Positions 1 through 64,000 are shown, counted from the first letter of the stretch. The stretch is DNA of 64,000 nucleotides from an uncultured Dehalococcoidia bacterium (GCA_958295515.1 CATQGW010000001.1:1006658-1070657); one strand, 5' to 3'. Program-made: numbers and translations. Notes: generated from the letters alone by a model not told the origin.

Positions 1-2637
1 GGGGGGCGCGGGGATGGTTTGGGCGGGCTCGACGCGGCGCGTTTGGGCTGGGGCGGCGGCGCGCTTGGGCGCGGCGCGTTTGGGCGCGACGGCGTGGGGG
101 GGCGGCTCGCCGGCGGCGAGGGCGGTCATGATCCGCAGGCCTTCGAAGGCGTCCTGGCCGTACCAGACTCGGCCCTCGAATTGCCCGCGCAGGTCGGATT
201 CGACGTAGCTGCGGGTGAGGGCGGCGCCGCCGAGCAGGATTGGCCAGCGCTCGGCGAGGCCGCGGCGGTTGAGCTCTTCGAGGTCGTCGCGCATGACGAG
301 GGTGGATTTGACGAGCAGGCCGGAGAGTCCGATGGCGTCGGCGTTGTGCTGCTCGGCGGCTTCGATGATGGGACCGATCGGCTGTTTGATGCCGAGGTTG
401 ACGGTGGTGAAGCCGTTGTTGCTGAGGATGATGTCGACGAGGTTTTTGCCGATGTCGTGGACATCGCCGCGGACGGTGGCGAGCACGATGGTGCCTTTGC
501 CGGCGGCGTCGCTGCGCTCCATGTGCGGTTCGAGTCGGGCGACGGAGGCTTTCATGGTCTCGGCGGACTGGAGGACGAAGGGGAGCTGCATTTTGCCGGC
601 GCCGAAGAGGTCGCCGACTTCCTGCATTGCGGGCAGCAGCAGGCCGTTGATGATCTCGAGCGCGGGGCGGTCGCGCAGGGCTTCGTCGAGGTCGTCGTGC
701 AGGCCCTCGCGGAGGCCGTCGACGATGCGACGGTGGAGGCGCTGCTCGATGCTGAGTTCGGCGATGTCGCTCTCTTCGCGGCGGACGCGGACGCCTTCGA
801 AGAGGGCCATGAACTCGGTCAGCGGGTCTGCGCCGTCGATCCATTGGTTGTGGATCAGGCGGAGGGCGGCTTCGCGCCGGCGCTCGTCGATCTGGTGGGC
901 GGGCAGGATTTGGGCGGCGTGGACGATGGCGGCGGAGAGGCCGCGGTCGACGGCTTCCTGGAGGAAGACGCTGTTGAGCACCTGGCGGGCGGCGGGGTTG
1001 AGTCCGAAGGAGACGTTGCTGACGCCGAGGATGGTCTGGGCGCGTGGGAAGCGGCGGGAGATTTCGGCGACGGCGTCGAGGGTTTCGATGCCGTCGCGGC
1101 GGAGGTCTTGCTGCCCGCTGCCGAGCGGGAGGGTGAGGGCGTCGAAGAAGAGGTCGTCGGGGGGTAGGCCGTAGTCGTCGGTGGCGATGCGGTAGAGACG
1201 CTCGGCGATTTCGAGCTTGCGCTCGCAGGTTCGGGCCTGTCCCTGCTCGTCGATGGAGAGTGCGACGACGGCGGCGCCGAAGCGGACGGCGGCGGAGAGG
1301 GTTTGGTGGAGCCGCGCGCCGCCGTCTTCGAGGTTGATGGAGTTGACGATCGCCTTGCCGCCGAGCAGCTTGAGGCCGGCTTCGAGCACGGGCGGTTCGG
1401 TGGAGTCGAGCATCAGCGGGAGAGTGGAGAGTCCGCGCGCTTTGCCGACGAGTTTGTCCATGTCGGGGACGCCGTCGCGGCCGACGAAGTCGACGCAGAT
1501 GTCGGCGACGTGCGCGCCCTCGGCGGCCTGGTCGCGGACGACGTTGGCCATCTCTTCCCAGCGTTCCTCATCGAGCAGGCGCTTGAAGCGTCGGGAGCCG
1601 TTGGCGTTGGCGCGCTCGCCGACGATCAGGAAGGAGGCGTCCTGTGCGTAGGGGACGGCGCTGAAGAGGGAGGCGGCGGCGGGCGCGAGTTGGGGGTTGC
1701 GGGCGGCGCGCTCGATGCCGCGGACGCGCTCGGAGACGGCGCGGACGTGTTCGGCGGTGGTGCCGCAGCAGCCGCCGACGATGCTGACGCCGTATTCGGC
1801 GATGAAGGTTGCGTGGGCTTCGGCGAGGGCGTCGGGGGTGAGGTCGTAGATGGTTTGTCCGTCCTCGACGCGGGGCAGGCCGGCGTTGGGCGAGCAGAGC
1901 AGGGGGAAGGGGGCGCTTTCGGCGAGGAAGCGGAGGGGCTCGTGCATGAGGTCGGGGCCGGTGGCGCAGTTGAGGCCGACGCCGGCGAGTCCGAGCGGTG
2001 CGAGGGCGGTGAGGGCGGCGGCGATCTCGCTGCCGACGAGCATCTGGCCGGTGGTTTCGATGGTGACGGTGGCGAAGATGGGGGTGTCGAGGTTGCGCTC
2101 GTCGAGCGCGTCGCGGCAGGCGAGGATGGCGGCTTTGCCCTGGAGGAGGTCGTAGACGGTTTCGACGAGCAGGGCGTCGATGTCGCCGTCGAGCAGTCCG
2201 CGGGCCTGTTCGAGGTAGGCGGCGTGGAGTTGGTCGAAGTTGATTTGGCCGAGGCTGGGGAGCTTGGTGCCGGGGCCGATGGAGCCGATGGCGAAGCGTG
2301 GGGCGTCGGTGGTCGTGAATTGGTCGGCGGCGGCGCGTGCGTGGCGGGCGGCGGCGGCGTTGATTTCGCGGGTGCGTTCGGCGAGGTCGTATTCGGCGAG
2401 GGTGACGGCGGAGGCGCCGAAGGTGTTGGTGAGGACGGCGTCGGCGCCGGCCTGGAGGTAGGAGGCATGGAGGGCCTGGACGGCCTGGGGGCAGCTGAGG
2501 TTGAGTATTTCGTTGCAGCCTTCGAGGCCGTCGAAGTCGGAGAGGGGGAGGTCCATGGTCTGGATGCCGGTGCCGGTGGCGCCGTCGAGGACGATGGCGC
2601 GTTGAGCGGCGGCGTCGAGCAGGGTGGGGCGGGGCAT
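1..2637 (-). CDS. metH: Methionine synthase (cobalamin-dependent) MetH, partial. The C-terminal AdoMet domain lies beyond window position 1.
   Basis: My minus-strand translation from the ATG at 2637-2635 reads MPRPTLLDAAAQRAIVLDGATGT..., matching the Hcy-binding domain. The reverse complement of 421-480 reads ATVRGDVHDIGKNLVDIILS, which is the B12-binding DxHxxG motif. No complete ORF appears in the track because the gene runs off the window edge. The long plus-strand ORFs here (19..1167, 1303..2784) are low-complexity wrong-frame artefacts. Confidence 0.85.
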   Translation of the reverse strand, partial: MPRPTLLDAAAQRAIVLDGATGTGIQTMDLPLSDFDGLEGCNEILNLSCPQAVQALHASYLQAGADAVLTNTFGASAVTLAEYDLAERTREINAAAARHARAAADQFTTTDAPRFAIGSIGPGTKLPSLGQINFDQLHAAYLEQARGLLDGDIDALLVETVYDLLQGKAAILACRDALDERNLDTPIFATVTIETTGQMLVGSEIAAALTALAPLGLAGVGLNCATGPDLMHEPLRFLAESAPFPLLCSPNAGLPRVEDGQTIYDLTPDALAEAHATFIAEYGVSIVGGCCGTTAEHVRAVSERVRGIERAARNPQLAPAAASLFSAVPYAQDASFLIVGERANANGSRRFKRLLDEERWEEMANVVRDQAAEGAHVADICVDFVGRDGVPDMDKLVGKARGLSTLPLMLDSTEPPVLEAGLKLLGGKAIVNSINLEDGGARLHQTLSAAVRFGAAVVALSIDEQGQARTCERKLEIAERLYRIATDDYGLPPDDLFFDALTLPLGSGQQDLRRDGIETLDAVAEISRRFPRAQTILGVSNVSFGLNPAARQVLNSVFLQEAVDRGLSAAIVHAAQILPAHQIDERRREAALRLIHNQWIDGADPLTEFMALFEGVRVRREESDIAELSIEQRLHRRIVDGLREGLHDDLDEALRDRPALEIINGLLLPAMQEVGDLFGAGKMQLPFVLQSAETMKASVARLEPHMERSDAAGKGTIVLATVRGDVHDIGKNLVDIILSNNGFTTVNLGIKQPIGPIIEAAEQHNADAIGLSGLLVKSTLVMRDDLEELNRRGLAERWPILLGGAALTRSYVESDLRGQFEGRVWYGQDAFEGLRIMTALAAGEPPPHAVAPKRAAPKRAAAPAQTRRVEPAQTIPAPP

Positions 2638-2705
2638 GGGTTGATCTTAGAGAGGGGGAGGGGTTGGTGGGTGGGGCGGGGGGCGCGGGGCTTGGGGGGC
2701 GGCAC

Positions 2706-2740
2706 GGCGAGATACCCGCGGCGGGGCGCGGGTATGACGG
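2706..2740. repeat. Palindromic hairpin element, type A: GGCGAGATACCCGCG-loop-CGCGGGTATGACGG.
   Basis: A 9-bp perfect stem ATACCCGCG/CGCGGGTAT with a 5-nt loop. The same element recurs more than 15 times in the window (3700-4510, 25240-25535, 44870-45560). Confidence 0.8.
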
Positions 2741-2776
2741 ATTCAGGGGCGCGGGTGTGGCGGATCCGGGGCTGGG

Positions 2777-3502
2777 TCAGGTGAAGAGGTGGTCGAAGGG
2801 GAGGAGTTTTGCGGCGGCGATGGCTTCCGGGGGCATTGGGGGTGGGGGGCCGGCGAGGAAGTCGGCGTTTTCTTCGAGGAATTTGACTGCCTCGGCGTAC
2901 AGTTCGGGGGAGATTTGGGAATTTTCGGTTTCGGGCGTGTTTTTCGGGTTGGGGGCGGGGTTTCTATCTGGTCGGGGCGGGTTGGGGGTGTTCGGTGTTG
3001 TTCGATCCTGTTCGGCTGTGTTCGATTGTGTTCGATCCTGTTCGATTGTGTTCGACTGTGTTCGATCCTGTTCGATGGTGTTCGATTGTGTTCGATCCGG
3101 TTCGGGGGCGGTGAGTTGGTCGTCGGGGTAGTTGAGGGTCGGCTCGGGGCGGTCGGAGAGGCTGTGTTTGTGGATTTGGTTGGCGGTCTGGCGCAGTTCG
3201 CGGCAGAGCGGGAGCAGGTCGTTGAGTTGTGAGGCGTAGCGGTAGCTTCCGTCGGGCTGGGGTTGGAGGGTGGCGGCGAGGGCGAACTGGAGGGCGGCGA
3301 GGGAGGAGAGCAGGGCGTCGTTGGCGGCCTGGCGGGTGATGTCGTGCCAGTGTTGTTCGAGCAGGCGGAGGTCTGCTTGGATGGCGGCGGGGTCGGCGTC
3401 GAGGTTGGCGGCGATGTTTTGGGTGGTGGCGCCGGCCTGGCGGAGGTAGTGGGCGCTGAGGATGCGCTGGCGTTGTTGTGGGGAGATGGTGGCGGCACTC
3501 AT
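2777..3502 (-). CDS. Hypothetical protein with an N-terminal HTH-like region and an internal DRTQSNTIEQ-type repeat. It has an inverted paralog at 62217..62894.
   Basis: A 241-aa ORF in the track. Its N-terminus, MSAATISPQQRQRILSAHYLRQAGATTQNIAANL, is ~85% identical to the 62217..62894 product. The upstream ~80 bp is also shared. The central part is encoded by 10-bp tandem DNA repeats. Confidence 0.6.
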   Translation of the reverse strand: MSAATISPQQRQRILSAHYLRQAGATTQNIAANLDADPAAIQADLRLLEQHWHDITRQAANDALLSSLAALQFALAATLQPQPDGSYRYASQLNDLLPLCRELRQTANQIHKHSLSDRPEPTLNYPDDQLTAPEPDRTQSNTIEQDRTQSNTIEQDRTQSNTAEQDRTTPNTPNPPRPDRNPAPNPKNTPETENSQISPELYAEAVKFLEENADFLAGPPPPMPPEAIAAAKLLPFDHLFT

Positions 3503-3575
3503 GTTCTGTATTGGACGCTGGTGGGGTGGGTTTTGTCAAATTGGGTGGGGTGTTGGGGGTTGCATTGGGGGGTGG
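2830..3575. repeat. Left copy of a ~740-bp inverted duplication; the partner is at ~62135..62840.
   Basis: The reverse complement of 3503-3560 (...gcaacccccaacaccccacccaatttgacaaaacccaccccaccagcgtccaatacagaacATG) is near-identical to 62150-62219. The encoded proteins align over ~200 aa and diverge only at the extreme C-terminus. Confidence 0.75.
2990..3110. repeat. About 12 tandem copies of a 10-bp unit (TGTTCGATYS) inside a coding region.
   Basis: Direct reading gives tgttcgatcc tgttcggctg tgttcgattg tgttcgatcc tgttcgattg tgttcgactg and so on. The unit length is not a multiple of 3, so three units encode one 10-aa peptide repeat. Confidence 0.85.
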
Positions 3576-3589
3576 GGGGGTGGGGCGGG

Positions 3590-4560
3590 TCGTTTTCGTC
3601 ATTCCCGCGAACGCGGGAATCTCGTGGCGTGGCTTCGGAGGTTGGGCGGGGGAGATTCCCGCTTTCGCGGGAATGACGGAAAGGGGGCTTGGGAGGCGGC
3701 ACGGCGAGATACCCGCGGCAAGCGCGGGTATGACGGATCTGTGGGCGCGGGGGTGGCGGATCTATAGGCGCGGGTGTGACGGAAAGGGGGGCAGGGCTTG
3801 GGAGGTTGCGCGGGGGGATTCCCGCGTTCGCGGGAATGACGGAAAGGAGGGGGCGGGAATGGTCGCCAAAGGGATGTGGGGATGGCGGAAGTGAGGGGGC
3901 CGGTGTGCGACGGAGGTGGGGGTGGGGCTTGGAGGGTGGGACGGCGAGATACCCGCGGCGGGGCGCGGGTATGACGGATCTATGGGTGCGGGGATGACGG
4001 AAGAGGGGGTGCGGGGTGACGGAAGTGAGAGCGGGGCTTGGGAGGTTGTGCGGGGGAGATTCCCGCTTTCGCGGGAATGACGGAATTTTGGGAGCGCTGG
4101 AGACGGTGCGGGGGCTTGGTGCTGCTCACGGCGAGATACCCGCGGCAAGCGCGGGTATGACGGATCTGTGGGTGCGGGTGTGACGGATCTACGGGGGCGG
4201 GGATGGCGGAGGTGAGGGGGCAGGTGTGCGGCGGAGGTGGGGGTGGGGCTTGGAGGGTTGGGCGGGGGGGATTCCCGCTTTCGCGGGAATGACGGAATTT
4301 TGGGAGCGCTGGAGACGGCGCGGGGGCTTGGTGCTGCTCACGGCGAGATACCCGCGGCAAGCGCGGGTATGACGGATCTATGGGCGCGGGTGTGACGGAT
4401 CTACGGGGGCGGGGATGACGGAAGTGAGGGGGCGGGTGTGTGGCGGAGGTGGGGGTGGGGCTTGGAGGGTTGGACGGCGAGATACCCGCGGCGGGGCGCG
4501 GGTATGACGGATCTATGGGGGCGGGTATGACGGAAGAGGGGCGCGGGAGTGACGGAAGAG
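3590..4560. repeat. Tandem array (~210-bp period, 4-5 units) of composite hairpin elements, type A plus type B (GATTCCCGCKTTCGCGGGAATGACGG).
   Basis: The block 4060-4270 is repeated almost exactly at 4270-4480. Each unit contains one ATTCCCGC/GCGGGAAT hairpin, one ATACCCGCG/CGCGGGTAT hairpin and G-rich spacers. The ORFs the track predicts here (3776..3997, 3980..4360 and others) are periodic artefacts. Confidence 0.85.
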
Positions 4561-4569
4561 AGGGGTGGG

Positions 4570-5214
4570 TTAGCGGTTGCGGCGGAGGAAGTTTAGGGGG
4601 TTGTTGGTGCGTTGGGTTTCTCGTTGGGTTTGGGCGGCGGCTAGGTCGGATTCGGCTTTTTCGGTTTGGCGGCGGAGGCGGTTGAGTTCTTTGCGGCGTT
4701 CGTCGAAGGCGGCTTCGTGCTCGGCGAGGGCGGCTTGAGCTTGGGACTCGGCGGCTTGGGCGGCGGCGGCGGTTTGCTCGGCGGTTTGGAGTTTGGTTTG
4801 GGTTTCGGTGAGTTGGGCGGCGGCGGCGTCGCGCGCGGCTTCGGCTGCGGCGAGCGCTTGATGTGCGGCTTGGAGCGCTGTCTCGGTGGATTGGCGCGCT
4901 GTTTCGAGCGTGGATTCGGTTTCGGCGGCTTGCTCGGCTTTGGCGAGGGCGGCGTCGCGCTCGGATTTGGCCTGGTTGAGCTGTTCGGTGAGGGCGGCGA
5001 TTTGGGCGCGGAGGGGTTCGGTGTCGTCGCCGATTTCGGCGAGGCGGGCGGCGAGTTTTTCGGCTCGGTTTTGGGCTTCGAGGGCGCGGGCGGAGGCGGC
5101 TTTTTCGCGTTCTTCGTAGACGCGGGCGCGTTCGACCGCGGTTTTGCGGCTTTGTTCGGCGCGCTCGGCGGCGGCGCGCGCCTGGCGCAGTTGGGCGGGC
5201 AGGCTGAGACTCAT
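4570..5214 (-). CDS. Coiled-coil protein of unknown function; alanine, glutamate and glutamine make up more than 50% of residues.
   Basis: This is the C-terminal frame of track ORF 4570..6144. It starts at the internal Met (MSLSLPAQLRQARAAAERAEQ...). The upstream part of the 524-aa ORF overlaps icd in another frame and is arginine-rich junk. Confidence 0.5.
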   Translation of the reverse strand: MSLSLPAQLRQARAAAERAEQSRKTAVERARVYEEREKAASARALEAQNRAEKLAARLAEIGDDTEPLRAQIAALTEQLNQAKSERDAALAKAEQAAETESTLETARQSTETALQAAHQALAAAEAARDAAAAQLTETQTKLQTAEQTAAAAQAAESQAQAALAEHEAAFDERRKELNRLRRQTEKAESDLAAAQTQRETQRTNNPLNFLRRNR

Positions 5215-5252
5215 GGGTGGCCTCTGCTGGGGGCGGCCTCTGCTGGGGGCGG

Positions 5253-6467
5253 TCAGGCGCCGGCGCGCACCTGGTCGATGGCCTCTTGCCAGCGCGATTC
5301 GAGCTGGGGGTCGCGGACGGTGTCGACGACGTAGTCGCCGAAGTCGGCGGTGGTGGCGCCGGTGTCGCGTCCGGTCATGACCAGCTTTTTTTCGTATTGG
5401 CCGCAGAGGTCCATGGCTTTGTCGAGGCGTTGGCCGAGCTCGTTGTAGCCGATGTGGCTGAGCAGCATTGCGCCGGCGCGGAGCATGGAGGAGGGGTCGG
5501 CGTAGATGTCGCGTCCCTCGCGGACCATGCGGGGGGCGGAGCCGTGGATGGCCTCGAACATGGCGGTTTTGGTGCCGAGGTTGGCTGCGCCGGCGGTGCC
5601 GACGCCGCCCTGGAATTCGGCGGCTTCGTCGGTGAGGATGTCGCCGTAGAGGTTGGGCAGGACGAAGACTTCGAAGTTGGCGCGGCGCTTGGGGTCGACG
5701 AGCTTGGCGGTCATGATGTCGATGTACCAGCCCTCCCACTCGATGTCTGGGTAGTCCTCGCCGACTTTGCGGGCGGCGTCGAGGAAGGAGCCGTCGGTGG
5801 TTTTGACGACGTTGGCTTTGGTGACGACGGTGACGCTCTTTTTGCCGTTCTGTTTGGCGAATTCGAAGGCGGCGCGGATGATGCGCTCGTTGCCGGGGTT
5901 GGAGAGGATTTTGAAGTCGACGTTGAGGTCGCCGATGCTGAAGCCTTCGCTGCCGACGGCGTAGAGGTCTTCGGTGTTCTCGCGGAAGAAGGTCCAGTCG
6001 ATGCCTTCGGCGGGGACGCGGACGGGTCGGACGTTGGCGAAGAGGTCGAGCACCTTGCGCATGGCGACGTTGGCGCTCTCGATGTTGGGCCAGCCGTCGC
6101 CCTGTTCGGGGGTGGTGGTGGGGCCTTTGAGGGTGACGTCGCACTCGTGGATTTCCTGGAGCACGGCTTCGGGGATGGCGGCGAGTTCTTCGGCGCGGCG
6201 CTCGATGGTGAGTCCGTCGATGGTGCGGAAGCGGACGCGGCCGGCGGCGACGGGTTCGGCGAGCAGTTCTTCGAGGACGCGCTGGGACTCGCGGGCGATG
6301 GCGGGTCCGATGCCGTCGCCGCCGAGCACGCCGATGGTGATGGTGTCGAGGGCGGGGTAGTCGGTGGGGGGACCCTGGGCTTTGATGCCGTCGACGCGCT
6401 GTTGCTGCGCGGTGAGCAGTTCGCCGAAGCGGTTCTTGGCCTGTTCGATGTTGTCCACAGGGGGCAT
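5253..6467 (-). CDS. icd: NADP-dependent isocitrate dehydrogenase (prokaryotic type).
   Basis: 404 aa. Family motifs present: KGPTTTP, NLYGDILTDEAAEFQGGVGTAGAANLG and FEAIHGSAP. These match the isocitrate/isopropylmalate dehydrogenase family, and the length fits Icd rather than LeuB. Confidence 0.75.
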   Translation of the reverse strand: MPPVDNIEQAKNRFGELLTAQQQRVDGIKAQGPPTDYPALDTITIGVLGGDGIGPAIARESQRVLEELLAEPVAAGRVRFRTIDGLTIERRAEELAAIPEAVLQEIHECDVTLKGPTTTPEQGDGWPNIESANVAMRKVLDLFANVRPVRVPAEGIDWTFFRENTEDLYAVGSEGFSIGDLNVDFKILSNPGNERIIRAAFEFAKQNGKKSVTVVTKANVVKTTDGSFLDAARKVGEDYPDIEWEGWYIDIMTAKLVDPKRRANFEVFVLPNLYGDILTDEAAEFQGGVGTAGAANLGTKTAMFEAIHGSAPRMVREGRDIYADPSSMLRAGAMLLSHIGYNELGQRLDKAMDLCGQYEKKLVMTGRDTGATTADFGDYVVDTVRDPQLESRWQEAIDQVRAGA

Positions 6468-6746
6468 GGTTGTTCTCCTTAGGGCGCGGGCGGCGGGCGC
6501 AGTGTCGCCGGGGGCGCGGGCGCTTGCATCATACCCGCCTGCGCGCTGTGTTCAGCCTTCGTGGTGCGAATGTGTGTGCTGAGTGAGGGGTTGGCTACCG
6601 TCGCGGGCGAAGATGCCGGCCTCGCGACGGCGCGAGTCGGGGCCTTGGAAGTCCCCCTGCGCCGTTGCCGCAGCGATGCGGCGTGGGCTCAATTCTTCTG
6701 CGGGGCGGGGGTGGGGAGGACGTTTGAGACGGGTTCGTTGCTGCGG

Positions 6747-7700
6747 CTATTCGTCGGAGCCGATGGTTGCGGAGAGCCAGAGGATGCGATTGTTGCGCCA
6801 GCCGATGATTGGGGCGGCGTTGTGGATGACGATCTTTAGCGTCGCATCGAGCGTGTTGACGGCGAGTATGCCGTCGGTGGTGCGGAGTAGGAAGGCGGAG
6901 CTGTCGGCGTTCCAGAGTGGGGGTGATGCACTGCCGACCGGTAGGATGCGAACGCTGCCATCCGCGCCCCTGAGCATTGTCTGTACGCTCCCGACCGTCG
7001 CTACCCATTGACGATTCGGGGATAGGGGGCGGCCTTGTGCGAGGTCCAGAGGAAGCTCTGCGTCGCTCACCATGCGTTCGAGCGACGGGTTGCCGCCGTT
7101 GATGTCGATGGAATAGATCGCGTAGGTGTATTGCCGCTGTTGTTCGATTGCCGCCGCCCAGCGGCCGGAGGGTGATGCCAGCAGGGTGTGCGCCAGACCG
7201 CGATCGGGGAGCAGCAGCGCGTCGCGTCGATGTACCTCGTTGTTTACCATGCGCAGTTCTCCTGCGGTGGTTGGATAGCCTGCGGTCAGCGTCGGTTCGA
7301 CGAGCGGTCCGGGCAGGGTGATGCGACGCGGGGCGTTGGCTGCGTGATGCAGGAGTATGGTTGGGTCGGACGTATGCTCCAGCCAACCGGGGGTCATTGG
7401 TACGATTTCATAAAGAGCGCCGGTAGCGGGATTGCCGGCGACCAGCGTGTATCCGCGAGATGTGTAGGTTAAGAAGACAAGCCGCTCGGGCTCACGGAGC
7501 CAACCAACGACGCCGTAATGACGCGCTGTCCATTCGCCGGTCATAAGGCCATTCTGGTTGTATACGCGGACGAACTCGGGCACGTTCGCGGCGCCGCTTG
7601 TTGCGACGGGTTCGCGGTGGTGTTGCGCGTCGCCGTGGTGTGTGAGAGGCGAAAGCGCGAGAACGATGGCGAGTGTTAGCCAGGCGAGCGCTAATAACAT
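6747..7700 (-). CDS. Secreted or membrane-anchored hypothetical protein.
   Basis: 317 aa with an N-terminal hydrophobic signal (MLLALAWLTLAIVLALSPL). I recognise no family motif. Confidence 0.5.
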   Translation of the reverse strand: MLLALAWLTLAIVLALSPLTHHGDAQHHREPVATSGAANVPEFVRVYNQNGLMTGEWTARHYGVVGWLREPERLVFLTYTSRGYTLVAGNPATGALYEIVPMTPGWLEHTSDPTILLHHAANAPRRITLPGPLVEPTLTAGYPTTAGELRMVNNEVHRRDALLLPDRGLAHTLLASPSGRWAAAIEQQRQYTYAIYSIDINGGNPSLERMVSDAELPLDLAQGRPLSPNRQWVATVGSVQTMLRGADGSVRILPVGSASPPLWNADSSAFLLRTTDGILAVNTLDATLKIVIHNAAPIIGWRNNRILWLSATIGSDE

Positions 7701-7746
7701 CTCGGCTTCTCACGTTGCGGGGGCATGCGGGAGCGGCTGCTTTGGG

Positions 7747-9750
7747 TTAGAGGCCGAGTTCGCGGAGGAAGGCTTCGGGGGTGGGTGGGCGGCCGAGGAA
7801 GGTTTTGGTTAGGGTTTCGCCGTCCTCTGTGCCGCCGGGTTCGAGGATTTGTTTGCGGTATTCGCGGCCTACGGACTCGGGGGATGATGCGGAGCCTTCG
7901 AAGCGGGTGAACATGTCGTCGCCGTAGACGCGGGACCAGAGGTAGCCGTAGTAGCCGGCGTCGTAGCCGAAGAGGTGGCCGAAGCCGGCCTGGAAGTGGG
8001 TGTCTTGGGGGAAGTCGAAGCCGGTGATGTGGTGGAGTTGGCGGGCGATGGCGTCGGTGTCTTTTTGTGCGCCGGGGGCGTGGTAGGCGAGGTCGAGGCG
8101 GGCGAAGTAGAGCTGGCGCAGGTTGGCGACGCCGCTGCTGAGGTGTTTGGCGGCGAGCATGCGGTCGAGCAGGTCGGCGGGGAGGGGGTCGCCGGTTTGC
8201 CAGTGGCGGCTGAAGCCGGCGAGCACGGCGGGGTCCCAGCACCAGTGCTCGAGCATTTGGGAGGGGGCTTCGACGAAGTCGCGCTCGACGCGGGTGCCGG
8301 AGAAGCGGGTGAAGCGGGCGCGGGTGAGGGTCTGGTGGAGGATGTGGCCGAATTCGTGGAAGAGGGTGATCACCTCGCCGTGGCGGAGCAGGGCGGGCGA
8401 GTCGGCGGTGGGTTTGGTGAAGTTGGCGACGATCGCGGAGATGGGCTGCTGGTAGCCGCCGTCGGGGGTTTGGCGTCCGCCGCGCAGGGTGAAGGCGGCG
8501 GCGTGGCCGAATTTGCCGGGGCGGGGGTGGAGGTCCATGTAGAAGCGGGCGAGCGGCTGGCTGTTCGATGAGCTGCTCGATGAGCCGTTGCTCGCGTCGA
8601 CGATGTCGTAGGGGCGGGCGTCGGGGTGCCAGGCCTGGTCTGCGGCGTCGGGGCGGGGGATGAATTGGACGCCGACGAGCCGCTGGTAGAGGTCGAACAT
8701 GCCGTCGAGCACGGCGTCGAGGGGGAAGTAGGCGGCGACTTCGAAGGGGTCGACGCGGTGTTCTTCGAGCAGGATGCGGTTGGTGTAGTAGCGCCAGTCC
8801 CAGATTTGGAGCGGGTTGTGGTCGCCGGTGCGGCGCTCGCGTTCGCGTTGGAGCAGGGCGAGGTCGTCGGCGAGTTTGGGGGCGAGGCGGGTTTCGAGGT
8901 CGGTGAGGAAGTCGAGCACATTGTCGGGCGATTTGGCCATGCGCAGTTCGAGCACATAGGCGGCCCAGGAGGGGTAGCCGAGTCGGCGGGCGATTTCGTC
9001 GCGCACGGCGATCGCTTCTTCGAGCAGTTCGAGGTTGGCGTCGGCGGCCTTGTTGTGGTTTTTGAGGAAGAGTTCGCGGCGCAGTTCGGGGTCGTGCGCG
9101 GAGTCGAGGAAGGGGTGCAGCTCGGGGTAGTCGAGGGAGACGCGATAGGTGGTTGCGCCGTTTTCTTCGTCGGTGCGCAGGCGGTCGATGTAGGAGTCGG
9201 GCAGGCCGTCGAGTTGGGCGCGGGAGAGGTGGATGGCGTCTTCGTAGTCGTCGATGTTGCGGCGGAACTGGATGCCGAGGCGGACGAGGCGTTCGTGCAG
9301 GTTGCGCACGACGTCGCGCTGTTCGGCGGGGAGCTCGAAGCCGTTGCGTCGGTAGTCGCGCAGGGCGAATTCGAGCAGGCGCGCGGCGTCGTGGGGCAGG
9401 GCTTCGGTTTCGGCGCGTGCGGCGTAGGCCTTGAGTGCGCGGTCGAGTTCTTCGCGGAAGCCGAGTCCGGCGGCGAAGATGTCGAGGCGTTGCTCTTCTT
9501 CGTGGGCGGTGTTGCGCAGTTCGGGGTCGGCGGAGACCTGGGCGAGGAAGCCGAAGCGTCCGTTGGTTTGGCCGATCAGGTCGCCGATTTCGTCGAGGGC
9601 GAGCACGGTGTTGTCGAAGCTGCGTTGGGCGTCGGGGACGGAGGCGATGGCGTCGATGCGGCGCTCGGCGTCGTCGATGGCGTGGGAGACGCCGCGGCGG
9701 ATGTCGTCGGGTGCGGTGTCGGCCCAGTTGGGGGTGTTGGTTTGGGGCAT
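7747..9750 (-). CDS. M3-family zinc oligopeptidase (Dcp / oligoendopeptidase-like).
   Basis: 667 aa. Contains the HEFGH zinc motif within ...EVITLFHEFGHILHQTL... Confidence 0.8.
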   Translation of the reverse strand: MPQTNTPNWADTAPDDIRRGVSHAIDDAERRIDAIASVPDAQRSFDNTVLALDEIGDLIGQTNGRFGFLAQVSADPELRNTAHEEEQRLDIFAAGLGFREELDRALKAYAARAETEALPHDAARLLEFALRDYRRNGFELPAEQRDVVRNLHERLVRLGIQFRRNIDDYEDAIHLSRAQLDGLPDSYIDRLRTDEENGATTYRVSLDYPELHPFLDSAHDPELRRELFLKNHNKAADANLELLEEAIAVRDEIARRLGYPSWAAYVLELRMAKSPDNVLDFLTDLETRLAPKLADDLALLQRERERRTGDHNPLQIWDWRYYTNRILLEEHRVDPFEVAAYFPLDAVLDGMFDLYQRLVGVQFIPRPDAADQAWHPDARPYDIVDASNGSSSSSSNSQPLARFYMDLHPRPGKFGHAAAFTLRGGRQTPDGGYQQPISAIVANFTKPTADSPALLRHGEVITLFHEFGHILHQTLTRARFTRFSGTRVERDFVEAPSQMLEHWCWDPAVLAGFSRHWQTGDPLPADLLDRMLAAKHLSSGVANLRQLYFARLDLAYHAPGAQKDTDAIARQLHHITGFDFPQDTHFQAGFGHLFGYDAGYYGYLWSRVYGDDMFTRFEGSASSPESVGREYRKQILEPGGTEDGETLTKTFLGRPPTPEAFLRELGL

Positions 9751-9817
9751 GGGTTGCTCCTCAGGGAGAGGGTAGGGCGCGGATGGGGGTGGGTGCGACG
9801 GAAGGGAGGGTGCGGGT

Positions 9818-10618
9818 ATGGTTGGGGCGGCAGGAGTTTGTGTGACTGACGACGATGTGGCTCAGTTGGCTCAGCCGCTGGTGGGGCGGATTGCGCTGGT
9901 GACGGGGTCTTCGCGGGGGATTGGGCGGGAGATTGCGCTGGAGCTGGCGCGCGGGGGGGCGGATATCGCGGTCAACTATGCGCGCTCCGAGGCGGCCGCG
10001 GCCGCGGTGGCTGCGGAGATTGCGGCTTTGGGGCGGCGCAGCCTGCCGATCCGCGCCGATGTTTCGGATCCTGAGGCAGTGGCGGCGATGCTGAAGGCGG
10101 TGGGCGACGAACTGGGACGCCCGGACATTCTGGTCAACAACGCGGGGATCACGCGCGACACGCTGGCGATGCGGATGAAGGACGACGACTGGTCGGCGGT
10201 GCTGGCGACCAACCTGACGGGCGCGTTTCTGGTCACGCGGGCTTGCCTGCGGGGGATGATTCGGGGGCGCTGGGGGCGGATCATCACGATTGGCTCGGTG
10301 ATCGGGACGATGGGCAACCCTGGGCAGATCAACTACGCGGCGGCGAAGGCGGGGCTGGCGGGGATGACCCGCTCGCTGGCGAAGGAGCTCGGCTCGCGCA
10401 ACGTGACGGTGAATCTCGTTGCGCCGGGCTTCATCCGCACGGACATCACGGCGGACCTGACGCAGGAGCAGATCGACGCGGTGCTCAGCCAGGTGCCGCT
10501 GGAGCGGCTCGGCGATCCCGACGATGTGGCGCCGCTGGTGGCGTTTCTGGCGGGAGAGGGCGGGCGCTACATCACGGGGCAGGTGATCCATGTCGACGGC
10601 GGGCTGGTAATGTCTTAA
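9818..10618 (+). CDS. fabG: 3-oxoacyl-ACP reductase FabG (SDR). The true start may be the downstream GTG at ~9860.
   Basis: TGSSRGIG Rossmann motif, NAG motif and the YAAAK catalytic motif. It sits directly upstream of fabD. Confidence 0.8.
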   Translation: MVGAAGVCVTDDDVAQLAQPLVGRIALVTGSSRGIGREIALELARGGADIAVNYARSEAAAAAVAAEIAALGRRSLPIRADVSDPEAVAAMLKAVGDELGRPDILVNNAGITRDTLAMRMKDDDWSAVLATNLTGAFLVTRACLRGMIRGRWGRIITIGSVIGTMGNPGQINYAAAKAGLAGMTRSLAKELGSRNVTVNLVAPGFIRTDITADLTQEQIDAVLSQVPLERLGDPDDVAPLVAFLAGEGGRYITGQVIHVDGGLVMS

Positions 10619-10786
10619 CGGAACGGTTCACGCAGATCGCAGCGCGCACACGCTCCGCGTGTGAGATGCGCAGCGCGCGACAGGCTCTTCACGACAGGGC
10701 ACTCATCAGCGCCGCCAGGCGGATACAATCAACAGAACAACACCAGTGCGCCCGCGCGCAGCGCGAGCCGCCGGCGGGGATCATCA

Positions 10787-11797
10787 ATGGACGCTCAGCA
10801 GGCACTAGCCCCCGATGTCAGGGAAGAGGACGAGTACGCGATCGTCTTCCCCGGTCAGGGTTCGCAATCGGTGGGGATGGCGGGCAAGGTGCTGCATGTC
10901 TACCCGGGCGCGGAGCACTGGTTCGAGCGGGCGAATCAGCTGCTCGACTACGACCTGCTCGATCTGATTGAGCGCGGCCCGGTGGAAGACTTGAATGAGA
11001 CGGAGCATTCGCAGCCGGCGATTTTCGTGGCGAGCGTGGCCTGGCTGGAGGCGCTGCGGGGGAAGTGGAGCGAGGCGGGGCGGCGGCTGTCGCCGACGGT
11101 GGTCTCCGGGCACAGCATGGGGCAGATCACGGCGATGTTCTCGGCGGGGGCGATCAACTTCGACGAGGCGCTGGCGCTGGTCAAGCGGCGCGGGGAGCTG
11201 ATGCGCGAGGCGAATCTGCGCCGCCCCGGTGGGATGGCTTCGATTATCGGTCTGCGCGATCGGGTGCTGCGGGGGCTGGTGGGTGAGGCGGCGAACGACG
11301 GGACGATCGTGGTGGCCAACGACAACTGCCCGGGGCAGACGGTGGTCTCGGGGGACGACGCGCCGCTGCGGCGGCTGATGCGGCTGGCGGAGGATCATGG
11401 GGCGCGGCGGGTGGTGCGGCTGCCGATCTCGATTGCCTCGCACTCGCCGCTGATGGCGGACGCGCAGACGCAGTTCCGTCAGGCGGTGCAGACGGTGAAG
11501 TGGCGCGATCCGGCGGTGCCGGTGGTGAGCAACATCAGCGGCGGGCTGATGCACCAGCGGGAGCAGCTGGTGCATGAGCTCTCGGACGCGCTGACCGCGC
11601 CGGTGGATTGGCAGTCGGCGGTGAAGACGATGGCGGCGCAGGGTTCGACGCTGTTCGTGGAGGCGGGGCCGGGCGATGTGCTCTCGAAGCTCGTGCGGCG
11701 CATTTCGCGCACCTCGTGGACGTTCCCGCTGTCGGACGAGGACGCGGGGCTGGGCGCGCGGGACTATCCCGACAAGAGTGACGGGATTCCCAAGTGA
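10787..11797 (+). CDS. fabD: Malonyl-CoA:ACP transacylase FabD.
   Basis: Starts MDAQQALAP...AIVFPGQGSQSVGMAG and contains the GHSMGQ active-site motif. Track ORF 10661 begins upstream; I chose the ATG at 10787 to fit the FabD N-terminus. Confidence 0.8.
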   Translation: MDAQQALAPDVREEDEYAIVFPGQGSQSVGMAGKVLHVYPGAEHWFERANQLLDYDLLDLIERGPVEDLNETEHSQPAIFVASVAWLEALRGKWSEAGRRLSPTVVSGHSMGQITAMFSAGAINFDEALALVKRRGELMREANLRRPGGMASIIGLRDRVLRGLVGEAANDGTIVVANDNCPGQTVVSGDDAPLRRLMRLAEDHGARRVVRLPISIASHSPLMADAQTQFRQAVQTVKWRDPAVPVVSNISGGLMHQREQLVHELSDALTAPVDWQSAVKTMAAQGSTLFVEAGPGDVLSKLVRRISRTSWTFPLSDEDAGLGARDYPDKSDGIPK

Positions 11798-11843
11798 GCA
11801 GCATGCGCCGGCCGGCTGGGCCCTGGGCGCATTGGCTGAGCTG

Positions 11844-13091
11844 ATGCGTCGCACCGTGATCACCGGTTTGGGCGCGGTTACTCCGGTCGGCGCGACGATG
11901 CCGACGACCTGGGATGCGTTGGTCGGGGGGGACAGCGGTGTGGGGCGGCTGCAGCGATTCGATCCGGACGAGGCCGGCCTGCGCATTCCGCTGGCGGCCG
12001 AGGTGCGCGACTTTGATCCGGACGCGGTGCTGCCGAACGACAAGGCGCTGCGCCATATCGACCGTAATGTGCAATACGGCCTGGCTACGGCGCTGGAGGC
12101 GCTGGAGGATTCCGGGCTGGAGATCAACGAGGACAATCGGGGGCGGGTGGGAGTGATTTTCGGCAGCGGCGGTGGGGGGATGGAGCTGGTGATTCACTGG
12201 GAGCGGGTGTTGCAGGCGCGGGGGGCGCGGCGGGTCTCGCCGTTTGCGATGCCGAATCTGATTGCGGATGCGGCGAGCGGGCACATTTCGATTGCGACGG
12301 GCGCGGCGGGGCCCAACTACTCGCCGACCTCGGCGTGCGCGACCGGCGCGAACGCGGTGGCGGACGGGATGCTGCATATTGGGGCGGGGCGGGCGGACGC
12401 GCTGATCGTGGGCGGCTCGGAGGCGATCATTCTGCCGCTGTTCCATGCCTGCTTCGAGCGGATGGGGGTGCTCTCCTCGCTGACCGAACCGCTGTCCGCG
12501 TCGTGCCGTCCCTATGACCTGCACCGCGACGGCTTCGTGCCGGGCGAGGGCGCGGCGGCGCTGATGATTGAAGAGCTGGAGCACGCGCGGGCGCGGGGGG
12601 CGCACATTTACGCGGAGGTGGTCGGGGGCGGGAGCGCGAACGACGCGCACGACATGGCGCAACCGGACGGCGATGGTCTGGGGCTGATGATCGCGGTGGA
12701 GCAGGCGTTCAATCAGTCGCAGATTGATCCGCGCGAGGTGGGCTACATCAGCACGCACGGGACGGGCACCAAGCTCGGCGATTTGGTGGAGACGACGGCG
12801 ATTAAACGGATCTTCGGGGCGCATGCGGAGGAGCTGTCGCTGTCCTCGATTAAGCCGGCGACGGGGCACATGATGGGTGCGAGCGGGGCGCTGGAGGTGA
12901 GCGTCTGCGCGCTGGCGCTGGATCGCGGGGTGGCTCCGCCGACGCTCAACTACGAAACCCCCGACCCGGACTGCGACCTCGACTGCATCCCCAACGAGGC
13001 GCGGGAATTGGATTTGGAGGCGGCGCTTTCGTTTTCGGTGGGTCTCGGCGGGCACAACGCCGCCGTGCTGTTGAAGCGTTACCGCGAATGA
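11844..13091 (+). CDS. Beta-ketoacyl-ACP synthase II (FabF/KasA-like), copy 1.
   Basis: The Cys-His-His triad is present (SACATG, ISTHGTGT, GHMMGASGALE). Its stop TGA overlaps the next gene's ATG (ATGA). Confidence 0.8.
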   Translation: MRRTVITGLGAVTPVGATMPTTWDALVGGDSGVGRLQRFDPDEAGLRIPLAAEVRDFDPDAVLPNDKALRHIDRNVQYGLATALEALEDSGLEINEDNRGRVGVIFGSGGGGMELVIHWERVLQARGARRVSPFAMPNLIADAASGHISIATGAAGPNYSPTSACATGANAVADGMLHIGAGRADALIVGGSEAIILPLFHACFERMGVLSSLTEPLSASCRPYDLHRDGFVPGEGAAALMIEELEHARARGAHIYAEVVGGGSANDAHDMAQPDGDGLGLMIAVEQAFNQSQIDPREVGYISTHGTGTKLGDLVETTAIKRIFGAHAEELSLSSIKPATGHMMGASGALEVSVCALALDRGVAPPTLNYETPDPDCDLDCIPNEARELDLEAALSFSVGLGGHNAAVLLKRYRE

Positions 13092-14329
13092 CGGAGCGCG
13101 TGGTGATCACGGGGATTGGGCCGGTTACGCCGATCGGGATCGGGGTGGAGACCTTCTGGGAGTCGCTGCGCGAGGGGCGCTCCGGGGTGCGGCGGGTGCC
13201 GTCGCTGGTGGATGCGGGACTGAAGGTGCAGATCGCCGCGGACATCCCCGAGTTCGAGCCGAACGATTTCATGGATGCCAAGGCGGCGCGTCGGATGGCG
13301 CGTTTCTCGCAGCTGGCGGTGGCGGCGTCGCAGCTGGCCGTCGCGGACGCGGGGCTGGAGCTCGAGGACTGGGACCCGGAGCGGGTCGCCACGGTGGTCA
13401 ATACGGGCGGTGGGGGAGTGACGACGATCGCGGATCAGTCCGCGGTGCTCAATGATCGGGGGCCGGGGCGGGTTTCGGCGCTGTTCGTGCCGATGATGGC
13501 GGGGAATATGGCTTCCTGTCAGGTCTCGATTCAGCTGGGGCTGCGGGGGCCGACGATCACCTCGCTGGCGGCCTGCGCGAGCAGCGTGTACGCCTTTATC
13601 GACGGTCGCCAGCTGCTGCTCGGCGGCGAGGCGGAGCTGGCGCTGGCCGGCGGGACGGAATCGAATGTCTCGCCGCTGGGCATCGCGGGGCTGGCGAATA
13701 TGCATGCGCTCTCGCGCCGCAACGACGAGCCGACGCGCGCTTCGCGTCCGTTCGACCGCGACCGCGATGGGTTTGTGTTCGGCGAGGGCGCGGTGGTCTG
13801 CATTCTGGAAACGCTCGAGGCGGCGCGTGCGCGTGGGGCGCGGATTTACGCGGAGGTGCTGGGCGGAGGGCGGACTGCGGACGCGTTCCACATCACCGCG
13901 CCGGATCCGCAGGGCGAGGGGGCGGCGCGGGCGATGCGGGCGGCGCTGCGCAACTCGCAACTCGAACCGGAGGCGATCGACTACATCTGCGCGCACGGGA
14001 CGGGCACGGCGCTGAACGACGCGATCGAGACGCGGGCGATCCACGATGTGTTCGGGGAGCACGCGAAGCGGCTGGCGGTCAGCTCGCCGAAGAGCATGAC
14101 GGGTCACCTGATGGGTGCGGCGGGGGCGCTGTCGGCGGCGGCGGCGGCGCTGGCGCTGTATCACGGGGTGCTGCCGCCGACGATCAACCATGAGCACTCG
14201 GATCCGGAGTGCGATCTGGACTACGTGCCGCAGCGCTCGCGGCCGGCGGAGTTGCGCGCGGCGCTGGTGAACGGGTTCGGTTTCGGGGGTCAGAACGGGG
14301 TTGTCGCGCTGGCGCGGCTCAGTGAGTAG
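13088..14329 (+). CDS. Beta-ketoacyl-ACP synthase II (FabF/KasB-like), copy 2.
   Basis: 413 aa with the active-site Cys retained (AACASS) and ICAHGTGT and GHLMGAAGA motifs. This is a true KAS, not a chain-length factor. Confidence 0.8.
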   Translation: MTERVVITGIGPVTPIGIGVETFWESLREGRSGVRRVPSLVDAGLKVQIAADIPEFEPNDFMDAKAARRMARFSQLAVAASQLAVADAGLELEDWDPERVATVVNTGGGGVTTIADQSAVLNDRGPGRVSALFVPMMAGNMASCQVSIQLGLRGPTITSLAACASSVYAFIDGRQLLLGGEAELALAGGTESNVSPLGIAGLANMHALSRRNDEPTRASRPFDRDRDGFVFGEGAVVCILETLEAARARGARIYAEVLGGGRTADAFHITAPDPQGEGAARAMRAALRNSQLEPEAIDYICAHGTGTALNDAIETRAIHDVFGEHAKRLAVSSPKSMTGHLMGAAGALSAAAAALALYHGVLPPTINHEHSDPECDLDYVPQRSRPAELRAALVNGFGFGGQNGVVALARLSE

Positions 14330-14389
14330 CCTCAGGGCACAGCGCGCCGCCGAATCGCGGCGGGTAAGACCATGCCTGAGGGAGCGCCG

Positions 14390-14644
14390 ATGAGCACCGT
14401 GCAGGACCGCGTGCAGCAACTGATCGCCGACCAGCTGCGCCAGCCGCTGGAGAAGGTCACCAGCGACGCCCACCTGATCGACGATCTCGACGCCGATTCG
14501 CTCGACATCGTTGATCTGACGATCGCCATTGAGGAAGAGTTTTCGACGGAGGAGAACCAGCTGGAGATTCCGGAAGAGGATGCGTCGGAGATTCGCACGG
14601 TGCAGCAGATGCTGGACTACCTCGCGGCGCAGGGCGTCGCCTGA
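14390..14644 (+). CDS. acpP: Acyl carrier protein.
   Basis: MSTVQDRVQQLIADQL...DLDADSLDIVDL, carrying the DSL phosphopantetheine-attachment site. A GAGGGAG RBS lies upstream. Confidence 0.85.
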   Translation: MSTVQDRVQQLIADQLRQPLEKVTSDAHLIDDLDADSLDIVDLTIAIEEEFSTEENQLEIPEEDASEIRTVQQMLDYLAAQGVA

Positions 14645-14649
14645 GCGTC

Positions 14650-14943
14650 GTGCCGCTCCAGCGGATCCGGGCGGGAGCGATTCCCGGCGCCGAGGCGGCG
14701 CGGCGGGCGGCGCAACTCAACGCGGAAGCGATGCGGTTGCCGCAGGGACGCACGCTGCTCAACCGCTCGGTCGACTCCGCTTCCGCGCTGATCGTCGTGG
14801 AGGGGGCAATCCACATCGGGGTGGCGGATGATGATGCGCTGCTCTCGCAGGGCGAGGGGGTGCTGCTGCCTGCGGGGGCGGCCTACTCGCTGCGCGCGGA
14901 GCAGGAGGCGGTTGCGTTTCTGTTCTCCACGCGGGGGGAATAG
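14650..14943 (+). CDS. Small cupin-like protein.
   Basis: 97-aa ORF with a beta-rich segment (ALIVVEGAIHIGVADDDALLSQGEGVLLPAGAAYSLRA) resembling cupin_2. This rests on weak motif evidence only. Confidence 0.35.
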   Translation: MPLQRIRAGAIPGAEAARRAAQLNAEAMRLPQGRTLLNRSVDSASALIVVEGAIHIGVADDDALLSQGEGVLLPAGAAYSLRAEQEAVAFLFSTRGE

Positions 14944-14958
14944 CTGCGCATCGGCGGC

Positions 14959-15324
14959 TTGCTCGAAGGCTCCAGCGCATCAAAGCGAACGCGGATTTCG
15001 TATTCTGGGATCCAGACGCTGCGAGGCTTGGGCGTCATGGGGAATGTTCAGATGAAGAATGAGCGGGTGCGCTCGGAGTTGGCCGGCAAGCTGCGCGCAT
15101 ACCTCGTGGGTGGCGCTGATGTCGGCGACATCCTCGAGTTTGAGGCAGGCTACGGCCTGGATGATGAGATTGACAATGACCTGCGCCTGCTTCTGGATGG
15201 CCTCGCGCTGGTCGGATACGAAGTGCTCAGCGGCTGGGCGGCGACTTCGCACTTTGATGATCTGGCGCGTGACACGCTGGACAAGCTCCTGCCGACCGTC
15301 GCTGCGGAAGCCGCGGCGGATTGA
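14959..15324 (+). CDS. Hypothetical acidic protein.
   Basis: ORF with plausible composition. No recognisable domain. Confidence 0.25.
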   Translation: MLEGSSASKRTRISYSGIQTLRGLGVMGNVQMKNERVRSELAGKLRAYLVGGADVGDILEFEAGYGLDDEIDNDLRLLLDGLALVGYEVLSGWAATSHFDDLARDTLDKLLPTVAAEAAAD

Positions 15325-15626
15325 CCGCTGCGCCGCCCGCCGGCGTGGATGCGGGAGAGTCTCCGAAACGGTGCGGGGGCGGTGCTTGGAGCGGCGTGGG
15401 TACCGCGATGCGGCGCGCTCGGCTACACTTGGTGGACGATGCGCGGAACCGGGATCATCGCAATGAGTGGAGCGAGCGTCGCTGTAGCGAGCGGCTCCGC
15501 GCTGCGCGCAGGCGGTTGAACGGCCGTTGAGCGATGCGACGGAGCCCCACGCCGGTCGAGTGGCCGGCGTTTCCTGTATCCCAACCCGGCCGGCAGGCCG
15601 GTCTGAGACGAGCGAAATGAGCAGCC

Positions 15627-17306
15627 ATGCGACTGTCCGGCGCTGAAATCCTGATGGAATGCCTTCGCGCGGAGGGGGTTGATGTCTTCTTCGGCTACCC
15701 CGGCGGGGTGGTGCTGCCGCTGTACCACAAGCTGGGCGCGTATCCGGATGTGAAGCACGTGCTGGTGCGGCATGAGCAGGCGGCGGCGCACGCGGCGGAC
15801 GGCTACGCGCGGGTTTCGGGGCGCACCGGCGTTTGCCTGGCGACCTCGGGACCGGGCGCGACCAACCTGGTGACCGGGATCACGACGGCGCACATGGATT
15901 CGGTGCCGATTGTGGTGATCACCGGCAACGTGGCGCGGGACCTGATTGGTCGGGACGGCTTCCAGGAGGCGGACATCACGGGGATCACGCTGCCGATCAC
16001 GAAGCACAACTATCTGCTGATGCGGGCGAGCGAGATCGCGCAGGCGGTGAAGGAGGCGTTCCACATCGCTTCGACGGGGCGCAAGGGGCCGGTGTTGGTG
16101 GATATCCCCAAGGATGTGTTCATCGAGGAGGCCGATTGGGACGGGTATCCGACCGATGTGAGCCTGCGCGGGTATCCGATTATGGATATCCCGCGCGACG
16201 ATGAGGTGGCGGTGGCGGCGGATGTGATCAACAGCGCCAAGAAGCCGATCATCATCGCGGGGCACGGGGTGGTGCAGTCGGGCGCGGCCGCGGAGCTGCG
16301 CCAGCTGGCGGAGCTGGCCGATGTGCCGGTGCTGACTACGTTGCTGGGCATCTCGGGCTTCCCCGATGATCACCCGCTGTCCTTCGGCTTTCTCGGCATG
16401 CATGGGCACTTCTACGCGAATATGGCGGCGGACCGTGCGGATGTGGTGATTGGGATTGGGATGCGCTTCGACGACCGCGCGATGGGGCGGTTCAAGGACT
16501 TCAACCCGACGGCGCGGATCGTGCATATCGACATCGACCCGGCCGAGATCGGCAAGAATTTCCACACGCATGCGCCGGTCAACGGGGATGTGCGGGAGAC
16601 GCTGCTGCGTCTGCTGCCGCGGCTCGAACCGGTCTCGCACCCGCAGTGGCGGGCCGAGATTGAGGCGATTAAGGCGGATCACCCGACCAACTACATCGAC
16701 GAGGGCACTGCGGTGACCGGTCCCTGGCTGGTGCAGGCGCTGGCGGAGGAGACGGAAGGGCAAGCGACGGTGGTGACCGGGGTTGGCCAGCACCAGATGT
16801 GGGGGGCGCAGTATTACCCGTACACGCGGCCGCGGCAGTGGGTGACCTCGGGCGGGTTGGGCACGATGGGTTATGAGGTGCCGGCGGCGATGGGGGCGCA
16901 GTTCGCGCAGCAGGAGCCGGTCTGGTCGATCTGCGGCGACGGCGGGTTCCAGATGACCTCGCAGGAGCTGCAGACGGTGCGGGAGCACGACCTGCCGGTG
17001 CGCTTTGCAATCTTCAACAACGGCTTCCTCGGTATGGTGCGGCAGTGGCAGGAGCTGTTCTACGAGAACAACTACCACTCGGTGGATATCGGCCAGCCGG
17101 ACTTCGTGAAGCTGGCGGAGGCCTACGGCATCCCCGGGCTGCGGGCGACGACGCGCGCGGAGGCGCGGCAGGTGATTCGGGAGGCGGAGGCGCTCGATGG
17201 GCCGGTCGTGATCGACTTCCAGCTGGAGCCGGAAGAGAATGTGTGGCCGATGGTGCCCGCGGGGGCGGCGCTCTCGGAGACGATCGAATCCGCTGAAGAC
17301 CTGTAG
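15627..17306 (+). CDS. ilvB: Acetolactate synthase large subunit.
   Basis: 559 aa with a ThDP-enzyme fold (GYPGG, ...GMHG..., GLGTMGY). Confidence 0.9.
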   Translation: MRLSGAEILMECLRAEGVDVFFGYPGGVVLPLYHKLGAYPDVKHVLVRHEQAAAHAADGYARVSGRTGVCLATSGPGATNLVTGITTAHMDSVPIVVITGNVARDLIGRDGFQEADITGITLPITKHNYLLMRASEIAQAVKEAFHIASTGRKGPVLVDIPKDVFIEEADWDGYPTDVSLRGYPIMDIPRDDEVAVAADVINSAKKPIIIAGHGVVQSGAAAELRQLAELADVPVLTTLLGISGFPDDHPLSFGFLGMHGHFYANMAADRADVVIGIGMRFDDRAMGRFKDFNPTARIVHIDIDPAEIGKNFHTHAPVNGDVRETLLRLLPRLEPVSHPQWRAEIEAIKADHPTNYIDEGTAVTGPWLVQALAEETEGQATVVTGVGQHQMWGAQYYPYTRPRQWVTSGGLGTMGYEVPAAMGAQFAQQEPVWSICGDGGFQMTSQELQTVREHDLPVRFAIFNNGFLGMVRQWQELFYENNYHSVDIGQPDFVKLAEAYGIPGLRATTRAEARQVIREAEALDGPVVIDFQLEPEENVWPMVPAGAALSETIESAEDL

Positions 17307-17366
17307 GCAGACCTGTCGGCAGACCTATAGGCAGGCTTGTAAGCAGGAAGTGGGGAGCGTATCGAG

Positions 17367-17954
17367 ATGGCTTCGCGCAATACGATTGTCGCGCATGTGG
17401 AGGACCGGCCCGGGGTGCTGGCGCGCGTCGCCTCGCTCTTTCGGCGGCGCGGCTTCAACATTGAGAGTCTGACCGTGGGGCAGTGCGAAGAGCCGGGACT
17501 GAGCCGCATGACGATCGTGGTCGACGGCGATGATCACCAGGTTGATCAGGTTTGCCGGCAGCTGTTCAAGCTGATCGATGTCGTGTCGATCTTCGACATC
17601 ACGTACGAGCCGATGGTGGATCGGGAGTTGGCGCTGATCAAAGTCTCGGCGACCAACTTCAACCGGCGCGAGGTGCTGGATGTGGTGGAGATGTTCCGCG
17701 CCGATGTGGTGGACGTACACAGCGATTCGCTGATCGTGCAGATCCTCGGCGACGAGGGCAAGGTGAACGCCGCGCTGGGGATGTTCCAGCAGTTCGGCGT
17801 GCTGGAGATGGTGCGCACGGGGCGCGTGGCGATGCGTCGCGGGGTGGAGACCTCGAAGCCGCCGCCGGTGAGCGACTCGCAGCAGGCGGCGGCGGCGGTC
17901 CGGGCGATGCTCGGGCGCCGTCCGGAGGGCGTGCTGCCCTTCGCCAGCGACTGA
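17367..17954 (+). CDS. ilvN: Acetolactate synthase small (regulatory, ACT) subunit.
   Basis: N-terminal ACT domain (IVAHVEDRPGVLARVASLFRRRGFNIESL). Confidence 0.85.
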   Translation: MASRNTIVAHVEDRPGVLARVASLFRRRGFNIESLTVGQCEEPGLSRMTIVVDGDDHQVDQVCRQLFKLIDVVSIFDITYEPMVDRELALIKVSATNFNRREVLDVVEMFRADVVDVHSDSLIVQILGDEGKVNAALGMFQQFGVLEMVRTGRVAMRRGVETSKPPPVSDSQQAAAAVRAMLGRRPEGVLPFASD

Positions 17955-18017
17955 ACCCGCAACCGCTGCAACGCAGCGACAACGCGAAACGACCGCGAAG
18001 AACAGAAGGAGAGTCTG

Positions 18018-19022
18018 ATGCCCGCCACGATGTACTACGACGACGATGCCGATCTGGATTTGCTGAAGGGCAAGACGATTGGGGTGGTGGGCTTCGGCTC
18101 GCAGGGCCACGCGCACGCGCTCAACCTGCACGACAGCGGGGTGGACGTGATTGTGGGTCTCTACCCGGGCTCGCGCTCGTGGAACAAGGTGATCGATTCG
18201 GGGCTGCGGGTGGACACGGTGGCGAATGTGGCGGACGCCTCGGACATCATCATGGTGTTGACGCCGGACCACATTCAGAAGCAGATTTACGATCAGCACA
18301 TCGCGCCCTCGATGGTGGAGGGCAAGACGCTGATGTTCGCGCACGGCTTCGCGATTCACTACAACCAGGTCGCGCCGCCGCCGGAGGTGGATGTGACCAT
18401 GATTGCGCCCAAGGGTCCGGGCCATCTGGTGCGGCGGGTCTTCGAGGAAGGCGGCGGGGTGCCGGCGCTGTTGGCGATTTACCAGGACGCCTCGGAGACG
18501 GCGAAGGATGTGGCGCTGGCCTACGCGAAGGGGATCGGGGGCACGCGCGCGGGGGTGCTGGAGACGACATTCCTGGAGGAGACGGAGACGGATTTGTTCG
18601 GCGAGCAGTCGGTGCTCTGCGGCGGCGTGACGTCGCTGATGCAGGCGGCGTTCGAGACGCTCGTGGAGGCCGGCTACCAGCCCGAATCGGCGTACTTTGA
18701 GACGATTCACGAGGTGAAGCTGATCGTGGATTTGATCTACGAAGGCGGCTTCGCCAACATGCGCTACTCGGTGTCGGACACGGCGGAGTACGGCGATCTG
18801 ACGCGCGGGCCGCGGGTGATCGACGCGTCGGTGAAGGACCGGATGCGGCAGCTGCTGAGCGACATTCAGGACGGGACGTTCGCGCGGGAGTGGATCATGG
18901 AGAATCAGACGGGGCGTCCGGGCTTCGACAAGCTGCGCGCGCGCGCGGCGGCGCATCCGAGCGAAGAGGTGGGCGCGGAGCTGCGCGGGATGATGGCCTG
19001 GCTCAACGAGGAAGCGGACTAG
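18018..19022 (+). CDS. ilvC: Ketol-acid reductoisomerase.
   Basis: 334 aa. N-terminal Rossmann motif ([17 protein letters not shown]) plus the KARI C-terminal domain. Confidence 0.9.
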
Positions 19023-19555
19023 TCGGAGACGGCGGCCAGGAGCTCCTCCTCCGTAGGTTGCTCCAACTCGATCAGCGCGGACTGGTACGGGATGGCTTCC
19101 CCGTCATCAGTTCCGATCCATCCGGGATGCTGATGCGAGAGGTCGCTCAGCTCGCGCGCGCTCAGGTCTTGCGCCTCGCGGAGGATTTGCTCGACGACAG
19201 CGATCTCGACTCCACTGAAGGGCGAAAGGTCCGGCCGCTCGAGCGGCACCGGGCGCTGCTGCACGTAGCCGAAGCGGTCGCGATGGCGGATGATCAACCG
19301 CTGAGCATCGGCCAGGCTGGTGAGCCGCTGCTCCAGACTGGCGGCCATAGGGCCGTGCTTGCGATGCACGTACGTTGTGCCCGTGATCGATTCGCCGGTG
19401 AGGCGGTAATGTTGAAAGTCGCTCATCCAGAGCAACTTGTGCAGCTTGGTCTTGCCGTAGGTCTCGCTGGCGAGCTCACGCTCGGAGATGTAGAGAATCA
19501 ACTCATCGAGCTTGGCGGCGTTGAGAGTCGGTTGAGGTGCGGCGGCCATCGACAT
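19019..19555 (-). CDS. Panacea-domain (DUF4065, SocA-like) antitoxin-type protein.
   Basis: 178 aa. The core [35 protein letters not shown] resembles the Panacea/DUF4065 signature. Local GC (~62%) is lower than the flanks. Confidence 0.55.
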
Positions 19556-19641
19556 CGTCCCTCGGCGGTTTGGTCACTGACGTTGTAGGGCTACGACATA
19601 GCTTAGCGTTGCCTGATGCGGCTTGCGTGTAATGTGGGGCT

Positions 19642-19908
19642 GTGCCGAGTCAATTTGAAGTCAACGCCGACGATGCGATGTTTCGTGCAGCGTGCGAACG
19701 GCTTGCGCTGACGCGCCGGCAGATCGACGAGATCGCGCAGGCGGTGTATCTGCATGCGCGTGCCGGTACTCCGCCGCCCAACCCTGTTGCCATCGCTCTG
19801 CCCGGGATGCGCCCACACGCCGTTTCCAGCCCGCGGCTGTGGGTCTCGTTCGAGATCCGCGGGAGCCAGATCGTGTTGCGGGGGCTGAGCGAACGACCAT
19901 CAGACTGA
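19642..19908 (+). CDS. Small hypothetical protein, divergent from the Panacea gene. The C-terminus is weakly RelE/ParE-like.
   Basis: 88-aa ORF whose C-terminus RLWVSFEIRGSQIVLRGL weakly recalls toxin beta-strand signatures. It is unverified. Confidence 0.3.
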   Translation: MPSQFEVNADDAMFRAACERLALTRRQIDEIAQAVYLHARAGTPPPNPVAIALPGMRPHAVSSPRLWVSFEIRGSQIVLRGLSERPSD

Positions 19909-19911
19909 AGA

Positions 19912-20280
19912 CTAGGGCGCCGGGGCTGTTGCGCCGCAGGGGACGTTGCGGGCGGTGAGGAGTTCGAGCCACTCGCGCTGGGTGTGGTGGCGGAAGGCTT
20001 CGCTGAGGATGCCGGAGAGCGCGTCGGCGTTGGCCAGGCGCGCCTGGTGTGAGGCGAAGCGCGGGTCGTCGGTGATGTCCAGCTGGAATTCGGGCAGGTA
20101 ATCGCCCGTGTCGGCGGGGTGGCGCTCGTGGTGATCCCACTGGTGGTTGGCCAGCGCGAACTCGCCCAGCGCGGAGCGCAGGCGCTGCCAGTCCGTCTCG
20201 CTCTCGATGTCGAGATGCACCCAGCCGTCGGTCGCCCGATACGCCCGCCGCAGCGGGTCCGTGGTCGCCGCCATCGTCAT
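19912..20280 (-). pseudogene. C-terminal remnant (~120 aa) of a family-III CoA-transferase (CaiB/BaiF).
   Basis: It contains DPRFASHQARLAN...EWLELLTARNVPCG, the conserved C-terminal region of CaiB-family enzymes. An in-frame TAG lies 17 codons upstream of the first Met and no N-terminal 270 aa exists. Intact paralogs are present at 21431..23895. Confidence 0.6.
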
Positions 20281-20371
20281 TGCCTCCGGCTCGTCGCGCG
20301 CATGCGCGCAGGTTATCGCCTAGCCTTTGCCCGCCGGGCGGCAGGCTGCCGCTGGGAACAAGGAGTCTGCG

Positions 20372-21391
20372 ATGCGCGCTGTGGTGCTGCGAAACATGGA
20401 GCTGGTCGTTGATGACATCGCCCAACCGGAACCTGCGGAGGGCGAGGCGCTGGTGAAGAGCCTGGCCTGCGGCATCTGCGGCTCGGACCTGCACTTCGTC
20501 AAGTTCGGGCAGGAGATGGTGACGGCGTCTCAGTCGGAGGGGCGCTCGCGCTTTGCGCCCGATCTCGAGCGCGACATCGTGATGGGCCACGAGTTCTGCT
20601 GCGAAGTGGTGGCCTACGGACCGAACACGCCGGAGACGGTGCCGGTCGGGGAGCGCTGCGTCTCCGTGCCCAGCCGCGGCGCGTATTCCAACGAGTACCC
20701 GGGCGGCTACAGCGAGTACATGGTGCTCGACGCCTCAATGCTGCTGCCGGTGGCGGATTCGCTGGCGACGCACCACGCGGCGGTGACCGAGCCGATGGCG
20801 GTGGGTCTGCACGCGGTTCGGGCGGGCGCGTTCAGCGACGAGCCGGCGGTGATCTACGGCTGCGGTCCGGTCGGTCTGGCGACGATTGCGGCGCTCAAGA
20901 TCGATGGGGTGGGGCCGATCGTGGCGGCCGATTTTTCGCGGAAGCGCCGGGAGTTGGCGGGGATGATGGGGGCGGACAGCGTGGTGGATCCGCGCGAGTT
21001 GTCGCCGGTGACGGCGCTGGAGCGGCTGGGCTCGTTCTCGGAGACGGTGCTGTTCGACGCGGTCGGGGTGCCGGGGATGCTGTCGCTGCTGTCGCGCGAG
21101 GCGCCTGATCGGGGCGCGCGGATTGTGGTGGTGGGCGTCTGCATGCAGTCGGACACGATTCAGCCGATGGCGGCGATCGAGAAGGAGTTGAGCTACAAGT
21201 TCGTGCTCGGCTACACGCCCGAGGAGTTTGAGGAGAGCCTGCGTGCGCTGGAGAACGGGCTGATCGATGCTTCGCAGTTCGTCAGCGGCGCGGTTGGCCT
21301 CGATGATGTCGGGGCGGCCTTCGAGACGCTCGCCGACCCTGAGGAGCACTGCAAAATCATGGTCACGCCGCACGAGGAGCACTCGCTCTGA
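20372..21391 (+). CDS. Zn-dependent alcohol / threonine-type dehydrogenase (MDR family).
   Basis: An AAGGAG RBS lies 6 nt before the ATG at 20372. Motifs GICGSDLH and GHEFCCEVV are present. Confidence 0.8.
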   Translation: MRAVVLRNMELVVDDIAQPEPAEGEALVKSLACGICGSDLHFVKFGQEMVTASQSEGRSRFAPDLERDIVMGHEFCCEVVAYGPNTPETVPVGERCVSVPSRGAYSNEYPGGYSEYMVLDASMLLPVADSLATHHAAVTEPMAVGLHAVRAGAFSDEPAVIYGCGPVGLATIAALKIDGVGPIVAADFSRKRRELAGMMGADSVVDPRELSPVTALERLGSFSETVLFDAVGVPGMLSLLSREAPDRGARIVVVGVCMQSDTIQPMAAIEKELSYKFVLGYTPEEFEESLRALENGLIDASQFVSGAVGLDDVGAAFETLADPEEHCKIMVTPHEEHSL

Positions 21392-21430
21392 GCGCTTGTT
21401 CGCTGCGTCGAGCTGTTCGCTGCGGCGGCG

Positions 21431-22648
21431 CTAGCTCAGCGCGCCGGCGGCGGCCAGGTCCGTGATCCGGGCGTCGCTGTAGCCGAGGATTTCTTGGAGG
21501 ATTTGCGTGGTGTGCTGGCCGACCTGTGGGGCGGGCGCGGCGGGCGCGCCGGGGGTGTCGGAGAGCTGGTAGCGCGGGGCTTCGACGATGGTCTGGCCGT
21601 GCAGCGGGTGGGGCAGGCGCAGGAAGTGGTTGCGGTGAGCGAGCTGGGGGTCGTTGGCGGCGTCCTCGCTGGAGGCGAGGGCGTGGGCGGGGACGCCGGC
21701 GGCTTGCAGCGCCTGTTCGGCCTCGGCGGCGGAGCGCTGCTCGCTCCAGGCGGCGATGGCGGCGTCGAGCTCGGCTGAGCGGTCGCGGCGCTGGGGCAGG
21801 GTGAGATTGGGGTCGAGGCCGCTGATCAGTTGGGCGAGGCTGCGCCAGTCGGCGTCGTCGCGGGCGGTGATCGCGATCCAGGCTTCGTCGCGATCGGCGG
21901 GCGGCAGCGAGGGGTAGACGCCGTGCGGCGACATTTGCGGATCGTCGTTGCCGCGCCGTTGCAGCGAGGGGCCGCCGTTGACGTAATCGATCAGCGCGGG
22001 CGCGAGGAGGTGCAGCGTGGCCTCGGCCTGCGCCTGGTCGATATGGACGCCCCGGCCGGTGAGGCGGCGGTGTTCGAGGGCGGCCAGCAGTGCGGTGAGG
22101 GCGAAACGCGGGGCGGGATAGTCGGTGTAGGGCCCGTAGGGGCCGGCGGGTGGTCGGTCGGGCCAGCCGGTGAGGTCGAGCGCGCCGGACATGCCGGCGC
22201 CCTGGGTGCCGAAGCCGGAGACGCCGCGCTCGGGGCCGTATTGGCCGAGCAGGGTGCTGCTGAGCATGATCAGGTCGGGCTTGATTTGGCGCAGGGCGTC
22301 GTAGTGCAGGTCCCACTTTTGGAGCACGCCGGCGGTGAAGGATTCGGACATCACGTCCGCCCAGCGGACGAGGTCGCGGAGCACATCGCGCGCTGCGGGA
22401 ACGCGCAGGTCGAGCGCGATGCCCAGCTTGCCGGCGTTGACGTTGCCGTAGAGGCCGGAGTTTTCGACGCCGGGTTCGTCGGCGTGGAAGGGACCGACGA
22501 TGCGGGCGGTGTCGACGCGGGCGCTGGATTCGACGCGGATCACGGTTGCGCCGAAGTCGGCAAGCGCGCGTCCGACGGTGGGACCGGCGACGATCCAGGA
22601 GAGGTCGAGCACCTTGAGGTCGGCGAGGATCGGGCGTTCGTGCGGCAT
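21431..22648 (-). CDS. CoA-transferase family III (CaiB/BaiF-like).
   Basis: Starts MPHERPILADLKVLDLSWIVAGPTVGRALADFGATVIRVE. Its ATG shares one nucleotide with the upstream gene's TGA (TGATG). Confidence 0.8.
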   Translation of the reverse strand: MPHERPILADLKVLDLSWIVAGPTVGRALADFGATVIRVESSARVDTARIVGPFHADEPGVENSGLYGNVNAGKLGIALDLRVPAARDVLRDLVRWADVMSESFTAGVLQKWDLHYDALRQIKPDLIMLSSTLLGQYGPERGVSGFGTQGAGMSGALDLTGWPDRPPAGPYGPYTDYPAPRFALTALLAALEHRRLTGRGVHIDQAQAEATLHLLAPALIDYVNGGPSLQRRGNDDPQMSPHGVYPSLPPADRDEAWIAITARDDADWRSLAQLISGLDPNLTLPQRRDRSAELDAAIAAWSEQRSAAEAEQALQAAGVPAHALASSEDAANDPQLAHRNHFLRLPHPLHGQTIVEAPRYQLSDTPGAPAAPAPQVGQHTTQILQEILGYSDARITDLAAAGALS

Positions 22649-23895
22649 CAGATAATGCCTCTCTCGCGCAGCGCGGTGAGTTCGTCGGCGCTCAGCCCGA
22701 GTTCGCCCCAGACTTCGTCGTTGTGTTGACCGAGCCGCGGGGGTGGGCGGTCGTCCCAGCGCTGGGGCGCGCCGTCGATGCGAATTTGCAGCGGCGCGGC
22801 GGGCAGGCGCAGGCTGCGGCCGTCGTCGAGCGTGAATTCGCGCCAGAAACCGCGCGCGTCGAGCTGGCGGCTCTCGGCCAGGTCGGCGATGTTCAGGACC
22901 GGCACCAGGAGCAAGTCGTAGGCGATTGAGACGTCCAGCATTTCGCGCTTGGTTTTGCCGCGCACGTGCGCCTGCATGACCTCCTGGATGCGCGGCAGCA
23001 GATCGGGGTCGGCTGCGCCGGCCGCGAGACGGTCCGGATAGGTGACGAAGTTCTCCTCGGCCAGCTCGGCTTCGAGGACGCCCTCATCGATTAGCCAGCG
23101 GACGGCGTGGTTGACGAAGTGCCCGACGGCGGGGCCGGGCGCGAGCGCGAGGACGATCCAGCCGTCTTCGACTTCGCGGGTGCCGCGGAAGCCGACGCCG
23201 CGCGCTTTGACGCCGCCGGCGTAGCGCTCCGGCTCGACGGCGCCGAGCGAATGCGCGAGCACCTGTCCGAGCGTGGCCTGGGCGGCGGAGACCTGGGCGG
23301 AGATATCGACGTGCTGCCCGCGTCCGGTCGCGCGGCGCGCGTGCAGCGCCAGCATTGCGCCGCCCGCGGCGTCGCCGGCGGCGTGCGACCAGGACTGCGG
23401 GACGGAGATGCGCACGGGCGGTCGGTCGTCGTCGCCGCTCATCAGCAGCGGCGTGCCGGCCGCCCAGATGACCAGGTCGGTGGCCTGGTAGCGGGCTTTG
23501 GGGCCGGTTTGGCCGAAGGCGGTGATCGAGGTGTAGATCAGCTGCGGGAAGTCGTCTTTGAGCTGCTGGTAGCCGAGGCCGAGCGCGGCCATCGCGCCGG
23601 GGTCGGCGGATTCGAGCAGGATGTCGGCGCTGTCCAGTAGGCGGCGCAGCAGGGTGCGCCCGTCGGAGTGCTCGATGTCGCAGGTGATGCCGCGCTTGTT
23701 GCGGGTGTAGGCGGTCCAGAAGATGGAGCGCTCGGTTTCGGGCGCGTCGCCGCCGAAGAAGGGCGCGACGCGGCGTCCGCGCGAGCCTGCGGGCGGCTCG
23801 ACCTGGATGACGTCTGCGCCGAGGTCGGCCAGCATCTGTCCGGCGAGCACGCCGCGTTGGTCGGTGAGGTCGAGGACGCGCAGATGGTTGAGCAC
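22648..23895 (-). CDS. CoA-transferase family III (CaiB/BaiF-like).
   Basis: Starts MLNHLRVLDLTDQRGVLAGQMLADLGADVIQVEPP. Confidence 0.8.
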   Translation of the reverse strand: MLNHLRVLDLTDQRGVLAGQMLADLGADVIQVEPPAGSRGRRVAPFFGGDAPETERSIFWTAYTRNKRGITCDIEHSDGRTLLRRLLDSADILLESADPGAMAALGLGYQQLKDDFPQLIYTSITAFGQTGPKARYQATDLVIWAAGTPLLMSGDDDRPPVRISVPQSWSHAAGDAAGGAMLALHARRATGRGQHVDISAQVSAAQATLGQVLAHSLGAVEPERYAGGVKARGVGFRGTREVEDGWIVLALAPGPAVGHFVNHAVRWLIDEGVLEAELAEENFVTYPDRLAAGAADPDLLPRIQEVMQAHVRGKTKREMLDVSIAYDLLLVPVLNIADLAESRQLDARGFWREFTLDDGRSLRLPAAPLQIRIDGAPQRWDDRPPPRLGQHNDEVWGELGLSADELTALRERGII

Positions 23896-23958
23896 GGGGG
23901 CAGGCTAGCGGTGCGGCGCGCTTCGGCGTTAGCGGGTGGGCGGCGTATCGTGGCATCT

Positions 23959-25188
23959 ATGCCACTGGAAGTCGGACACGACGGCAATCGGGTGATGCTG
24001 CGGGGGGCGCTGCGCCGCTTTGATGAGCTGCGGGTGGTCAGCGCGGCGCTGTTCGACGCGATCGGGCGGCGCGGGCAGCGCGCGGTGACGCTCGATTTCT
24101 CGGCGTGCGAGGAGTTCTCGCCGGCGACGATGTTGCCGCTGCTGCCGGTCGCGGCGGGGTACCGCGAGGTCTCGGGCGCGACGTTCGAGCTGGTGGCGCC
24201 GGAAGACGAGGGGTTGAAGCGGCTGCTGATCGACTCGAATTGGGCGCACTTCATCGATCCTGAGCGGTATGCGATCAATGAGGAGGCCGGTGGGCAGGTT
24301 CCGGCGCAGCGGTTTGGGGCGGAGACGGAGGTGGGAGCGATCGTGGCGGGCGTGATGGAGCTGCTGCTGCCGAGGATGGACGTTGAGCGCGAGGCGCTCG
24401 CGGCGCTGGAATGGTCGATGTATGAGTTGATGGACAATGTGCTCTGCCACGCGGAGTCGCCGACGGGCGGGTTTGCGCAGGCGAGCGTTGATGCGCAGTC
24501 GGGGTGGGTGGAATTCGTTGTGGCGGACGGCGGGATCGGCGTCGCGGAGAGTATGCGCATTCGCGATCACGAGCAGGCGCTGGGGCGGGCGATCGCTGAG
24601 GGCGGGACGCGGGACCGAGCGGCGCACGCGGGCGATGGGCTGTTTGGGGCGTTCCGCGCGGCGACGCTGTCGGGCGGTCAGTTTGAGATCAACTCCGGGT
24701 TCGGGCTGCTCTATGGATCGCGCGAGGGTCCTGAGGAGTACCGGACCGGCAAGCGGCGGATTCGCTATAGCGGCACGGCGGTGCGCTGCGAGGTGGGCGT
24801 CGGCGATGCGGGATTGCTGGGGCGCGCGCTGGCGTTCTGCGATCGGGCGTATGAGCCGTTGGACGAGTCTGCTCAGCGAGGGAGCGGGGCGGGGGAGGTC
24901 GCTCCGTTCTCGATTCGGGAGGAGGCGGCGCAGGATGTCGGCTCGAGATCGGGCGGGCGGCGGGTGCGGGAGCTGGTGGAGGAGCGTTTGCGCCGGGATG
25001 GTGAGGCGGTACTGGACTTTGGCGGTGTTGCGGTGATTTCGAGCGGCTTCGCGGATGAGGTGTTGGGGCGGTTGTTTGCGGGGATGGGTCCGCGCGCGTT
25101 TATGAGTCGGGTTCGGGTGCGTAATGCGAATGTTGTGATCGAGGCTCTGATCGACCGCGCGATCCTACAGCGCACGCGCGCCGGGTAG
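23959..25188 (+). CDS. GHKL-ATPase (HATPase_c)-like protein with a C-terminal STAS-like domain; a putative anti-sigma-type serine kinase or regulator.
   Basis: The central segment EWSMYELMDNVLCHA...GWVEFVVADGGIGV fits the HATPase_c N- and G1-boxes. The C-terminus DFGGVAVISSGFADEVLGRLF is STAS-like. Track ORF 23668 starts upstream in a junk prefix; I chose the ATG at 23959. Confidence 0.4.
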   Translation: MPLEVGHDGNRVMLRGALRRFDELRVVSAALFDAIGRRGQRAVTLDFSACEEFSPATMLPLLPVAAGYREVSGATFELVAPEDEGLKRLLIDSNWAHFIDPERYAINEEAGGQVPAQRFGAETEVGAIVAGVMELLLPRMDVEREALAALEWSMYELMDNVLCHAESPTGGFAQASVDAQSGWVEFVVADGGIGVAESMRIRDHEQALGRAIAEGGTRDRAAHAGDGLFGAFRAATLSGGQFEINSGFGLLYGSREGPEEYRTGKRRIRYSGTAVRCEVGVGDAGLLGRALAFCDRAYEPLDESAQRGSGAGEVAPFSIREEAAQDVGSRSGGRRVRELVEERLRRDGEAVLDFGGVAVISSGFADEVLGRLFAGMGPRAFMSRVRVRNANVVIEALIDRAILQRTRAG

Positions 25189-25199
25189 CGGCGGGATCG

Positions 25200-25545
25200 T
25201 TTCAGCGCTGAGTTTGTCACGGCTGTTGGTGCTGGTCACGGCGAGATACCCGCGGCAAGCGCGGGTATGACGGTGGTGGGGGCGCGGGTATGACGGTGGG
25301 TTCGACACGGATGTTGGCGCTGGTCAGGGCGAGATACCCGCGGCAAGCGCGGGTATGACGGTGGTTGGGGCACGGGTGTGGCGGTGGGTTCGACACGGAT
25401 GTTGGCGCTGGTCAGGGCGAGATACCCGCGGCAAGCGCGGGTATGACGGTGGTAGGGGTGCGGGCGTGGTGGTGGGTTCGACACGGATGTTGGTGCTGGT
25501 CAGGGCGAGATACCCGCGGCAAGCGCGGGTATGACGGTGGTGGGG
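25200..25545. repeat. Four tandem copies of a ~90-bp unit containing the type A hairpin.
   Basis: The unit ttcgacacggatgttggcgctggtcagggcgagatacccgcggcaagcgcgggtatgacggtgg... repeats at 25240, 25330, 25420 and 25505. Confidence 0.85.
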
Positions 25546-26210
25546 GCGCGAGTGCGGAGCGGAGCGCTGCTTCGACGTCGGATTCTTCGAGATCGAAGTC
25601 GGAGGCGATGAAGGCGATCGATTCGTCGGCGCGCCAGCGCTTGACGATGGTTTCGAGCAGGAGGGCCGCGGTTGAGGAAGGTGACCGCGCCGCCGGCGAA
25701 GCGCGGATCGATCATCAGCGGCGCGCTGTCGCCGGCTGGGAAGAGGCGCCGCGCCCATGTGCCCGCTGCGGCATTCTGAGCGCAATCGTCGTACTCGATC
25801 GCGCGTGTCGCGAGCTCGGCGAACTTGGGCAGGGGCGGCAGTGATGTCGGCCATTCGTCATCGTGGCCAGGGCTGCTCGCGTTGGAGTCGCCGCAGCCCA
25901 GCGTGTTCAATCTGAGTTCGGCGAAGGGATGCTCAACTCCCCAGCGCTCGCGGGCGAACTCGCGGCTTTGGCGAAGCTGCTCGACGCTGAGTCCGCAGGC
26001 GCGGAGGCGGCGCGCGACGATCAGCTCGACGAGTTCGAGGAACGAGAGGTGGAACGTTGCCTGGTCCGGGCGGCGATCGGCGAATAGCGGCGGCGCGGCG
26101 CGGTGGCCGCGAAACCAGCGGACGACGGTGGCGGTCGTCGTCTCTGCGAGGCGGGCGGCTTCGGCTGTCGTGTACAGCGATGTCGTGCGGGCGTCGTTGG
26201 GCGATCTCAT
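25500..26210 (-). pseudogene. MerR/excisionase-type HTH fused to DUF433, interrupted by a -1 frameshift near 25665.
   Basis: Frame 1 gives MRSPNDARTTSLYTTAEAARLAETTTATVVRWF...IDPRFAGGAVTFLNRG and then nonsense. A second frame continues LLETIVKRWRADESIAFIASDFDLEESDVEAALRS, which is the DUF433 C-terminal signature. Both frames terminate inside the 90-bp repeat array. Confidence 0.5.
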
Positions 26211-26243
26211 GGGTACAGCGTATCGGCGAATTTCGCCCGTCGG

Positions 26244-27071
26244 TCAGCTCGATGCGGAGCGTTGGGGGCGGCCGGGGCCGGGGGGGCCGGCGAAGGCTTG
26301 GGCTCGTTGGAGGAATTCTTCGGCGGCGGGGCCTTGCCACTGGAGGGCGGTGTCGCGGTAGTGGATGCGCTGGGTGGCGACGCGGCAGAAGTCGCCGGCG
26401 GCGCCGTGGATGCGGTTGGGTGCGTCTTCGGGGCCGCGCGCCCAGGCTGCGCCGGAGGGGAGGGTGAGTTCGAGGCGCAGCGGTTCGGAGTTGGGCTCGA
26501 GGCCGCGGGTTTGGTAGGCGAAGGCGCGGGTGATGTAGCCGAGGTGGGCGATGTGCTCGAGGCGGTCGCTGTCGACGGGGGCGATCTGCGCGCCGTCGAG
26601 CGCGTCGAGGCCGTGGCTCCAGCATTCCATGAGGCGGGCGGTGGCGAAGGAGCGGGCGCTCATGGGCGGGCCGGCCCAGGGCAGGCGGTGTTTGGCGTCG
26701 AGCGGGCGGAGGGCGGCTTCGAGTCGGCCGCGGGCGGCGCGCCACCAGTCGACGAGCTGGAGGCGGTTCATATGGCGCGCTTGGTCCTGGGCGTGGGAGC
26801 GCAGGCCGTCGGCGGAGCGCCCGCCGCTGTCGGGGTAGCGCGGCGCGCCGGAGGCGACGATGGCGGCGTGGTCGTCGACTTCGGCGAGGTGGGCGATCAC
26901 GTCGCGGACGAGCCAGCCGTCGCAGGGGGTGGGTCGCTGCCAGAGGGCGTCGTCGGTCTGGGCGAGGGCGTCGTCGAGGTAGCGCTGCTCGGCGGTGAGG
27001 TCGTCGAGGAGGGTTTGCCAGGGGTCGGGCATCTCTGCGCGTCTCTTTCCTGCTGTGTTGGCGCGGCTCAC
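26244..27071 (-). CDS. DinB/MDMPI_N-family protein (mycothiol-type maleylpyruvate-isomerase N-terminal domain).
   Basis: 275 aa with the motif PTPCDGWLVRDVIAHL. Confidence 0.6.
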   Translation of the reverse strand: MSRANTAGKRRAEMPDPWQTLLDDLTAEQRYLDDALAQTDDALWQRPTPCDGWLVRDVIAHLAEVDDHAAIVASGAPRYPDSGGRSADGLRSHAQDQARHMNRLQLVDWWRAARGRLEAALRPLDAKHRLPWAGPPMSARSFATARLMECWSHGLDALDGAQIAPVDSDRLEHIAHLGYITRAFAYQTRGLEPNSEPLRLELTLPSGAAWARGPEDAPNRIHGAAGDFCRVATQRIHYRDTALQWQGPAAEEFLQRAQAFAGPPGPGRPQRSASS

Positions 27072-27190
27072 GGCATTGGGCGGTCAGGTCGCTTCGCCCG
27101 GCGCAGCTGCCGCTGTTGCTTCGGCCCCGATCGGGCCTTGGCCAGCGACGGGCCGCTGTGTAGGGTACGCGGCCCGCGAAGGAGAGTTTC

Positions 27191-27998
27191 GTGAGTTCAT
27201 CCGTTCGTTTTACCCCCCCCCCCACAGGGACGTGCCGCCGCCAACAGCGCACGGTCTCCGCTGCGGTATCCGGGCGGGAAGTCGCGGGCGGTCAAGCACA
27301 TTCGCCCGCACATCCCCGCGAATGTCGGGCAGCTCTGTGCGCCGTTCCTGGGCGGCGCGAGCGTTGAGCTTGCGTGCGCCGCTGAGGGGATCGTCGTTCA
27401 CGGCTCCGACGCATTCGAGCCGCTGGTCAACTTCTGGCGCTTCGCGCTGACCGATGCCGGTCGCCTCGTTGAGCGAGTGCGGGATCATCACCCGTTGTTG
27501 AAGAGCGGGTTCTACAACCTACAGCGGAGTTACCATAACTTGACTGACCCGCTCGAACGGGCGGCGGTCTTCTTCGCGCTCAATCGATCTTCGTTTTCCG
27601 GGACGACGCTGTCAGGCGGTATGTCGCCGGGGCATCCGAGGTTCACGCCCGCGGCGATCACGCGCCTGGAGCAGTTTGCGAACGACGGTTTGTGCGTCGA
27701 GCACCTCGACTATCGAGAGGCGCTGACTCGCCATCCGAACGAATTTCTGTACCTGGATCCTCCTTACGCGAACGGGCAGCGCTTGTATGGCGACAGAGGC
27801 GACATGCACGGGAGCGTTGATCACCGCGAGCTGGCGGCGATGTTGTACCGACGCAGCGGATGGGTGCTGAGCTACAACGACTGCGCCGAGATACGCGAGC
27901 TGTATCGCGGCTACCGCATCATCGAACCGGGCTGGGCGTACGGCATGTCGGGGGAAGGCCGCCTGCGCTCGCGGGAATTGCTGATCATCGATGCCTAG
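27191..27998 (+). pseudogene. Dam-class (alpha, D12) N6-adenine DNA methyltransferase, out of frame at an 11-C homopolymer. It is a phase-OFF or frameshifted allele.
   Basis: GAAGGAGAG lies 6 nt before the GTG at 27191. The GTG frame runs through the C tract and stops at ~27360. A different frame encodes SPLRYPGGKSRAVKHIRPHIPANVGQLCAPFLGGASVEL (Dam motifs X and I) through to FLYLDPPYA (motif IV) and the stop at 27998. That frame has no start codon after its in-frame TGA at 27192 until the internal GTG at 27477. Removing one C joins the GTG frame to the Dam frame and gives a ~269-aa product. Confidence 0.7.
27213..27223. repeat. Homopolymeric C11 tract. On the minus strand it reads G11-TAAAAC.
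   Basis: Direct count across ...cgttttaCCCCCCCCCCCacaggg... Confidence 0.9.
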
Positions 27999-28854
27999 TC
28001 AAGCAGAGAGCGGCAAGGCGTGGGAATATGGACTTGCCCGCCGTCTGGGGCGGATGAACGGAGTGTCCATCCTCTCGAGCAATGCGCCGCTGGCAGCGCT
28101 CAAGGCGTATCATCAGTACGGCGAGCAGGCTCGAGCTGAGATCGAACGCGCTGCGGTTGCTGCCGCGAACTTCCTCGAAGCCCACGACGATCGTTTCGGG
28201 GAACTGGCGAACCTTGAGCTCCAGAGTGATCAGCGCGGTAGAGACGGCGATGTGCGCGACATTCTGGCGGCGACGCAAAGCGGCGACGTGATTGGCATTT
28301 CGGCGAAGCATCGACATCGAGCGCTCAAGCACTCGCGGCTGTCGGACAGCATCGACTTCGGCCTCGAGTGGTACGGCCGGCCTTGCTCGGCAACCTATTG
28401 GGCGCGCGTCAAGCCGGTGTTCGGCAGTCTTCGGCGTGTCAACGTCGGATACTGGCGTGAGTTGCCCGACAAGCATGACGGATATTACCGGCCGGTGTTG
28501 ACAGCGTTCATGGACGAGGTGCGGACCAATGCCGATGCGGCGCGGCTGCTGCGCTACGTCGTCGGGCGCTACGATTTCTACAAGGTGATCAAGTCGAACG
28601 GCGACATCGAGATTCAGTCGTTCAACCTCAGCGGCAGCCTGCAGTGGGGAGCCAAGTTGCCGATGCCGACTCGGATCGTTGAATTTCGACGGGAAACGGA
28701 TCGAGTCGGGACCGCTGAGCTGACGCTTGATCAAGGATGGCAGTTGTCGTTTCGCCTGCACAACGCCAATGCTGCGATCGAGCCGTCGCTCAAGTTCGAT
28801 ATCCAGTTGGTCGGGAGTCCGGAGGAGATGGGCAACTACACCACCGCCTATTGA
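27991..28854 (+). CDS. Putative type II restriction endonuclease partner of the Dam-class MTase, family unknown.
   Basis: 287-aa ORF whose ATG lies inside the MTase stop (ATGCCTAG). Coding-like composition and ~60% GC. A possible variant nuclease motif is GDVRD...GDVIGISAKH. The role is inferred from position only. Confidence 0.4.
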   Translation: MPSQAESGKAWEYGLARRLGRMNGVSILSSNAPLAALKAYHQYGEQARAEIERAAVAAANFLEAHDDRFGELANLELQSDQRGRDGDVRDILAATQSGDVIGISAKHRHRALKHSRLSDSIDFGLEWYGRPCSATYWARVKPVFGSLRRVNVGYWRELPDKHDGYYRPVLTAFMDEVRTNADAARLLRYVVGRYDFYKVIKSNGDIEIQSFNLSGSLQWGAKLPMPTRIVEFRRETDRVGTAELTLDQGWQLSFRLHNANAAIEPSLKFDIQLVGSPEEMGNYTTAY

Positions 28855-29033
28855 TGGTTGTCACCGGTTGGCGCGTACGCCGCGTTGAAGACTGCGGACG
28901 GCTTCGACGATTGCGCCGTGTGCTCGTACTCGCGCATGGCTGCTCCTCCCGCGTTGCGAGGGGAACGTATCGGGCCGGGGCGTGGGCGGCGAGCGTGGGC
29001 GTGGGCCCGCGGTGGGCCCTGTGGACCGGGGTT

Positions 29034-30119
29034 TTAGATGGGGGCGAGTTCGTCCATGAGCCAGGTGAGGCGCTCTTCGCTGAGTTTGGGGGCGGGCTTG
29101 GCGGCTTTTTCGGCGCTGCCGGGGTAGGCGAAGTTGCCCTGGCGGTCGCGGTCGGAGCTGCGCACGTACTGGCCGAGCCCGATCCGCCCGGCGTAGTCGA
29201 GGTGCTCGCGGGCGTACTTGGGCAGGTCGTCCCAGGTGACGGCGTGCGCCATTTCGGCGGCGACCTCGAAGTTGACCGCGTCGATCATCTTGTCCCACTC
29301 GCCGCGCAGCGAGAGTTCGTGCAGCTGCATGCCGAGCGAGTCGAAGCCGTGCGCTTCGAAGATGCGGTGGTAGGTGCGGGTGGAGCCGTAGAAGGAGATC
29401 GGCTGGCGCAGGCCCTCGATGGCTTGCTCGACTTCGGCTTCGGTCTCGCCGAAGGCCATGAAGCCGCCGACGGAGACTTCGATGTCTTCGACGTTGCGGC
29501 CGGCGCGGTCGGCGCCCTTTTTGACGTTGGGCAGGACGGATTCGAGCATCATTTTGTGGGTCATGAAGCCGTGCGGGCGGAGTCCGTCGGCGCAGGCGCC
29601 GGCGACCTGCGCCATCAGCGGGCCGACGTTGGCGAGGGAGATTTTGGGCGGCGCGTACTCGATCGGGCCGGGGTCGAACATGGGGGTCATGAGCGTGTAG
29701 GTGTAGTTGTCGGAGATGTATTCGGGGCGCTGGCCGGTCTGCCAGGAGTGCCAGACGGCGCGCATCATGCCGATGTAGTCCTCCATGCGGCGGGCGGGCG
29801 GCGTCCAGGTGCCGCCGAAGCGGCGGACGTTGTGGCCTTTGACCTGGCTGCCGAGTCCGATGTTGATGCGGCCGCCGGAGAGCTGCTGGAGGTCCCACAT
29901 GGCCTGGGCGAGGATCATCGGCGAGCGGGGGAAGGCGATGGTGACCGAGGAGCAGATTTCGACGCGCTCGGAGTGTTCGGCGGCGAGCGCCAGGGCGAGG
30001 GTGGAGTCGTGCTTGGTTTCGGGGGTGACGACGGCGTCGAAGCCGCGTTGTTCGGCGAGGCGCACCTGTTCGGGGATGCCGCCGAGCCAGCCGCCGCCGA
30101 AGCCGGTTTCGATTTTCAT
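29034..30119 (-). CDS. LLM-class F420/flavin-dependent oxidoreductase (luciferase-like).
   Basis: Starts MKIETGFGGGWLGGIPEQVRLAEQRGFDAVVTPE. I chose the second ATG because an AAAGGA RBS precedes it. Confidence 0.7.
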   Translation of the reverse strand: MKIETGFGGGWLGGIPEQVRLAEQRGFDAVVTPETKHDSTLALALAAEHSERVEICSSVTIAFPRSPMILAQAMWDLQQLSGGRINIGLGSQVKGHNVRRFGGTWTPPARRMEDYIGMMRAVWHSWQTGQRPEYISDNYTYTLMTPMFDPGPIEYAPPKISLANVGPLMAQVAGACADGLRPHGFMTHKMMLESVLPNVKKGADRAGRNVEDIEVSVGGFMAFGETEAEVEQAIEGLRQPISFYGSTRTYHRIFEAHGFDSLGMQLHELSLRGEWDKMIDAVNFEVAAEMAHAVTWDDLPKYAREHLDYAGRIGLGQYVRSSDRDRQGNFAYPGSAEKAAKPAPKLSEERLTWLMDELAPI

Positions 30120-30320
30120 GGGATCGGGTCCTTTCGCGGTCATCGCGGGTTGAGGGCAGTGTAGCCGCCTTGTTGGTAGCCGCCCTGTTGGCAGCCGCCT
30201 TGTTGCGGAGCGCCCCGGGGATGCGCACTGTTGCCTTCAGGCTGTCTGGCAAGCTGTCTGAATTGGCGGCATTGGGTACCCTGCCCGCAGCGCCGTCACA
30301 GCGGGCGCGGGAGACCTTGC

Positions 30321-31751
30321 ATGGCCGACTTTTATCGCCCGCCCTGGCGCGAGAGCTCCGGCCCGCTGCGTCGGCTCGTCGTGGAGCCGACGCTGCGCTT
30401 TATGCAGGTGGAGGCGGCGGGCGGGATTGCGCTGGCGGTGGCCGCGTTGATCGCGCTGATCTGGGCGAACATCAGCCCGGATTCGTACACTTCGTTCTGG
30501 CACACGGAGATCTCGTTCGACATCGGCATCTGGTCGTTTCAGGAGGACGGGCACGGGGTTCACCTGCAGCACGTGGTCGACGATGTGCTGATGGTGATTT
30601 TCTTTCTGGTGGTGGGCGCGGAGATCAAGCGTGAGGTGGTGCACGGGGAGCTGCGCAATCCGCGGCGCGCGGCGCTGCCGATTATGGCGGCGCTGGGCGG
30701 GATGCTGGTGCCGGCGGGGCTCTACGCGCTGCTCAACACGGGCGGTCCGGGCGGCCCCGGCTGGGGCATCCCGGTGGCCACGGACATCGCGTTCGCGCTG
30801 GGCGTGTTGGCGCTGCTGGGGCCGCGCGTGCCGATTCAGCTCAAGGTCTTCCTGCTCACCCTCGCGGTGGCGGACGATGTGGGCGGCATTCTGATCATTG
30901 CGGTCTTCTACAGCGAGGGCATTCGGCTCGAATGGCTGGCCGGGGTGGTCGGGGCGGTGGCCTTCCTGCTCGTGCTGAAGCGGGTTGGGGTGCGGTACTT
31001 CGGGGCGCATGCGATCGGCGGGGTGTTCCTCTGGCTGACGCTCTGGGAGGCGGGCATTCACTCGCCGCTGGCGGGCGTGATTCTCGGCCTGATCGTGCCC
31101 GCCAGCTCGCTCTACGACCACGGCGGCACGGCGCGCCGGATGGATTATCTGCTGCAACGCTTCCGGCACGCGATCGGCGACGATGATCCGCGCGTCGCGG
31201 AGCATGATTCGCAGGAGGCGCTGCGGGGCATCCGCCATGTTGCGCACGAGGGGATGAGTCCGCTCGAGCGTCTGGAGGAGACGACGGCGCCGATCTCGGC
31301 CTTTGTGGTGGTGCCGATTTTCGCGCTGGCGAACGCGGGGATCGTGCTCAACGCGGACAGCATCAGTGAGGCGGTGAGTTCGAACATCGCGATCGGCATC
31401 TTCGCCGGCTTGCTGCTGGGCAAGGTCGTGGGCATTATGGGCGGCTCGCTGCTGGCGGTGCGGCTGGGGCTGGCGATCAAGCCGCCGGAGCTGCTCTGGC
31501 GCGATATCGCGGGGGCCTCGCTGCTGGCGGGGATCGGCTTCACCGTCGCCATTTTCATTGCGGATCTCTCGTTCCCGCGCGACGACCAGGCGGCGGTGGA
31601 GGAGGTGGCGAAGATGGGGATTTTCGCGGCCTCGGTTGTGGCGGCGGTTCTGGGCTACGCGGTGCTGCGCTTCACGACGGGCCACCGCGTCGCGCCGGCG
31701 GAGGCGGTTGTGGAGCCGGAGGCGCCGCCGGTCGCGACGGGCACGAAGTGA
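30321..31751 (+). CDS. nhaA: Na+/H+ antiporter NhaA.
   Basis: Multi-TM protein carrying the NhaA signature ...IPVATDIAFALGVLALLG... Confidence 0.75.
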   Translation: MADFYRPPWRESSGPLRRLVVEPTLRFMQVEAAGGIALAVAALIALIWANISPDSYTSFWHTEISFDIGIWSFQEDGHGVHLQHVVDDVLMVIFFLVVGAEIKREVVHGELRNPRRAALPIMAALGGMLVPAGLYALLNTGGPGGPGWGIPVATDIAFALGVLALLGPRVPIQLKVFLLTLAVADDVGGILIIAVFYSEGIRLEWLAGVVGAVAFLLVLKRVGVRYFGAHAIGGVFLWLTLWEAGIHSPLAGVILGLIVPASSLYDHGGTARRMDYLLQRFRHAIGDDDPRVAEHDSQEALRGIRHVAHEGMSPLERLEETTAPISAFVVVPIFALANAGIVLNADSISEAVSSNIAIGIFAGLLLGKVVGIMGGSLLAVRLGLAIKPPELLWRDIAGASLLAGIGFTVAIFIADLSFPRDDQAAVEEVAKMGIFAASVVAAVLGYAVLRFTTGHRVAPAEAVVEPEAPPVATGTK

Positions 31752-31787
31752 GCCGTTGATCCGCTGCGCTCGCTCAAGCGTGCGGCC

Positions 31788-32369
31788 TTGGCAGGGCGCG
31801 GCGGTGCGGGTATAACCCTGGGCGTGGATACGAAGAGCGGGCGACGCCGCGCAGACGGCAACGCGGACGAGATCGCGGCGCTGCTCGGCGACGAGCGGGC
31901 GGTGTCGCGCGAGGCGGGCGCGCGTCGGGCGGCGCGCGACGGCTCGGCGCGGCACCTGCGAACGCTCAACGAGCTGGCGCTCGGCGATCCGTCGCAGCGG
32001 GTGCGGCGCGAGGCGGCGGCCTCGATTGGCCGCATCGCGGCCGAGCTGCCGGAGGCGTTTGCGATGCTGGCGGGGCTGGCCGAGCACACGGATCCGGGGG
32101 TGGTGCTGCAGGCCGCGCGTGGGCTGATGCGCAGCGGTCGGGGCTGCACACAGCGGGCGATCGCCGAACCGCTGCTGGATCGCCTCGCGGCGCATCCCAA
32201 CGAGGTCGTGCGCGACTTCGTGGCGGTCGAGCGGGGGCGCGCAGCCCGCGGTCATAACGCGCGTGCGGGGGGGGGGGGGGGTAAAAGCGCACCGCGACGC
32301 GCCGGCCTGGCTGGAGAATCGACTGGTGCAGGGCGACGCGCTCGAGCTGCTGCGGCGCTTGCCCGATGA
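31788..32369 (+). CDS. HEAT / PBS-lyase repeat protein. The C-terminal tail beyond the G tract is probably not native.
   Basis: TTG start. Repeats present: DPSQRVRREAAASIGRI, DPGVVLQAARGL and HPNEVVRDFVA. The reading frame passes through the G15 tract, encoding GGGGG. Confidence 0.45.
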   Translation: MAGRGGAGITLGVDTKSGRRRADGNADEIAALLGDERAVSREAGARRAARDGSARHLRTLNELALGDPSQRVRREAAASIGRIAAELPEAFAMLAGLAEHTDPGVVLQAARGLMRSGRGCTQRAIAEPLLDRLAAHPNEVVRDFVAVERGRAARGHNARAGGGGGKSAPRRAGLAGESTGAGRRARAAAALAR

Positions 32370-33132
32370 CAGCATTCACCTGACGTTCACGTCGCCGCCC
32401 TACTACAACGCGCGTGATTACTCGGTCTACGAGTCCTACGAGGCTTACCTCGACTTTCTGGAATCGGTCTTCGCCGAGCTGCACCGCGTCACCAAAGAGG
32501 GGCGCTTTCTGGTGGTCAACACCTCGCCGGTGATCGTGCCGCGCGCGGGGCGGCAGCATGAGAGTCACCGCTTCGCGATTCCGTTCGACCTGCACCCGCG
32601 GCTGACGGCGCAGGGCTGGCGGTTCATCGACGACATCATCTGGCGCAAGCCGGACGGGGCGGCGAAGCCGCGCAATTCGGGCTTTGCGTCGCACCGCCAG
32701 CCGCTGACCTGGAAGGCGAATGCGGTGACGGAGTATGTGATGGTCTACCGCAAGCGGTCGGCGCGGCTGATCGACTGGAATCTGCGGCAGTACCCGGCGG
32801 ATGTGCGCGAGGCGAGCCGCGCGCCGGACGACTATGAAACGAGCAATGTGTGGGAGATTGATCCCGCCGTTGATCGGGTGCATAGCGCGGTGTTTCCTGC
32901 GGCGCTGTGCGAGCGGGTGATCGCGTATTACTCGATGGTGGGGGACCTGATTTTCGATCCGTTCGCGGGCAGCGGAACGGTGGGGGTGGCGGCGCTGAAG
33001 CTGGAGCGGCGGGCGCTGCTGGCGGAGATCGATGATCGGTATGTGCAGCGGATTCAGAACCGCGTCGGTATGCAAATGCGCGCCTGCACGATCGAACAGT
33101 TATTGGAGGGGCGCGATGCGTCTGAGTCCTGA
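32263..33132 (+). CDS. Beta-class DNA methyltransferase (motif IV SPPY before motif I), probably N4-cytosine specific.
   Basis: The motif order is NRLVQGDALELLRRLPDDSIHLTFTSPPYYN and then FDPFAGSGTVGVAA. The annotated start is the GTG 4 nt before the G tract. An alternative start is the GTG at ~32326, which has a GGAGA RBS. Confidence 0.75.
   Translation: MRGGGGVKAHRDAPAWLENRLVQGDALELLRRLPDDSIHLTFTSPPYYNARDYSVYESYEAYLDFLESVFAELHRVTKEGRFLVVNTSPVIVPRAGRQHESHRFAIPFDLHPRLTAQGWRFIDDIIWRKPDGAAKPRNSGFASHRQPLTWKANAVTEYVMVYRKRSARLIDWNLRQYPADVREASRAPDDYETSNVWEIDPAVDRVHSAVFPAALCERVIAYYSMVGDLIFDPFAGSGTVGVAALKLERRALLAEIDDRYVQRIQNRVGMQMRACTIEQLLEGRDASES
32267..32281. repeat. Homopolymeric G tract of ~15 nt, followed by TAAAAG.
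   Basis: Read directly. The tract length of 15 is the one consistent with both track ORF frames (HEAT ...ARAGGGGGK and MTase MRGGGGVK). Confidence 0.85.
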
Positions 33133-34030
33133 CGGCCTGCGGCACGCGATTCGCTGCCTGATCCGCGACGGCCAGAGCCATCGGCAGGCGATTTTCGAGG
33201 AGATCAACCGCGAATTCGTGCGCCATGCGGTTGAGTTTTTCACCGAGGTCGCGCACGCCAAGCTGAAGGGCGAAGACCTGGCGGCCTCCGAGGACTGGTA
33301 CGAACGGCAGCTGCTGCGCAGCGGCCGATACAGCAAGGAAGAGATCGCTGTTCACGCCGGCATTCCGATGAAAACGATCGAGAACATTCACGAGTCGACC
33401 AGCTCCAATGTGGTGCTCGACGCCAGCTTGCAGAATCATCAGGCGCTGCGGCGGACGATCGAAGAGGTTCTCGCCGCCGGGGAGGGTCCCTCGATCACGT
33501 TGACGATCAAGCTGCGCGGCGTTGGGGTGGATCTCAGCCTCGATGAGAGTCTGATCGTAATCAATTCATTGGCGGTCAAGCGCGAGCGGATTCGCGGCGG
33601 GATGTGGTCCACAGCGGGCAAGCAGGTTGAGGTGCCGCTGATGGCGACGCTCTGTCTGCTGCACGGTGTGGATGATCGCTTCTGGCGGATCGCCAAGCCT
33701 GACGAGTATCCGCATCAGATTGATTTCGTGTTGCAGAGCCACGGAAAGCAGTATCTCTGCGAAGTGAAGCTGATGGGCAAGGGGAACCCGGAAAGCGCCA
33801 AGGCTGCGCACGCGCACAATGCCAATCTGTTGGTCGCCGACCGCCTCTCGGAGCAGGCGAAGCAATCGTTGAGCAAGAACAATGTCGAGTGGGTAGAGCT
33901 GGCGGCAGCGTCGGGCTACCGGCGGTTCGGCGTTGTGCTGGACCGGTTCAACATTGAGCGAGGGGAAGCGGCTGATCTCGAGGGGTTGGATGAGATCATT
34001 GAGCGCGCCATTGAGCGCACGGCTCGCTGA
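33116..34030 (+). CDS. Putative type II restriction endonuclease of the PD-(D/E)XK class.
   Basis: Its ATG overlaps the MTase 3' end by 17 nt. The motif ...HQIDFVLQSHGKQYLCEVKLMG fits D-x13-E-x-K. Local GC is ~60%. Confidence 0.5.
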   Translation: MRLSPDGLRHAIRCLIRDGQSHRQAIFEEINREFVRHAVEFFTEVAHAKLKGEDLAASEDWYERQLLRSGRYSKEEIAVHAGIPMKTIENIHESTSSNVVLDASLQNHQALRRTIEEVLAAGEGPSITLTIKLRGVGVDLSLDESLIVINSLAVKRERIRGGMWSTAGKQVEVPLMATLCLLHGVDDRFWRIAKPDEYPHQIDFVLQSHGKQYLCEVKLMGKGNPESAKAAHAHNANLLVADRLSEQAKQSLSKNNVEWVELAAASGYRRFGVVLDRFNIERGEAADLEGLDEIIERAIERTAR

Positions 34031-34154
34031 GGCGGTGGTGGGATGTTCCGTCGTGCGGCTGTTGGGAGGGAGGCTTTGGCGGGGCTGTGGAGGTTGAATC
34101 CACAACATCCGCGCTTGTTTGCTTGTAGGGTATGCGGCGCACTTGGGAGAGGGA

Positions 34155-36206
34155 ATGCCGATGCCTATCGCAGCCGTGTTGAGCGCCAGGACCGTGGTCG
34201 GCGGCATTGCGCTCGCCGCGTTGCTGCTGTTGGTTGGCGTTGTTCTCGGTATCGCAGGCGGTTGGCAACAGGCGGAAGCTCAGGAGGAAGCCCGCGCGGT
34301 CGCGATCAGCGTCGGCGAATCGCACGCCTGCGCGCTGCTCGACTCGGGCGCGATCGAGTGCTGGGGCGACAACCGGTACGGTCAAACGGATGCGCCGAAC
34401 GGTCGCTTCAGCGCGGTCAGCGCGGGAGATCGGCATAGCTGCGGGCTGCGGGAGGGGGGCGAAGTCGAATGCTGGGGATGGAACGGGTTCGGCCAAACGG
34501 ATACACCGAGCGGCCGCTTTAGCGCGGTGAGCGCGGGTTTGTTCCACAGCTGTGGGCTGTGGAAGACGGGCGAAGTCGAGTGCTGGGGCGACAACCGGTA
34601 CGGTCAAACGGCTGCGCCGAGCGGTCGTTTCAGCGCCGTCAGCACGGGCAGCGCGCACAGCTGCGGGCTGCGGAAGACGGGTGCCGTCGAGTGCTGGGGA
34701 AGTAATGAGTACGGCCAAGCAGGTGCGCCGAGCGGTCGCTTCAGCGCGGTCAGCGCAGGCTGGGGGCACAGCTGCGGACTGCGGGAGACGGGTGCCGTCA
34801 AATGCTGGGGATACAACAGGTCTGGCGAAGCGGCTGCGCCGAGCGGTCGCTTCAGCGCGGTCAGCGCGGGCAGCTCGCGCAGTTGCGGGCTGCGGGAGAC
34901 GGGCGCGGTCGAGTGCTGGGGATGGAACGAGGACGACCAAACGGCTGCGTCGGGTGGTCGCTTCAGCGCGATCAGCGCAGGCTGGTCGCACATTTGCGGG
35001 CTGCGGGAGACGGGCGCGGTCGAGTGCTGGGAAGCCAACAATGCCGGCCAAGCGGCTGCGCCGAGCGGTCGCTTCGGCGCGGTCAGAGCGGGAAATTTGC
35101 ATAGCTGCGGGCTGCGGGAGACGGGCGCGGTGGAGTGCTGGGGAGCCAACAGTGCCGGCCAAACGGGTACACCGAGCGGCCGCTTCAGCGCGGTGAGTGC
35201 GGGCGGGTGGCACAGTTGCGGGCTGCGGGAGACGGGCGCGGTTGAGTGCTGGGGAGCCAACGCCTTCGGCCAAACGGCTGCGCCGAGCGGTCGTTTCAGC
35301 GCCGTCAGCACGGGCAGCGTGCACAGTTGCGGGCTGCGGGAGACGAGCGTGGTCGAGTGCTGGGGGTACAACGGGGGCGGCCGGACGGATGCGCCGAGCG
35401 GTCGCTTTAGCGCGGTCAGCGCAGGCGCTGCGCACAGCTGTGGACTGCGGGAGACGGGCGAGGTCGAGTGCTGGGGACGCAACTTGGACGGCCAAGCGGA
35501 TGCGCCGGGCGGTCGCTTCGGCGCGGTCAGCGCGGGCTGGCGTCACAGTTGCGGGCTGCAGGAGACCGGCGCGGTTGAGTGCTGGGGATATAACAGGTCC
35601 GGCCAAACGGATGCGCCGAGGGGTCGTTTCAGCGCGGTCAGCGCGGGCGAGTATCACAGCTGTGGGCTGCGGGAGACGGGCACGATCGAGTGCTGGGGGT
35701 ACACATTCGACGGACAGACGCAGCCGCCCACAGGGAAGCATCTTCAAATCAGCGCTGGTGCGAATCACGCCTGCGCGCTGAGCGAAGGCGGAACGGTCTC
35801 TTGCTGGACGATCTTCAACGGCGCTGCCGATGTGCCCGCCTGGTTGCGCGAGCCCAGCGTTGAGGCGGTGGGCGATTCTGCCAGCGGTCGGATTGTGGCG
35901 CGCAGGCTGGCCGATGGGCGCACTGAGTTTGCCTGGCTGCCTGCCGGGAGTGAGGAGCGCATCTTGCCGCGCTCGCGCTACTTCCCCACGGGCGCCGCCG
36001 TGGACCGCTGGCTGCGCTCCAGCCCGATCGAGGTTGACGGCGTTGAGATTGGGCGGATCAACGCGCGGCTGCTGGCGAATGGGCGGATTGAGTTGGCGTT
36101 TACGCCGACGGGCGGCGAGCGGATTCTGCCGCCGTCGCGCTACTTCCCGGTGAATGCCGGCGTGGACCGCTGGTTGCGGAGCACGGAGATCGATCCGGGC
36201 GGCTGA
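34155..36206 (+). CDS. Membrane-anchored RCC1-like repeat protein (~21 repeats of ~26 aa).
   Basis: N-terminal TM helix, then the consensus repeat GxVECWGxNxxGQTxAPSGRFSAVSAGxxHSCGLRET. The DNA is 78-bp tandem repeats. The many overlapping antisense ORFs in the track are artefacts. Confidence 0.7.
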   Translation: MPMPIAAVLSARTVVGGIALAALLLLVGVVLGIAGGWQQAEAQEEARAVAISVGESHACALLDSGAIECWGDNRYGQTDAPNGRFSAVSAGDRHSCGLREGGEVECWGWNGFGQTDTPSGRFSAVSAGLFHSCGLWKTGEVECWGDNRYGQTAAPSGRFSAVSTGSAHSCGLRKTGAVECWGSNEYGQAGAPSGRFSAVSAGWGHSCGLRETGAVKCWGYNRSGEAAAPSGRFSAVSAGSSRSCGLRETGAVECWGWNEDDQTAASGGRFSAISAGWSHICGLRETGAVECWEANNAGQAAAPSGRFGAVRAGNLHSCGLRETGAVECWGANSAGQTGTPSGRFSAVSAGGWHSCGLRETGAVECWGANAFGQTAAPSGRFSAVSTGSVHSCGLRETSVVECWGYNGGGRTDAPSGRFSAVSAGAAHSCGLRETGEVECWGRNLDGQADAPGGRFGAVSAGWRHSCGLQETGAVECWGYNRSGQTDAPRGRFSAVSAGEYHSCGLRETGTIECWGYTFDGQTQPPTGKHLQISAGANHACALSEGGTVSCWTIFNGAADVPAWLREPSVEAVGDSASGRIVARRLADGRTEFAWLPAGSEERILPRSRYFPTGAAVDRWLRSSPIEVDGVEIGRINARLLANGRIELAFTPTGGERILPPSRYFPVNAGVDRWLRSTEIDPGG

Positions 36207-36320
36207 GGTGGGTCCGCGCCCGGCGACCCCTCCCGACAGCGCCAGCCGGGGCATGCGCTATCCTCTGCGCTGCGCGCTGCTCTTGGCGCGTGACTGGATA
36301 GCTGTGAGGAGGCGGAACCC

Positions 36321-37187
36321 GTGCAAGCCGTCAAATATGTGCGCGCCGCCAGCGTTGACGAGGCGTCCCGATTGCTGCAAGAGGGCGGCGAGGGGGCTCG
36401 TGTGCTGGCGGGCGGAACCGATGTGATCGTCCAGGCGCGCGAGCGCACCCGCGAGATTGACCTCTTCGTGGACATCAAGCAGATCGCGGAGACGATGAGC
36501 ATCGCCTACGACGCCGCCGACGGGCTGAGCATCGGCGCGGCGGCGCCGTGCCACGAGATCTACGGCAATGAGACGGTGCGGGAGCTCTACCCGTCGCTGG
36601 TCGACTCGACCTCGCTGATCGGCGGCACAGCAATTCAGGGGCGCGCCAGCCTGGGCGGGAACCTGTGCAACTCGTCGCCGGCGGCCGACGGCATTCCGAC
36701 GCTGATCGTGCTTGAGGCGACGGTGGAGATCGCCGGTCCGAACGGACGCCGCAGCGTGGCGGTGGAGGATTTCTGCACCGCGCCGGGGCGCAACGTGCTG
36801 GAGTCCGGCGAGTTCGTGGTCTCGCTCAAGTTTCCCACGCCGGCGGCGGGCAGCGGGGCGCGTTTCCTGCGCTTCATTCCGCGCAACGAGATGGATATCG
36901 CGGTGACCAACGCGGCGACGCAGGTGCGGATCGAGAACGGCTCGGTTTCGTGGGCGCGCGTCTCGATCGGTGCGGTGGCTCCGATTCCGCTGCTGGTCGC
37001 CGATGCCGCGGCGGCGCTGGTTGGGCAGCCGCTCAGCGATGAGACGATTGCGGCGGCGGCGGCGGCTTCGCGCGCCGCGGCCAGCCCGATTGACGACATG
37101 CGCGGCTCGATTCGCCAGCGCCGGCATCTGGCCGGCGTGCTGACCGAGCGCACCATCCGCCAGGCCGCCGAACGCGCGGCCGCCTAA
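36321..37187 (+). CDS. Molybdenum hydroxylase FAD-binding medium subunit (CoxM/XdhB-like).
   Basis: FAD_binding_5 features: VLAGGTDVIV and GTAIQGRASLGGNLC. Confidence 0.75.
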   Translation: MQAVKYVRAASVDEASRLLQEGGEGARVLAGGTDVIVQARERTREIDLFVDIKQIAETMSIAYDAADGLSIGAAAPCHEIYGNETVRELYPSLVDSTSLIGGTAIQGRASLGGNLCNSSPAADGIPTLIVLEATVEIAGPNGRRSVAVEDFCTAPGRNVLESGEFVVSLKFPTPAAGSGARFLRFIPRNEMDIAVTNAATQVRIENGSVSWARVSIGAVAPIPLLVADAAAALVGQPLSDETIAAAAAASRAAASPIDDMRGSIRQRRHLAGVLTERTIRQAAERAAA

Positions 37188-37226
37188 ACCCATAGACCGC
37201 AGACCCAGATCGGAAGGGGAGCCATC

Positions 37227-37712
37227 GTGACGACCCAGACCTCGCACATCGTCGTGAACACGACCATCAACGGCGAGCCCACCGTCTTTCTCGCCAACGA
37301 GCGCGACAGCCTGCTGGAAGCGCTGCGCGACCGGATTGGCCTGACGGGCGCGAAAGAGGGCTGCAACAACGGCAACTGCGGCGCGTGCTGCGTGAACCTC
37401 GACGGGCGGATTGTCAACTCCTGCCTGGTGATGGCCGCCGAGGTGGAGGGTTCGGAGGTGCGCACCGTCGAGGGGCTGGCGGACGGCGACCAGCTGTCGC
37501 CGCTGCAGAACGCCTTCCTGGAGGAGGCCGCGCTGCAGTGCGGCATCTGCACGCCGGGCTTCCTGGTCGCGGCGGAGGCGCTGCTGGAGCAGAATCCGGA
37601 TCCCAGCGAGCACGAAATCCGCTACTGGCTGGCCGGCAATCTCTGCCGCTGCACGGGCTACGACAAGATCATCCGCGCCGTGCAGCTGGCCGCCGGGCAG
37701 GGCCAGGACTAA
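37227..37712 (+). CDS. Molybdenum hydroxylase [2Fe-2S] small subunit (CoxS-like).
   Basis: CNNGNCGAC and CGICTPGF...CRCTGY cysteine clusters. Confidence 0.8.
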   Translation: MTTQTSHIVVNTTINGEPTVFLANERDSLLEALRDRIGLTGAKEGCNNGNCGACCVNLDGRIVNSCLVMAAEVEGSEVRTVEGLADGDQLSPLQNAFLEEAALQCGICTPGFLVAAEALLEQNPDPSEHEIRYWLAGNLCRCTGYDKIIRAVQLAAGQGQD

Positions 37713-37785
37713 CCGCGCAAGACACGGCAACAAGACACGGCAACAAGCCGCGCAATCGAGCCGATCAGCGAAGGGACGCACCGCA

Positions 37786-40077
37786 ATGGTCACCGCACAG
37801 AGTGAAGTCGCCAGCCAGTACAACGTGATCGGCACCCGCCCGATCCGCCACGACGGAGTGGACAAGGTCACGGGCGCCGCGCAGTACGGCGCGGATTTGC
37901 AGTTGCCGGGCATGCTCTACGGGCGGGTGCTGCGCAGCCCGCACGCGCACGCGCGGATCGTGAGCATCGACACCAGCAAGGCGGCGGCGCTGGAGGGTGT
38001 CAAGTCGGTGATCACGAACGCGGACTTCCCCCGCGCGAGCGATGACGTGATCGACACCGGCGAGGGCTCGGCGCAGCTGAACTGGCTGCTGGACAACGTG
38101 ATCGCTTCGGACAAGGCGCTCTACAAGGGCCACGCGATCGCCGCGGTCGCGGCGGTGGACCACCACATCGCCGAGGACGCGATTGAGCTGATCGAGGTGG
38201 AGTACGAGCTGCTGCCGCCGGTGCTCGACGTGCGCGACGCGATGCTGGACACCGCGCCGAAGCTGCACGACGGGCTGAAGACGGGCGAGATGGACGGCTC
38301 GAAGAGCGACGGCGACAGCAACACCGCGTCGCACCTGCGTTTCGCCAAGGGCGACATGGAGGCGGGCTTCGCGGACGCGGATGTGGTGATTGAGCGCGAG
38401 TTCGTGACCTCGATGGCGCACCAGGGCTACATCGAGCCGCACAACGGGACGGCCTACTGGCGCGCCGACGGCACGCTTGATGTCTGGACCAGCACGCAGG
38501 GCTCGTTCGTGGTGCGCGACTCGGTCGCGCCGCTGGTGCAGCTCTCGCCCTCGCAGGTGAAGGTCACGCCGATGGAGATCGGCGGCGGCTTCGGGGGCAA
38601 GATTCCGGTCTACCTCGAGCCGCTGGCGGCGATCCTCTCGCGCAACACGGGGCGGCCGGTGCAGCTGACGATGAACCGCGAGGAAGTGCTGCTGGCGACC
38701 GGGCCCACCTCGGGCACGTACATGCGGGTGAAGATGGGCGCGAAGCGGGATGGGACGCTGACCGCGGGCGAGGTGTACCTCGCCTTCGAAGCGGGCGCAT
38801 ACCCCGGCTCCCCCGTCGGCGCGGGCGCGATGTGCGCGCTGGCGCCCTACGACATCCCCAACCAGGTGATCGACGGCTACGACGTGGTGGTGAACAAGCC
38901 GAAGACGGCGGCCTACCGCGCGCCGGGCGCGCCGCAGGCGGAGTTCGCGACCGAAGCGGTGATCAACGAGCTCGCCGAGCAGCTGCAGATCGACCCGCTC
39001 GAGCTGCGGCTCCAAAACGCCGCCGTGGAGGGCGCGTCGCGCGCCGACGGCTTCACCTACGGGGTGATCGGCAACGTGGAGTGCATGCAGGCGGCGCAGG
39101 ACAGCTCGCACTGGAATTCCGAGCTGGCGGGCCCGAATCAGGGCCGCGGGGTCGCGCAGGGCTTCTGGTTCAACATCGGCTTCGAGTCGAGCGCCTACGC
39201 GCAGGTCAACGGCGACGGGACCGTGCCGCTGGTGCTGGGCTCGACGGATATCGGCGGCACCCGCGCGTCGATCGCGATGCAGCTGGCGGAGACGCTGGGG
39301 ATCAGCGCCGAGGAGGTCCGCCCGCACGTGGTGGACACGAACAGCGTGGGCTACACGCAGGTGACCGGCGGCAGCCGCACGACCTTCGCCGGCGGCTGGG
39401 CGGCCTACGAGTGCGCGATGGACATTCGGCGTCAGATGGCGGAGCGCGCCGCGCAAATCTGGGAGGTCGACGCGGCCGAGGTGGAGTACGGCGACGACGC
39501 GGTGATCCGCGGCCCGGCGGACGATGAGGGCAACGAGCGATCGTTCGGCTTCAAGGAGCTGGCCGGCCAGCTCGCCGCCAGCGGCGGGCACATTGTGGGC
39601 CGCGCCGACGTCAACAAGACCTCCTCCGGCCCCGCCTTCGCTACCCATATCGTCGATGTGGAGGTCGATCCCGACACCGGCAAGGTTGATGTGCTGCGCT
39701 ACACGGCGGTGCAGGATGCGGGCACGGCGATTCACCCGGCCTACGTCGAGGGGCAGATGCAGGGCGGCGCGGCGCAGGGCATCGGGATGGCGCTCAACGA
39801 GGAGTACTACTACGACGAGAGCGGCGACCTGAAGAACGCGAGTCTGCTGGACTACCGGATGCCGACCGCGCTGGACTTGCCGATGATCGAGCCGATCATC
39901 GTGGAGGTGCCCAATCCGGGCCACCCGTACGGGGTGCGGGGCGTCGGCGAGGTGCCGATCATCCCGCCCGCGCCGGCGATCCAGGCGGCGATTGCGGATG
40001 CGGTGGGTCTGCGCATGAACGAGCTGCCGATCTCGCCGCGTGCGATCCTCGAGGCGACGCTGCCCGAGGAGGGCTAG
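37786..40077 (+). CDS. Molybdopterin-binding large subunit of the xanthine dehydrogenase / aldehyde oxidase family (CoxL-like, not form I CODH).
   Basis: 763 aa. The active-site loop reads AAYRAPGAPQ, not the form I motif VAYRCSFR. Confidence 0.75.
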   Translation: MVTAQSEVASQYNVIGTRPIRHDGVDKVTGAAQYGADLQLPGMLYGRVLRSPHAHARIVSIDTSKAAALEGVKSVITNADFPRASDDVIDTGEGSAQLNWLLDNVIASDKALYKGHAIAAVAAVDHHIAEDAIELIEVEYELLPPVLDVRDAMLDTAPKLHDGLKTGEMDGSKSDGDSNTASHLRFAKGDMEAGFADADVVIEREFVTSMAHQGYIEPHNGTAYWRADGTLDVWTSTQGSFVVRDSVAPLVQLSPSQVKVTPMEIGGGFGGKIPVYLEPLAAILSRNTGRPVQLTMNREEVLLATGPTSGTYMRVKMGAKRDGTLTAGEVYLAFEAGAYPGSPVGAGAMCALAPYDIPNQVIDGYDVVVNKPKTAAYRAPGAPQAEFATEAVINELAEQLQIDPLELRLQNAAVEGASRADGFTYGVIGNVECMQAAQDSSHWNSELAGPNQGRGVAQGFWFNIGFESSAYAQVNGDGTVPLVLGSTDIGGTRASIAMQLAETLGISAEEVRPHVVDTNSVGYTQVTGGSRTTFAGGWAAYECAMDIRRQMAERAAQIWEVDAAEVEYGDDAVIRGPADDEGNERSFGFKELAGQLAASGGHIVGRADVNKTSSGPAFATHIVDVEVDPDTGKVDVLRYTAVQDAGTAIHPAYVEGQMQGGAAQGIGMALNEEYYYDESGDLKNASLLDYRMPTALDLPMIEPIIVEVPNPGHPYGVRGVGEVPIIPPAPAIQAAIADAVGLRMNELPISPRAILEATLPEEG

Positions 40078-40102
40078 GCGTCGGAGCGTCGCTGTGGTCC
40101 GA

Positions 40103-40357
40103 GTGTTGATCCCGGTCACGCTCCGCACGCTCAGCGGCGGCGAGGCCGAGATTGAGGCTGTCGGACATAATCTGCGCAGTGTGATCGCGGATCTGGGCGA
40201 GCGTTACCCGGAGCTTGCCGGGCGTTTGGTGCAGGATGGCCGTATCGGCCGCGGCCTGACGCTCGCGATCAACGGGGATGTGGTGAGTACGGGCCTGATC
40301 ACCAAGGTGCCGGCGGATGCGGAGATTGCGATTGTGCCGCAGATTAGTGGGGGCTAG
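40103..40357 (+). CDS. MoaD/ThiS-like ubiquitin-fold sulfur-carrier protein ending in Gly-Gly.
   Basis: GTG start. ~84 aa ending ...AEIAIVPQISGG. Its last ~40 bp are duplicated at 42283..42323. Confidence 0.6.
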   Translation: MLIPVTLRTLSGGEAEIEAVGHNLRSVIADLGERYPELAGRLVQDGRIGRGLTLAINGDVVSTGLITKVPADAEIAIVPQISGG

Positions 40358-42323
40358 AGGAGACGAAGATGAAACAGATCGAATCCGAGACGCCATCGGT
40401 CAGCAAGCTGCTCGGCGATACGCGCTACAACATTGACTACTACCAGCGCGAGTACCGCTGGGAGCGGCGACAGGTAGCACAGCTGCTAGACGACCTCTTC
40501 AGCGCTTTTCGCGAGTCGCATGATGGGGAGCATGCTCGGGACAAGGTCGCCACGTACGGACAGTACTTCTTGGGCCCAATCATCGTAAATTGCAGAGAGG
40601 CTGTGACTGACATCGTCGATGGCCAGCAGCGTGTCACAACTCTGACGCTCTTGCTCATTGCGCTCCGGCGTCGCATTCAAGACGAGAATCAGCGAGGCAG
40701 TCTCGCGAACTTGGTCGTGACCCACCAGTTCGGGCAACCAACCTTCACGTTGGACGTGCCCGAGCGCGCGCCTTGCATGGATGCGCTGTACACCGAGCAG
40801 GTCCTCGATCCTGCTTCGGCGGACCCGGCTGTTCGCAAGATCCTCGATTCGCGGGACCCGTCAGTTCGCAACATTCTGGATCGTTTCGCAGACGTTGAGG
40901 AACTGCTGGACGGCGGCCTGGATATGGACGCGTTGCCTTACTTCGCCGACTGGCTTATGTATCGAGTCAAGATGGTCAGCGTGATCGCAACATCGGAAGC
41001 TGACGCCTACACGATTTTCGAGACGATGAATGACCGTGGTCTTCGGCTGACGGCGCCAGAGATGCTTCGTGGCTACCTGCTCTCGCGAATCGAGGACGAG
41101 ACCGAGCGCTCCGAATCGAGCCAGGTGTGGAAGGAGCGAGTCAGCGAGCTGGCCGAAATTGGCAAAGAGGAGGATGTTGACGCGATTCAGGCTTGGCTTC
41201 GCGGTAGGCGCGCAGAAACCGCAAGTCGCTACGTAGCTGGTGTGGAACCGGGCGACTACGAGCGCATCGGCAACGAGTTCCACCGCTGGGTGCGGGATGT
41301 CGAAGAGGATCGATTGGCCCTTCGCTCGCCCTCGAACTTCGCGGACTTCATCCGGACAGACTTCGACTTTTACGTTGGCTGGTACGCGCGTCTGAGGCGG
41401 GCGGCGGAAACGACCACCAACGGCCTGGAGACGATCCAGTACATCGCAAGCCAGGGGTTCACCCTTCAGTACTCCCTCTTGCTGGCTGCCCTGGATGTCG
41501 GCGACAGCGAGGACCTCGCCCTGCGGAAGATTGGCGCGACCGCCGCATACATTGACATCCTGATCCATCGTCGGTTGTGGAACAGCATGCGGATCGGGCA
41601 AACCTACCTACGATTCCCGCTCTTCGATCTGGCGAAGAAAGTCCGGGCGGCGGAATCGATCGAGCAGTTGGTCAAGCTCCTCACCACTGAGATCGAGGGC
41701 AACGAGCTTGGCTTCTCACCGGACTGGCCATTTGCGCGCAATCGACGCAACGGAAACATTGTGCGTCGCATGCTCGCTCGGCTGACATCCTTCGTCGAGC
41801 GCGATCGTCCGGGCAGTGCTGGTTACGCTGAATTGCTCACCACTGGCCGCGATGGCTACGACATTGAGCACGTCATCGCGGACAAGCCGGAGCGCTACGC
41901 CGACGAGTTCGCGAATGAGGCCGAGTTCGACGCAGAGCGCAACTGGATCGGTGGGCTTTTGCTCATTCCGAGCAGCGTCAATCGCAGCTTCGGCGACCTC
42001 GCCTACGAGCCCAAGCGCGAGCACTATCTCAAAGAGAACTGGCTTGCAGCGAGCCTTCATGAGGCGGCCTATAAGCACAATCCGAAGCTCAAGCGGTTTG
42101 CGCAGGCGCGTGGCCTTGAGCTACAGGCGTATCCGCACTTCGGGCGGGCGGAGCTTGATGCTCGACAAGAGCTTTATGAGCAGATCGCTGCGGAAGTCTG
42201 GCGAGTTGACCGCATCAAGGAGGCAGCTGGTCTCCAGTTGGCGTAACCGGCAGCCGAGAAGACTCGTCGCGTGGGCACCTGATCGTGACGATTGCGATTG
42301 TGCCGCAGATTAGCGGGGGCTAG
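40321..42323. mobile_element. About 2-kb inserted segment carrying a type IV restriction gene, bounded by 38-bp imperfect direct repeats (40321-40361 and 42283-42323).
   Basis: gattgcgattgtgccgcagattagYgggggctagaggag occurs twice, with one mismatch. The second copy re-encodes ...IAIVPQISGG*. The internal GC (~58%) is lower than the flanks. No integrase or transposase is visible. Confidence 0.55.
40369..42246 (+). CDS. GmrSD-like type IV (modification-dependent) restriction endonuclease, DUF262 plus DUF1524.
   Basis: 625 aa. The N-terminal region has the DGQQR motif (VTDIVDGQQRVTTLTLLL). The C-terminal region resembles a His-Me finger (DIEHVIADKPE...NRSF). Confidence 0.7.
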   Translation: MKQIESETPSVSKLLGDTRYNIDYYQREYRWERRQVAQLLDDLFSAFRESHDGEHARDKVATYGQYFLGPIIVNCREAVTDIVDGQQRVTTLTLLLIALRRRIQDENQRGSLANLVVTHQFGQPTFTLDVPERAPCMDALYTEQVLDPASADPAVRKILDSRDPSVRNILDRFADVEELLDGGLDMDALPYFADWLMYRVKMVSVIATSEADAYTIFETMNDRGLRLTAPEMLRGYLLSRIEDETERSESSQVWKERVSELAEIGKEEDVDAIQAWLRGRRAETASRYVAGVEPGDYERIGNEFHRWVRDVEEDRLALRSPSNFADFIRTDFDFYVGWYARLRRAAETTTNGLETIQYIASQGFTLQYSLLLAALDVGDSEDLALRKIGATAAYIDILIHRRLWNSMRIGQTYLRFPLFDLAKKVRAAESIEQLVKLLTTEIEGNELGFSPDWPFARNRRNGNIVRRMLARLTSFVERDRPGSAGYAELLTTGRDGYDIEHVIADKPERYADEFANEAEFDAERNWIGGLLLIPSSVNRSFGDLAYEPKREHYLKENWLAASLHEAAYKHNPKLKRFAQARGLELQAYPHFGRAELDARQELYEQIAAEVWRVDRIKEAAGLQLA

Positions 42324-42502
42324 AGGAGGCGGCGGTGCTCGCGGCCTGATTCGTCTTCGAAGAGCACGTTGTAATCGGCGTTCGAATTGAACGGCGGGTC
42401 GAGGTAGATCAGGTCGATCGACTGATCGGGAATATGCTCCCGCATCACGCTCAGATTGTCGCCGAAGAACAGCGTGCCGCTCAGCTCGTCCGCCGTGGTC
42501 AT
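42320..42502 (-). pseudogene. N-terminal 60-aa fragment of a DNA methyltransferase (motif IV DPPF). It ends at the direct repeat.
   Basis: The fragment reads MTTADELSGTLFFGDNLSVMREHIPDQSIDLIYLDPPFNSNADYNVLFED and stops (TAG) inside the second direct repeat. Its start overlaps the FIST gene stop (ATGA). Confidence 0.6.
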
Positions 42503-43725
42503 TCGCTATCGCCTCCGGTGGTGAGTAGGGCGATGGAGGCGGTGAAGCCGTGGAGGTAGTTGGAACCGCCTACGGGGCCGATTTCGCCGTTGCAGAAGAA
42601 GCCGGCGGTGGGGAGCGGGCCGAATGCCTCCTCCAGGGCTGCGGCGTCGTGGTCGGGCTGGCCGAAGAGGCCGCGTCCGCGTCCGTTGCAGGAGCAGAGC
42701 AGCGCGCCGAGCACTTCTTCGCCTTCGCCGAGCGACTCGCGTTCGGCGGTGAGGCGGGCGCGCAGGTCGTCGTCGGCTGCGCCGGCGTCGCGGAACTGGA
42801 ATTGGAAGGTCTGGCCGACGCGCGGCACTTCATTGATGGCCAGCGCGCCCGACTCGCGGTCCGCGCCCATCACGTTGCGGATCAGGAAATCGCCGCGTTC
42901 GTGGGAGGCCTTGTACTCGTCCATCGCCAGACCGATGAGCAGGTTCTGCGCGGCGCGCTCGCGGGTCGCTTCGTCGAGCTCGGAGAGCGTCTCGGTCAGC
43001 ACTTCGAGGGCGGGGCGGGAGCCGAGCGTCTGCACCATGTTGGCGGTGCATTCGGTGACGATCCACGGCTGTCCGAGCGGCTCTGCGCCCTGGGCGACGA
43101 CGGGGCGGACGCGCACGCCGGAGAGGCCGAGCATCGCCGCGCCGCTGCGCAGCACCTGGTCGTCGATGAACACGGCCGCGCCCTCCGCCTGCCGCGCGGA
43201 TGAGGCCATGCCGCCGAGCAGCACCAGGCCCGGCCTGGTTTGCTGTAGGTGCTCAACCAGGCGGTCGGTCACGATTGTGAACGGATTGGTGAACATCAGC
43301 CAGACCTGCGGGCCGTCCTGCAGCGGCGTGAATGTGTCGTCGTCGAGCCGCTGGGGATCAATCGGCAGCGGCGTGAATTCCGCTTCGGGAATGCGCATCG
43401 CCAGCGCGGCGATCGCGTGCCCGTCCTCGGCCTCGAGCGAGGAACCGATCACGCTCTGCCCGCTGGCGCCGATCAGATGCTTCGCGCCGCTCGCCTCGCG
43501 CAGCTGGTCGATGATTTCTTGGTAGTTGTCGGCGAACGCGGAATCGATGAAGACGAGCAGTAGATCGGGGGATTGGACCTCGGCCAGCTCGGGCAGGATG
43601 CGCTGCACCGCGCCCTCCCAGCTGACATCGGTGGCGATGCTGGCGGCGGCGGCGGCGTCGCCCGCCCGCACTCGCGCGACGCCGGGACCGCCCATCTCCC
43701 GCGTGGTCTGGTGTTGACTGGTCAT
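42499..43725 (-). CDS. FIST-domain signalling protein.
   Basis: 408 aa with an FIST_N/FIST_C-like architecture. The call rests on pattern recognition of conserved glycine-rich segments and is less certain. Confidence 0.45.
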   Translation of the reverse strand: MTSQHQTTREMGGPGVARVRAGDAAAAASIATDVSWEGAVQRILPELAEVQSPDLLLVFIDSAFADNYQEIIDQLREASGAKHLIGASGQSVIGSSLEAEDGHAIAALAMRIPEAEFTPLPIDPQRLDDDTFTPLQDGPQVWLMFTNPFTIVTDRLVEHLQQTRPGLVLLGGMASSARQAEGAAVFIDDQVLRSGAAMLGLSGVRVRPVVAQGAEPLGQPWIVTECTANMVQTLGSRPALEVLTETLSELDEATRERAAQNLLIGLAMDEYKASHERGDFLIRNVMGADRESGALAINEVPRVGQTFQFQFRDAGAADDDLRARLTAERESLGEGEEVLGALLCSCNGRGRGLFGQPDHDAAALEEAFGPLPTAGFFCNGEIGPVGGSNYLHGFTASIALLTTGGDSE

Positions 43726-43802
43726 CGCCCGCTCCTCCCCCGTGTGTCGAGTGTAGGCGGCTGGGCGGGCTGCGTTTGGCGGCGGGCGGGTACCATCGTC
43801 AT

Positions 43803-44723
43803 ATGTCTGCTCTGACCACCGCCCAACTCGGCGAGCTCGACCGCACGGCCTATGAGCTGGCCGCGCGCGGCGGCGAGATCCTGCTGGACCGCTTTCAGTC
43901 GGCGCTGAACGTGCAATACAAGGACGAGAACGCGCACGACCCGGTCACGGAGGTGGACCGGGCGATCGAGGACATGGTGCGCGAGGAGGTGGGGCGGCGC
44001 TTCCCGGAGCACGGGGTGGTCGGGGAGGAGCGCGCCGACGCGGGTCCGGAGCAGGCCGATGTGGTGTGGGTGATTGATCCGCTCGACGGCACCTCGAACT
44101 TCATCAACGGGCTGGGGATGTTCGCGTGCTCGATTGGGATTTTGGAGCGGGGCGCGCCGGTCGCGGGGGCGATTTTCCTGCCGGTCAACCGCTACATGCG
44201 GCCGGGCGTTTACCACGCGCACCGCGGTTCGGGGCTGCGTTTCGACGGGGCGCGGGTGGAGCCGGCAGCGCCGGCGATTCCCCACTCGAGCCGTCTGAGC
44301 ACGGTGCCCAGCGGGACGGGCGGCGTGACCGGCCCGGCGGGGCGTCGCTTCGGCGTAGTGCGCACGCTCGGCAGCATCGCCGTGGAGCTCGCGCTGGCCG
44401 CGGAAGGCAGCGTGCAGATGGCGGTCTTCGAGGGGTCCAAGGTGTGGGATGTCGCGGGCGGTGTGGCGCTCTGCCTGGAGGCGGAGCGGGCGGTCTTCAC
44501 GCGGGCGGCGCGGGGCCCCGACTGGCGTCGCTTCACGCGCTTCGGGCAGGATCTGCGGGGACCGGTGACGAATCACACGCTGCGGGGTTGGTCGGACGCG
44601 ATTGTGGTGGGGGATCCGGCGCTGCTGCCGGAGGCGGCGGCAGATCTGCGTCGTGCGCAGGGGATGCGGGCGACGGTGCGGCGCGCTGCGGCGCGTCGGG
44701 TGCGGCGCACGCTGCGGCGCTGA
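43803..44723 (+). CDS. Inositol-monophosphatase family protein.
   Basis: WVIDPLDGTSNF and DPVTEVD metal-binding motifs. Confidence 0.75.
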   Translation: MSALTTAQLGELDRTAYELAARGGEILLDRFQSALNVQYKDENAHDPVTEVDRAIEDMVREEVGRRFPEHGVVGEERADAGPEQADVVWVIDPLDGTSNFINGLGMFACSIGILERGAPVAGAIFLPVNRYMRPGVYHAHRGSGLRFDGARVEPAAPAIPHSSRLSTVPSGTGGVTGPAGRRFGVVRTLGSIAVELALAAEGSVQMAVFEGSKVWDVAGGVALCLEAERAVFTRAARGPDWRRFTRFGQDLRGPVTNHTLRGWSDAIVVGDPALLPEAAADLRRAQGMRATVRRAAARRVRRTLRR

Positions 44724-44739
44724 GGGCGGGTTGTGGGTA

Positions 44740-45645
44740 CCCCCGTGATTCCCGCTCGGGGGCGGGAATGACGGAAAAGAGGAGTCGGAGGTTGAACGGC
44801 GAGATACCCGCGCTCCTCCGCCGTCATTGCCGCGCCCCGCCGCGGCAATCTCGCCGAGTTCAACACGGATGTTGGTGCAGGTCACGGCGAGATACCCGCG
44901 GCAAGCGCGGGTATGACGGAGTGTGTGTGGCGGGTGTGTGACGGAGCGGGCGGGTGTGTGACGGAATTGGTGGGCGGGAATGACGGAAAAGGGGAGTGGG
45001 AGGTTGAACGGGGAGATACCCGCGCTCCTCCTCCGTCATTGCCGCGTTCCGCCGCGGCAATCTCGCTGCGTTCAACACGGATGTTGGTGCAGGTCGCGGC
45101 GAGATACCCGCGGCAAGCGCGGGTATGACGGAGTGTGTGGCGGGTGTGTGACGGAGCGGGCGGGTGTGTGACGGAATTGGTGGGCGGGAATGACGGGAAG
45201 GGGGGGTCGGAGGTTGAACGGCGAGATACCCGCGCTCCTCCTCCGTCATTGCCGCGCCCCGCCGCGGCAATCTCGCTGCGTTCAACACGGATGTTGGTGC
45301 AGGTCACGGCGAGATACCCGCGGCAAGCGCGGGTATGACGGAGTGTGTGGCGGGTGTGTGACGGAGCGGGCGAGTGTGTGACGGAATTGGCGGGCGGGAA
45401 TGACGGAAAAGGGGGGTCGGAGGTTGAACGGCGAGATACCCGCGCTCCTCCTCCGTCATTGCCGCGTTCCGCCACGGCAATCTCGCTGCGTTCAACACGG
45501 ATGTTGGTGCAGGTCACGGCGAGATACCCGCGGCAAGCGCGGGTATGACGGAGTGTGTGGCGGGTGTGTGACGGAGCGGTCGGGTGTGTGACGGAATTGG
45601 TGGGCGGGAATGACGGAACTTGAGGTGGGCGGGGATGACGGAGGT
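44740..45645. repeat. Tandem array (4 copies of ~210 bp) of nested palindromes: type B, type C (ATTGCCGCG-N6-CGCGGCAAT) and type A.
   Basis: The unit ggttgaacggcgagatacccgcgctcctcc...gtcattgccgcg...cgcggcaatctcgc...gttcaacacggatgttggtgcaggtcacggcgagatacccgcggcaagcgcgggtatgacgg... repeats every 210 bp. The track ORFs here are offset by exactly 210. Confidence 0.9.
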
Positions 45646-45658
45646 GGCGAGCCGTGGG

Positions 45659-46591
45659 CTAGGCGGCGTCGGCGTGGACTACTGGTAGGACCTCTTCGAG
45701 GAGTTGCTGGGTTTGGCGCATGATGGCTTCGTCGCCCTGGACGGCGGGGCGCATGATGAATTTGCTGACGCCTACGGCGCGGTATTCGTCGATGCGCGCC
45801 TGGATTTCCTTTGCGCCGCCGACGACGAGGAACTGCTCGGGGCGCAGTTCGGGGAAGCGGCGGCGCAGGCCGTTCACCTGGGCCTGCACGTCGGGGTCGT
45901 CCCAGCTGCCGAAGTGGTAGCCCAGGCCGGCGCCGAAGTGGTCGGGCTCGTAGTCGGTGCGGCCGGCCTCGGCGAGGGCGGCGCGGATTTGCTGGATGAC
46001 GGGGCCGACCTCGTCGGCGCCTTGCACGCCGGCGACCCAGCCGGTGCCGATTTGGGCGGTGCGGCGGATCGCGGCCTTGCTCGCGCCGCCGATCCAGAGC
46101 GGCAGCGGCCGCTGCACGGGCTTGGGCTCCATTACGGCGTTGGTGTAGTGGAAGTGCTCGCCGTGGAAGGTGACCGACTCTTCGTTCCAGAGCCGCGACA
46201 TGAGCGTGAGCGCTTCATCGGCGATTGGCCCGCGGCCTTTGAGGGGGCGGTCGGTGACGCGCCATTCGGGGGCGATGGGTCCGCCGACGCCGAAGGCGGG
46301 GAGCAGGCGGCCGTTGCTGAGGAAGTCGATCGTCGCGCACTGCTTGGCGAGCACGAGCGGGTCGCGGAAGCCGACGACGACGACGTTCATGCCGAACTTG
46401 AGCTTCTCGGTGCCGGCGGCGAGGGCGGCCATGAAGGTCATCGATTCGAGCATCGGCTGCTCGGAGATCAGACGGTCGGTCTGCCAGATCGAGTCGACGC
46501 CGGCCTCCTCGCAGAGGTCGATCCAGCGCCAGAGCGTCTTGACGTCGGAAAACGGGAAGTTCGCAATGCCCATGCCGATGCGGTCGCTCAT
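45659..46591 (-). CDS. LLM-class F420-dependent oxidoreductase.
   Basis: A GGAGGAGG RBS precedes MSDRIGMGIANFPFS. Luciferase-like TIM-barrel signatures are present. Confidence 0.7.
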   Translation of the reverse strand: MSDRIGMGIANFPFSDVKTLWRWIDLCEEAGVDSIWQTDRLISEQPMLESMTFMAALAAGTEKLKFGMNVVVVGFRDPLVLAKQCATIDFLSNGRLLPAFGVGGPIAPEWRVTDRPLKGRGPIADEALTLMSRLWNEESVTFHGEHFHYTNAVMEPKPVQRPLPLWIGGASKAAIRRTAQIGTGWVAGVQGADEVGPVIQQIRAALAEAGRTDYEPDHFGAGLGYHFGSWDDPDVQAQVNGLRRRFPELRPEQFLVVGGAKEIQARIDEYRAVGVSKFIMRPAVQGDEAIMRQTQQLLEEVLPVVHADAA

Positions 46592-46668
46592 GCCCGATCC
46601 TCCTCCGTGCTCCGCGCGTTGCCCTGAGGCTAACAAACGTGCTCGAATTGTCGAAGCGGGGCGCGAAT

Positions 46669-46686
46669 TGGGGGGGGGGGGGGGGG
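46669..46686. repeat. Homopolymeric G18 tract followed by TAAAAG, ~100 bp upstream of the yhhQ-like gene.
   Basis: Direct count across gaattGGGGGGGGGGGGGGGGGGtaaaagttgg. Confidence 0.9.
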
Positions 46687-46783
46687 TAAAAGTTGGATTG
46701 ACGGTTTGCCACAGGTCGCTATCGTGGGCGCCGTAGGTGGGGACGGAAGCGGAACTCGCGCGCTGGGGAGTGGGAGCGAGACG

Positions 46784-47545
46784 ATGCGATTTTCGGGCAA
46801 GCTGGTGATCATCGTCGCGCTGGCGGTGTCGGTGCTGCTGGTGTCCAACACGATTGCCGGCAAGCCGCTCTATCTGTTCGACCTGGGCTTCGATTTCCTC
46901 GGCGACAGCGCGGTGATCGTCTCGGTCTCGGTGATTTGCTTCCCGCTCGGCTACATCATCAGCGACGTGCTGACGGAGGTCTACGGCTTCCGAGTGGCTC
47001 GCGGGGTGATCTGGCTGGGCTTCGCCTGCAACCTGCTGATGGTCTTCCTCTACTGGGGCGCGCGGGCCATCCCCGGGCTTGAAGGCTGGGGTTTCGGGTC
47101 GTTCAACGAGGAGTCCTTCGACGCGATTCTGGGCACGACCGGCTGGCTGCTGCTGGGCAGCTTCGGGGCGTACGTGATCGGCGAGTTCGCCAACGCCTCA
47201 ATGATGTCTCTGCTCAAGAGCCGGATGGCGGGGCGGCACCTGTGGCTGCGCGCGATCGCCTCGACGATAGTCGGGCAGGGCATCGACTCCTGGATTTTCT
47301 ACCTGATCGCGTTCGGTCTCTCGGGGCTGTGGGGCTGGCAAGCGGCGGCGCAGGGCGCGGTCTTCGGCTGGATCGTGAAGACGCTCTTCGAGGTGGTGGC
47401 GCTGCCGGTCACCTACTGGGTGGTGGACTGGCTGAAGCGCACCGAGCACATGGACATCTACGACGCGCCGGCCTCGCTGAACCCGTTCGGGATTTTCGGC
47501 GACGAGGACAGCGAGAGCCGCAACGCCGCGGCGACCTCCGACTGA
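46784..47545 (+). CDS. Queuosine-precursor transporter family (YhhQ / DUF165, VUT) membrane protein.
   Basis: Multi-TM protein with the YhhQ-like motif ...PLGYIISDVLTEVYGF... Confidence 0.65.
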   Translation: MRFSGKLVIIVALAVSVLLVSNTIAGKPLYLFDLGFDFLGDSAVIVSVSVICFPLGYIISDVLTEVYGFRVARGVIWLGFACNLLMVFLYWGARAIPGLEGWGFGSFNEESFDAILGTTGWLLLGSFGAYVIGEFANASMMSLLKSRMAGRHLWLRAIASTIVGQGIDSWIFYLIAFGLSGLWGWQAAAQGAVFGWIVKTLFEVVALPVTYWVVDWLKRTEHMDIYDAPASLNPFGIFGDEDSESRNAAATSD

Positions 47546-47597
47546 ACGGCCTATCCTGCTGCTGGTCCACTGAGCCGAAGAGCAGGAGCGCCCGACT

Positions 47598-48806
47598 ATG
47601 ACCAGCGAAGCCGTCGCCGCCGAATCCACCGCGTTCACCCTCGCGCGCGAGCGCTACGGGGGCGAGCTGGAAGAGGCGCTCGCGCCCGCGCAGGCGGTGA
47701 TCTCGGCCGACTCGCACATCATCGAACCGGCCGATCTCTGGACCAGCCGGATTGACCCGGCCTACCGCGAGCGCGGCCCGCACATCGAGATGCAGGCGGA
47801 GATGCCGAGCGGGGAGGTGGAAGAGGGGCAGTTCATGGTCGTTGAGGGCGGCGCGCCGCAGCGCGTGGCGGGCTTCGCCGTGGCCAACGTCGATCCCAAA
47901 GACCGCGCCGAAGCGAACAAGCGCGGCTACGACCAAATCCGCCCGGGCGCCTGGGATCCGGTGGAGCGGCTGAAGGATCAGGACATCGACGGGATCGTCT
48001 GCGAGGTGATCTACCCGTCGATGGCGATGCCCTACTTTTCGCTGCCGGACAGCGGCCTGCAGCAGGCGGTGTTCCGCGCCTACAACGACTGGATGGCGGA
48101 GTTCTGCTCGCACGATCCGAAGCGGCTGGTGGGGCTGGCGATGCTTTCGCTGGACGATGTGGAGCAGGCGGTGGCGGAGCTGCGGCGGGCGCGCGAGTTG
48201 GGCTTGCGCGGCGCGCTGATCCCGAACTCGCTCGCGCCGGAAGCGTCCTACGGGGACCCCGGGTTCGACCCGCTCTGGGCGGCGGCGGCGGAGCTGCAGA
48301 TGCCGCTCAGCATGCACATTCTGACAGGCCGCTACCGCCCGGCCGGGAGCGCCGCGGATCCGTGGCTGGTCTGGTACATGGATCTGCCCGCGCCGGCAAT
48401 GAAGTCGATCACCGCGATGCTGTGCAGCGGGGTGTTCACCCGCCACCCGGAGCTGAAGGTGATCTCGGTGGAGAACGACATCGGCTGGCTGGGGCACTAC
48501 CTCTATCGGCTCCAGCACGGCTGGGACGAGTTCCGGTTCATGCTCAATCTCGAGCAGGAGCTTTCGCCCAACGAGTACTTCAGCCGCAATATCTGGGCGA
48601 CGTTCCAGAGCGATCCGGTGGGCGTGCAAACGCGCGAGCGGATCGGCGTCGATCGGCTGATGTGGGGCTCGGACTACCCGCACGGGGACTCGACCTGGCC
48701 GGAGTCGCGCCCGACGATCAACTTCAACTTTCAGAATGTCGAGAGCAGCGATATCGCGGCGATCTGCTACGACACGGTGCGGGAGCTGTACAGCATCGAT
48801 CGTTAG
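47598..48806 (+). CDS. Amidohydrolase-2 family metal-dependent hydrolase.
   Basis: ADSHIIEP and HxH-like motifs, plus the C-terminal GSDYPHGD. Confidence 0.7.
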   Translation: MTSEAVAAESTAFTLARERYGGELEEALAPAQAVISADSHIIEPADLWTSRIDPAYRERGPHIEMQAEMPSGEVEEGQFMVVEGGAPQRVAGFAVANVDPKDRAEANKRGYDQIRPGAWDPVERLKDQDIDGIVCEVIYPSMAMPYFSLPDSGLQQAVFRAYNDWMAEFCSHDPKRLVGLAMLSLDDVEQAVAELRRARELGLRGALIPNSLAPEASYGDPGFDPLWAAAAELQMPLSMHILTGRYRPAGSAADPWLVWYMDLPAPAMKSITAMLCSGVFTRHPELKVISVENDIGWLGHYLYRLQHGWDEFRFMLNLEQELSPNEYFSRNIWATFQSDPVGVQTRERIGVDRLMWGSDYPHGDSTWPESRPTINFNFQNVESSDIAAICYDTVRELYSIDR

Positions 48807-48859
48807 TGGGGCTCGGCTTTGGCGTGTAATCATCGCCGCCCGCCAAAGCTCACCGCGCG

Positions 48860-49204
48860 TCACTCTTCGAGCAAGATCGAGACGGACTCGATGAAGTCCA
48901 TGTCGTCGTCGGCATGCGGACTTTCGTTGATTGCCTTCGCCTGCCGCCGCATTTCCTCGGCGAAATGCGGCGAGCTCGGGTCCGGCGTCCGGACCAGCTC
49001 GGGATGCATCGCGCGCTCGCGCGTCTGACCGCAGTCAGGGCAGTCCGCGATTTCTTGCGCCCGGCGGCGCGCCTCGGCAATGAATTCAGGGTCACTCGTG
49101 TCCGGCAGCCAGAGCACGACAGGCACCAGCCCCTGCGCGCGCATCTCCTTGTGCTCTTCGCTCTCCGGGTCAAGCGCTGTGTAGGGATCGCGTGCTGCCG
49201 GCAT
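48860..49204 (-). CDS. DUF3018-like (MazE-type) antitoxin homolog, second copy.
   Basis: Contains ...MRAQGLVPVVLWLPDTSDPEFIAEARRRAQEIA...DMDFIESVS, similar to the 49702..49926 product. ~58% GC. Confidence 0.45.
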   Translation of the reverse strand: MPAARDPYTALDPESEEHKEMRAQGLVPVVLWLPDTSDPEFIAEARRRAQEIADCPDCGQTRERAMHPELVRTPDPSSPHFAEEMRRQAKAINESPHADDDMDFIESVSILLEE

Positions 49205-49278
49205 TTGGGCTCCTCGCTTCCTCCACGATAGCGCGCCGAGTCTCGCTTAGCGCGCCTGGCCAATCGGGCGCTGCCCAA

Positions 49279-49692
49279 TCAAGTCACATTGGGCGAAACG
49301 CCTCCGGAGGTCATGAATTCGATCAGGCGCAAGTAGAATTCATCCATGATTGTTTGGTCAAGCGTACCTATCCGTGTTCTGAGACTTTCTTTTTGTACTG
49401 TGGTGACTTTGTCGACCATCAGCCGAGATGGTTTGTCCAGTCCGTTGACTTCATCGGGTTCCACCAAAATGCGGTAAAATGCCTGTTCTTCGTTCGTTGT
49501 GAATATGCAAACGGTGACTGAATCCAAACCGCCGGCTTTCACCATGTCCTGCACGACAACGGCGGGGCGTGGCTTGCTTCTCACATAGGCTTGTTCGTCG
49601 TCTTGGACGATCCAGATCGTCCCAAGCTCCAGCTTCGGCTCGCTTGTGGTGCGGGTCCGCTCAATATTCTGGTCGTGCTCGCGTCCGGGCAT
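49279..49692 (-). CDS. mazF: MazF/PemK-family toxin (mRNA interferase).
   Basis: Contains GTIWIVQDDEQAYVRSKPRPAVVVQ...VTVCIFTTNEEQ...LMVDKVTTVQKESL. Confidence 0.7.
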   Translation of the reverse strand: MPGREHDQNIERTRTTSEPKLELGTIWIVQDDEQAYVRSKPRPAVVVQDMVKAGGLDSVTVCIFTTNEEQAFYRILVEPDEVNGLDKPSRLMVDKVTTVQKESLRTRIGTLDQTIMDEFYLRLIEFMTSGGVSPNVT

Positions 49693-49701
49693 CGCTGTTC
49701 G

Positions 49702-49926
49702 TCACGAGTCGCGACGAAGCACTGAGACAGCTTTGATGAAGGCCAAGTCCTCGCGCTCCTGAGGGCTTTGCGCGATCGCCAGTGTCTGACGTTGCGCTTC
49801 GGCGATGGATTCCGCAGAGCACTTGTCCGATAGCCGGAGCCTCCTTCTGAGCGCCAGCCTCGGATCCGGTCGCTCAATGACGCTGTCCTCGCTTTGCGAG
49901 GACGGGAACTGAGTTCTGTCCGACAT
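49702..49926 (-). CDS. DUF3018-like antitoxin, cognate to the MazF toxin.
   Basis: 74 aa, 9 nt upstream of mazF. Contains ...AEAQRQTLAIAQSPQEREDLAFIKAVS. Confidence 0.55.
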   Translation of the reverse strand: MSDRTQFPSSQSEDSVIERPDPRLALRRRLRLSDKCSAESIAEAQRQTLAIAQSPQEREDLAFIKAVSVLRRDS

Positions 49927-50005
49927 CAGACCTGCCTCCTCCTGAGGCGCGTTGGCTCAGCTGTGCGGCCAGCGTAGCGAAGCGTTGTCGTTGTTCGCAA
50001 ACCTG

Positions 50006-50529
50006 TCAGCGCCCGCGGCCGATCGGGCGCTGCCAGAGCGCGACATCCCAGTAGCGGCCGAACTTCCAGCCGGCCTCGCTGAGCACGCCGACGCGCTCGT
50101 AGCCGGCGCGCTCGGTCAGCTTCTCCGACGGATCGTTGGGCAGCGTGATTTGGGCGAACGCGCGGTGCAGCGGCTCTGTTGCGAGCGCCTCCAGAAGCGC
50201 TGAGATCAGCTGCGGTCCGATGCCTTGCCCGGTTGCGCCGTCCAGGCAGTACACGCTGGTCTCCACGCTCGTCGCGTAGGCCGCCTTCTCGCGCCACGGA
50301 CTGCTGTAGGCCATGCCGACGATTTGGCCTGCGTCCTCGGCGACGAGGATGCGATAGGGGCCGGTGGGGGCGTACTTGGCGAACCACACTGCGCGGCGGC
50401 GCTCGACCGTCCACGGCTCGAGGTCGAACGTCGCGGACGACGTTTCGATGTAGTGGTTGTAGAGCGCCGTCAGCGCCGGCAGGTCGTCGTCGACGGCTGC
50501 CCGAATTTCGAGGCCGCCGCGCTCGGCCA
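50006..50529 (-). CDS. GNAT N-acetyltransferase (PAT-like).
   Basis: Acetyl-CoA-binding motif QGIGPQLISALLE. The track ORF extends to 50608, but the GNAT N-terminus fits a TTG start at ~50529. Confidence 0.6.
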
Positions 50530-50534
50530 AGCGC

Positions 50535-51434
50535 TTAGCCAACCCGGCGCTCGCCCAGGACGGCGGGCTTGAAGACGCGCTCGATCTCCTCGGCGGCGCG
50601 CTCGACATCCCAGCGCTCGGTGCCGGCGAGCTGGCGCTGCACCTCGTACTGCGTGTAGAGCGAGATGTCGTAGCCCATCGCGCCGATCACCTGGCCGTTG
50701 AGCCAGTCGGAGGCTTCGGAGGCGATGTAGGCGATCGGCACGGCGACGTTGGCCGGCGACATGCGGGGGTCGGCTTCGGCGCTGTCGGTGATCGCGCTGC
50801 CGCGCCGCTCGTCGGGCACGGTGTCGGTCATCCGCGTCGCCGCGCCCGGCCCGATGGCGTTGGAGGTCACGCCGTAGCGCCCGAGCGCGTTGGCGCAGGA
50901 GTAGGTGAAGCCCACGATGCCCAGCTTGGCGGCGGCGTAGTTGGGCTGGCCGGGCGCACCGAACAGGCCGGAGCCGGAGGTGAAGTTGATCAGCCGGTAG
51001 TGCCCCTCGCGCTGCTGCCGCCAGTAGATCGAGGCGTACTTGGTCGTGTTGAAGGTGCCCTTCATGTGGACATCAACCACCGCGTCCCACTCGTCCTCGG
51101 TCATGTTGAAGACCATGCGGTCGCGCAGGATGCCGGCGACGTTGACGAGGATGTCGAGGCGTCCGTAGGCGTCGAGCGCCTGCTGGATGATGCCTTCGGC
51201 GGCGTTGTAGTCGGAGACGGAGGCGTAGTTGGCCTGCGCGTCCCCGCCGGTGTCGTTGATCAGCGCGACGACCTCGTCGGCGGGTCCCGCGGCGGCGCCG
51301 GTGCCGTCGACCGAGCCGCCCAGGTCGTTGACCACGACTTTGGCGCCCTGCGCGGCGAACAGCTTGGAGATTTCCGCGCCGATCCCGCGGCCCGCGCCGG
51401 TCACGATCGCCACTCGGTTGTCAAGCATTCCCAT
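50535..51434 (-). CDS. SDR-family oxidoreductase, paralog 1.
   Basis: Starts MGMLDNRVAIVTGAGRGIGAEISK...YAAAK. Confidence 0.75.
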   Translation of the reverse strand: MGMLDNRVAIVTGAGRGIGAEISKLFAAQGAKVVVNDLGGSVDGTGAAAGPADEVVALINDTGGDAQANYASVSDYNAAEGIIQQALDAYGRLDILVNVAGILRDRMVFNMTEDEWDAVVDVHMKGTFNTTKYASIYWRQQREGHYRLINFTSGSGLFGAPGQPNYAAAKLGIVGFTYSCANALGRYGVTSNAIGPGAATRMTDTVPDERRGSAITDSAEADPRMSPANVAVPIAYIASEASDWLNGQVIGAMGYDISLYTQYEVQRQLAGTERWDVERAAEEIERVFKPAVLGERRVG

Positions 51435-51480
51435 GAGGTTCGTCCTTCCTGTCTGCTGCGCTGCTCTGTCTGCTGCGCGG

Positions 51481-52384
51481 CTAGCCGAAGAAGCCGCCGT
51501 CGCCGCCGACGGCCGGCTTGAAGATCTGCTCGAACTGCTCGGCTGCGCCCTCGACGCTCCAGCGTTCGGTGCCGCGCATCTGGCGAATCACGGCCGGCTT
51601 GTTGAACAGCTGCAAGTCGTAGCCCGACGCGCCGATGATCTGGCCGTTCAGCCAGTCGGACTGTTCGGAGGCCATGTAGACCAGCGGGACGGCGACATTG
51701 GCGGGCGAACGCTGCGGGTCCTGCTCGGTGGACTCGATCGAGCCTTCGCGCCGTCGGTCTTCCGGCACGGTGTCGGTCATTCGGGTGGACGCGCCCGGCG
51801 AGATCGCGTTGGCGGTCGCGCCGTAGCGCCCCAGCGCGTTGGCGCAGGAGTAGGTGAAGCCGACCACGCCCATCTTGGCCGCGGCGTAGTTCGGCTGGCC
51901 GGGCGCGCCGAAGATGCCGGAGACGGAGGAGAAGTTGATCAGGCGGTAGTGCCCCTTGCGCTCGGTGCGCCAGTGGATCGAGGCGTACTTGGTGGTGTTG
52001 AAGGCGCCCTTCAGATGCACGTCGAGGACGGCGTCCCATTCGGCTTCGGTCATGTTGAAGACCATGCGGTCGCGCAGGATACCGGCGGTGTTGACGAGGA
52101 TGTCGAGGTCGCCGAAGGTGTCGATCGCCTGGCGGATGATGCTCTCGGAGGCGTCGTAGTCGGAGACCGAGGAGTAGTTGGCGACGGCCTGTCCACCGGT
52201 GTCGTTGATGAAGGCCACGACCTCGTCGGCGGGCGCGTTGGCCGCGCCGCTGCCGTCGACCGAGCCGCCCAAGTCGTTGACGACGACCTTCGCGCCTTCG
52301 GCGGCGAACAGCTTGGAGATTTCCGCGCCGATTCCGCGTCCTGCGCCGGTGACGACTGCGACGCGATTGTCAAGCATGCCCATG
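51481..52384 (-). CDS. SDR-family oxidoreductase, paralog 2 (tandem duplicate).
   Basis: Starts MGMLDNRVAVVTGAGRGIGAEISK. ~80% identical to paralog 1. Track ORF 51481..52560 begins upstream. Confidence 0.75.
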
Positions 52385-52554
52385 GGTTGGTTCGTCCTTC
52401 CTGCGGCTCGTTCGCCGCGTACGGCCAATTGGCCGAAACAAGTGCTGATGTGCGGCCGCGAGTCCTCAGGCCTGCGGCGTCGTTGCAGGCTATCACCGCT
52501 GATCCGTAGCGTCCGCCTGTTTGCCGCTCTCTTTTCGCCCCTGCCTGCCCTCCC

Positions 52555-52640
52555 CGTCATTCCCGCGAACGCGGGAATCTCGTGGCGGTACCTGGGAGGT
52601 AGCGCGAGGGAGATTCCCGCTCGGGGGCGGGAATGACGGG
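52555..52640. repeat. Two type B hairpin elements.
   Basis: gtcattcccgcgaacgcgggaatctcg and gattcccgctcgggggcgggaatgacgg. Confidence 0.8.
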
Positions 52641-52737
52641 AAAGAGCGCGGGCATGACGGAAGAGGGGTGGGAATGACGGAAAAGGGGATGGCGGCGGGT
52701 GGCTGTAGGCGGCTGGGGTTCTGGGGGGTTGGCTGGC

Positions 52738-53097
52738 TTAGTGGCGGGGTCCCTGGCGGCCTGGCTGTGGCTGTGTTTGGGCGAACTCTCGGCTTGTGGG
52801 GGTCTCGGTGATCACGGGCTCGTAGAGGCCCAGCACGGGGGGACCGTCCAGCACCTCGCCGATTGCGCCTTGCGCGTGGGCGAGGCGGAAGGATTCGCTG
52901 CGCGTCCAGGCGTGGAACGCTTCGGGGCTCTCCCACTGTGAGAACGAGATGTAGTCGCCCGCGTCTGCGCCGCGCAGCAGCATGAACTGCACGAAGCCGG
53001 GCACCTCCGCCAGGTAGGACTCGCGCTGCTTCCAGATCTGCTCCCACTGCTCCTCGCGGTCCGGCTTGACGCGGAAGCGATTCATGGCGAGATACAT
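52738..53097 (-). CDS. Antibiotic-biosynthesis-monooxygenase (ABM) domain protein.
   Basis: Starts MYLAMNRFRVKPDREEQWEQIW. Confidence 0.55.
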   Translation of the reverse strand: MYLAMNRFRVKPDREEQWEQIWKQRESYLAEVPGFVQFMLLRGADAGDYISFSQWESPEAFHAWTRSESFRLAHAQGAIGEVLDGPPVLGLYEPVITETPTSREFAQTQPQPGRQGPRH

Positions 53098-53150
53098 CGG
53101 CGGCTCCATCCCTGCTCGGTTGCTCAGGCTGCGTCAGTTTACGCTTTGGG

Positions 53151-53740
53151 CTATGCGCGGCAAGATACGGACTGTGATGTTGCTGATTGGGGGCTGCGCA
53201 GTCGCGCTGTTGGCCGCTGCGTGTTCGGGCGGCGTTTCGCAGGATGACTACGACGCGCTTGCCCGTGATGCGGCGGTCGCCGCCGCCGACGCGCAGCGCG
53301 CGCAGGTCTTCGCCGCGCTCGAACCGCTCGATCCGCTGCGCTATCACCTGCTCGACGCGGAGATCCGCAACGAGGGGCGGGCGCCGAGCGCGGCGATCGT
53401 CTGGGCCGAGCGCGCCCGCCAGACGCTCGGCTGGGTTGGTTGGCCGCCTGAGCTGCGGGAGCATGTCGAGCAGTACGCCGAATGGCTGGACTCGCTGCTG
53501 CCGGCGCTGCTCGGCAATGACGCGGAGGCCGCTGCGGAGCCGTCGCGCATCGTCCACGCGCTGGCGCATACCTTTGAGGCGGCCGTTGAGGCCTGGCTGA
53601 ACGGCGAGTCGGTGCCGGCCGCGCCGGCGCTGGCCGGGCTCGAACCGCCCTCTCATGTCCACCCCTCCGAGGGCGACGACGGGATGAGCATGGATGATGA
53701 AGCGGAGCACGGTTCGCACGACGCGCAAGACGAGCAGTAG
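53151..53740 (+). CDS. Lipoprotein, hypothetical.
   Basis: A signal peptide plus lipobox (LLAAACSGG), then an acidic C-terminus. Confidence 0.5.
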
Positions 53741-54368
53741 CGCGGCGGTTCTGTTGGCGGCGTTGGGCGGCCTCTGCGCAGCGTTGGCCGCGCTCGGCAC
53801 GGCGGACGCGCACGCCGCCTATGCCGCCTCGACGCCCGCTTTCGCGGCGGTGCTGGATGCTGCACCTGAGCGGATTGAACTGCGCTTCACCCAGCAGCTG
53901 TTCCGCCGCGAGGATGCGAACCGGATCACGCTTGAGCGATCCGATGACGACGCCTCAATCGCCTTGGGGGAAATTGAGATCGACAACGCGGACCGCGCAT
54001 CAATGCGCGCAGAGCTGCTGGCTCCGCTGCGGCCGGGGCGCTATCTGGTCGGCTGGCAGAACCTCTCGGCCGACGATGGAGACAGTGATCGGGGCAGCTA
54101 TCCCTTCTATGTGGGACGCTCGCCCAGCGCCGCGGAGCAGGCCGCCGATCGCACGCTGGCGGCTGAACTGCTGATCCCCTATCCCGGCGACGAGCCTGCC
54201 GAACCAGCGACGGAAACCGAGCTGGAGCAGCGCGCTCCGACCGTGGTCCGCCGCGAGGCGGAGCCGACGGGCGGGGTTGCGGCGTCGGCGATTGTCTGGC
54301 TGGCGCTGGGCGGCGGGGCGCTGTTGACGGTTGGCGCGAGTTGGCTGCGCCGCGGTCGAGCGACATAA
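53694..54368 (+). CDS. copC: CopC-domain copper-binding protein with a C-terminal TM anchor.
   Basis: The mature N-terminus HAAYAASTPA...ELRFTQ...GRYLVGWQNLSADDGDSDRGSYPFYV fits CopC. Confidence 0.6.
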   Translation: MMKRSTVRTTRKTSSSAAVLLAALGGLCAALAALGTADAHAAYAASTPAFAAVLDAAPERIELRFTQQLFRREDANRITLERSDDDASIALGEIEIDNADRASMRAELLAPLRPGRYLVGWQNLSADDGDSDRGSYPFYVGRSPSAAEQAADRTLAAELLIPYPGDEPAEPATETELEQRAPTVVRREAEPTGGVAASAIVWLALGGGALLTVGASWLRRGRAT

Positions 54369-55354
54369 TGCGCCGCGCATTTTGGGCTCTGCCGCTGGTC
54401 TTGCTGATTGCCGCTGCCTGCGGCGGTGAGCCTGCGCGTCCCGCCGTGCTGCCGGTGCCCGGGCTCGCCGCGTTCACCATTGGCGTTGACCTGTGGTTGC
54501 GCGACGACGGCGAGGAGCGCCGCATTGTGGAGTCCGAAGCGGGACGGCAGGTGCTTTCGCCCGCCATCTCGCCCGATGGCGAGCAGGTTGCCTTTGTGCT
54601 CTTCCAGCTGACCAACACCGATGAAATCAGCGTGGGCTCGGACATTGCGATCCACGACGGCTCCGGCGTTCGCATCGTGCTCCAGCATGAACGCCAGGCC
54701 GAGTACTTCTGGAGTCCGCGCTGGACGCCCGACGGGCGCTCGCTGGTCTACACGCGGGAAGCGCCGGGGATGGAGATCGCGGTCGAACAGCTGGATTTGA
54801 GCAGCGGCGAAACGCGCGTGCTGCGCAGCCGCGCGCGCGACGGCGACCTCTCGCCCGACGGCGGACGCCTGGTCTTCATCGACGACCCTTACGGCGGTTC
54901 GCCGCGCCTGATGGTGCGCGAGCTCCGGTCCGGCGTGGAGTACCCGCTCGATCCCGATGGCAGCTGGGAAATCCAGGTGTTTCGGATGCCCAAGTGGACG
55001 CCGGACGGCGAGTGGATTCTGTTCGCCGGCGCGGTGCAGGCGGCGACCGTCTCGAGCGTCGCGGCGCTGAGCGCGAACGGTCCTGAGGACATCTGGCGCG
55101 TCGCCGCGGGCGGCGGGCGGCCTGAGTTGATTGGGGCGATCACGGAGGATCAACCCGACTTCGCGATCTCCGATGATGGCCGCCATGTGCTGGCGCGCGG
55201 CTCGTTCGGCGTCTACATCCTTTCGCTCTCCGCGCCGGCTGCGGCGTTCGCGGTTGCGCCCGGCGAGTTTCACGGCTGGCACGACTGGCGGGGCGTCCTG
55301 ACCGATGAGCAGTGGGATCAGCTGATCGAGCAGGCCGGCGCGGGCGGGCAATGA
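54367..55354 (+). CDS. TolB-like beta-propeller lipoprotein (PD40 repeats).
   Basis: A lipobox (LIAAACGG), then repeated SPDGxxxAF / TPDGxxLVY motifs. Confidence 0.6.
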
Positions 55355-57597
55355 GACGGATCGCGCTGCTCGCCATTCTGCTCGCGGCCTGCGCGGCGCT
55401 GCTACAGGACGCCCCGCGCGCCTCCGCGCACGCGCTGTTGGCGCGCGCCGATCCGCCGATCAACGCCGCACTGCGCGAGTCGCCCGCCGCCGTCACGCTC
55501 TTCATGACCGAGCCATTGCAGCGCGAGTACAGCAGCGTGCAGGTGCTGGACAGCAACGGCCAGCGGCGCGATATCGGCGAAACCGAGTTCGCCGAGGCCG
55601 ACGCCACACGCATGCGCGTCAATGTCTTGCGCCTCACGCCGGGCGTCTACACCGTCGTCTGGCGCACGCTCTCGCAGGTGGACGGGCATACCTGGAACGG
55701 CTCCTACGTCTTCTCGGTGCTCAATCCCGACGGCAGCGCGCCTTCAGGCGCGGGCGTTGTCGTGGACCTCGATCGTCCCGGTCCGCCGCTCGCGGCGGAT
55801 ACGGTCGTCAAGGCCGTGGGGCTGACTGCGCTGGTGCTCTTCGTGGGCGCGTTGGCATTTTGGCTGGCTGCGGGAGGGTTGCCCACGCCGCGCGCGGGGC
55901 TGATTGAGTCCACCGTCAAACCGGCGCTGGCGATCGCCATTGCGCTCGGTCTTTTGGCCGGCGGCTATGAGGCGGTCTCCGCGGCGCTCCAGCTCGGCGG
56001 CTGGGGGCTGCTCGATGAGGTGCTCTTCGACACACGGATCGGCCTGCGGCTGCACACACGCTGGTTTGCGCTGATCGCCGCCGCGCTGCTGCTCGCCTGG
56101 TTCGCGCGCCGCCCGACGCCCGAATGGGCGCGGCGCTCGCTGGCCGTGTTCGCGCTGGTCTGGCTGGCGTCGACCGCCGCCGTTTCGCACGGCGCGGCGC
56201 TGGCGGCTGGCGGCGTCTGGGGCGCGCTCTTCGACGCGCTGCATCTGGCCGCTGCCGCCGTCTGGATGGGCATGCTCGCCGCACTGATTTTGGTGCTCTG
56301 GCGCGGACGCGCCGCCGCCGATTCACACGATTCACAATGGCGCGCCGCTCTGGTCCAGCGCTTCTCGCTGTTCGCCGCCGCCGCCGTGCCGATTCTGCTC
56401 GCCGCCGGCCTGCTCAACGCGCTGATCCAGGTCCCCGACGCGCGCGGTCTGGTCGAGACGGATTGGGGCGCGGCCTTCATCGCCAAGCTGGTCGCGCTGC
56501 TGCTGCTCTTCGCCGCGGCCGGTCTCAACGCGGTGGTGCTGCGCCCGCGCGCCGCAGGCGGCGGTCTGCGGGCGGAGCGTTGGTTTGGTCCGATGATGCG
56601 GATCGAGTTGGCGCTTGGCGTTGTGGTGTTGATCATCACCGCGGCGCTCACCCAGCTGCCGTCGCCCGCCAGCGCGCTGCCCGATACCGAGCAGCGCGAC
56701 AACACGATCAGCCGCACCGTGGCGCGCGCCGACGTGCTCGCGCAGCTGACCATCTCGCCCAACCTGGTCGGCTTCAACCGCTGGGAGCTGCGCGTGACGG
56801 ACGCCGACGGCCAACCGCTTGCCAACCCCGTGGAAGCGGTGCGCCTGCGCTTCCGCTACGACGATCCCTCGGTGGGGCCGGTCGTGGTGCCGACCGTTGC
56901 CGAGCAGGACGGCGTGTTCAGCCTCGAAGGCGCGTACTTCGGGCTGCCCGGGCGCTGGACTGTGGAGGCCGAACTGCGCCGCGCCGATGGCGACGACCTG
57001 ATCGCCGCCATCGAGAGCGATGTCGTCTCCGGCTACCAGACGGTGCTGCCCTGGGAGACCGGCGCGCCGGGCGCGCTCGCGCTGCCGCTGACGCAGATGG
57101 ACTGGAACGGCGTCGGGGCGCTCTGGGCGTTCGTGATCGGCGGGCTGCTGCTGGCCAACCGCGGCCAGCTGCGCGGGCGCTTCGGCCTGCGCGCCGGCGA
57201 CGCGAGCTTCGTCGGCGGCGCGCTCGGAATCATCGCCGCCGTCGTGCTGCTCACCGGCCTGCATGTCGATCCCGGACGCACGCTGCAAAATCCGGTGGAG
57301 CGCACGCCCGAATCCGTCGAGCGCGGCGCGGTGCTGTTCGCGGCCAACTGCGCCAGCTGCCACGGCGAGACCGGCGCGGGCGATGGGCCCCTCGCCGACA
57401 CGCTCCCGGCGCCGCCGGCCAACTTCACCGTGCATGTCCCCTTCCACCCCGACGGCGTGCTCTTCGCCTGGATTACGGAGGGCATCCGCGGCACCGGCAT
57501 GCCCGCCTGGCGCGACCAGCTGAGCGAGCAGGAGCGCTGGGATTTGGTCAATTTCCTGCGCGATCGCTTCGATCCGCTCTCCGCGTCCGCGCCCTGA
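55351..57597 (+). CDS. CopC-CopD fusion (YcnJ-like) with a C-terminal mono-haem cytochrome c domain.
   Basis: The N-terminus is a CopC domain (HALLARADPPINAALRESPAAVTLFMTEPLQ). A central CopD-like region has ~8 TM segments. The C-terminus carries CASCHG (CxxCH) and a Met-rich distal ligand region. Confidence 0.65.
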   Translation: MRRIALLAILLAACAALLQDAPRASAHALLARADPPINAALRESPAAVTLFMTEPLQREYSSVQVLDSNGQRRDIGETEFAEADATRMRVNVLRLTPGVYTVVWRTLSQVDGHTWNGSYVFSVLNPDGSAPSGAGVVVDLDRPGPPLAADTVVKAVGLTALVLFVGALAFWLAAGGLPTPRAGLIESTVKPALAIAIALGLLAGGYEAVSAALQLGGWGLLDEVLFDTRIGLRLHTRWFALIAAALLLAWFARRPTPEWARRSLAVFALVWLASTAAVSHGAALAAGGVWGALFDALHLAAAAVWMGMLAALILVLWRGRAAADSHDSQWRAALVQRFSLFAAAAVPILLAAGLLNALIQVPDARGLVETDWGAAFIAKLVALLLLFAAAGLNAVVLRPRAAGGGLRAERWFGPMMRIELALGVVVLIITAALTQLPSPASALPDTEQRDNTISRTVARADVLAQLTISPNLVGFNRWELRVTDADGQPLANPVEAVRLRFRYDDPSVGPVVVPTVAEQDGVFSLEGAYFGLPGRWTVEAELRRADGDDLIAAIESDVVSGYQTVLPWETGAPGALALPLTQMDWNGVGALWAFVIGGLLLANRGQLRGRFGLRAGDASFVGGALGIIAAVVLLTGLHVDPGRTLQNPVERTPESVERGAVLFAANCASCHGETGAGDGPLADTLPAPPANFTVHVPFHPDGVLFAWITEGIRGTGMPAWRDQLSEQERWDLVNFLRDRFDPLSASAP

Positions 57598-57687
57598 CCA
57601 CCCGCGCCGCTGCGCTACGGCGTTAGGCGCGAGCCTGATATGCTCGCGGCAAGATCGCTAATCGGCAGCGCGGAGCGGAGGAACACC

Positions 57688-58722
57688 ATGGTCAGCTCGA
57701 TCGAAAACCCCGGCCTGTACCTGGACTGGCTGAACCTGGAGACGGACGACGAATTTGAGGTGGAGGCGGGCCGCAAAGGGGTCACGCTGGCGTCGATTAA
57801 CCAGCGGATGGCCTCCGCGGACGGGCACGACGAAGCGGACTCGCGCTCCTTCGCGCCGCGCGGCATCACCGCCGACCCGCGCTCCAACGCGCACAGCCGC
57901 CAGTACCGCGACAAGGGCGATGTCTGGTCCGAAAGCGCGATGCTGCTCTACGAAGAGGCGCTCCAGCGCCAGTGGTCCAGCGCGCGCGACATCCCCTGGG
58001 ACACGGTCGGCGAGCAGCCCGACGACATCGAGCGCGCCATGTGTACGCTCTGCACCTTCCTCACCCAGGTCGAGTTCATCGCCGGTGATGTGCCCGGACG
58101 CTTCCTCGAAACCGTCCACCCCGACTTCTTCGAGTCGCAGCTCTTCCTCGGCACGCAGCTGATGGACGAAGCGCGGCACCTCGATGTCTTCCGCAAGCGC
58201 GCGCTGGTCAACGGCGGCGGGCTTTCGCCCTCCGGCCTCGGCGCGGTCGGCCTGCTGGCGCTCGACGACTTCACCGAAATGACCGCGATCCTCCACCTCT
58301 TCGCCGAGGGGCTGGTGCAGTCGCTCTTCCGCATGGGCGAGCTGATCGGCCAGAACGAGGCCGAGAAGCGCATGTTCCGCCTGTCCGCGCAGGACGAGAG
58401 CCGCCATCTCGCGTTCGGCGTCACGCACACCAAGTACACCGTGGAAACGCAGCCCTGGCGCAAGGAGGAGCTGCACCACTACCTCGACCTCAACGAGCGC
58501 GTGCAGAACACGCAGGCCGGGCTGACCACCAACCCGATCACCGGCGAGGCGCTGGCGGTGCTCGCCGGCGGCGGCATCGAGCACCTCGACGAGGGTTACA
58601 ACCTCGTGTTGCTGATGCGCAAAAAGCAGATGAACGAGTACTACCACCGCTTGCAGGTGGTCGGTCTCGGCGACCGTCTCGATCGTATGGCGCCGGAGAT
58701 GCGGGAGCTGATCGACGTCTAG
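57688..58722 (+). CDS. Ferritin-like diiron-carboxylate protein (AurF / N-oxygenase-like motif pattern).
   Basis: A GGAGG RBS is present. Two ExxH motifs (LMDEARHLDV and QDESRHLAFG) lie ~85 aa apart, with additional upstream Glu residues. Confidence 0.5.
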   Translation: MVSSIENPGLYLDWLNLETDDEFEVEAGRKGVTLASINQRMASADGHDEADSRSFAPRGITADPRSNAHSRQYRDKGDVWSESAMLLYEEALQRQWSSARDIPWDTVGEQPDDIERAMCTLCTFLTQVEFIAGDVPGRFLETVHPDFFESQLFLGTQLMDEARHLDVFRKRALVNGGGLSPSGLGAVGLLALDDFTEMTAILHLFAEGLVQSLFRMGELIGQNEAEKRMFRLSAQDESRHLAFGVTHTKYTVETQPWRKEELHHYLDLNERVQNTQAGLTTNPITGEALAVLAGGGIEHLDEGYNLVLLMRKKQMNEYYHRLQVVGLGDRLDRMAPEMRELIDV

Positions 58723-58771
58723 CGTCGGCCGCGGGGTCCCGCTCGCACAGCGATAGCAGGGAGTGGGAGCA

Positions 58772-60034
58772 ATGAAGCTCAGCCAGGCAGTGAAGATGCG
58801 CGCCGGCGCGCGCGGATGGTCCAAAGAACTGATCAGCAGGGTCGAGGAATCGCCCGCGCCGGTTGGCCAGATCGAAGCGCTGCTGCACATCGATATCGAG
58901 CCCGAGCGAATCGGCAAGTGGCTCGATTTCGTCGAGAGCAATCCCGATCACCCGTTCGGCACCCGCGCGCAGTTTGTGATGTTCCAGCCGGCTGGCGAGC
59001 AGGGCCTGAAGCCCACGCCGTCGGCGGACGGGATGCGGCTGTCGGATGTCGATATCGGCTCCTACGGCAACGTTCCCGATGTCTGGGATCTGCAGAACGA
59101 CACGCCGCGCGGGACGCGCCCGGTGCCCGGGCTGCATATGCCGGCCGGCTACTCGATCTTCGACCGCCACGAAGTCTGGGCCGACGGGGTGGGCGACCTC
59201 TACGAGGACGCGATCCGCGACCGCTGGATTCCCGCTACTGATCTGGACTGGAACGGCCTGCCCGATCTTTCCGCGGAAGTTGAGCGCGCCACCGGCCAGC
59301 TCTGCGCGGTCTATTCCACCTACGGTATCGCCGAGCAGAAGATCATCAGCAAGTGGTTCGAGGCGATCTCATACGGCTTCCACGAGGTCAAGCTCTTCCT
59401 CGCCACCCAAGTATACGACGCCGGACGCAAGGTGGAATCGCTGCGTAAGCGCGCCCTGCTCGGCGATGGGCTGATCGGCAAAGCGCCGCTCTCCGATGTC
59501 ACCACCGCCTGGTACTCGGCGCTGACTTTCACCGACATGATCGTGGCGCTGGATGTGGTCTACAAGTCCTACGAGGTAACGGCGTTCGAGGCGGCGGCAG
59601 AGTGGGCGCGCAGCGATTTCGACCGCGATCTGTTCAGTCGGCTCGCAGGCGACTCGCACCGCCATCTCGAGTACGGACTGAAACACCTCGAGTGGTATAA
59701 CCGCTACGCCAACCGCGCCGAGGAGCACATCAACATCTTCCTCGCCAAGGCGGAAGCAGGGCTGGCCAGCGAGCTGGCGCAGTCCAACGTCGAGCGCGAA
59801 GCGCTGGCGGTGCTCTACGCCGACGGCATCGAGCGGATCGACGCCGGCGTCGAGCAGTTGGGCAAGCTGCGCGAGCGGCAGTACGACGAATACATCGCCC
59901 GCCTCGACCAGGCCGGCGTGCAACGCCACGGCGACGCAATCGGCATTCTCCCCCTCGCAGCCCAGGACCCGCTGCTCCGCTCGCTCAACCCCGACGCGCT
60001 AGCCGAAAGCAACTTCGCCGCCACGCAGTCCTGA
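58772..60034 (+). CDS. Ferritin-like paralog, partly degenerate (one intact ExxH: DSHRHLEYG).
   Basis: Similar length and predicted helices. The first metal motif is degraded (DAGRKVESL). Confidence 0.45.
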   Translation: MKLSQAVKMRAGARGWSKELISRVEESPAPVGQIEALLHIDIEPERIGKWLDFVESNPDHPFGTRAQFVMFQPAGEQGLKPTPSADGMRLSDVDIGSYGNVPDVWDLQNDTPRGTRPVPGLHMPAGYSIFDRHEVWADGVGDLYEDAIRDRWIPATDLDWNGLPDLSAEVERATGQLCAVYSTYGIAEQKIISKWFEAISYGFHEVKLFLATQVYDAGRKVESLRKRALLGDGLIGKAPLSDVTTAWYSALTFTDMIVALDVVYKSYEVTAFEAAAEWARSDFDRDLFSRLAGDSHRHLEYGLKHLEWYNRYANRAEEHINIFLAKAEAGLASELAQSNVEREALAVLYADGIERIDAGVEQLGKLRERQYDEYIARLDQAGVQRHGDAIGILPLAAQDPLLRSLNPDALAESNFAATQS

Positions 60035-60223
60035 CGCTCCGGGTTCCAGCGCCGCGGGAAACACGCTCACCTTGCGCGGTGCGGCTTCGGCATCTTTACA
60101 CCTTGTGAGCGCGGTTGTCTCCGAACGCTCCGATAGGTTGCGTGGTGCTCTTCCCCTATCCTCGCCGTCGCCGGTGTTCGACGCCCGCTCACACCAAGAA
60201 TCTCCACCGACGGGGGACCGCTG

Positions 60224-62056
60224 ATGCCTATCTCAGCCGTGTTAGGCGCAAAGACTGTAGTCGGAGGGCTTACGCTCGCCGCGTTACTGCTGTTGGTCGG
60301 CGTTGTTCTCGGCATCGCAGACGGTTGGGAACAGGCGGAAGCACAGGGTGGAGATCGTGAGGTCGCGATCAGCGTCGGCCTCTGGCACGCCTGCGCGCTG
60401 CTCGACTCGGGCGAAGTCGAATGCTGGGGAGACAACCGGGACGGCCAAACGGCTGCGCCGAGCGGTCGCTTTAGCGCAGTCAGCGCGGGCAGCTCGCATA
60501 GCTGCGGACTGCGGGAGACGGGCGCGGTCGAGTGCTGGGGAGCCAACCGGGACGGCCAAACGGATGCACCGAGCGGTCGCTTCAGCGCGGTCAGCGCGGG
60601 CACGTCGTACACCTGTGGGCTGCGAGAGACGGGCGCGGTCGAGTGCTGGGGAGCCGACTGGTTCGGCGAAGCGGATGCGCCGAGCGGTCGCTTCAGCGCG
60701 GTCAGCGCGGGCGCGTTCCGCAGCTGCGGGCTGCGCGAGACGGGCGCGGTCGAATGCTGGGGAAACAACCGGAATGACCAAACGGCTGCGCCGAGTGGTC
60801 GTTTCAGCGCAGTCAGCGTGGGCGCGTCGCACAGTTGCGGGCTGCGGGAGACGGGCACAGTCGAGTGCTGGGGAGACAACCGGAACGGCCAAACGGCTGC
60901 GCCGAGCGGTCGCTTCAGCGCGGTCAGCGCGGGCACGTCGTACACCTGTGGGCTGTGGGAGACGGGCGCGGTCGAGTGCTGGGGTTACAACTGGAACGGC
61001 CAAACGGCTGCGCCGAGCGGTCGCTTCAGTGCGGTCAGCGCGGGCGTGAACCACAGTTGCGGGCTGCGGGAGACAGGCGAAGTTGAGTGCTGGGGCGGCT
61101 ACGAGCAAGGCCAAACGGCTGCGCCGAGCGGTGACTTCAGCGCGGTCAGCGCGGGCGCGTGGCACAGCTGCGGGCTGCGGGAGACGGGCGCGGTCGAGTG
61201 CTGGGGGGACAACTATTCCGACCAAGCGGATGCGCCGAGCGGTCGCTTCAGCGCGGTCAGCGCGGGCTGGTCGCACAGCTGCGGGCTGCGGGAGACGGGC
61301 GCGGTCGAGTGCTGGGGAGACAACAGGTACGGCGAAGCGGATGCGCCGAGCAGTCGCTTTAGTGCGGTCAGCGCGGGTGGGTTGCACAGCTGCGGGCTGC
61401 GGGAGACGGGCGCGGTCGAGTGCTGGGGAGGCAGCAGGTACGGCGAAGCGGATGCGCCGAGCGGTCGCTTCAGCGCGGTCAGCGCGGGCGCGGAGCACAG
61501 CTGCGGATTGCGAGAGACGGGCGCGGTCGAGTGCTGGGGATGGAACGAATACGGCCAAACGGATGCGCCGAGCGGTCGTTTCAGCGCGGTCAGCGCGGGC
61601 GCGGAGCACAGCTGCGGATTGCGGGAGACGGGCGCGGTCGACTGCTGGGGAGACAACAGCCGCGGCCAAACGGATGCACCGAGCGGTCGCTTCAGTGCGG
61701 TCAGCGTGGGCTGGTCGCACAGCTGCGGGCTACGGGAGACGGGCGCGGTCGACTGCTGGGGATACGAGTTCGACGGGCAGGCACAACCAGCCGGCAAGCA
61801 TCTTCAAATCAGCGCTGGTGTGTATCACGCCTGCGCAGTGAGCGAAGACGGAACCGTCTCCTGCTGGATGATCTTCAACGGCGCTGCCGATGTGCCGGCC
61901 TGGCTGCGCCCAGCCAGTCTCCCGTCCACCGGCACAGGCGGCCTGCTGGACCGCCGCATTGGCGCTCTGGAGCTGGGTGTAATCGCCCTCGTGGCGCTAG
62001 GCATCCCGACGCTATCGCTGCTCACGCTGTCGGCATGGCGTCGGAGCCGTCCATAG
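60224..62056 (+). CDS. RCC1-like repeat surface protein with a C-terminal LPSTG sortase sorting signal.
   Basis: Paralog of the 34155..36206 product. The C-terminus is ...ASLPSTGTGG, then a hydrophobic span and RRSRP. Confidence 0.7.
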   Translation: MPISAVLGAKTVVGGLTLAALLLLVGVVLGIADGWEQAEAQGGDREVAISVGLWHACALLDSGEVECWGDNRDGQTAAPSGRFSAVSAGSSHSCGLRETGAVECWGANRDGQTDAPSGRFSAVSAGTSYTCGLRETGAVECWGADWFGEADAPSGRFSAVSAGAFRSCGLRETGAVECWGNNRNDQTAAPSGRFSAVSVGASHSCGLRETGTVECWGDNRNGQTAAPSGRFSAVSAGTSYTCGLWETGAVECWGYNWNGQTAAPSGRFSAVSAGVNHSCGLRETGEVECWGGYEQGQTAAPSGDFSAVSAGAWHSCGLRETGAVECWGDNYSDQADAPSGRFSAVSAGWSHSCGLRETGAVECWGDNRYGEADAPSSRFSAVSAGGLHSCGLRETGAVECWGGSRYGEADAPSGRFSAVSAGAEHSCGLRETGAVECWGWNEYGQTDAPSGRFSAVSAGAEHSCGLRETGAVDCWGDNSRGQTDAPSGRFSAVSVGWSHSCGLRETGAVDCWGYEFDGQAQPAGKHLQISAGVYHACAVSEDGTVSCWMIFNGAADVPAWLRPASLPSTGTGGLLDRRIGALELGVIALVALGIPTLSLLTLSAWRRSRP

Positions 62057-62084
62057 AGCTGGGTACGGCTGCCCCCCTTTCCCG

Positions 62085-62135
62085 TCATTCCCGCCCCCTT
62101 TCCGTCATTCCCGCGAAAGCGGGAATCCCCCCGCC
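62085..62135. repeat. Type B hairpin elements abutting the right inverted-repeat copy.
   Basis: gtcattcccgcc...gtcattcccgcgaaagcgggaatcc. Confidence 0.8.
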
Positions 62136-62840
62136 CCACCTCCCAACCCCGCAATGCAACCCCCAACACCCCGCCCAATTTGACAAAACCTACCCCACCA
62201 GCGTCCAATACAGAACATGAGTGCCGCCACCATCTCCCCCCAACAACGCCAGCGCATCCTCCACGCCCACTACCTCCGCCAAACCGGCGCCGGCCCCAAA
62301 AGCATCGCCGCGAATCTCCAGGCCGACCCGGCCGTCATCCAAGAAGACCTCCAACTGCTCGAACAGCACTGGCACGACATCGCCCGCCAAGCCGCCAACG
62401 ACGCCCTGCTCGCCTCCCTCGCCGCACTCCAGACCGCCCTCACCAACTTCCTCCAACCCCACCCCGACGGACGCTACCGCTACGCCCCCAAGCTCGAAGA
62501 GCTCCTCCCCCTCTGCCGCGAACTGCGCCAGATCGCCCACCAACTCCACAAACACAGCCAGATCGATCGCCCCGAATCCCCCACTGACCACCCCGACGAC
62601 CAGCTCGCCGCCCCCGAACCGGATCGATCAAAATCGATCAGGATCGATCACAGTCGATCACAGTCGATCACAATCGAACACAATCGAACAACATCGAACA
62701 CCCCCAAACCGCCCCGACCAGATAGAAACCCCACCCCCACCCCCCCGAAAAGCACCCCCGAAACCGAAAATTCCCAAATCTCCCCCGAGCTGCGCGCCGA
62801 GGCACTCGAATTCCTCAAAGAAAACGCCGCCCTCCCCGCC
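62135..62840. repeat. Right copy of the ~740-bp inverted duplication.
   Basis: See the 2830..3575 entry. Confidence 0.75.
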
Positions 62841-62894
62841 GCCCCCCCGCCCCCGAGCGGGAATCTTCTGGCGGGCAATGAGCTCGTCCGCTAA
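62217..62894 (+). CDS. Hypothetical protein, inverted paralog of the 2777..3502 product, with a 10-bp coding microsatellite at 62612-62700.
   Basis: 225 aa. Starts MSAATISPQQRQRILHAHYLRQTGAGPKSIAANL. Confidence 0.6.
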   Translation: MSAATISPQQRQRILHAHYLRQTGAGPKSIAANLQADPAVIQEDLQLLEQHWHDIARQAANDALLASLAALQTALTNFLQPHPDGRYRYAPKLEELLPLCRELRQIAHQLHKHSQIDRPESPTDHPDDQLAAPEPDRSKSIRIDHSRSQSITIEHNRTTSNTPKPPRPDRNPTPTPPKSTPETENSQISPELRAEALEFLKENAALPAAPPPPSGNLLAGNELVR

Positions 62895-64000
62895 CGGAGC
62901 GCGGCGGCGAGGTATTCGGCGATGTGGCGAGGTGCGCGCTTGGTGAAGTGCGTAATTTGCTGGCGGCACGAGACGCCGGTGACGGCGACGGGCGCGTCCT
63001 CACGAGCGCGCAGCGCGGGGAAGAGGCGCAGCTCGCCCATCGCCTGCGAGATTTCGTAGTGCTCCGTCTCGAAGCCGAATGAGCCGGCCATCCCGCAGCA
63101 GCCGGAGTCGATGATTTCCGCCGCGTAGCCCGCATTGCGGAGGGCTTGCAGCGTCTGGTCGAAGCCCGCCAGCGCCTTCTGGTGGCAGTGCGCGTGCAGC
63201 AGCAGCGGGCCGCGATCCTGCGCGTCGAAGATTTGCGGCGCGTCGGTGGCGGACAGTTCGCGCGCGAGCCATTCATCGAAGAGCAGCGCGCGGCCGGCAA
63301 GCTTGCGCGAGGCGTCGTCGCGCAGCAGCAGCGGATATTCGTCCCGCAACGTCAGCAGGCAGGAGGGTTCGAGCCCAACGACGGCCCCATACGCCGACAG
63401 CGCCGCGACATTGATCGCGGCCTGCCCGCGCGCCTGGTCGAGGAGGCCTTTGGAGATCGCGGGGCGTCCGCAGCAGGCGGCGTTCTCCACCACGGCAACG
63501 CGGTAGCCGAGCGCCTCGATGATCCGCGCCGCCGCCAACCCGACCTCGGGGTGGAAGTGGTTGGTGAAGGTGTCGATGAACAGCGCCACTTTGCCGCGCG
63601 CGGTCGCGGGCGCCGCCGCGCGGTCCTGGAGCTGACGCTGCAAGGTGCGCGGAGCGAAGCGGGGCAAAGCGCGTTCGCGGTGGACGCCGGCGCGGTGCAG
63701 CAGATCGCGCGCGACGGGCAACTCTGCGAGCGCGTTTGCCAACGCGGGCATCAGGCTGCCGATCCGCGCCAGCGCGGCGATGTTGGCGAAGGCGCGGTCG
63801 CGCAGCGGCGCGCCCTTCACCGCGTGGCGCTGCCAGAGCGCCTCGTACTTGAGCTTCGCCAGATCGACGCCCGAAGGGCACTCCGCTTTGCAGGCTTTGC
63901 ATTCGACGCAGAGGTCGAGCGCGGCATGCAGCCGGTCGCCCGCCAGCTCTTCCGCCGGCAGCGCGCCGTTCAAAATCTGGCGCAACAGATTGGCGCGGCC
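62891..64000 (-). CDS. GlcF-like (Fe-S)-binding protein with CCG domains, partial. The N-terminus lies beyond the window end.
   Basis: CVECKACKAECP ferredoxin motif plus the cysteine-rich CCG motifs ACCGRP and GCCGMAG. Only one of the two expected 4Fe-4S motifs is inside the window. Confidence 0.65.
   Translation of the reverse strand, partial: GRANLLRQILNGALPAEELAGDRLHAALDLCVECKACKAECPSGVDLAKLKYEALWQRHAVKGAPLRDRAFANIAALARIGSLMPALANALAELPVARDLLHRAGVHRERALPRFAPRTLQRQLQDRAAAPATARGKVALFIDTFTNHFHPEVGLAAARIIEALGYRVAVVENAACCGRPAISKGLLDQARGQAAINVAALSAYGAVVGLEPSCLLTLRDEYPLLLRDDASRKLAGRALLFDEWLARELSATDAPQIFDAQDRGPLLLHAHCHQKALAGFDQTLQALRNAGYAAEIIDSGCCGMAGSFGFETEHYEISQAMGELRLFPALRAREDAPVAVTGVSCRQQITHFTKRAPRHIAEYLAAALR

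Follow-up and report, generated by a model that had tools for sequence, protein, structure and literature searches.

A type IV restriction gene of the GmrSD family between copies of a 42-nt repeat in an integrase-free islet of uncultured Dehalococcoidia, beside a methylase gene probably lost independently

In an uncultured Dehalococcoidia bacterium (Chloroflexota), a GmrSD-family type IV restriction gene lies between two copies of a 42-nt direct repeat and is followed by the remnant of a DNA methylase gene. The locus was studied within a stretch of 64,000 nt (GCA_958295515.1 CATQGW010000001.1:1006658-1070657; hereafter, the window) and compared with those of related genomes. The comparison indicates that it is probably a two-slot, integrase-free defence islet, in which the GmrSD gene is a resident of slot 1 and the methylase of slot 2 was lost separately.

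Results

The left boundary of the islet is a gene coding for a ThiS/MoaD-family small protein of 87 amino acids (40094..40357, plus strand; Pfam ThiS, E 3.8e-9), which ends in ...IAIVPQISGG* and is identical in strain L082. This gene closes a CoxMSL-type operon in which CoxM (36321-37187) and CoxS (37227-37712) precede the molybdenum hydroxylase large subunit (CoxL/Xdh-type; 37786..40077, plus strand; Pfam Ald_Xan_dh_C, MoCoBD_1 and MoCoBD_2), and it is convergent with the gene of a FIST-domain protein (42499..43725, minus strand; Pfam FIST and FIST_C), the right boundary. The TGA stop codon of the FIST gene overlaps the ATG of the slot-2 gene (ATGA). CoxL is a conserved core gene of the left flank, syntenic in 14 of the 14 related Dehalococcoidia loci that were compared (L001-L007 and L082-L088). 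Across these loci the order IMPase, FIST, variable segment, ThiS, CoxL, CoxS and CoxM was found whole or in part. In L083, L084 and L086 the core gene beside slot 2 is Vut_1 and not FIST, while the L085 contig does not extend to this position.

The direct repeat occupies positions 40324-40365 and 42290-42331, with two mismatches between the copies. A 39-nt pattern of the repeat matched only at 40324-40362 and 42290-42328 in the 64-kb window when up to three mismatches were allowed, and had no match in 100 shuffles; among 88 fetched loci the 42-nt repeat was seen at this one alone. The sequence-only reading that preceded this analysis had reported the repeat, which does exist, at coordinates that were 3 and 7 nt off for the copies starting at 40324 and 42290. 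Copy 1 (plus strand) comprises the last 30 nt of the ThiS-like gene, its CTAG stop and AGGAGACG; it includes a Shine-Dalgarno-like AGGAG element, 6-10 nt before the ATG of GmrSD. Copy 2 (plus strand) is a native junction, where the ThiS tail (..GGGGGCTAG) meets the tail of the slot-2 gene (AGGAGGCG); read on the minus strand, the final 12 nt of the copy encode RLL*, the end of the slot-2 ORF. As that reading had also noted, copy 2 re-encodes ...IAIVPQISGG*, and the 3′ end of the ThiS-like gene is thus duplicated around the restriction gene. The comparison with an empty site that it proposed found one in L082, where slot 1 is unoccupied and the true ThiS end is identical to copy 2 at 42/42 positions. 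The ThiS stop is followed by CTAGAGGAGGCG in L004 and L005 and by CTAAAGGAGGCG in L006.

A spacer of 43 nt (42247..42289) separates the GmrSD stop codon from copy 2. It belongs to the inserted unit and is identical in L088, a locus of the same species in which copy 1 and copy 2 are identical to each other (42/42). Since the same structure, with a perfect repeat, is present in this independently assembled genome, the repeat-flanked arrangement is not an assembly artefact. Scans of JGI metagenomes with the ThiS-tail/MTase-tail junction and with the spacer/copy-2 junction yielded no match, and no further alleles from the same species were gained. A role of the repeat as a terminator or promoter was considered and rejected, there being no such sites between 39900 and 42700.

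The sole ORF between the repeat copies (40369-42246, plus strand) is a HEC-06-like, GmrSD-family type IV restriction gene of 625 amino acids (GmrSD625), as assigned by Pfam, PADLOC and an AlphaFold model, and its sequence indicates that it is intact. The HMM search matched GmrSD_N (PF03235, the N-terminal DUF262/GmrS domain, ParB/Srx-like) at residues 12-237 with E 2.6e-29 and GmrSD_C (PF07510, the DUF1524/GmrD His-Me domain) with 31.2 bits against a cut-off of 23. Together with the DGQQR motif and a GC content of 59.7%, compared with ~69% in the flanking core genes, these matches bear out the family identity proposed by the sequence-only reading. DGQQR occupies residues 84-88, within DIVDGQQRVTTLTLLL (residues 82-97); the motif (I/V)(I/V)DGQQRLTT defines the GmrSD family (PMC4619093). 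In an alignment of 22 homologues D84, G85, Q86 and Q87 are invariant and R88 is nearly so. E500-H501 and N538 are invariant in the family too, and GmrSD625 retains all of these invariant residues. The nuclease motif of the family is E/D-H-N-N (Machnicka 2015, PMC4619093); the GmrSD625 subfamily differs from it in that the position of the first Asn is apparently taken by Gly, in the invariant G528-G529.

The best PADLOC match of GmrSD625 was HEC-06 (E 6e-40, covering the N-terminal ~270 residues only), a system that has been experimentally validated and that depends on DGQQR and EH (bioRxiv 10.1101/2024.01.29.577857). The AlphaFold model had a pLDDT of 86.3, and a Foldseek search with it gave a probability of 1.00 to SspE, DndI (TM 0.51) and BrxU; at E <= 0.001 these were the only matches, with no unrelated fold among them. 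GmrSD625 shares with the members of the family (Eco94GmrSD, BrxU, SspE, DndI, HEC-06) a DGQQR-bearing DUF262/ParB-like N-domain and an EH-bearing DUF1524 His-Me nuclease, joined by a long helical linker, at a sequence identity of only 11-16% to the solved family structures. By analogy, GmrSD625 most likely acts like these relatives, with a ParB-like NTPase domain (DGQQR) and a His-Me/HNH nuclease (EH...N) that would cut modified foreign DNA, the substrate that we infer for it. Exact-protein look-ups with GmrSD625, the cluster representative P0001 and the 60-aa ORF described below gave no match; locus context was obtained via FIST, ThiS and the cluster member P0121.

Slot 2 of the window (42320..42502, minus strand) holds a 60-aa remnant of an MTase-Mrr_cat fusion gene, recognized by type II methyltransferase models, in which the N6_N4_Mtase domain is incomplete. 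Full-length homologues, fusions of N6_N4_Mtase and Mrr_cat of 510-514 amino acids, are found in L004, L084 and L087. The remnant consists of codons 1-54 (through DPPF) followed by the native last six codons and the native stop; ~452 codons (~1.36 kb) are missing, the reading frame being preserved, and the breakpoint lies near 42338-42346 (GGC CGC GAG), at a short GGCCGC(G) direct repeat. With the native head and tail both kept and GGCCGC at the junction, the damage is an internal, in-frame deletion at the GGCCGC(G) repeat, which would have inactivated the gene in an event of its own. The term decapitated, which had been applied to it as a truncated head, does not hold, as the C-terminal codons and the stop are still there. 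The ORF does end inside copy 2, at CTAG, as previously noted, and it does so because the native stop codons of the MTase and ThiS genes share this CTAG; the same overlap is seen in L004, which has no GmrSD gene.

The cargo of the islet differs between loci. Its GC content is 57-61%, except for p213 of L083 (66.4%), while the core genes of the species of the window are at ~69%. Slot 1 contains a GmrSD625-type gene, GmrSD568 (HEC-05-like) or nothing, and slot 2 contains the 510-514-aa MTase-Mrr_cat fusion, a kinase-like gene paired with p213, a PemK/MazE pair or nothing. GmrSD orthologues occupy slot 1 in eight loci, the window included, always directly after ThiS. Their amino acid identity to the window is 97.6% in L088, 81% in L083, 78% in L084/L085, 77% in L086, 71% in L002 and 65% in L087, and it drops in step with that of CoxL (99.3, 94.4, 95.1, 95.1, 90.6 and 90.4%, respectively; seven loci). 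The parallel CoxL identities imply that the GmrSD genes have diverged along with their hosts. Between the window and L088, the GmrSD gene and its flanks are equally diverged, both being ~98% identical at the nucleotide level. For slot 2 the MTase tree is discordant with the CoxL tree: the L084 and L004 enzymes are 76% identical at 83% CoxL identity, and those of L084 and L087 are 69% identical at 91%. This discordance implies that slot 2 moves between lineages.

The allelic states within the islet were compared at the nucleotide level. L088 has the same arrangement of GmrSD, spacer and copy 2, followed immediately by p213, and its homology with the window stops exactly at 42331, the last base of copy 2. 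Among the three closest strains, GmrSD625 is missing from two: L082 has no gene in slot 1, and L001 has an unrelated, HEC-05-like DUF262 gene inserted no more than 12 nt from the GmrSD625 insertion point. Over the ~7.3 kb from the FIST stop to ~49800 a single mismatch separates the window from L001, against ~98% identity elsewhere; recombination at the islet edge is recent. In both pairs the homologous-recombination tract ends at a cassette boundary, the FIST stop for L001 and the end of copy 2 for L088. The slot-2 gene and ThiS are convergent, with overlapping stop codons, in L082, L004, L005 and L006. L087 has ThiS, GmrSD, a full-length MTase gene and FIST, with no repeat. In L084 the GmrSD gene is followed by an intact MTase fusion, and the order is the same in L085, where the contig end cuts the MTase gene; both carry a 14-nt relic of the ThiS tail beside GmrSD, in exact register, and this is all that L084 has of the repeat. 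When ThiS-tail relics downstream of GmrSD were assessed by a shuffle test, significance was reached in the window alone, with a borderline value for L084 (p = 0.07) and no significance for L083, L086, L087, L002 and L001; the idea of a scar in every lineage was dropped on this basis, and of the relics in other lineages the 14-nt one of L084/L085 alone was relied upon. The genes called within +/-10 kb in L001, L082 and L088, three strains of ENA sample ERZ19489113, include no integrase or transposase. With cargo that varies between fixed flanks, this agrees with the recombination hotspot without a nearby integrase that the sequence-only reading had described.

The kinase-like gene of L088 is internally deleted; with the MTase remnant of the window, slot 2 is thus decayed in both GmrSD625-positive strains of the species. 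This shared decay may leave room for some functional interaction with GmrSD625. The kinase-like and p213 pair was also considered as a known defence system, which was rejected as PADLOC gave no matches; its weak matches were to dTMP-kinase, thymidylate kinase (phrog_761), phrog_8902 and PDB 3E57.

Discussion

The order of events and the origin of the duplication that we infer are the following. In the unoccupied state, a slot-2 gene converges on the ThiS-like gene with overlapping stop codons. Somewhere in the ancestry of the clade, a GmrSD-family gene probably inserted exactly at the stop overlap, in an event that would have copied a 42-nt segment made up of the final 30 nt of ThiS, the CTAG and 8 nt from the end of the slot-2 gene. 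Such a duplication would keep both overlapping ORFs intact and place AGGAG before GmrSD. The gene would have resided in slot 1 since then, diverging with its hosts, while homologous recombination in the flanks presumably swapped the slot-2 contents between strains. The MTase-nuclease gene of the window would then have been lost separately through the ~1.36-kb in-frame deletion. This residency requires loss or replacement of GmrSD within the species, as in L082 and L001. Furthermore, were the duplication as old as GmrSD orthologues of 65-80% identity, the non-coding 42-nt copy of L088 would not be expected to be perfect; homogenization of the repeat would be needed, through gene conversion or through exchange with alleles lacking GmrSD in which copy 2 acted as a homology arm. 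Directional homology-facilitated illegitimate recombination, by which GmrSD would have been imported with a divergent left flank, was rejected because the cassette and flanks are equally diverged (~98%).

The proximity of GmrSD to a non-functional MTase remnant whose ORF ends inside the repeat had suggested that the cassette inserted into a resident methylase and destroyed it, a type IV enzyme thereby replacing a modification system. We consider this highly improbable. The deletion lies ~20 nt from the cassette boundary and leaves the native C-terminal codons and stop in place, and GmrSD coexists with a full-length MTase in L084 and L087, the latter without any repeat. Moreover, as L088 carries the same unit and repeat beside p213, the cassette and its repeat predate the MTase remnant and are independent of it. 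A related proposal is that an MTase-Mrr gene was imported into a GmrSD-positive background, that its mark was recognized by GmrSD625 and that deletion of the methylase was selected. Type IV enzymes can be incompatible with foreign methylases, and the MTase is inactivated in the only GmrSD625-positive genome of the species that carries one. Nevertheless, the coexistence of orthologous GmrSD with the intact fusion in L084 and L087 makes this quite unlikely, and the internal deletion of a non-methylase gene in L088 implies that slot-2 decay is independent of methylation.

It is also unlikely, although less strained, that the GmrSD unit forms a mobile cassette of its own, excised and re-integrated through the 42-nt repeats by a trans-acting recombinase or by Campbell-type recombination dependent on RecA, with the ThiS tail as its attachment site. 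The perfect repeat of L088, the L082 sequence (exactly that expected after repeat-mediated excision), the presence or absence of the gene within one species and the entry of the L001 DUF262 gene so close to the same point are what such a cassette would produce. However, no recombinase is nearby in L001, L082 or L088, GmrSD and its flanks diverge in parallel both with respect to L088 and across the clade, the intact repeat is absent from other lineages, and the repeat was confined to this locus among the 88 fetched loci, with no copies in the JGI metagenomes. A further idea, to which we assign little probability, is that the frames of the islet (the ThiS tail with CTAG and AGGAGGCG, and the ATGA overlap with FIST) are dedicated sites of integrase-free, in-frame cassette exchange. 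If true, they would explain the head M-[ST]-[AT]-x-D-[DE]-L and the tail G-R-x-x-R-(R)-L-L* common to unrelated slot-2 proteins, as well as the entry of two unrelated DUF262 genes within 12 nt of each other. A resident GmrSD with separate loss of the methylase is the reading that we regard as probable.

Several known systems resemble this islet. The minimal mobile elements of Neisseria are alternative short cassettes, often restriction-modification systems, found at one syntenic site without mobility genes and exchanged by homologous recombination in the flanks (Saunders & Snyder 2002, as described in PMC1797815). By that description, they share with the islet the swapping of cassettes between conserved genes in the absence of mobility genes, and the islet differs in its uncultured Dehalococcoidia host, its two nested slots and the 42-nt duplication, spanning overlapping convergent stops, that bounds slot 1. 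BrxU is found within BREX, and GmrSD-like genes are embedded in Hma and type I restriction-modification systems (bioRxiv 10.1101/2024.01.29.577857, PMC8565348). Such defence islands likewise place a GmrSD-like gene beside a methylase-containing module and toxin-antitoxin genes, with complementary cover of modified and unmodified DNA; in the islet, however, the partners are interchangeable and inconsistently associated, with no sign of a single system. Genomic islands of the att type integrate at the 3′ end of a gene, which their direct repeats duplicate, and likewise have a precise empty site in a sister strain. Unlike them, the islet has no integrase, its inserted unit carries a single gene and the cargo phylogeny follows that of the host.

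The locus combines an enzyme family of known kind with a recombination hotspot that has no integrase, and is a case of ordinary defence-island turnover; the comparative sequence data indicate that the GmrSD insertion and the methylase loss were unrelated events. A type IV nuclease beside a dead methylase resembles a replacement, and caution is advisable, as the comparative data say otherwise here. Both the enzyme class and the hotspot concept were already known; the value of the locus is as a documented case, resolved to the base pair, of defence-gene turnover without mobility genes in an uncultured lineage, and as a pointer to the uncharacterized slot-2 gene pair. Insertion between genes with overlapping stops would have been survived because the 42-nt duplication kept both reading frames, and the duplication may since serve as a portable homology arm for swapping the adjacent module.

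Results

GmrSD625 (40369-42246, plus strand, 625 amino acids) is the sole open reading frame (ORF) between the two repeat copies. It matches Pfam GmrSD_N (E 2.6e-29) and GmrSD_C (31.2 bits, above cut-off), which confirms the GmrSD-like (DUF262/DUF1524) gene proposed in the sequence-only reading. Its GC content is 59.7%, versus about 69% in core genes. It is preceded by a ThiS-family gene (40094-40357, 87 amino acids, Pfam ThiS). On its other side are a minus-strand ORF of 60 amino acids (42502-42320), which matches type II methyltransferase (MTase) models, and a FIST-domain gene (42499-43725), the stop of which is overlapped by the ATG of the 60-amino-acid ORF. GmrSD625 retains all residues invariant in 22 homologues (48-80% identity), including D84-G85-Q86-Q87, E500-H501 and N538 (motif definitions in Machnicka et al. 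2015, PMC4619093). It differs from the family E/D-H-N-N motif in that the first Asn is apparently Gly in its subfamily. SspE, DndI and BrxU were the sole matches of its AlphaFold model (pLDDT 86.3) at E <= 0.001. The best PADLOC models were those of HEC-06, a GmrSD-like protein with experimental phage protection dependent on DGQQR and EH (bioRxiv 10.1101/2024.01.29.577857). By analogy with the family, NTP-dependent, modification-dependent cleavage is the likely mechanism.

The repeat duplicating the ThiS 3' end does exist, although its coordinates had been off by 3 and 7 nt: the 39-nt pattern matches at 40324-40362 and 42290-42328, with no further match at up to three mismatches in the window or in 100 shuffles. 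Extended, it covers 42 nt with two mismatches (40324-40365 versus 42290-42331). Copy 1 is the genuine, working 3' end of the ThiS-family gene, and its AGGAG element stands ahead of the GmrSD start codon. Copy 2 re-encodes IAIVPQISGG-stop and is identical at 42/42 positions to the real ThiS end of L082, a locus of the same species, so it corresponds to the native junction of the ThiS and slot-2 tails (slot 1 being the position next to ThiS and slot 2 that between slot 1 and FIST). In L004, L005 and L082, which lack GmrSD, CTAG AGGAGGCG comes immediately after the ThiS coding region, the L006 counterpart being CTAAAGGAGGCG; read on the minus strand, this stretch specifies the R-L-L-stop with which the convergent slot-2 gene ends. 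Since the convergent ORFs overlap by CTAG, an insertion preserving both must duplicate at least the overlap; the window duplication is 42 nt, versus this minimum. L088, the other GmrSD625-positive strain, is homologous to the window from 36245 to 42331, the final base of copy 2, and again from the FIST stop onwards; the left boundary of slot 2 is therefore the same with or without GmrSD. Downstream of GmrSD, L084 and L085 keep TCAGCGGGGGCTAG at the MTase stop, in precisely the right register; ThiS-tail relics in other lineages had no statistical support. If the insertion is old, we infer that the still perfect, non-coding 42-nt copy of L088 reflects homogenisation by recombination with GmrSD-less alleles.

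Relatives were found with FIST as query for an exact-protein look-up and a scan of GTDB genomes; ThiS and GmrSD homologues served for further look-ups. All 14 informative loci come from Dehalococcoidia MAGs, and 14/14 keep, whole or in part, the order IMPase-FIST-[variable]-ThiS-CoxL-CoxS-CoxM. The core gene beyond slot 2 is Vut_1 instead of FIST in L083, L084 and L086; L085 is too short to reveal it. Identity of CoxL, the large molybdenum hydroxylase subunit, was taken as the measure of host divergence. L004 (CoxL 83%) has no GmrSD; its 514-amino-acid MTase is intact, and the MTase and ThiS stops overlap via CTAG. L005 and L006 (CoxL 87%) have a P-loop kinase-like gene plus p194/p211, with a stop that again overlaps that of ThiS (CTAG in L005, CTAA in L006), and L003 (CoxL 86%) has a PemK/MazE pair. 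The empty-site comparison was borne out by L082: with an identical ThiS protein, it is a precise empty site without GmrSD, where a kinase-like gene (~250 amino acids) is accompanied by p215, with a stop overlapping that of ThiS via CTAG. In L002 (CoxL 91%), ThiS is followed by a GmrSD orthologue (71%) and PemK/MazE; L083 (CoxL 94%) carries GmrSD (81%), then p213 and the kinase-like gene; L086 (CoxL 95%) carries GmrSD (77%) and nothing else. GmrSD (78%) precedes a 512-amino-acid MTase in L084 and L085 (CoxL 95-96%), intact in the former and cut by the contig end in the latter; in L087 (CoxL 90%), GmrSD (65%) precedes an intact 510-amino-acid MTase, and their stops overlap. L088 (same species, ~98% nucleotide identity) has GmrSD (97.6% amino acid identity), an identical 43-nt spacer, a perfect 42-nt copy 2, p213 and an internally deleted kinase-like gene. 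L001 (same species) has an unrelated 568-amino-acid DUF262 protein, then p213 and the kinase-like gene. Every cargo gene has 57-61% GC but L083 p213 (66.4%). The L001 DUF262 gene (L001:12632-14338; best PADLOC match HEC-05, BrxU-like group) likewise follows ThiS in slot 1, sits between GGGGG and CTAG without duplication, and gives ThiS a new TAA stop. In L003 (11819-12097), the ThiS-like protein extends five residues beyond the terminal Gly-Gly (…ISGGSLGHF-stop), and the usual ThiS stop is absent at the junction with PemK/MazE.

In full-length homologues of the 60-amino-acid ORF, an N6_N4_Mtase domain is fused to an Mrr_cat nuclease domain. Their N-termini read M-x-x-x-D-E-L-S-G-T-L-F-F-G-D-N...DPPF-N-S-N-A-D-Y-N-V-L-F-E-D-E-S-G-R-(A/V)-A-P-S and their C-termini ...G-R-E-x-R-R-L-(L/I)-stop. 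Because the window ORF reads ...NVLFEDESGR/EHRRLL-stop (slash, junction), it is an in-frame fusion of codons 1-54 with the final six codons and native stop. The junction has GGC CGC, which L084 also has where it encodes its C-terminal GR, and about 452 codons were lost, comprising the entire nuclease domain and the bulk of the methylase domain. The ORF ends inside the repeat because the native MTase stop overlaps the ThiS stop, as in GmrSD-less L004. Judged from these sequences, the gene was damaged by internal deletion rather than truncated by the GmrSD cassette, and the idea of a decapitated MTase was abandoned.

The kinase-like and p213 pair (L082:10261-11657, L001:11224-12614, also L005, L006, L083 and L088) is absent from the window and alternates in slot 2 with the restriction-modification (R-M) fusion and the toxin-antitoxin pair. 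The kinase-like partner is a P-loop protein of ~250 amino acids with weak dTMP-kinase/AAA_28 similarity; the ~213-amino-acid partner has no Pfam or PADLOC match, matches phrog_8902 and, weakly, PDB 3E57. The two are a candidate uncharacterised defence pair. In L088 (12594-12730), the kinase-like gene has lost ~610 nt internally and only both ends are left, which parallels the gutted MTase of the window. Unrelated slot-2 proteins have a common seven-residue head, M-[ST]-[AT]-x-D-[DE]-L (window 42482-42502; L001, L004, L082-L088), for example MSAVDDL in the L084 MTase and MSARDDL in the L001 kinase-like protein. Their tails are also alike (window 42320-42343): G-R-E-x-R-R-L/M-L/I-stop in the MTase fusion and R-L-L-stop in the p213 family, with G-R-Q-x before it in L001, L088 and L006. 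These ends suggest that modules were replaced in the past through in-frame joins placed a few codons in from the ends of the resident ORF.

GmrSD identity declines alongside CoxL identity across the clade. The respective amino acid identities are 97.6% and 99.3% for window-L088, 77-81% and 94-95% for window-L083/L084/L086, 80% and 96% for L083-L084, 65-71% and 90-91% for window-L002/L087, and 66% and 91% for L084-L087. A nucleotide comparison of the window with L088 gives ~98% identity for the cassette and for each of the two flanks. This parallel divergence fits long residency with faster evolution rather than recent horizontal arrival. MTase identity is 76% for L084-L004 (CoxL 83%) versus only 69% for L084-L087 (CoxL 91%), a pattern consistent with slot-2 exchange across lineages. 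Only one mismatch separates the window from L001 in ~7.3 kb (42500-49800), from the FIST stop to near ~49.8 kb, the rest of their alignment being ~98% identical; this indicates very recent recombination between strains. The tract is limited by the slot-2 edge and a variable PemK/MazE islet (window ~48860-49926).

A tandem array (44760-45618; 210-nt unit, 4.1 copies, 95% identity) lies between the inositol-monophosphatase and luciferase-like genes. Its copy number seems strain-variable because L001, L082 and L088 align there out of register or not at all. The islet has a separate R-M pair 6 kb upstream, N6_N4 methylase plus CfrBI-type restriction enzyme (~32263-34030, annotation transferred from L082 and L088); the methylase of this pair is fused to a HEAT-repeat protein in L088 (436 amino acids), and methylase and HEAT-repeat protein have separate genes in L082. 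A large RCC1-repeat protein (34119-36206) has DNA-level internal repeats, a paralogous repeat region 25 kb away (~60200-61900), and 81-84% identity between strains, far more divergent than its surroundings.

Discussion

The evidence best supports an integrase-free defence hotspot with two slots, the same kind of locus as the minimal mobile elements of Neisseria (PMC1797815). Slot 1 would hold a resident GmrSD gene bounded by the 42-nt duplication, the contents of slot 2 would be swapped through homologous recombination, and the MTase-nuclease gene of the window would have been killed by deletion at a short direct repeat, an unrelated event. A cassette still able to excise or integrate via its repeats could account for L088, where the repeat is perfect, and for L082, where the site is precisely empty. 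This explanation is weaker, as the GmrSD phylogeny is congruent with that of the hosts and there is no recombinase: in line with the lack of an integrase reported earlier, no integrase or transposase was found among the genes called within 10 kb of the islet in L001, L082 and L088.

The sequence-only reading had GmrSD replace the methylase, and named relatives with this arrangement, a full-length MTase and no repeat as what would refute it. It fails on that condition: L087 combines GmrSD with an intact MTase and no repeat, and L084 does likewise apart from a short relic. The same coexistence weakens the proposal that MTase loss was selected through conflict with GmrSD, as does L088, where a gene that encodes no methylase has decayed in a similar way. 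The earlier observation was real, and its interpretation was for the most part wrong. Both the enzyme family and the locus type of this resident GmrSD and exchangeable slot 2 are already known. The interest of the islet is modest, and its chief value lies in being a well-resolved case and a pointer to the uncharacterised slot-2 gene pair.
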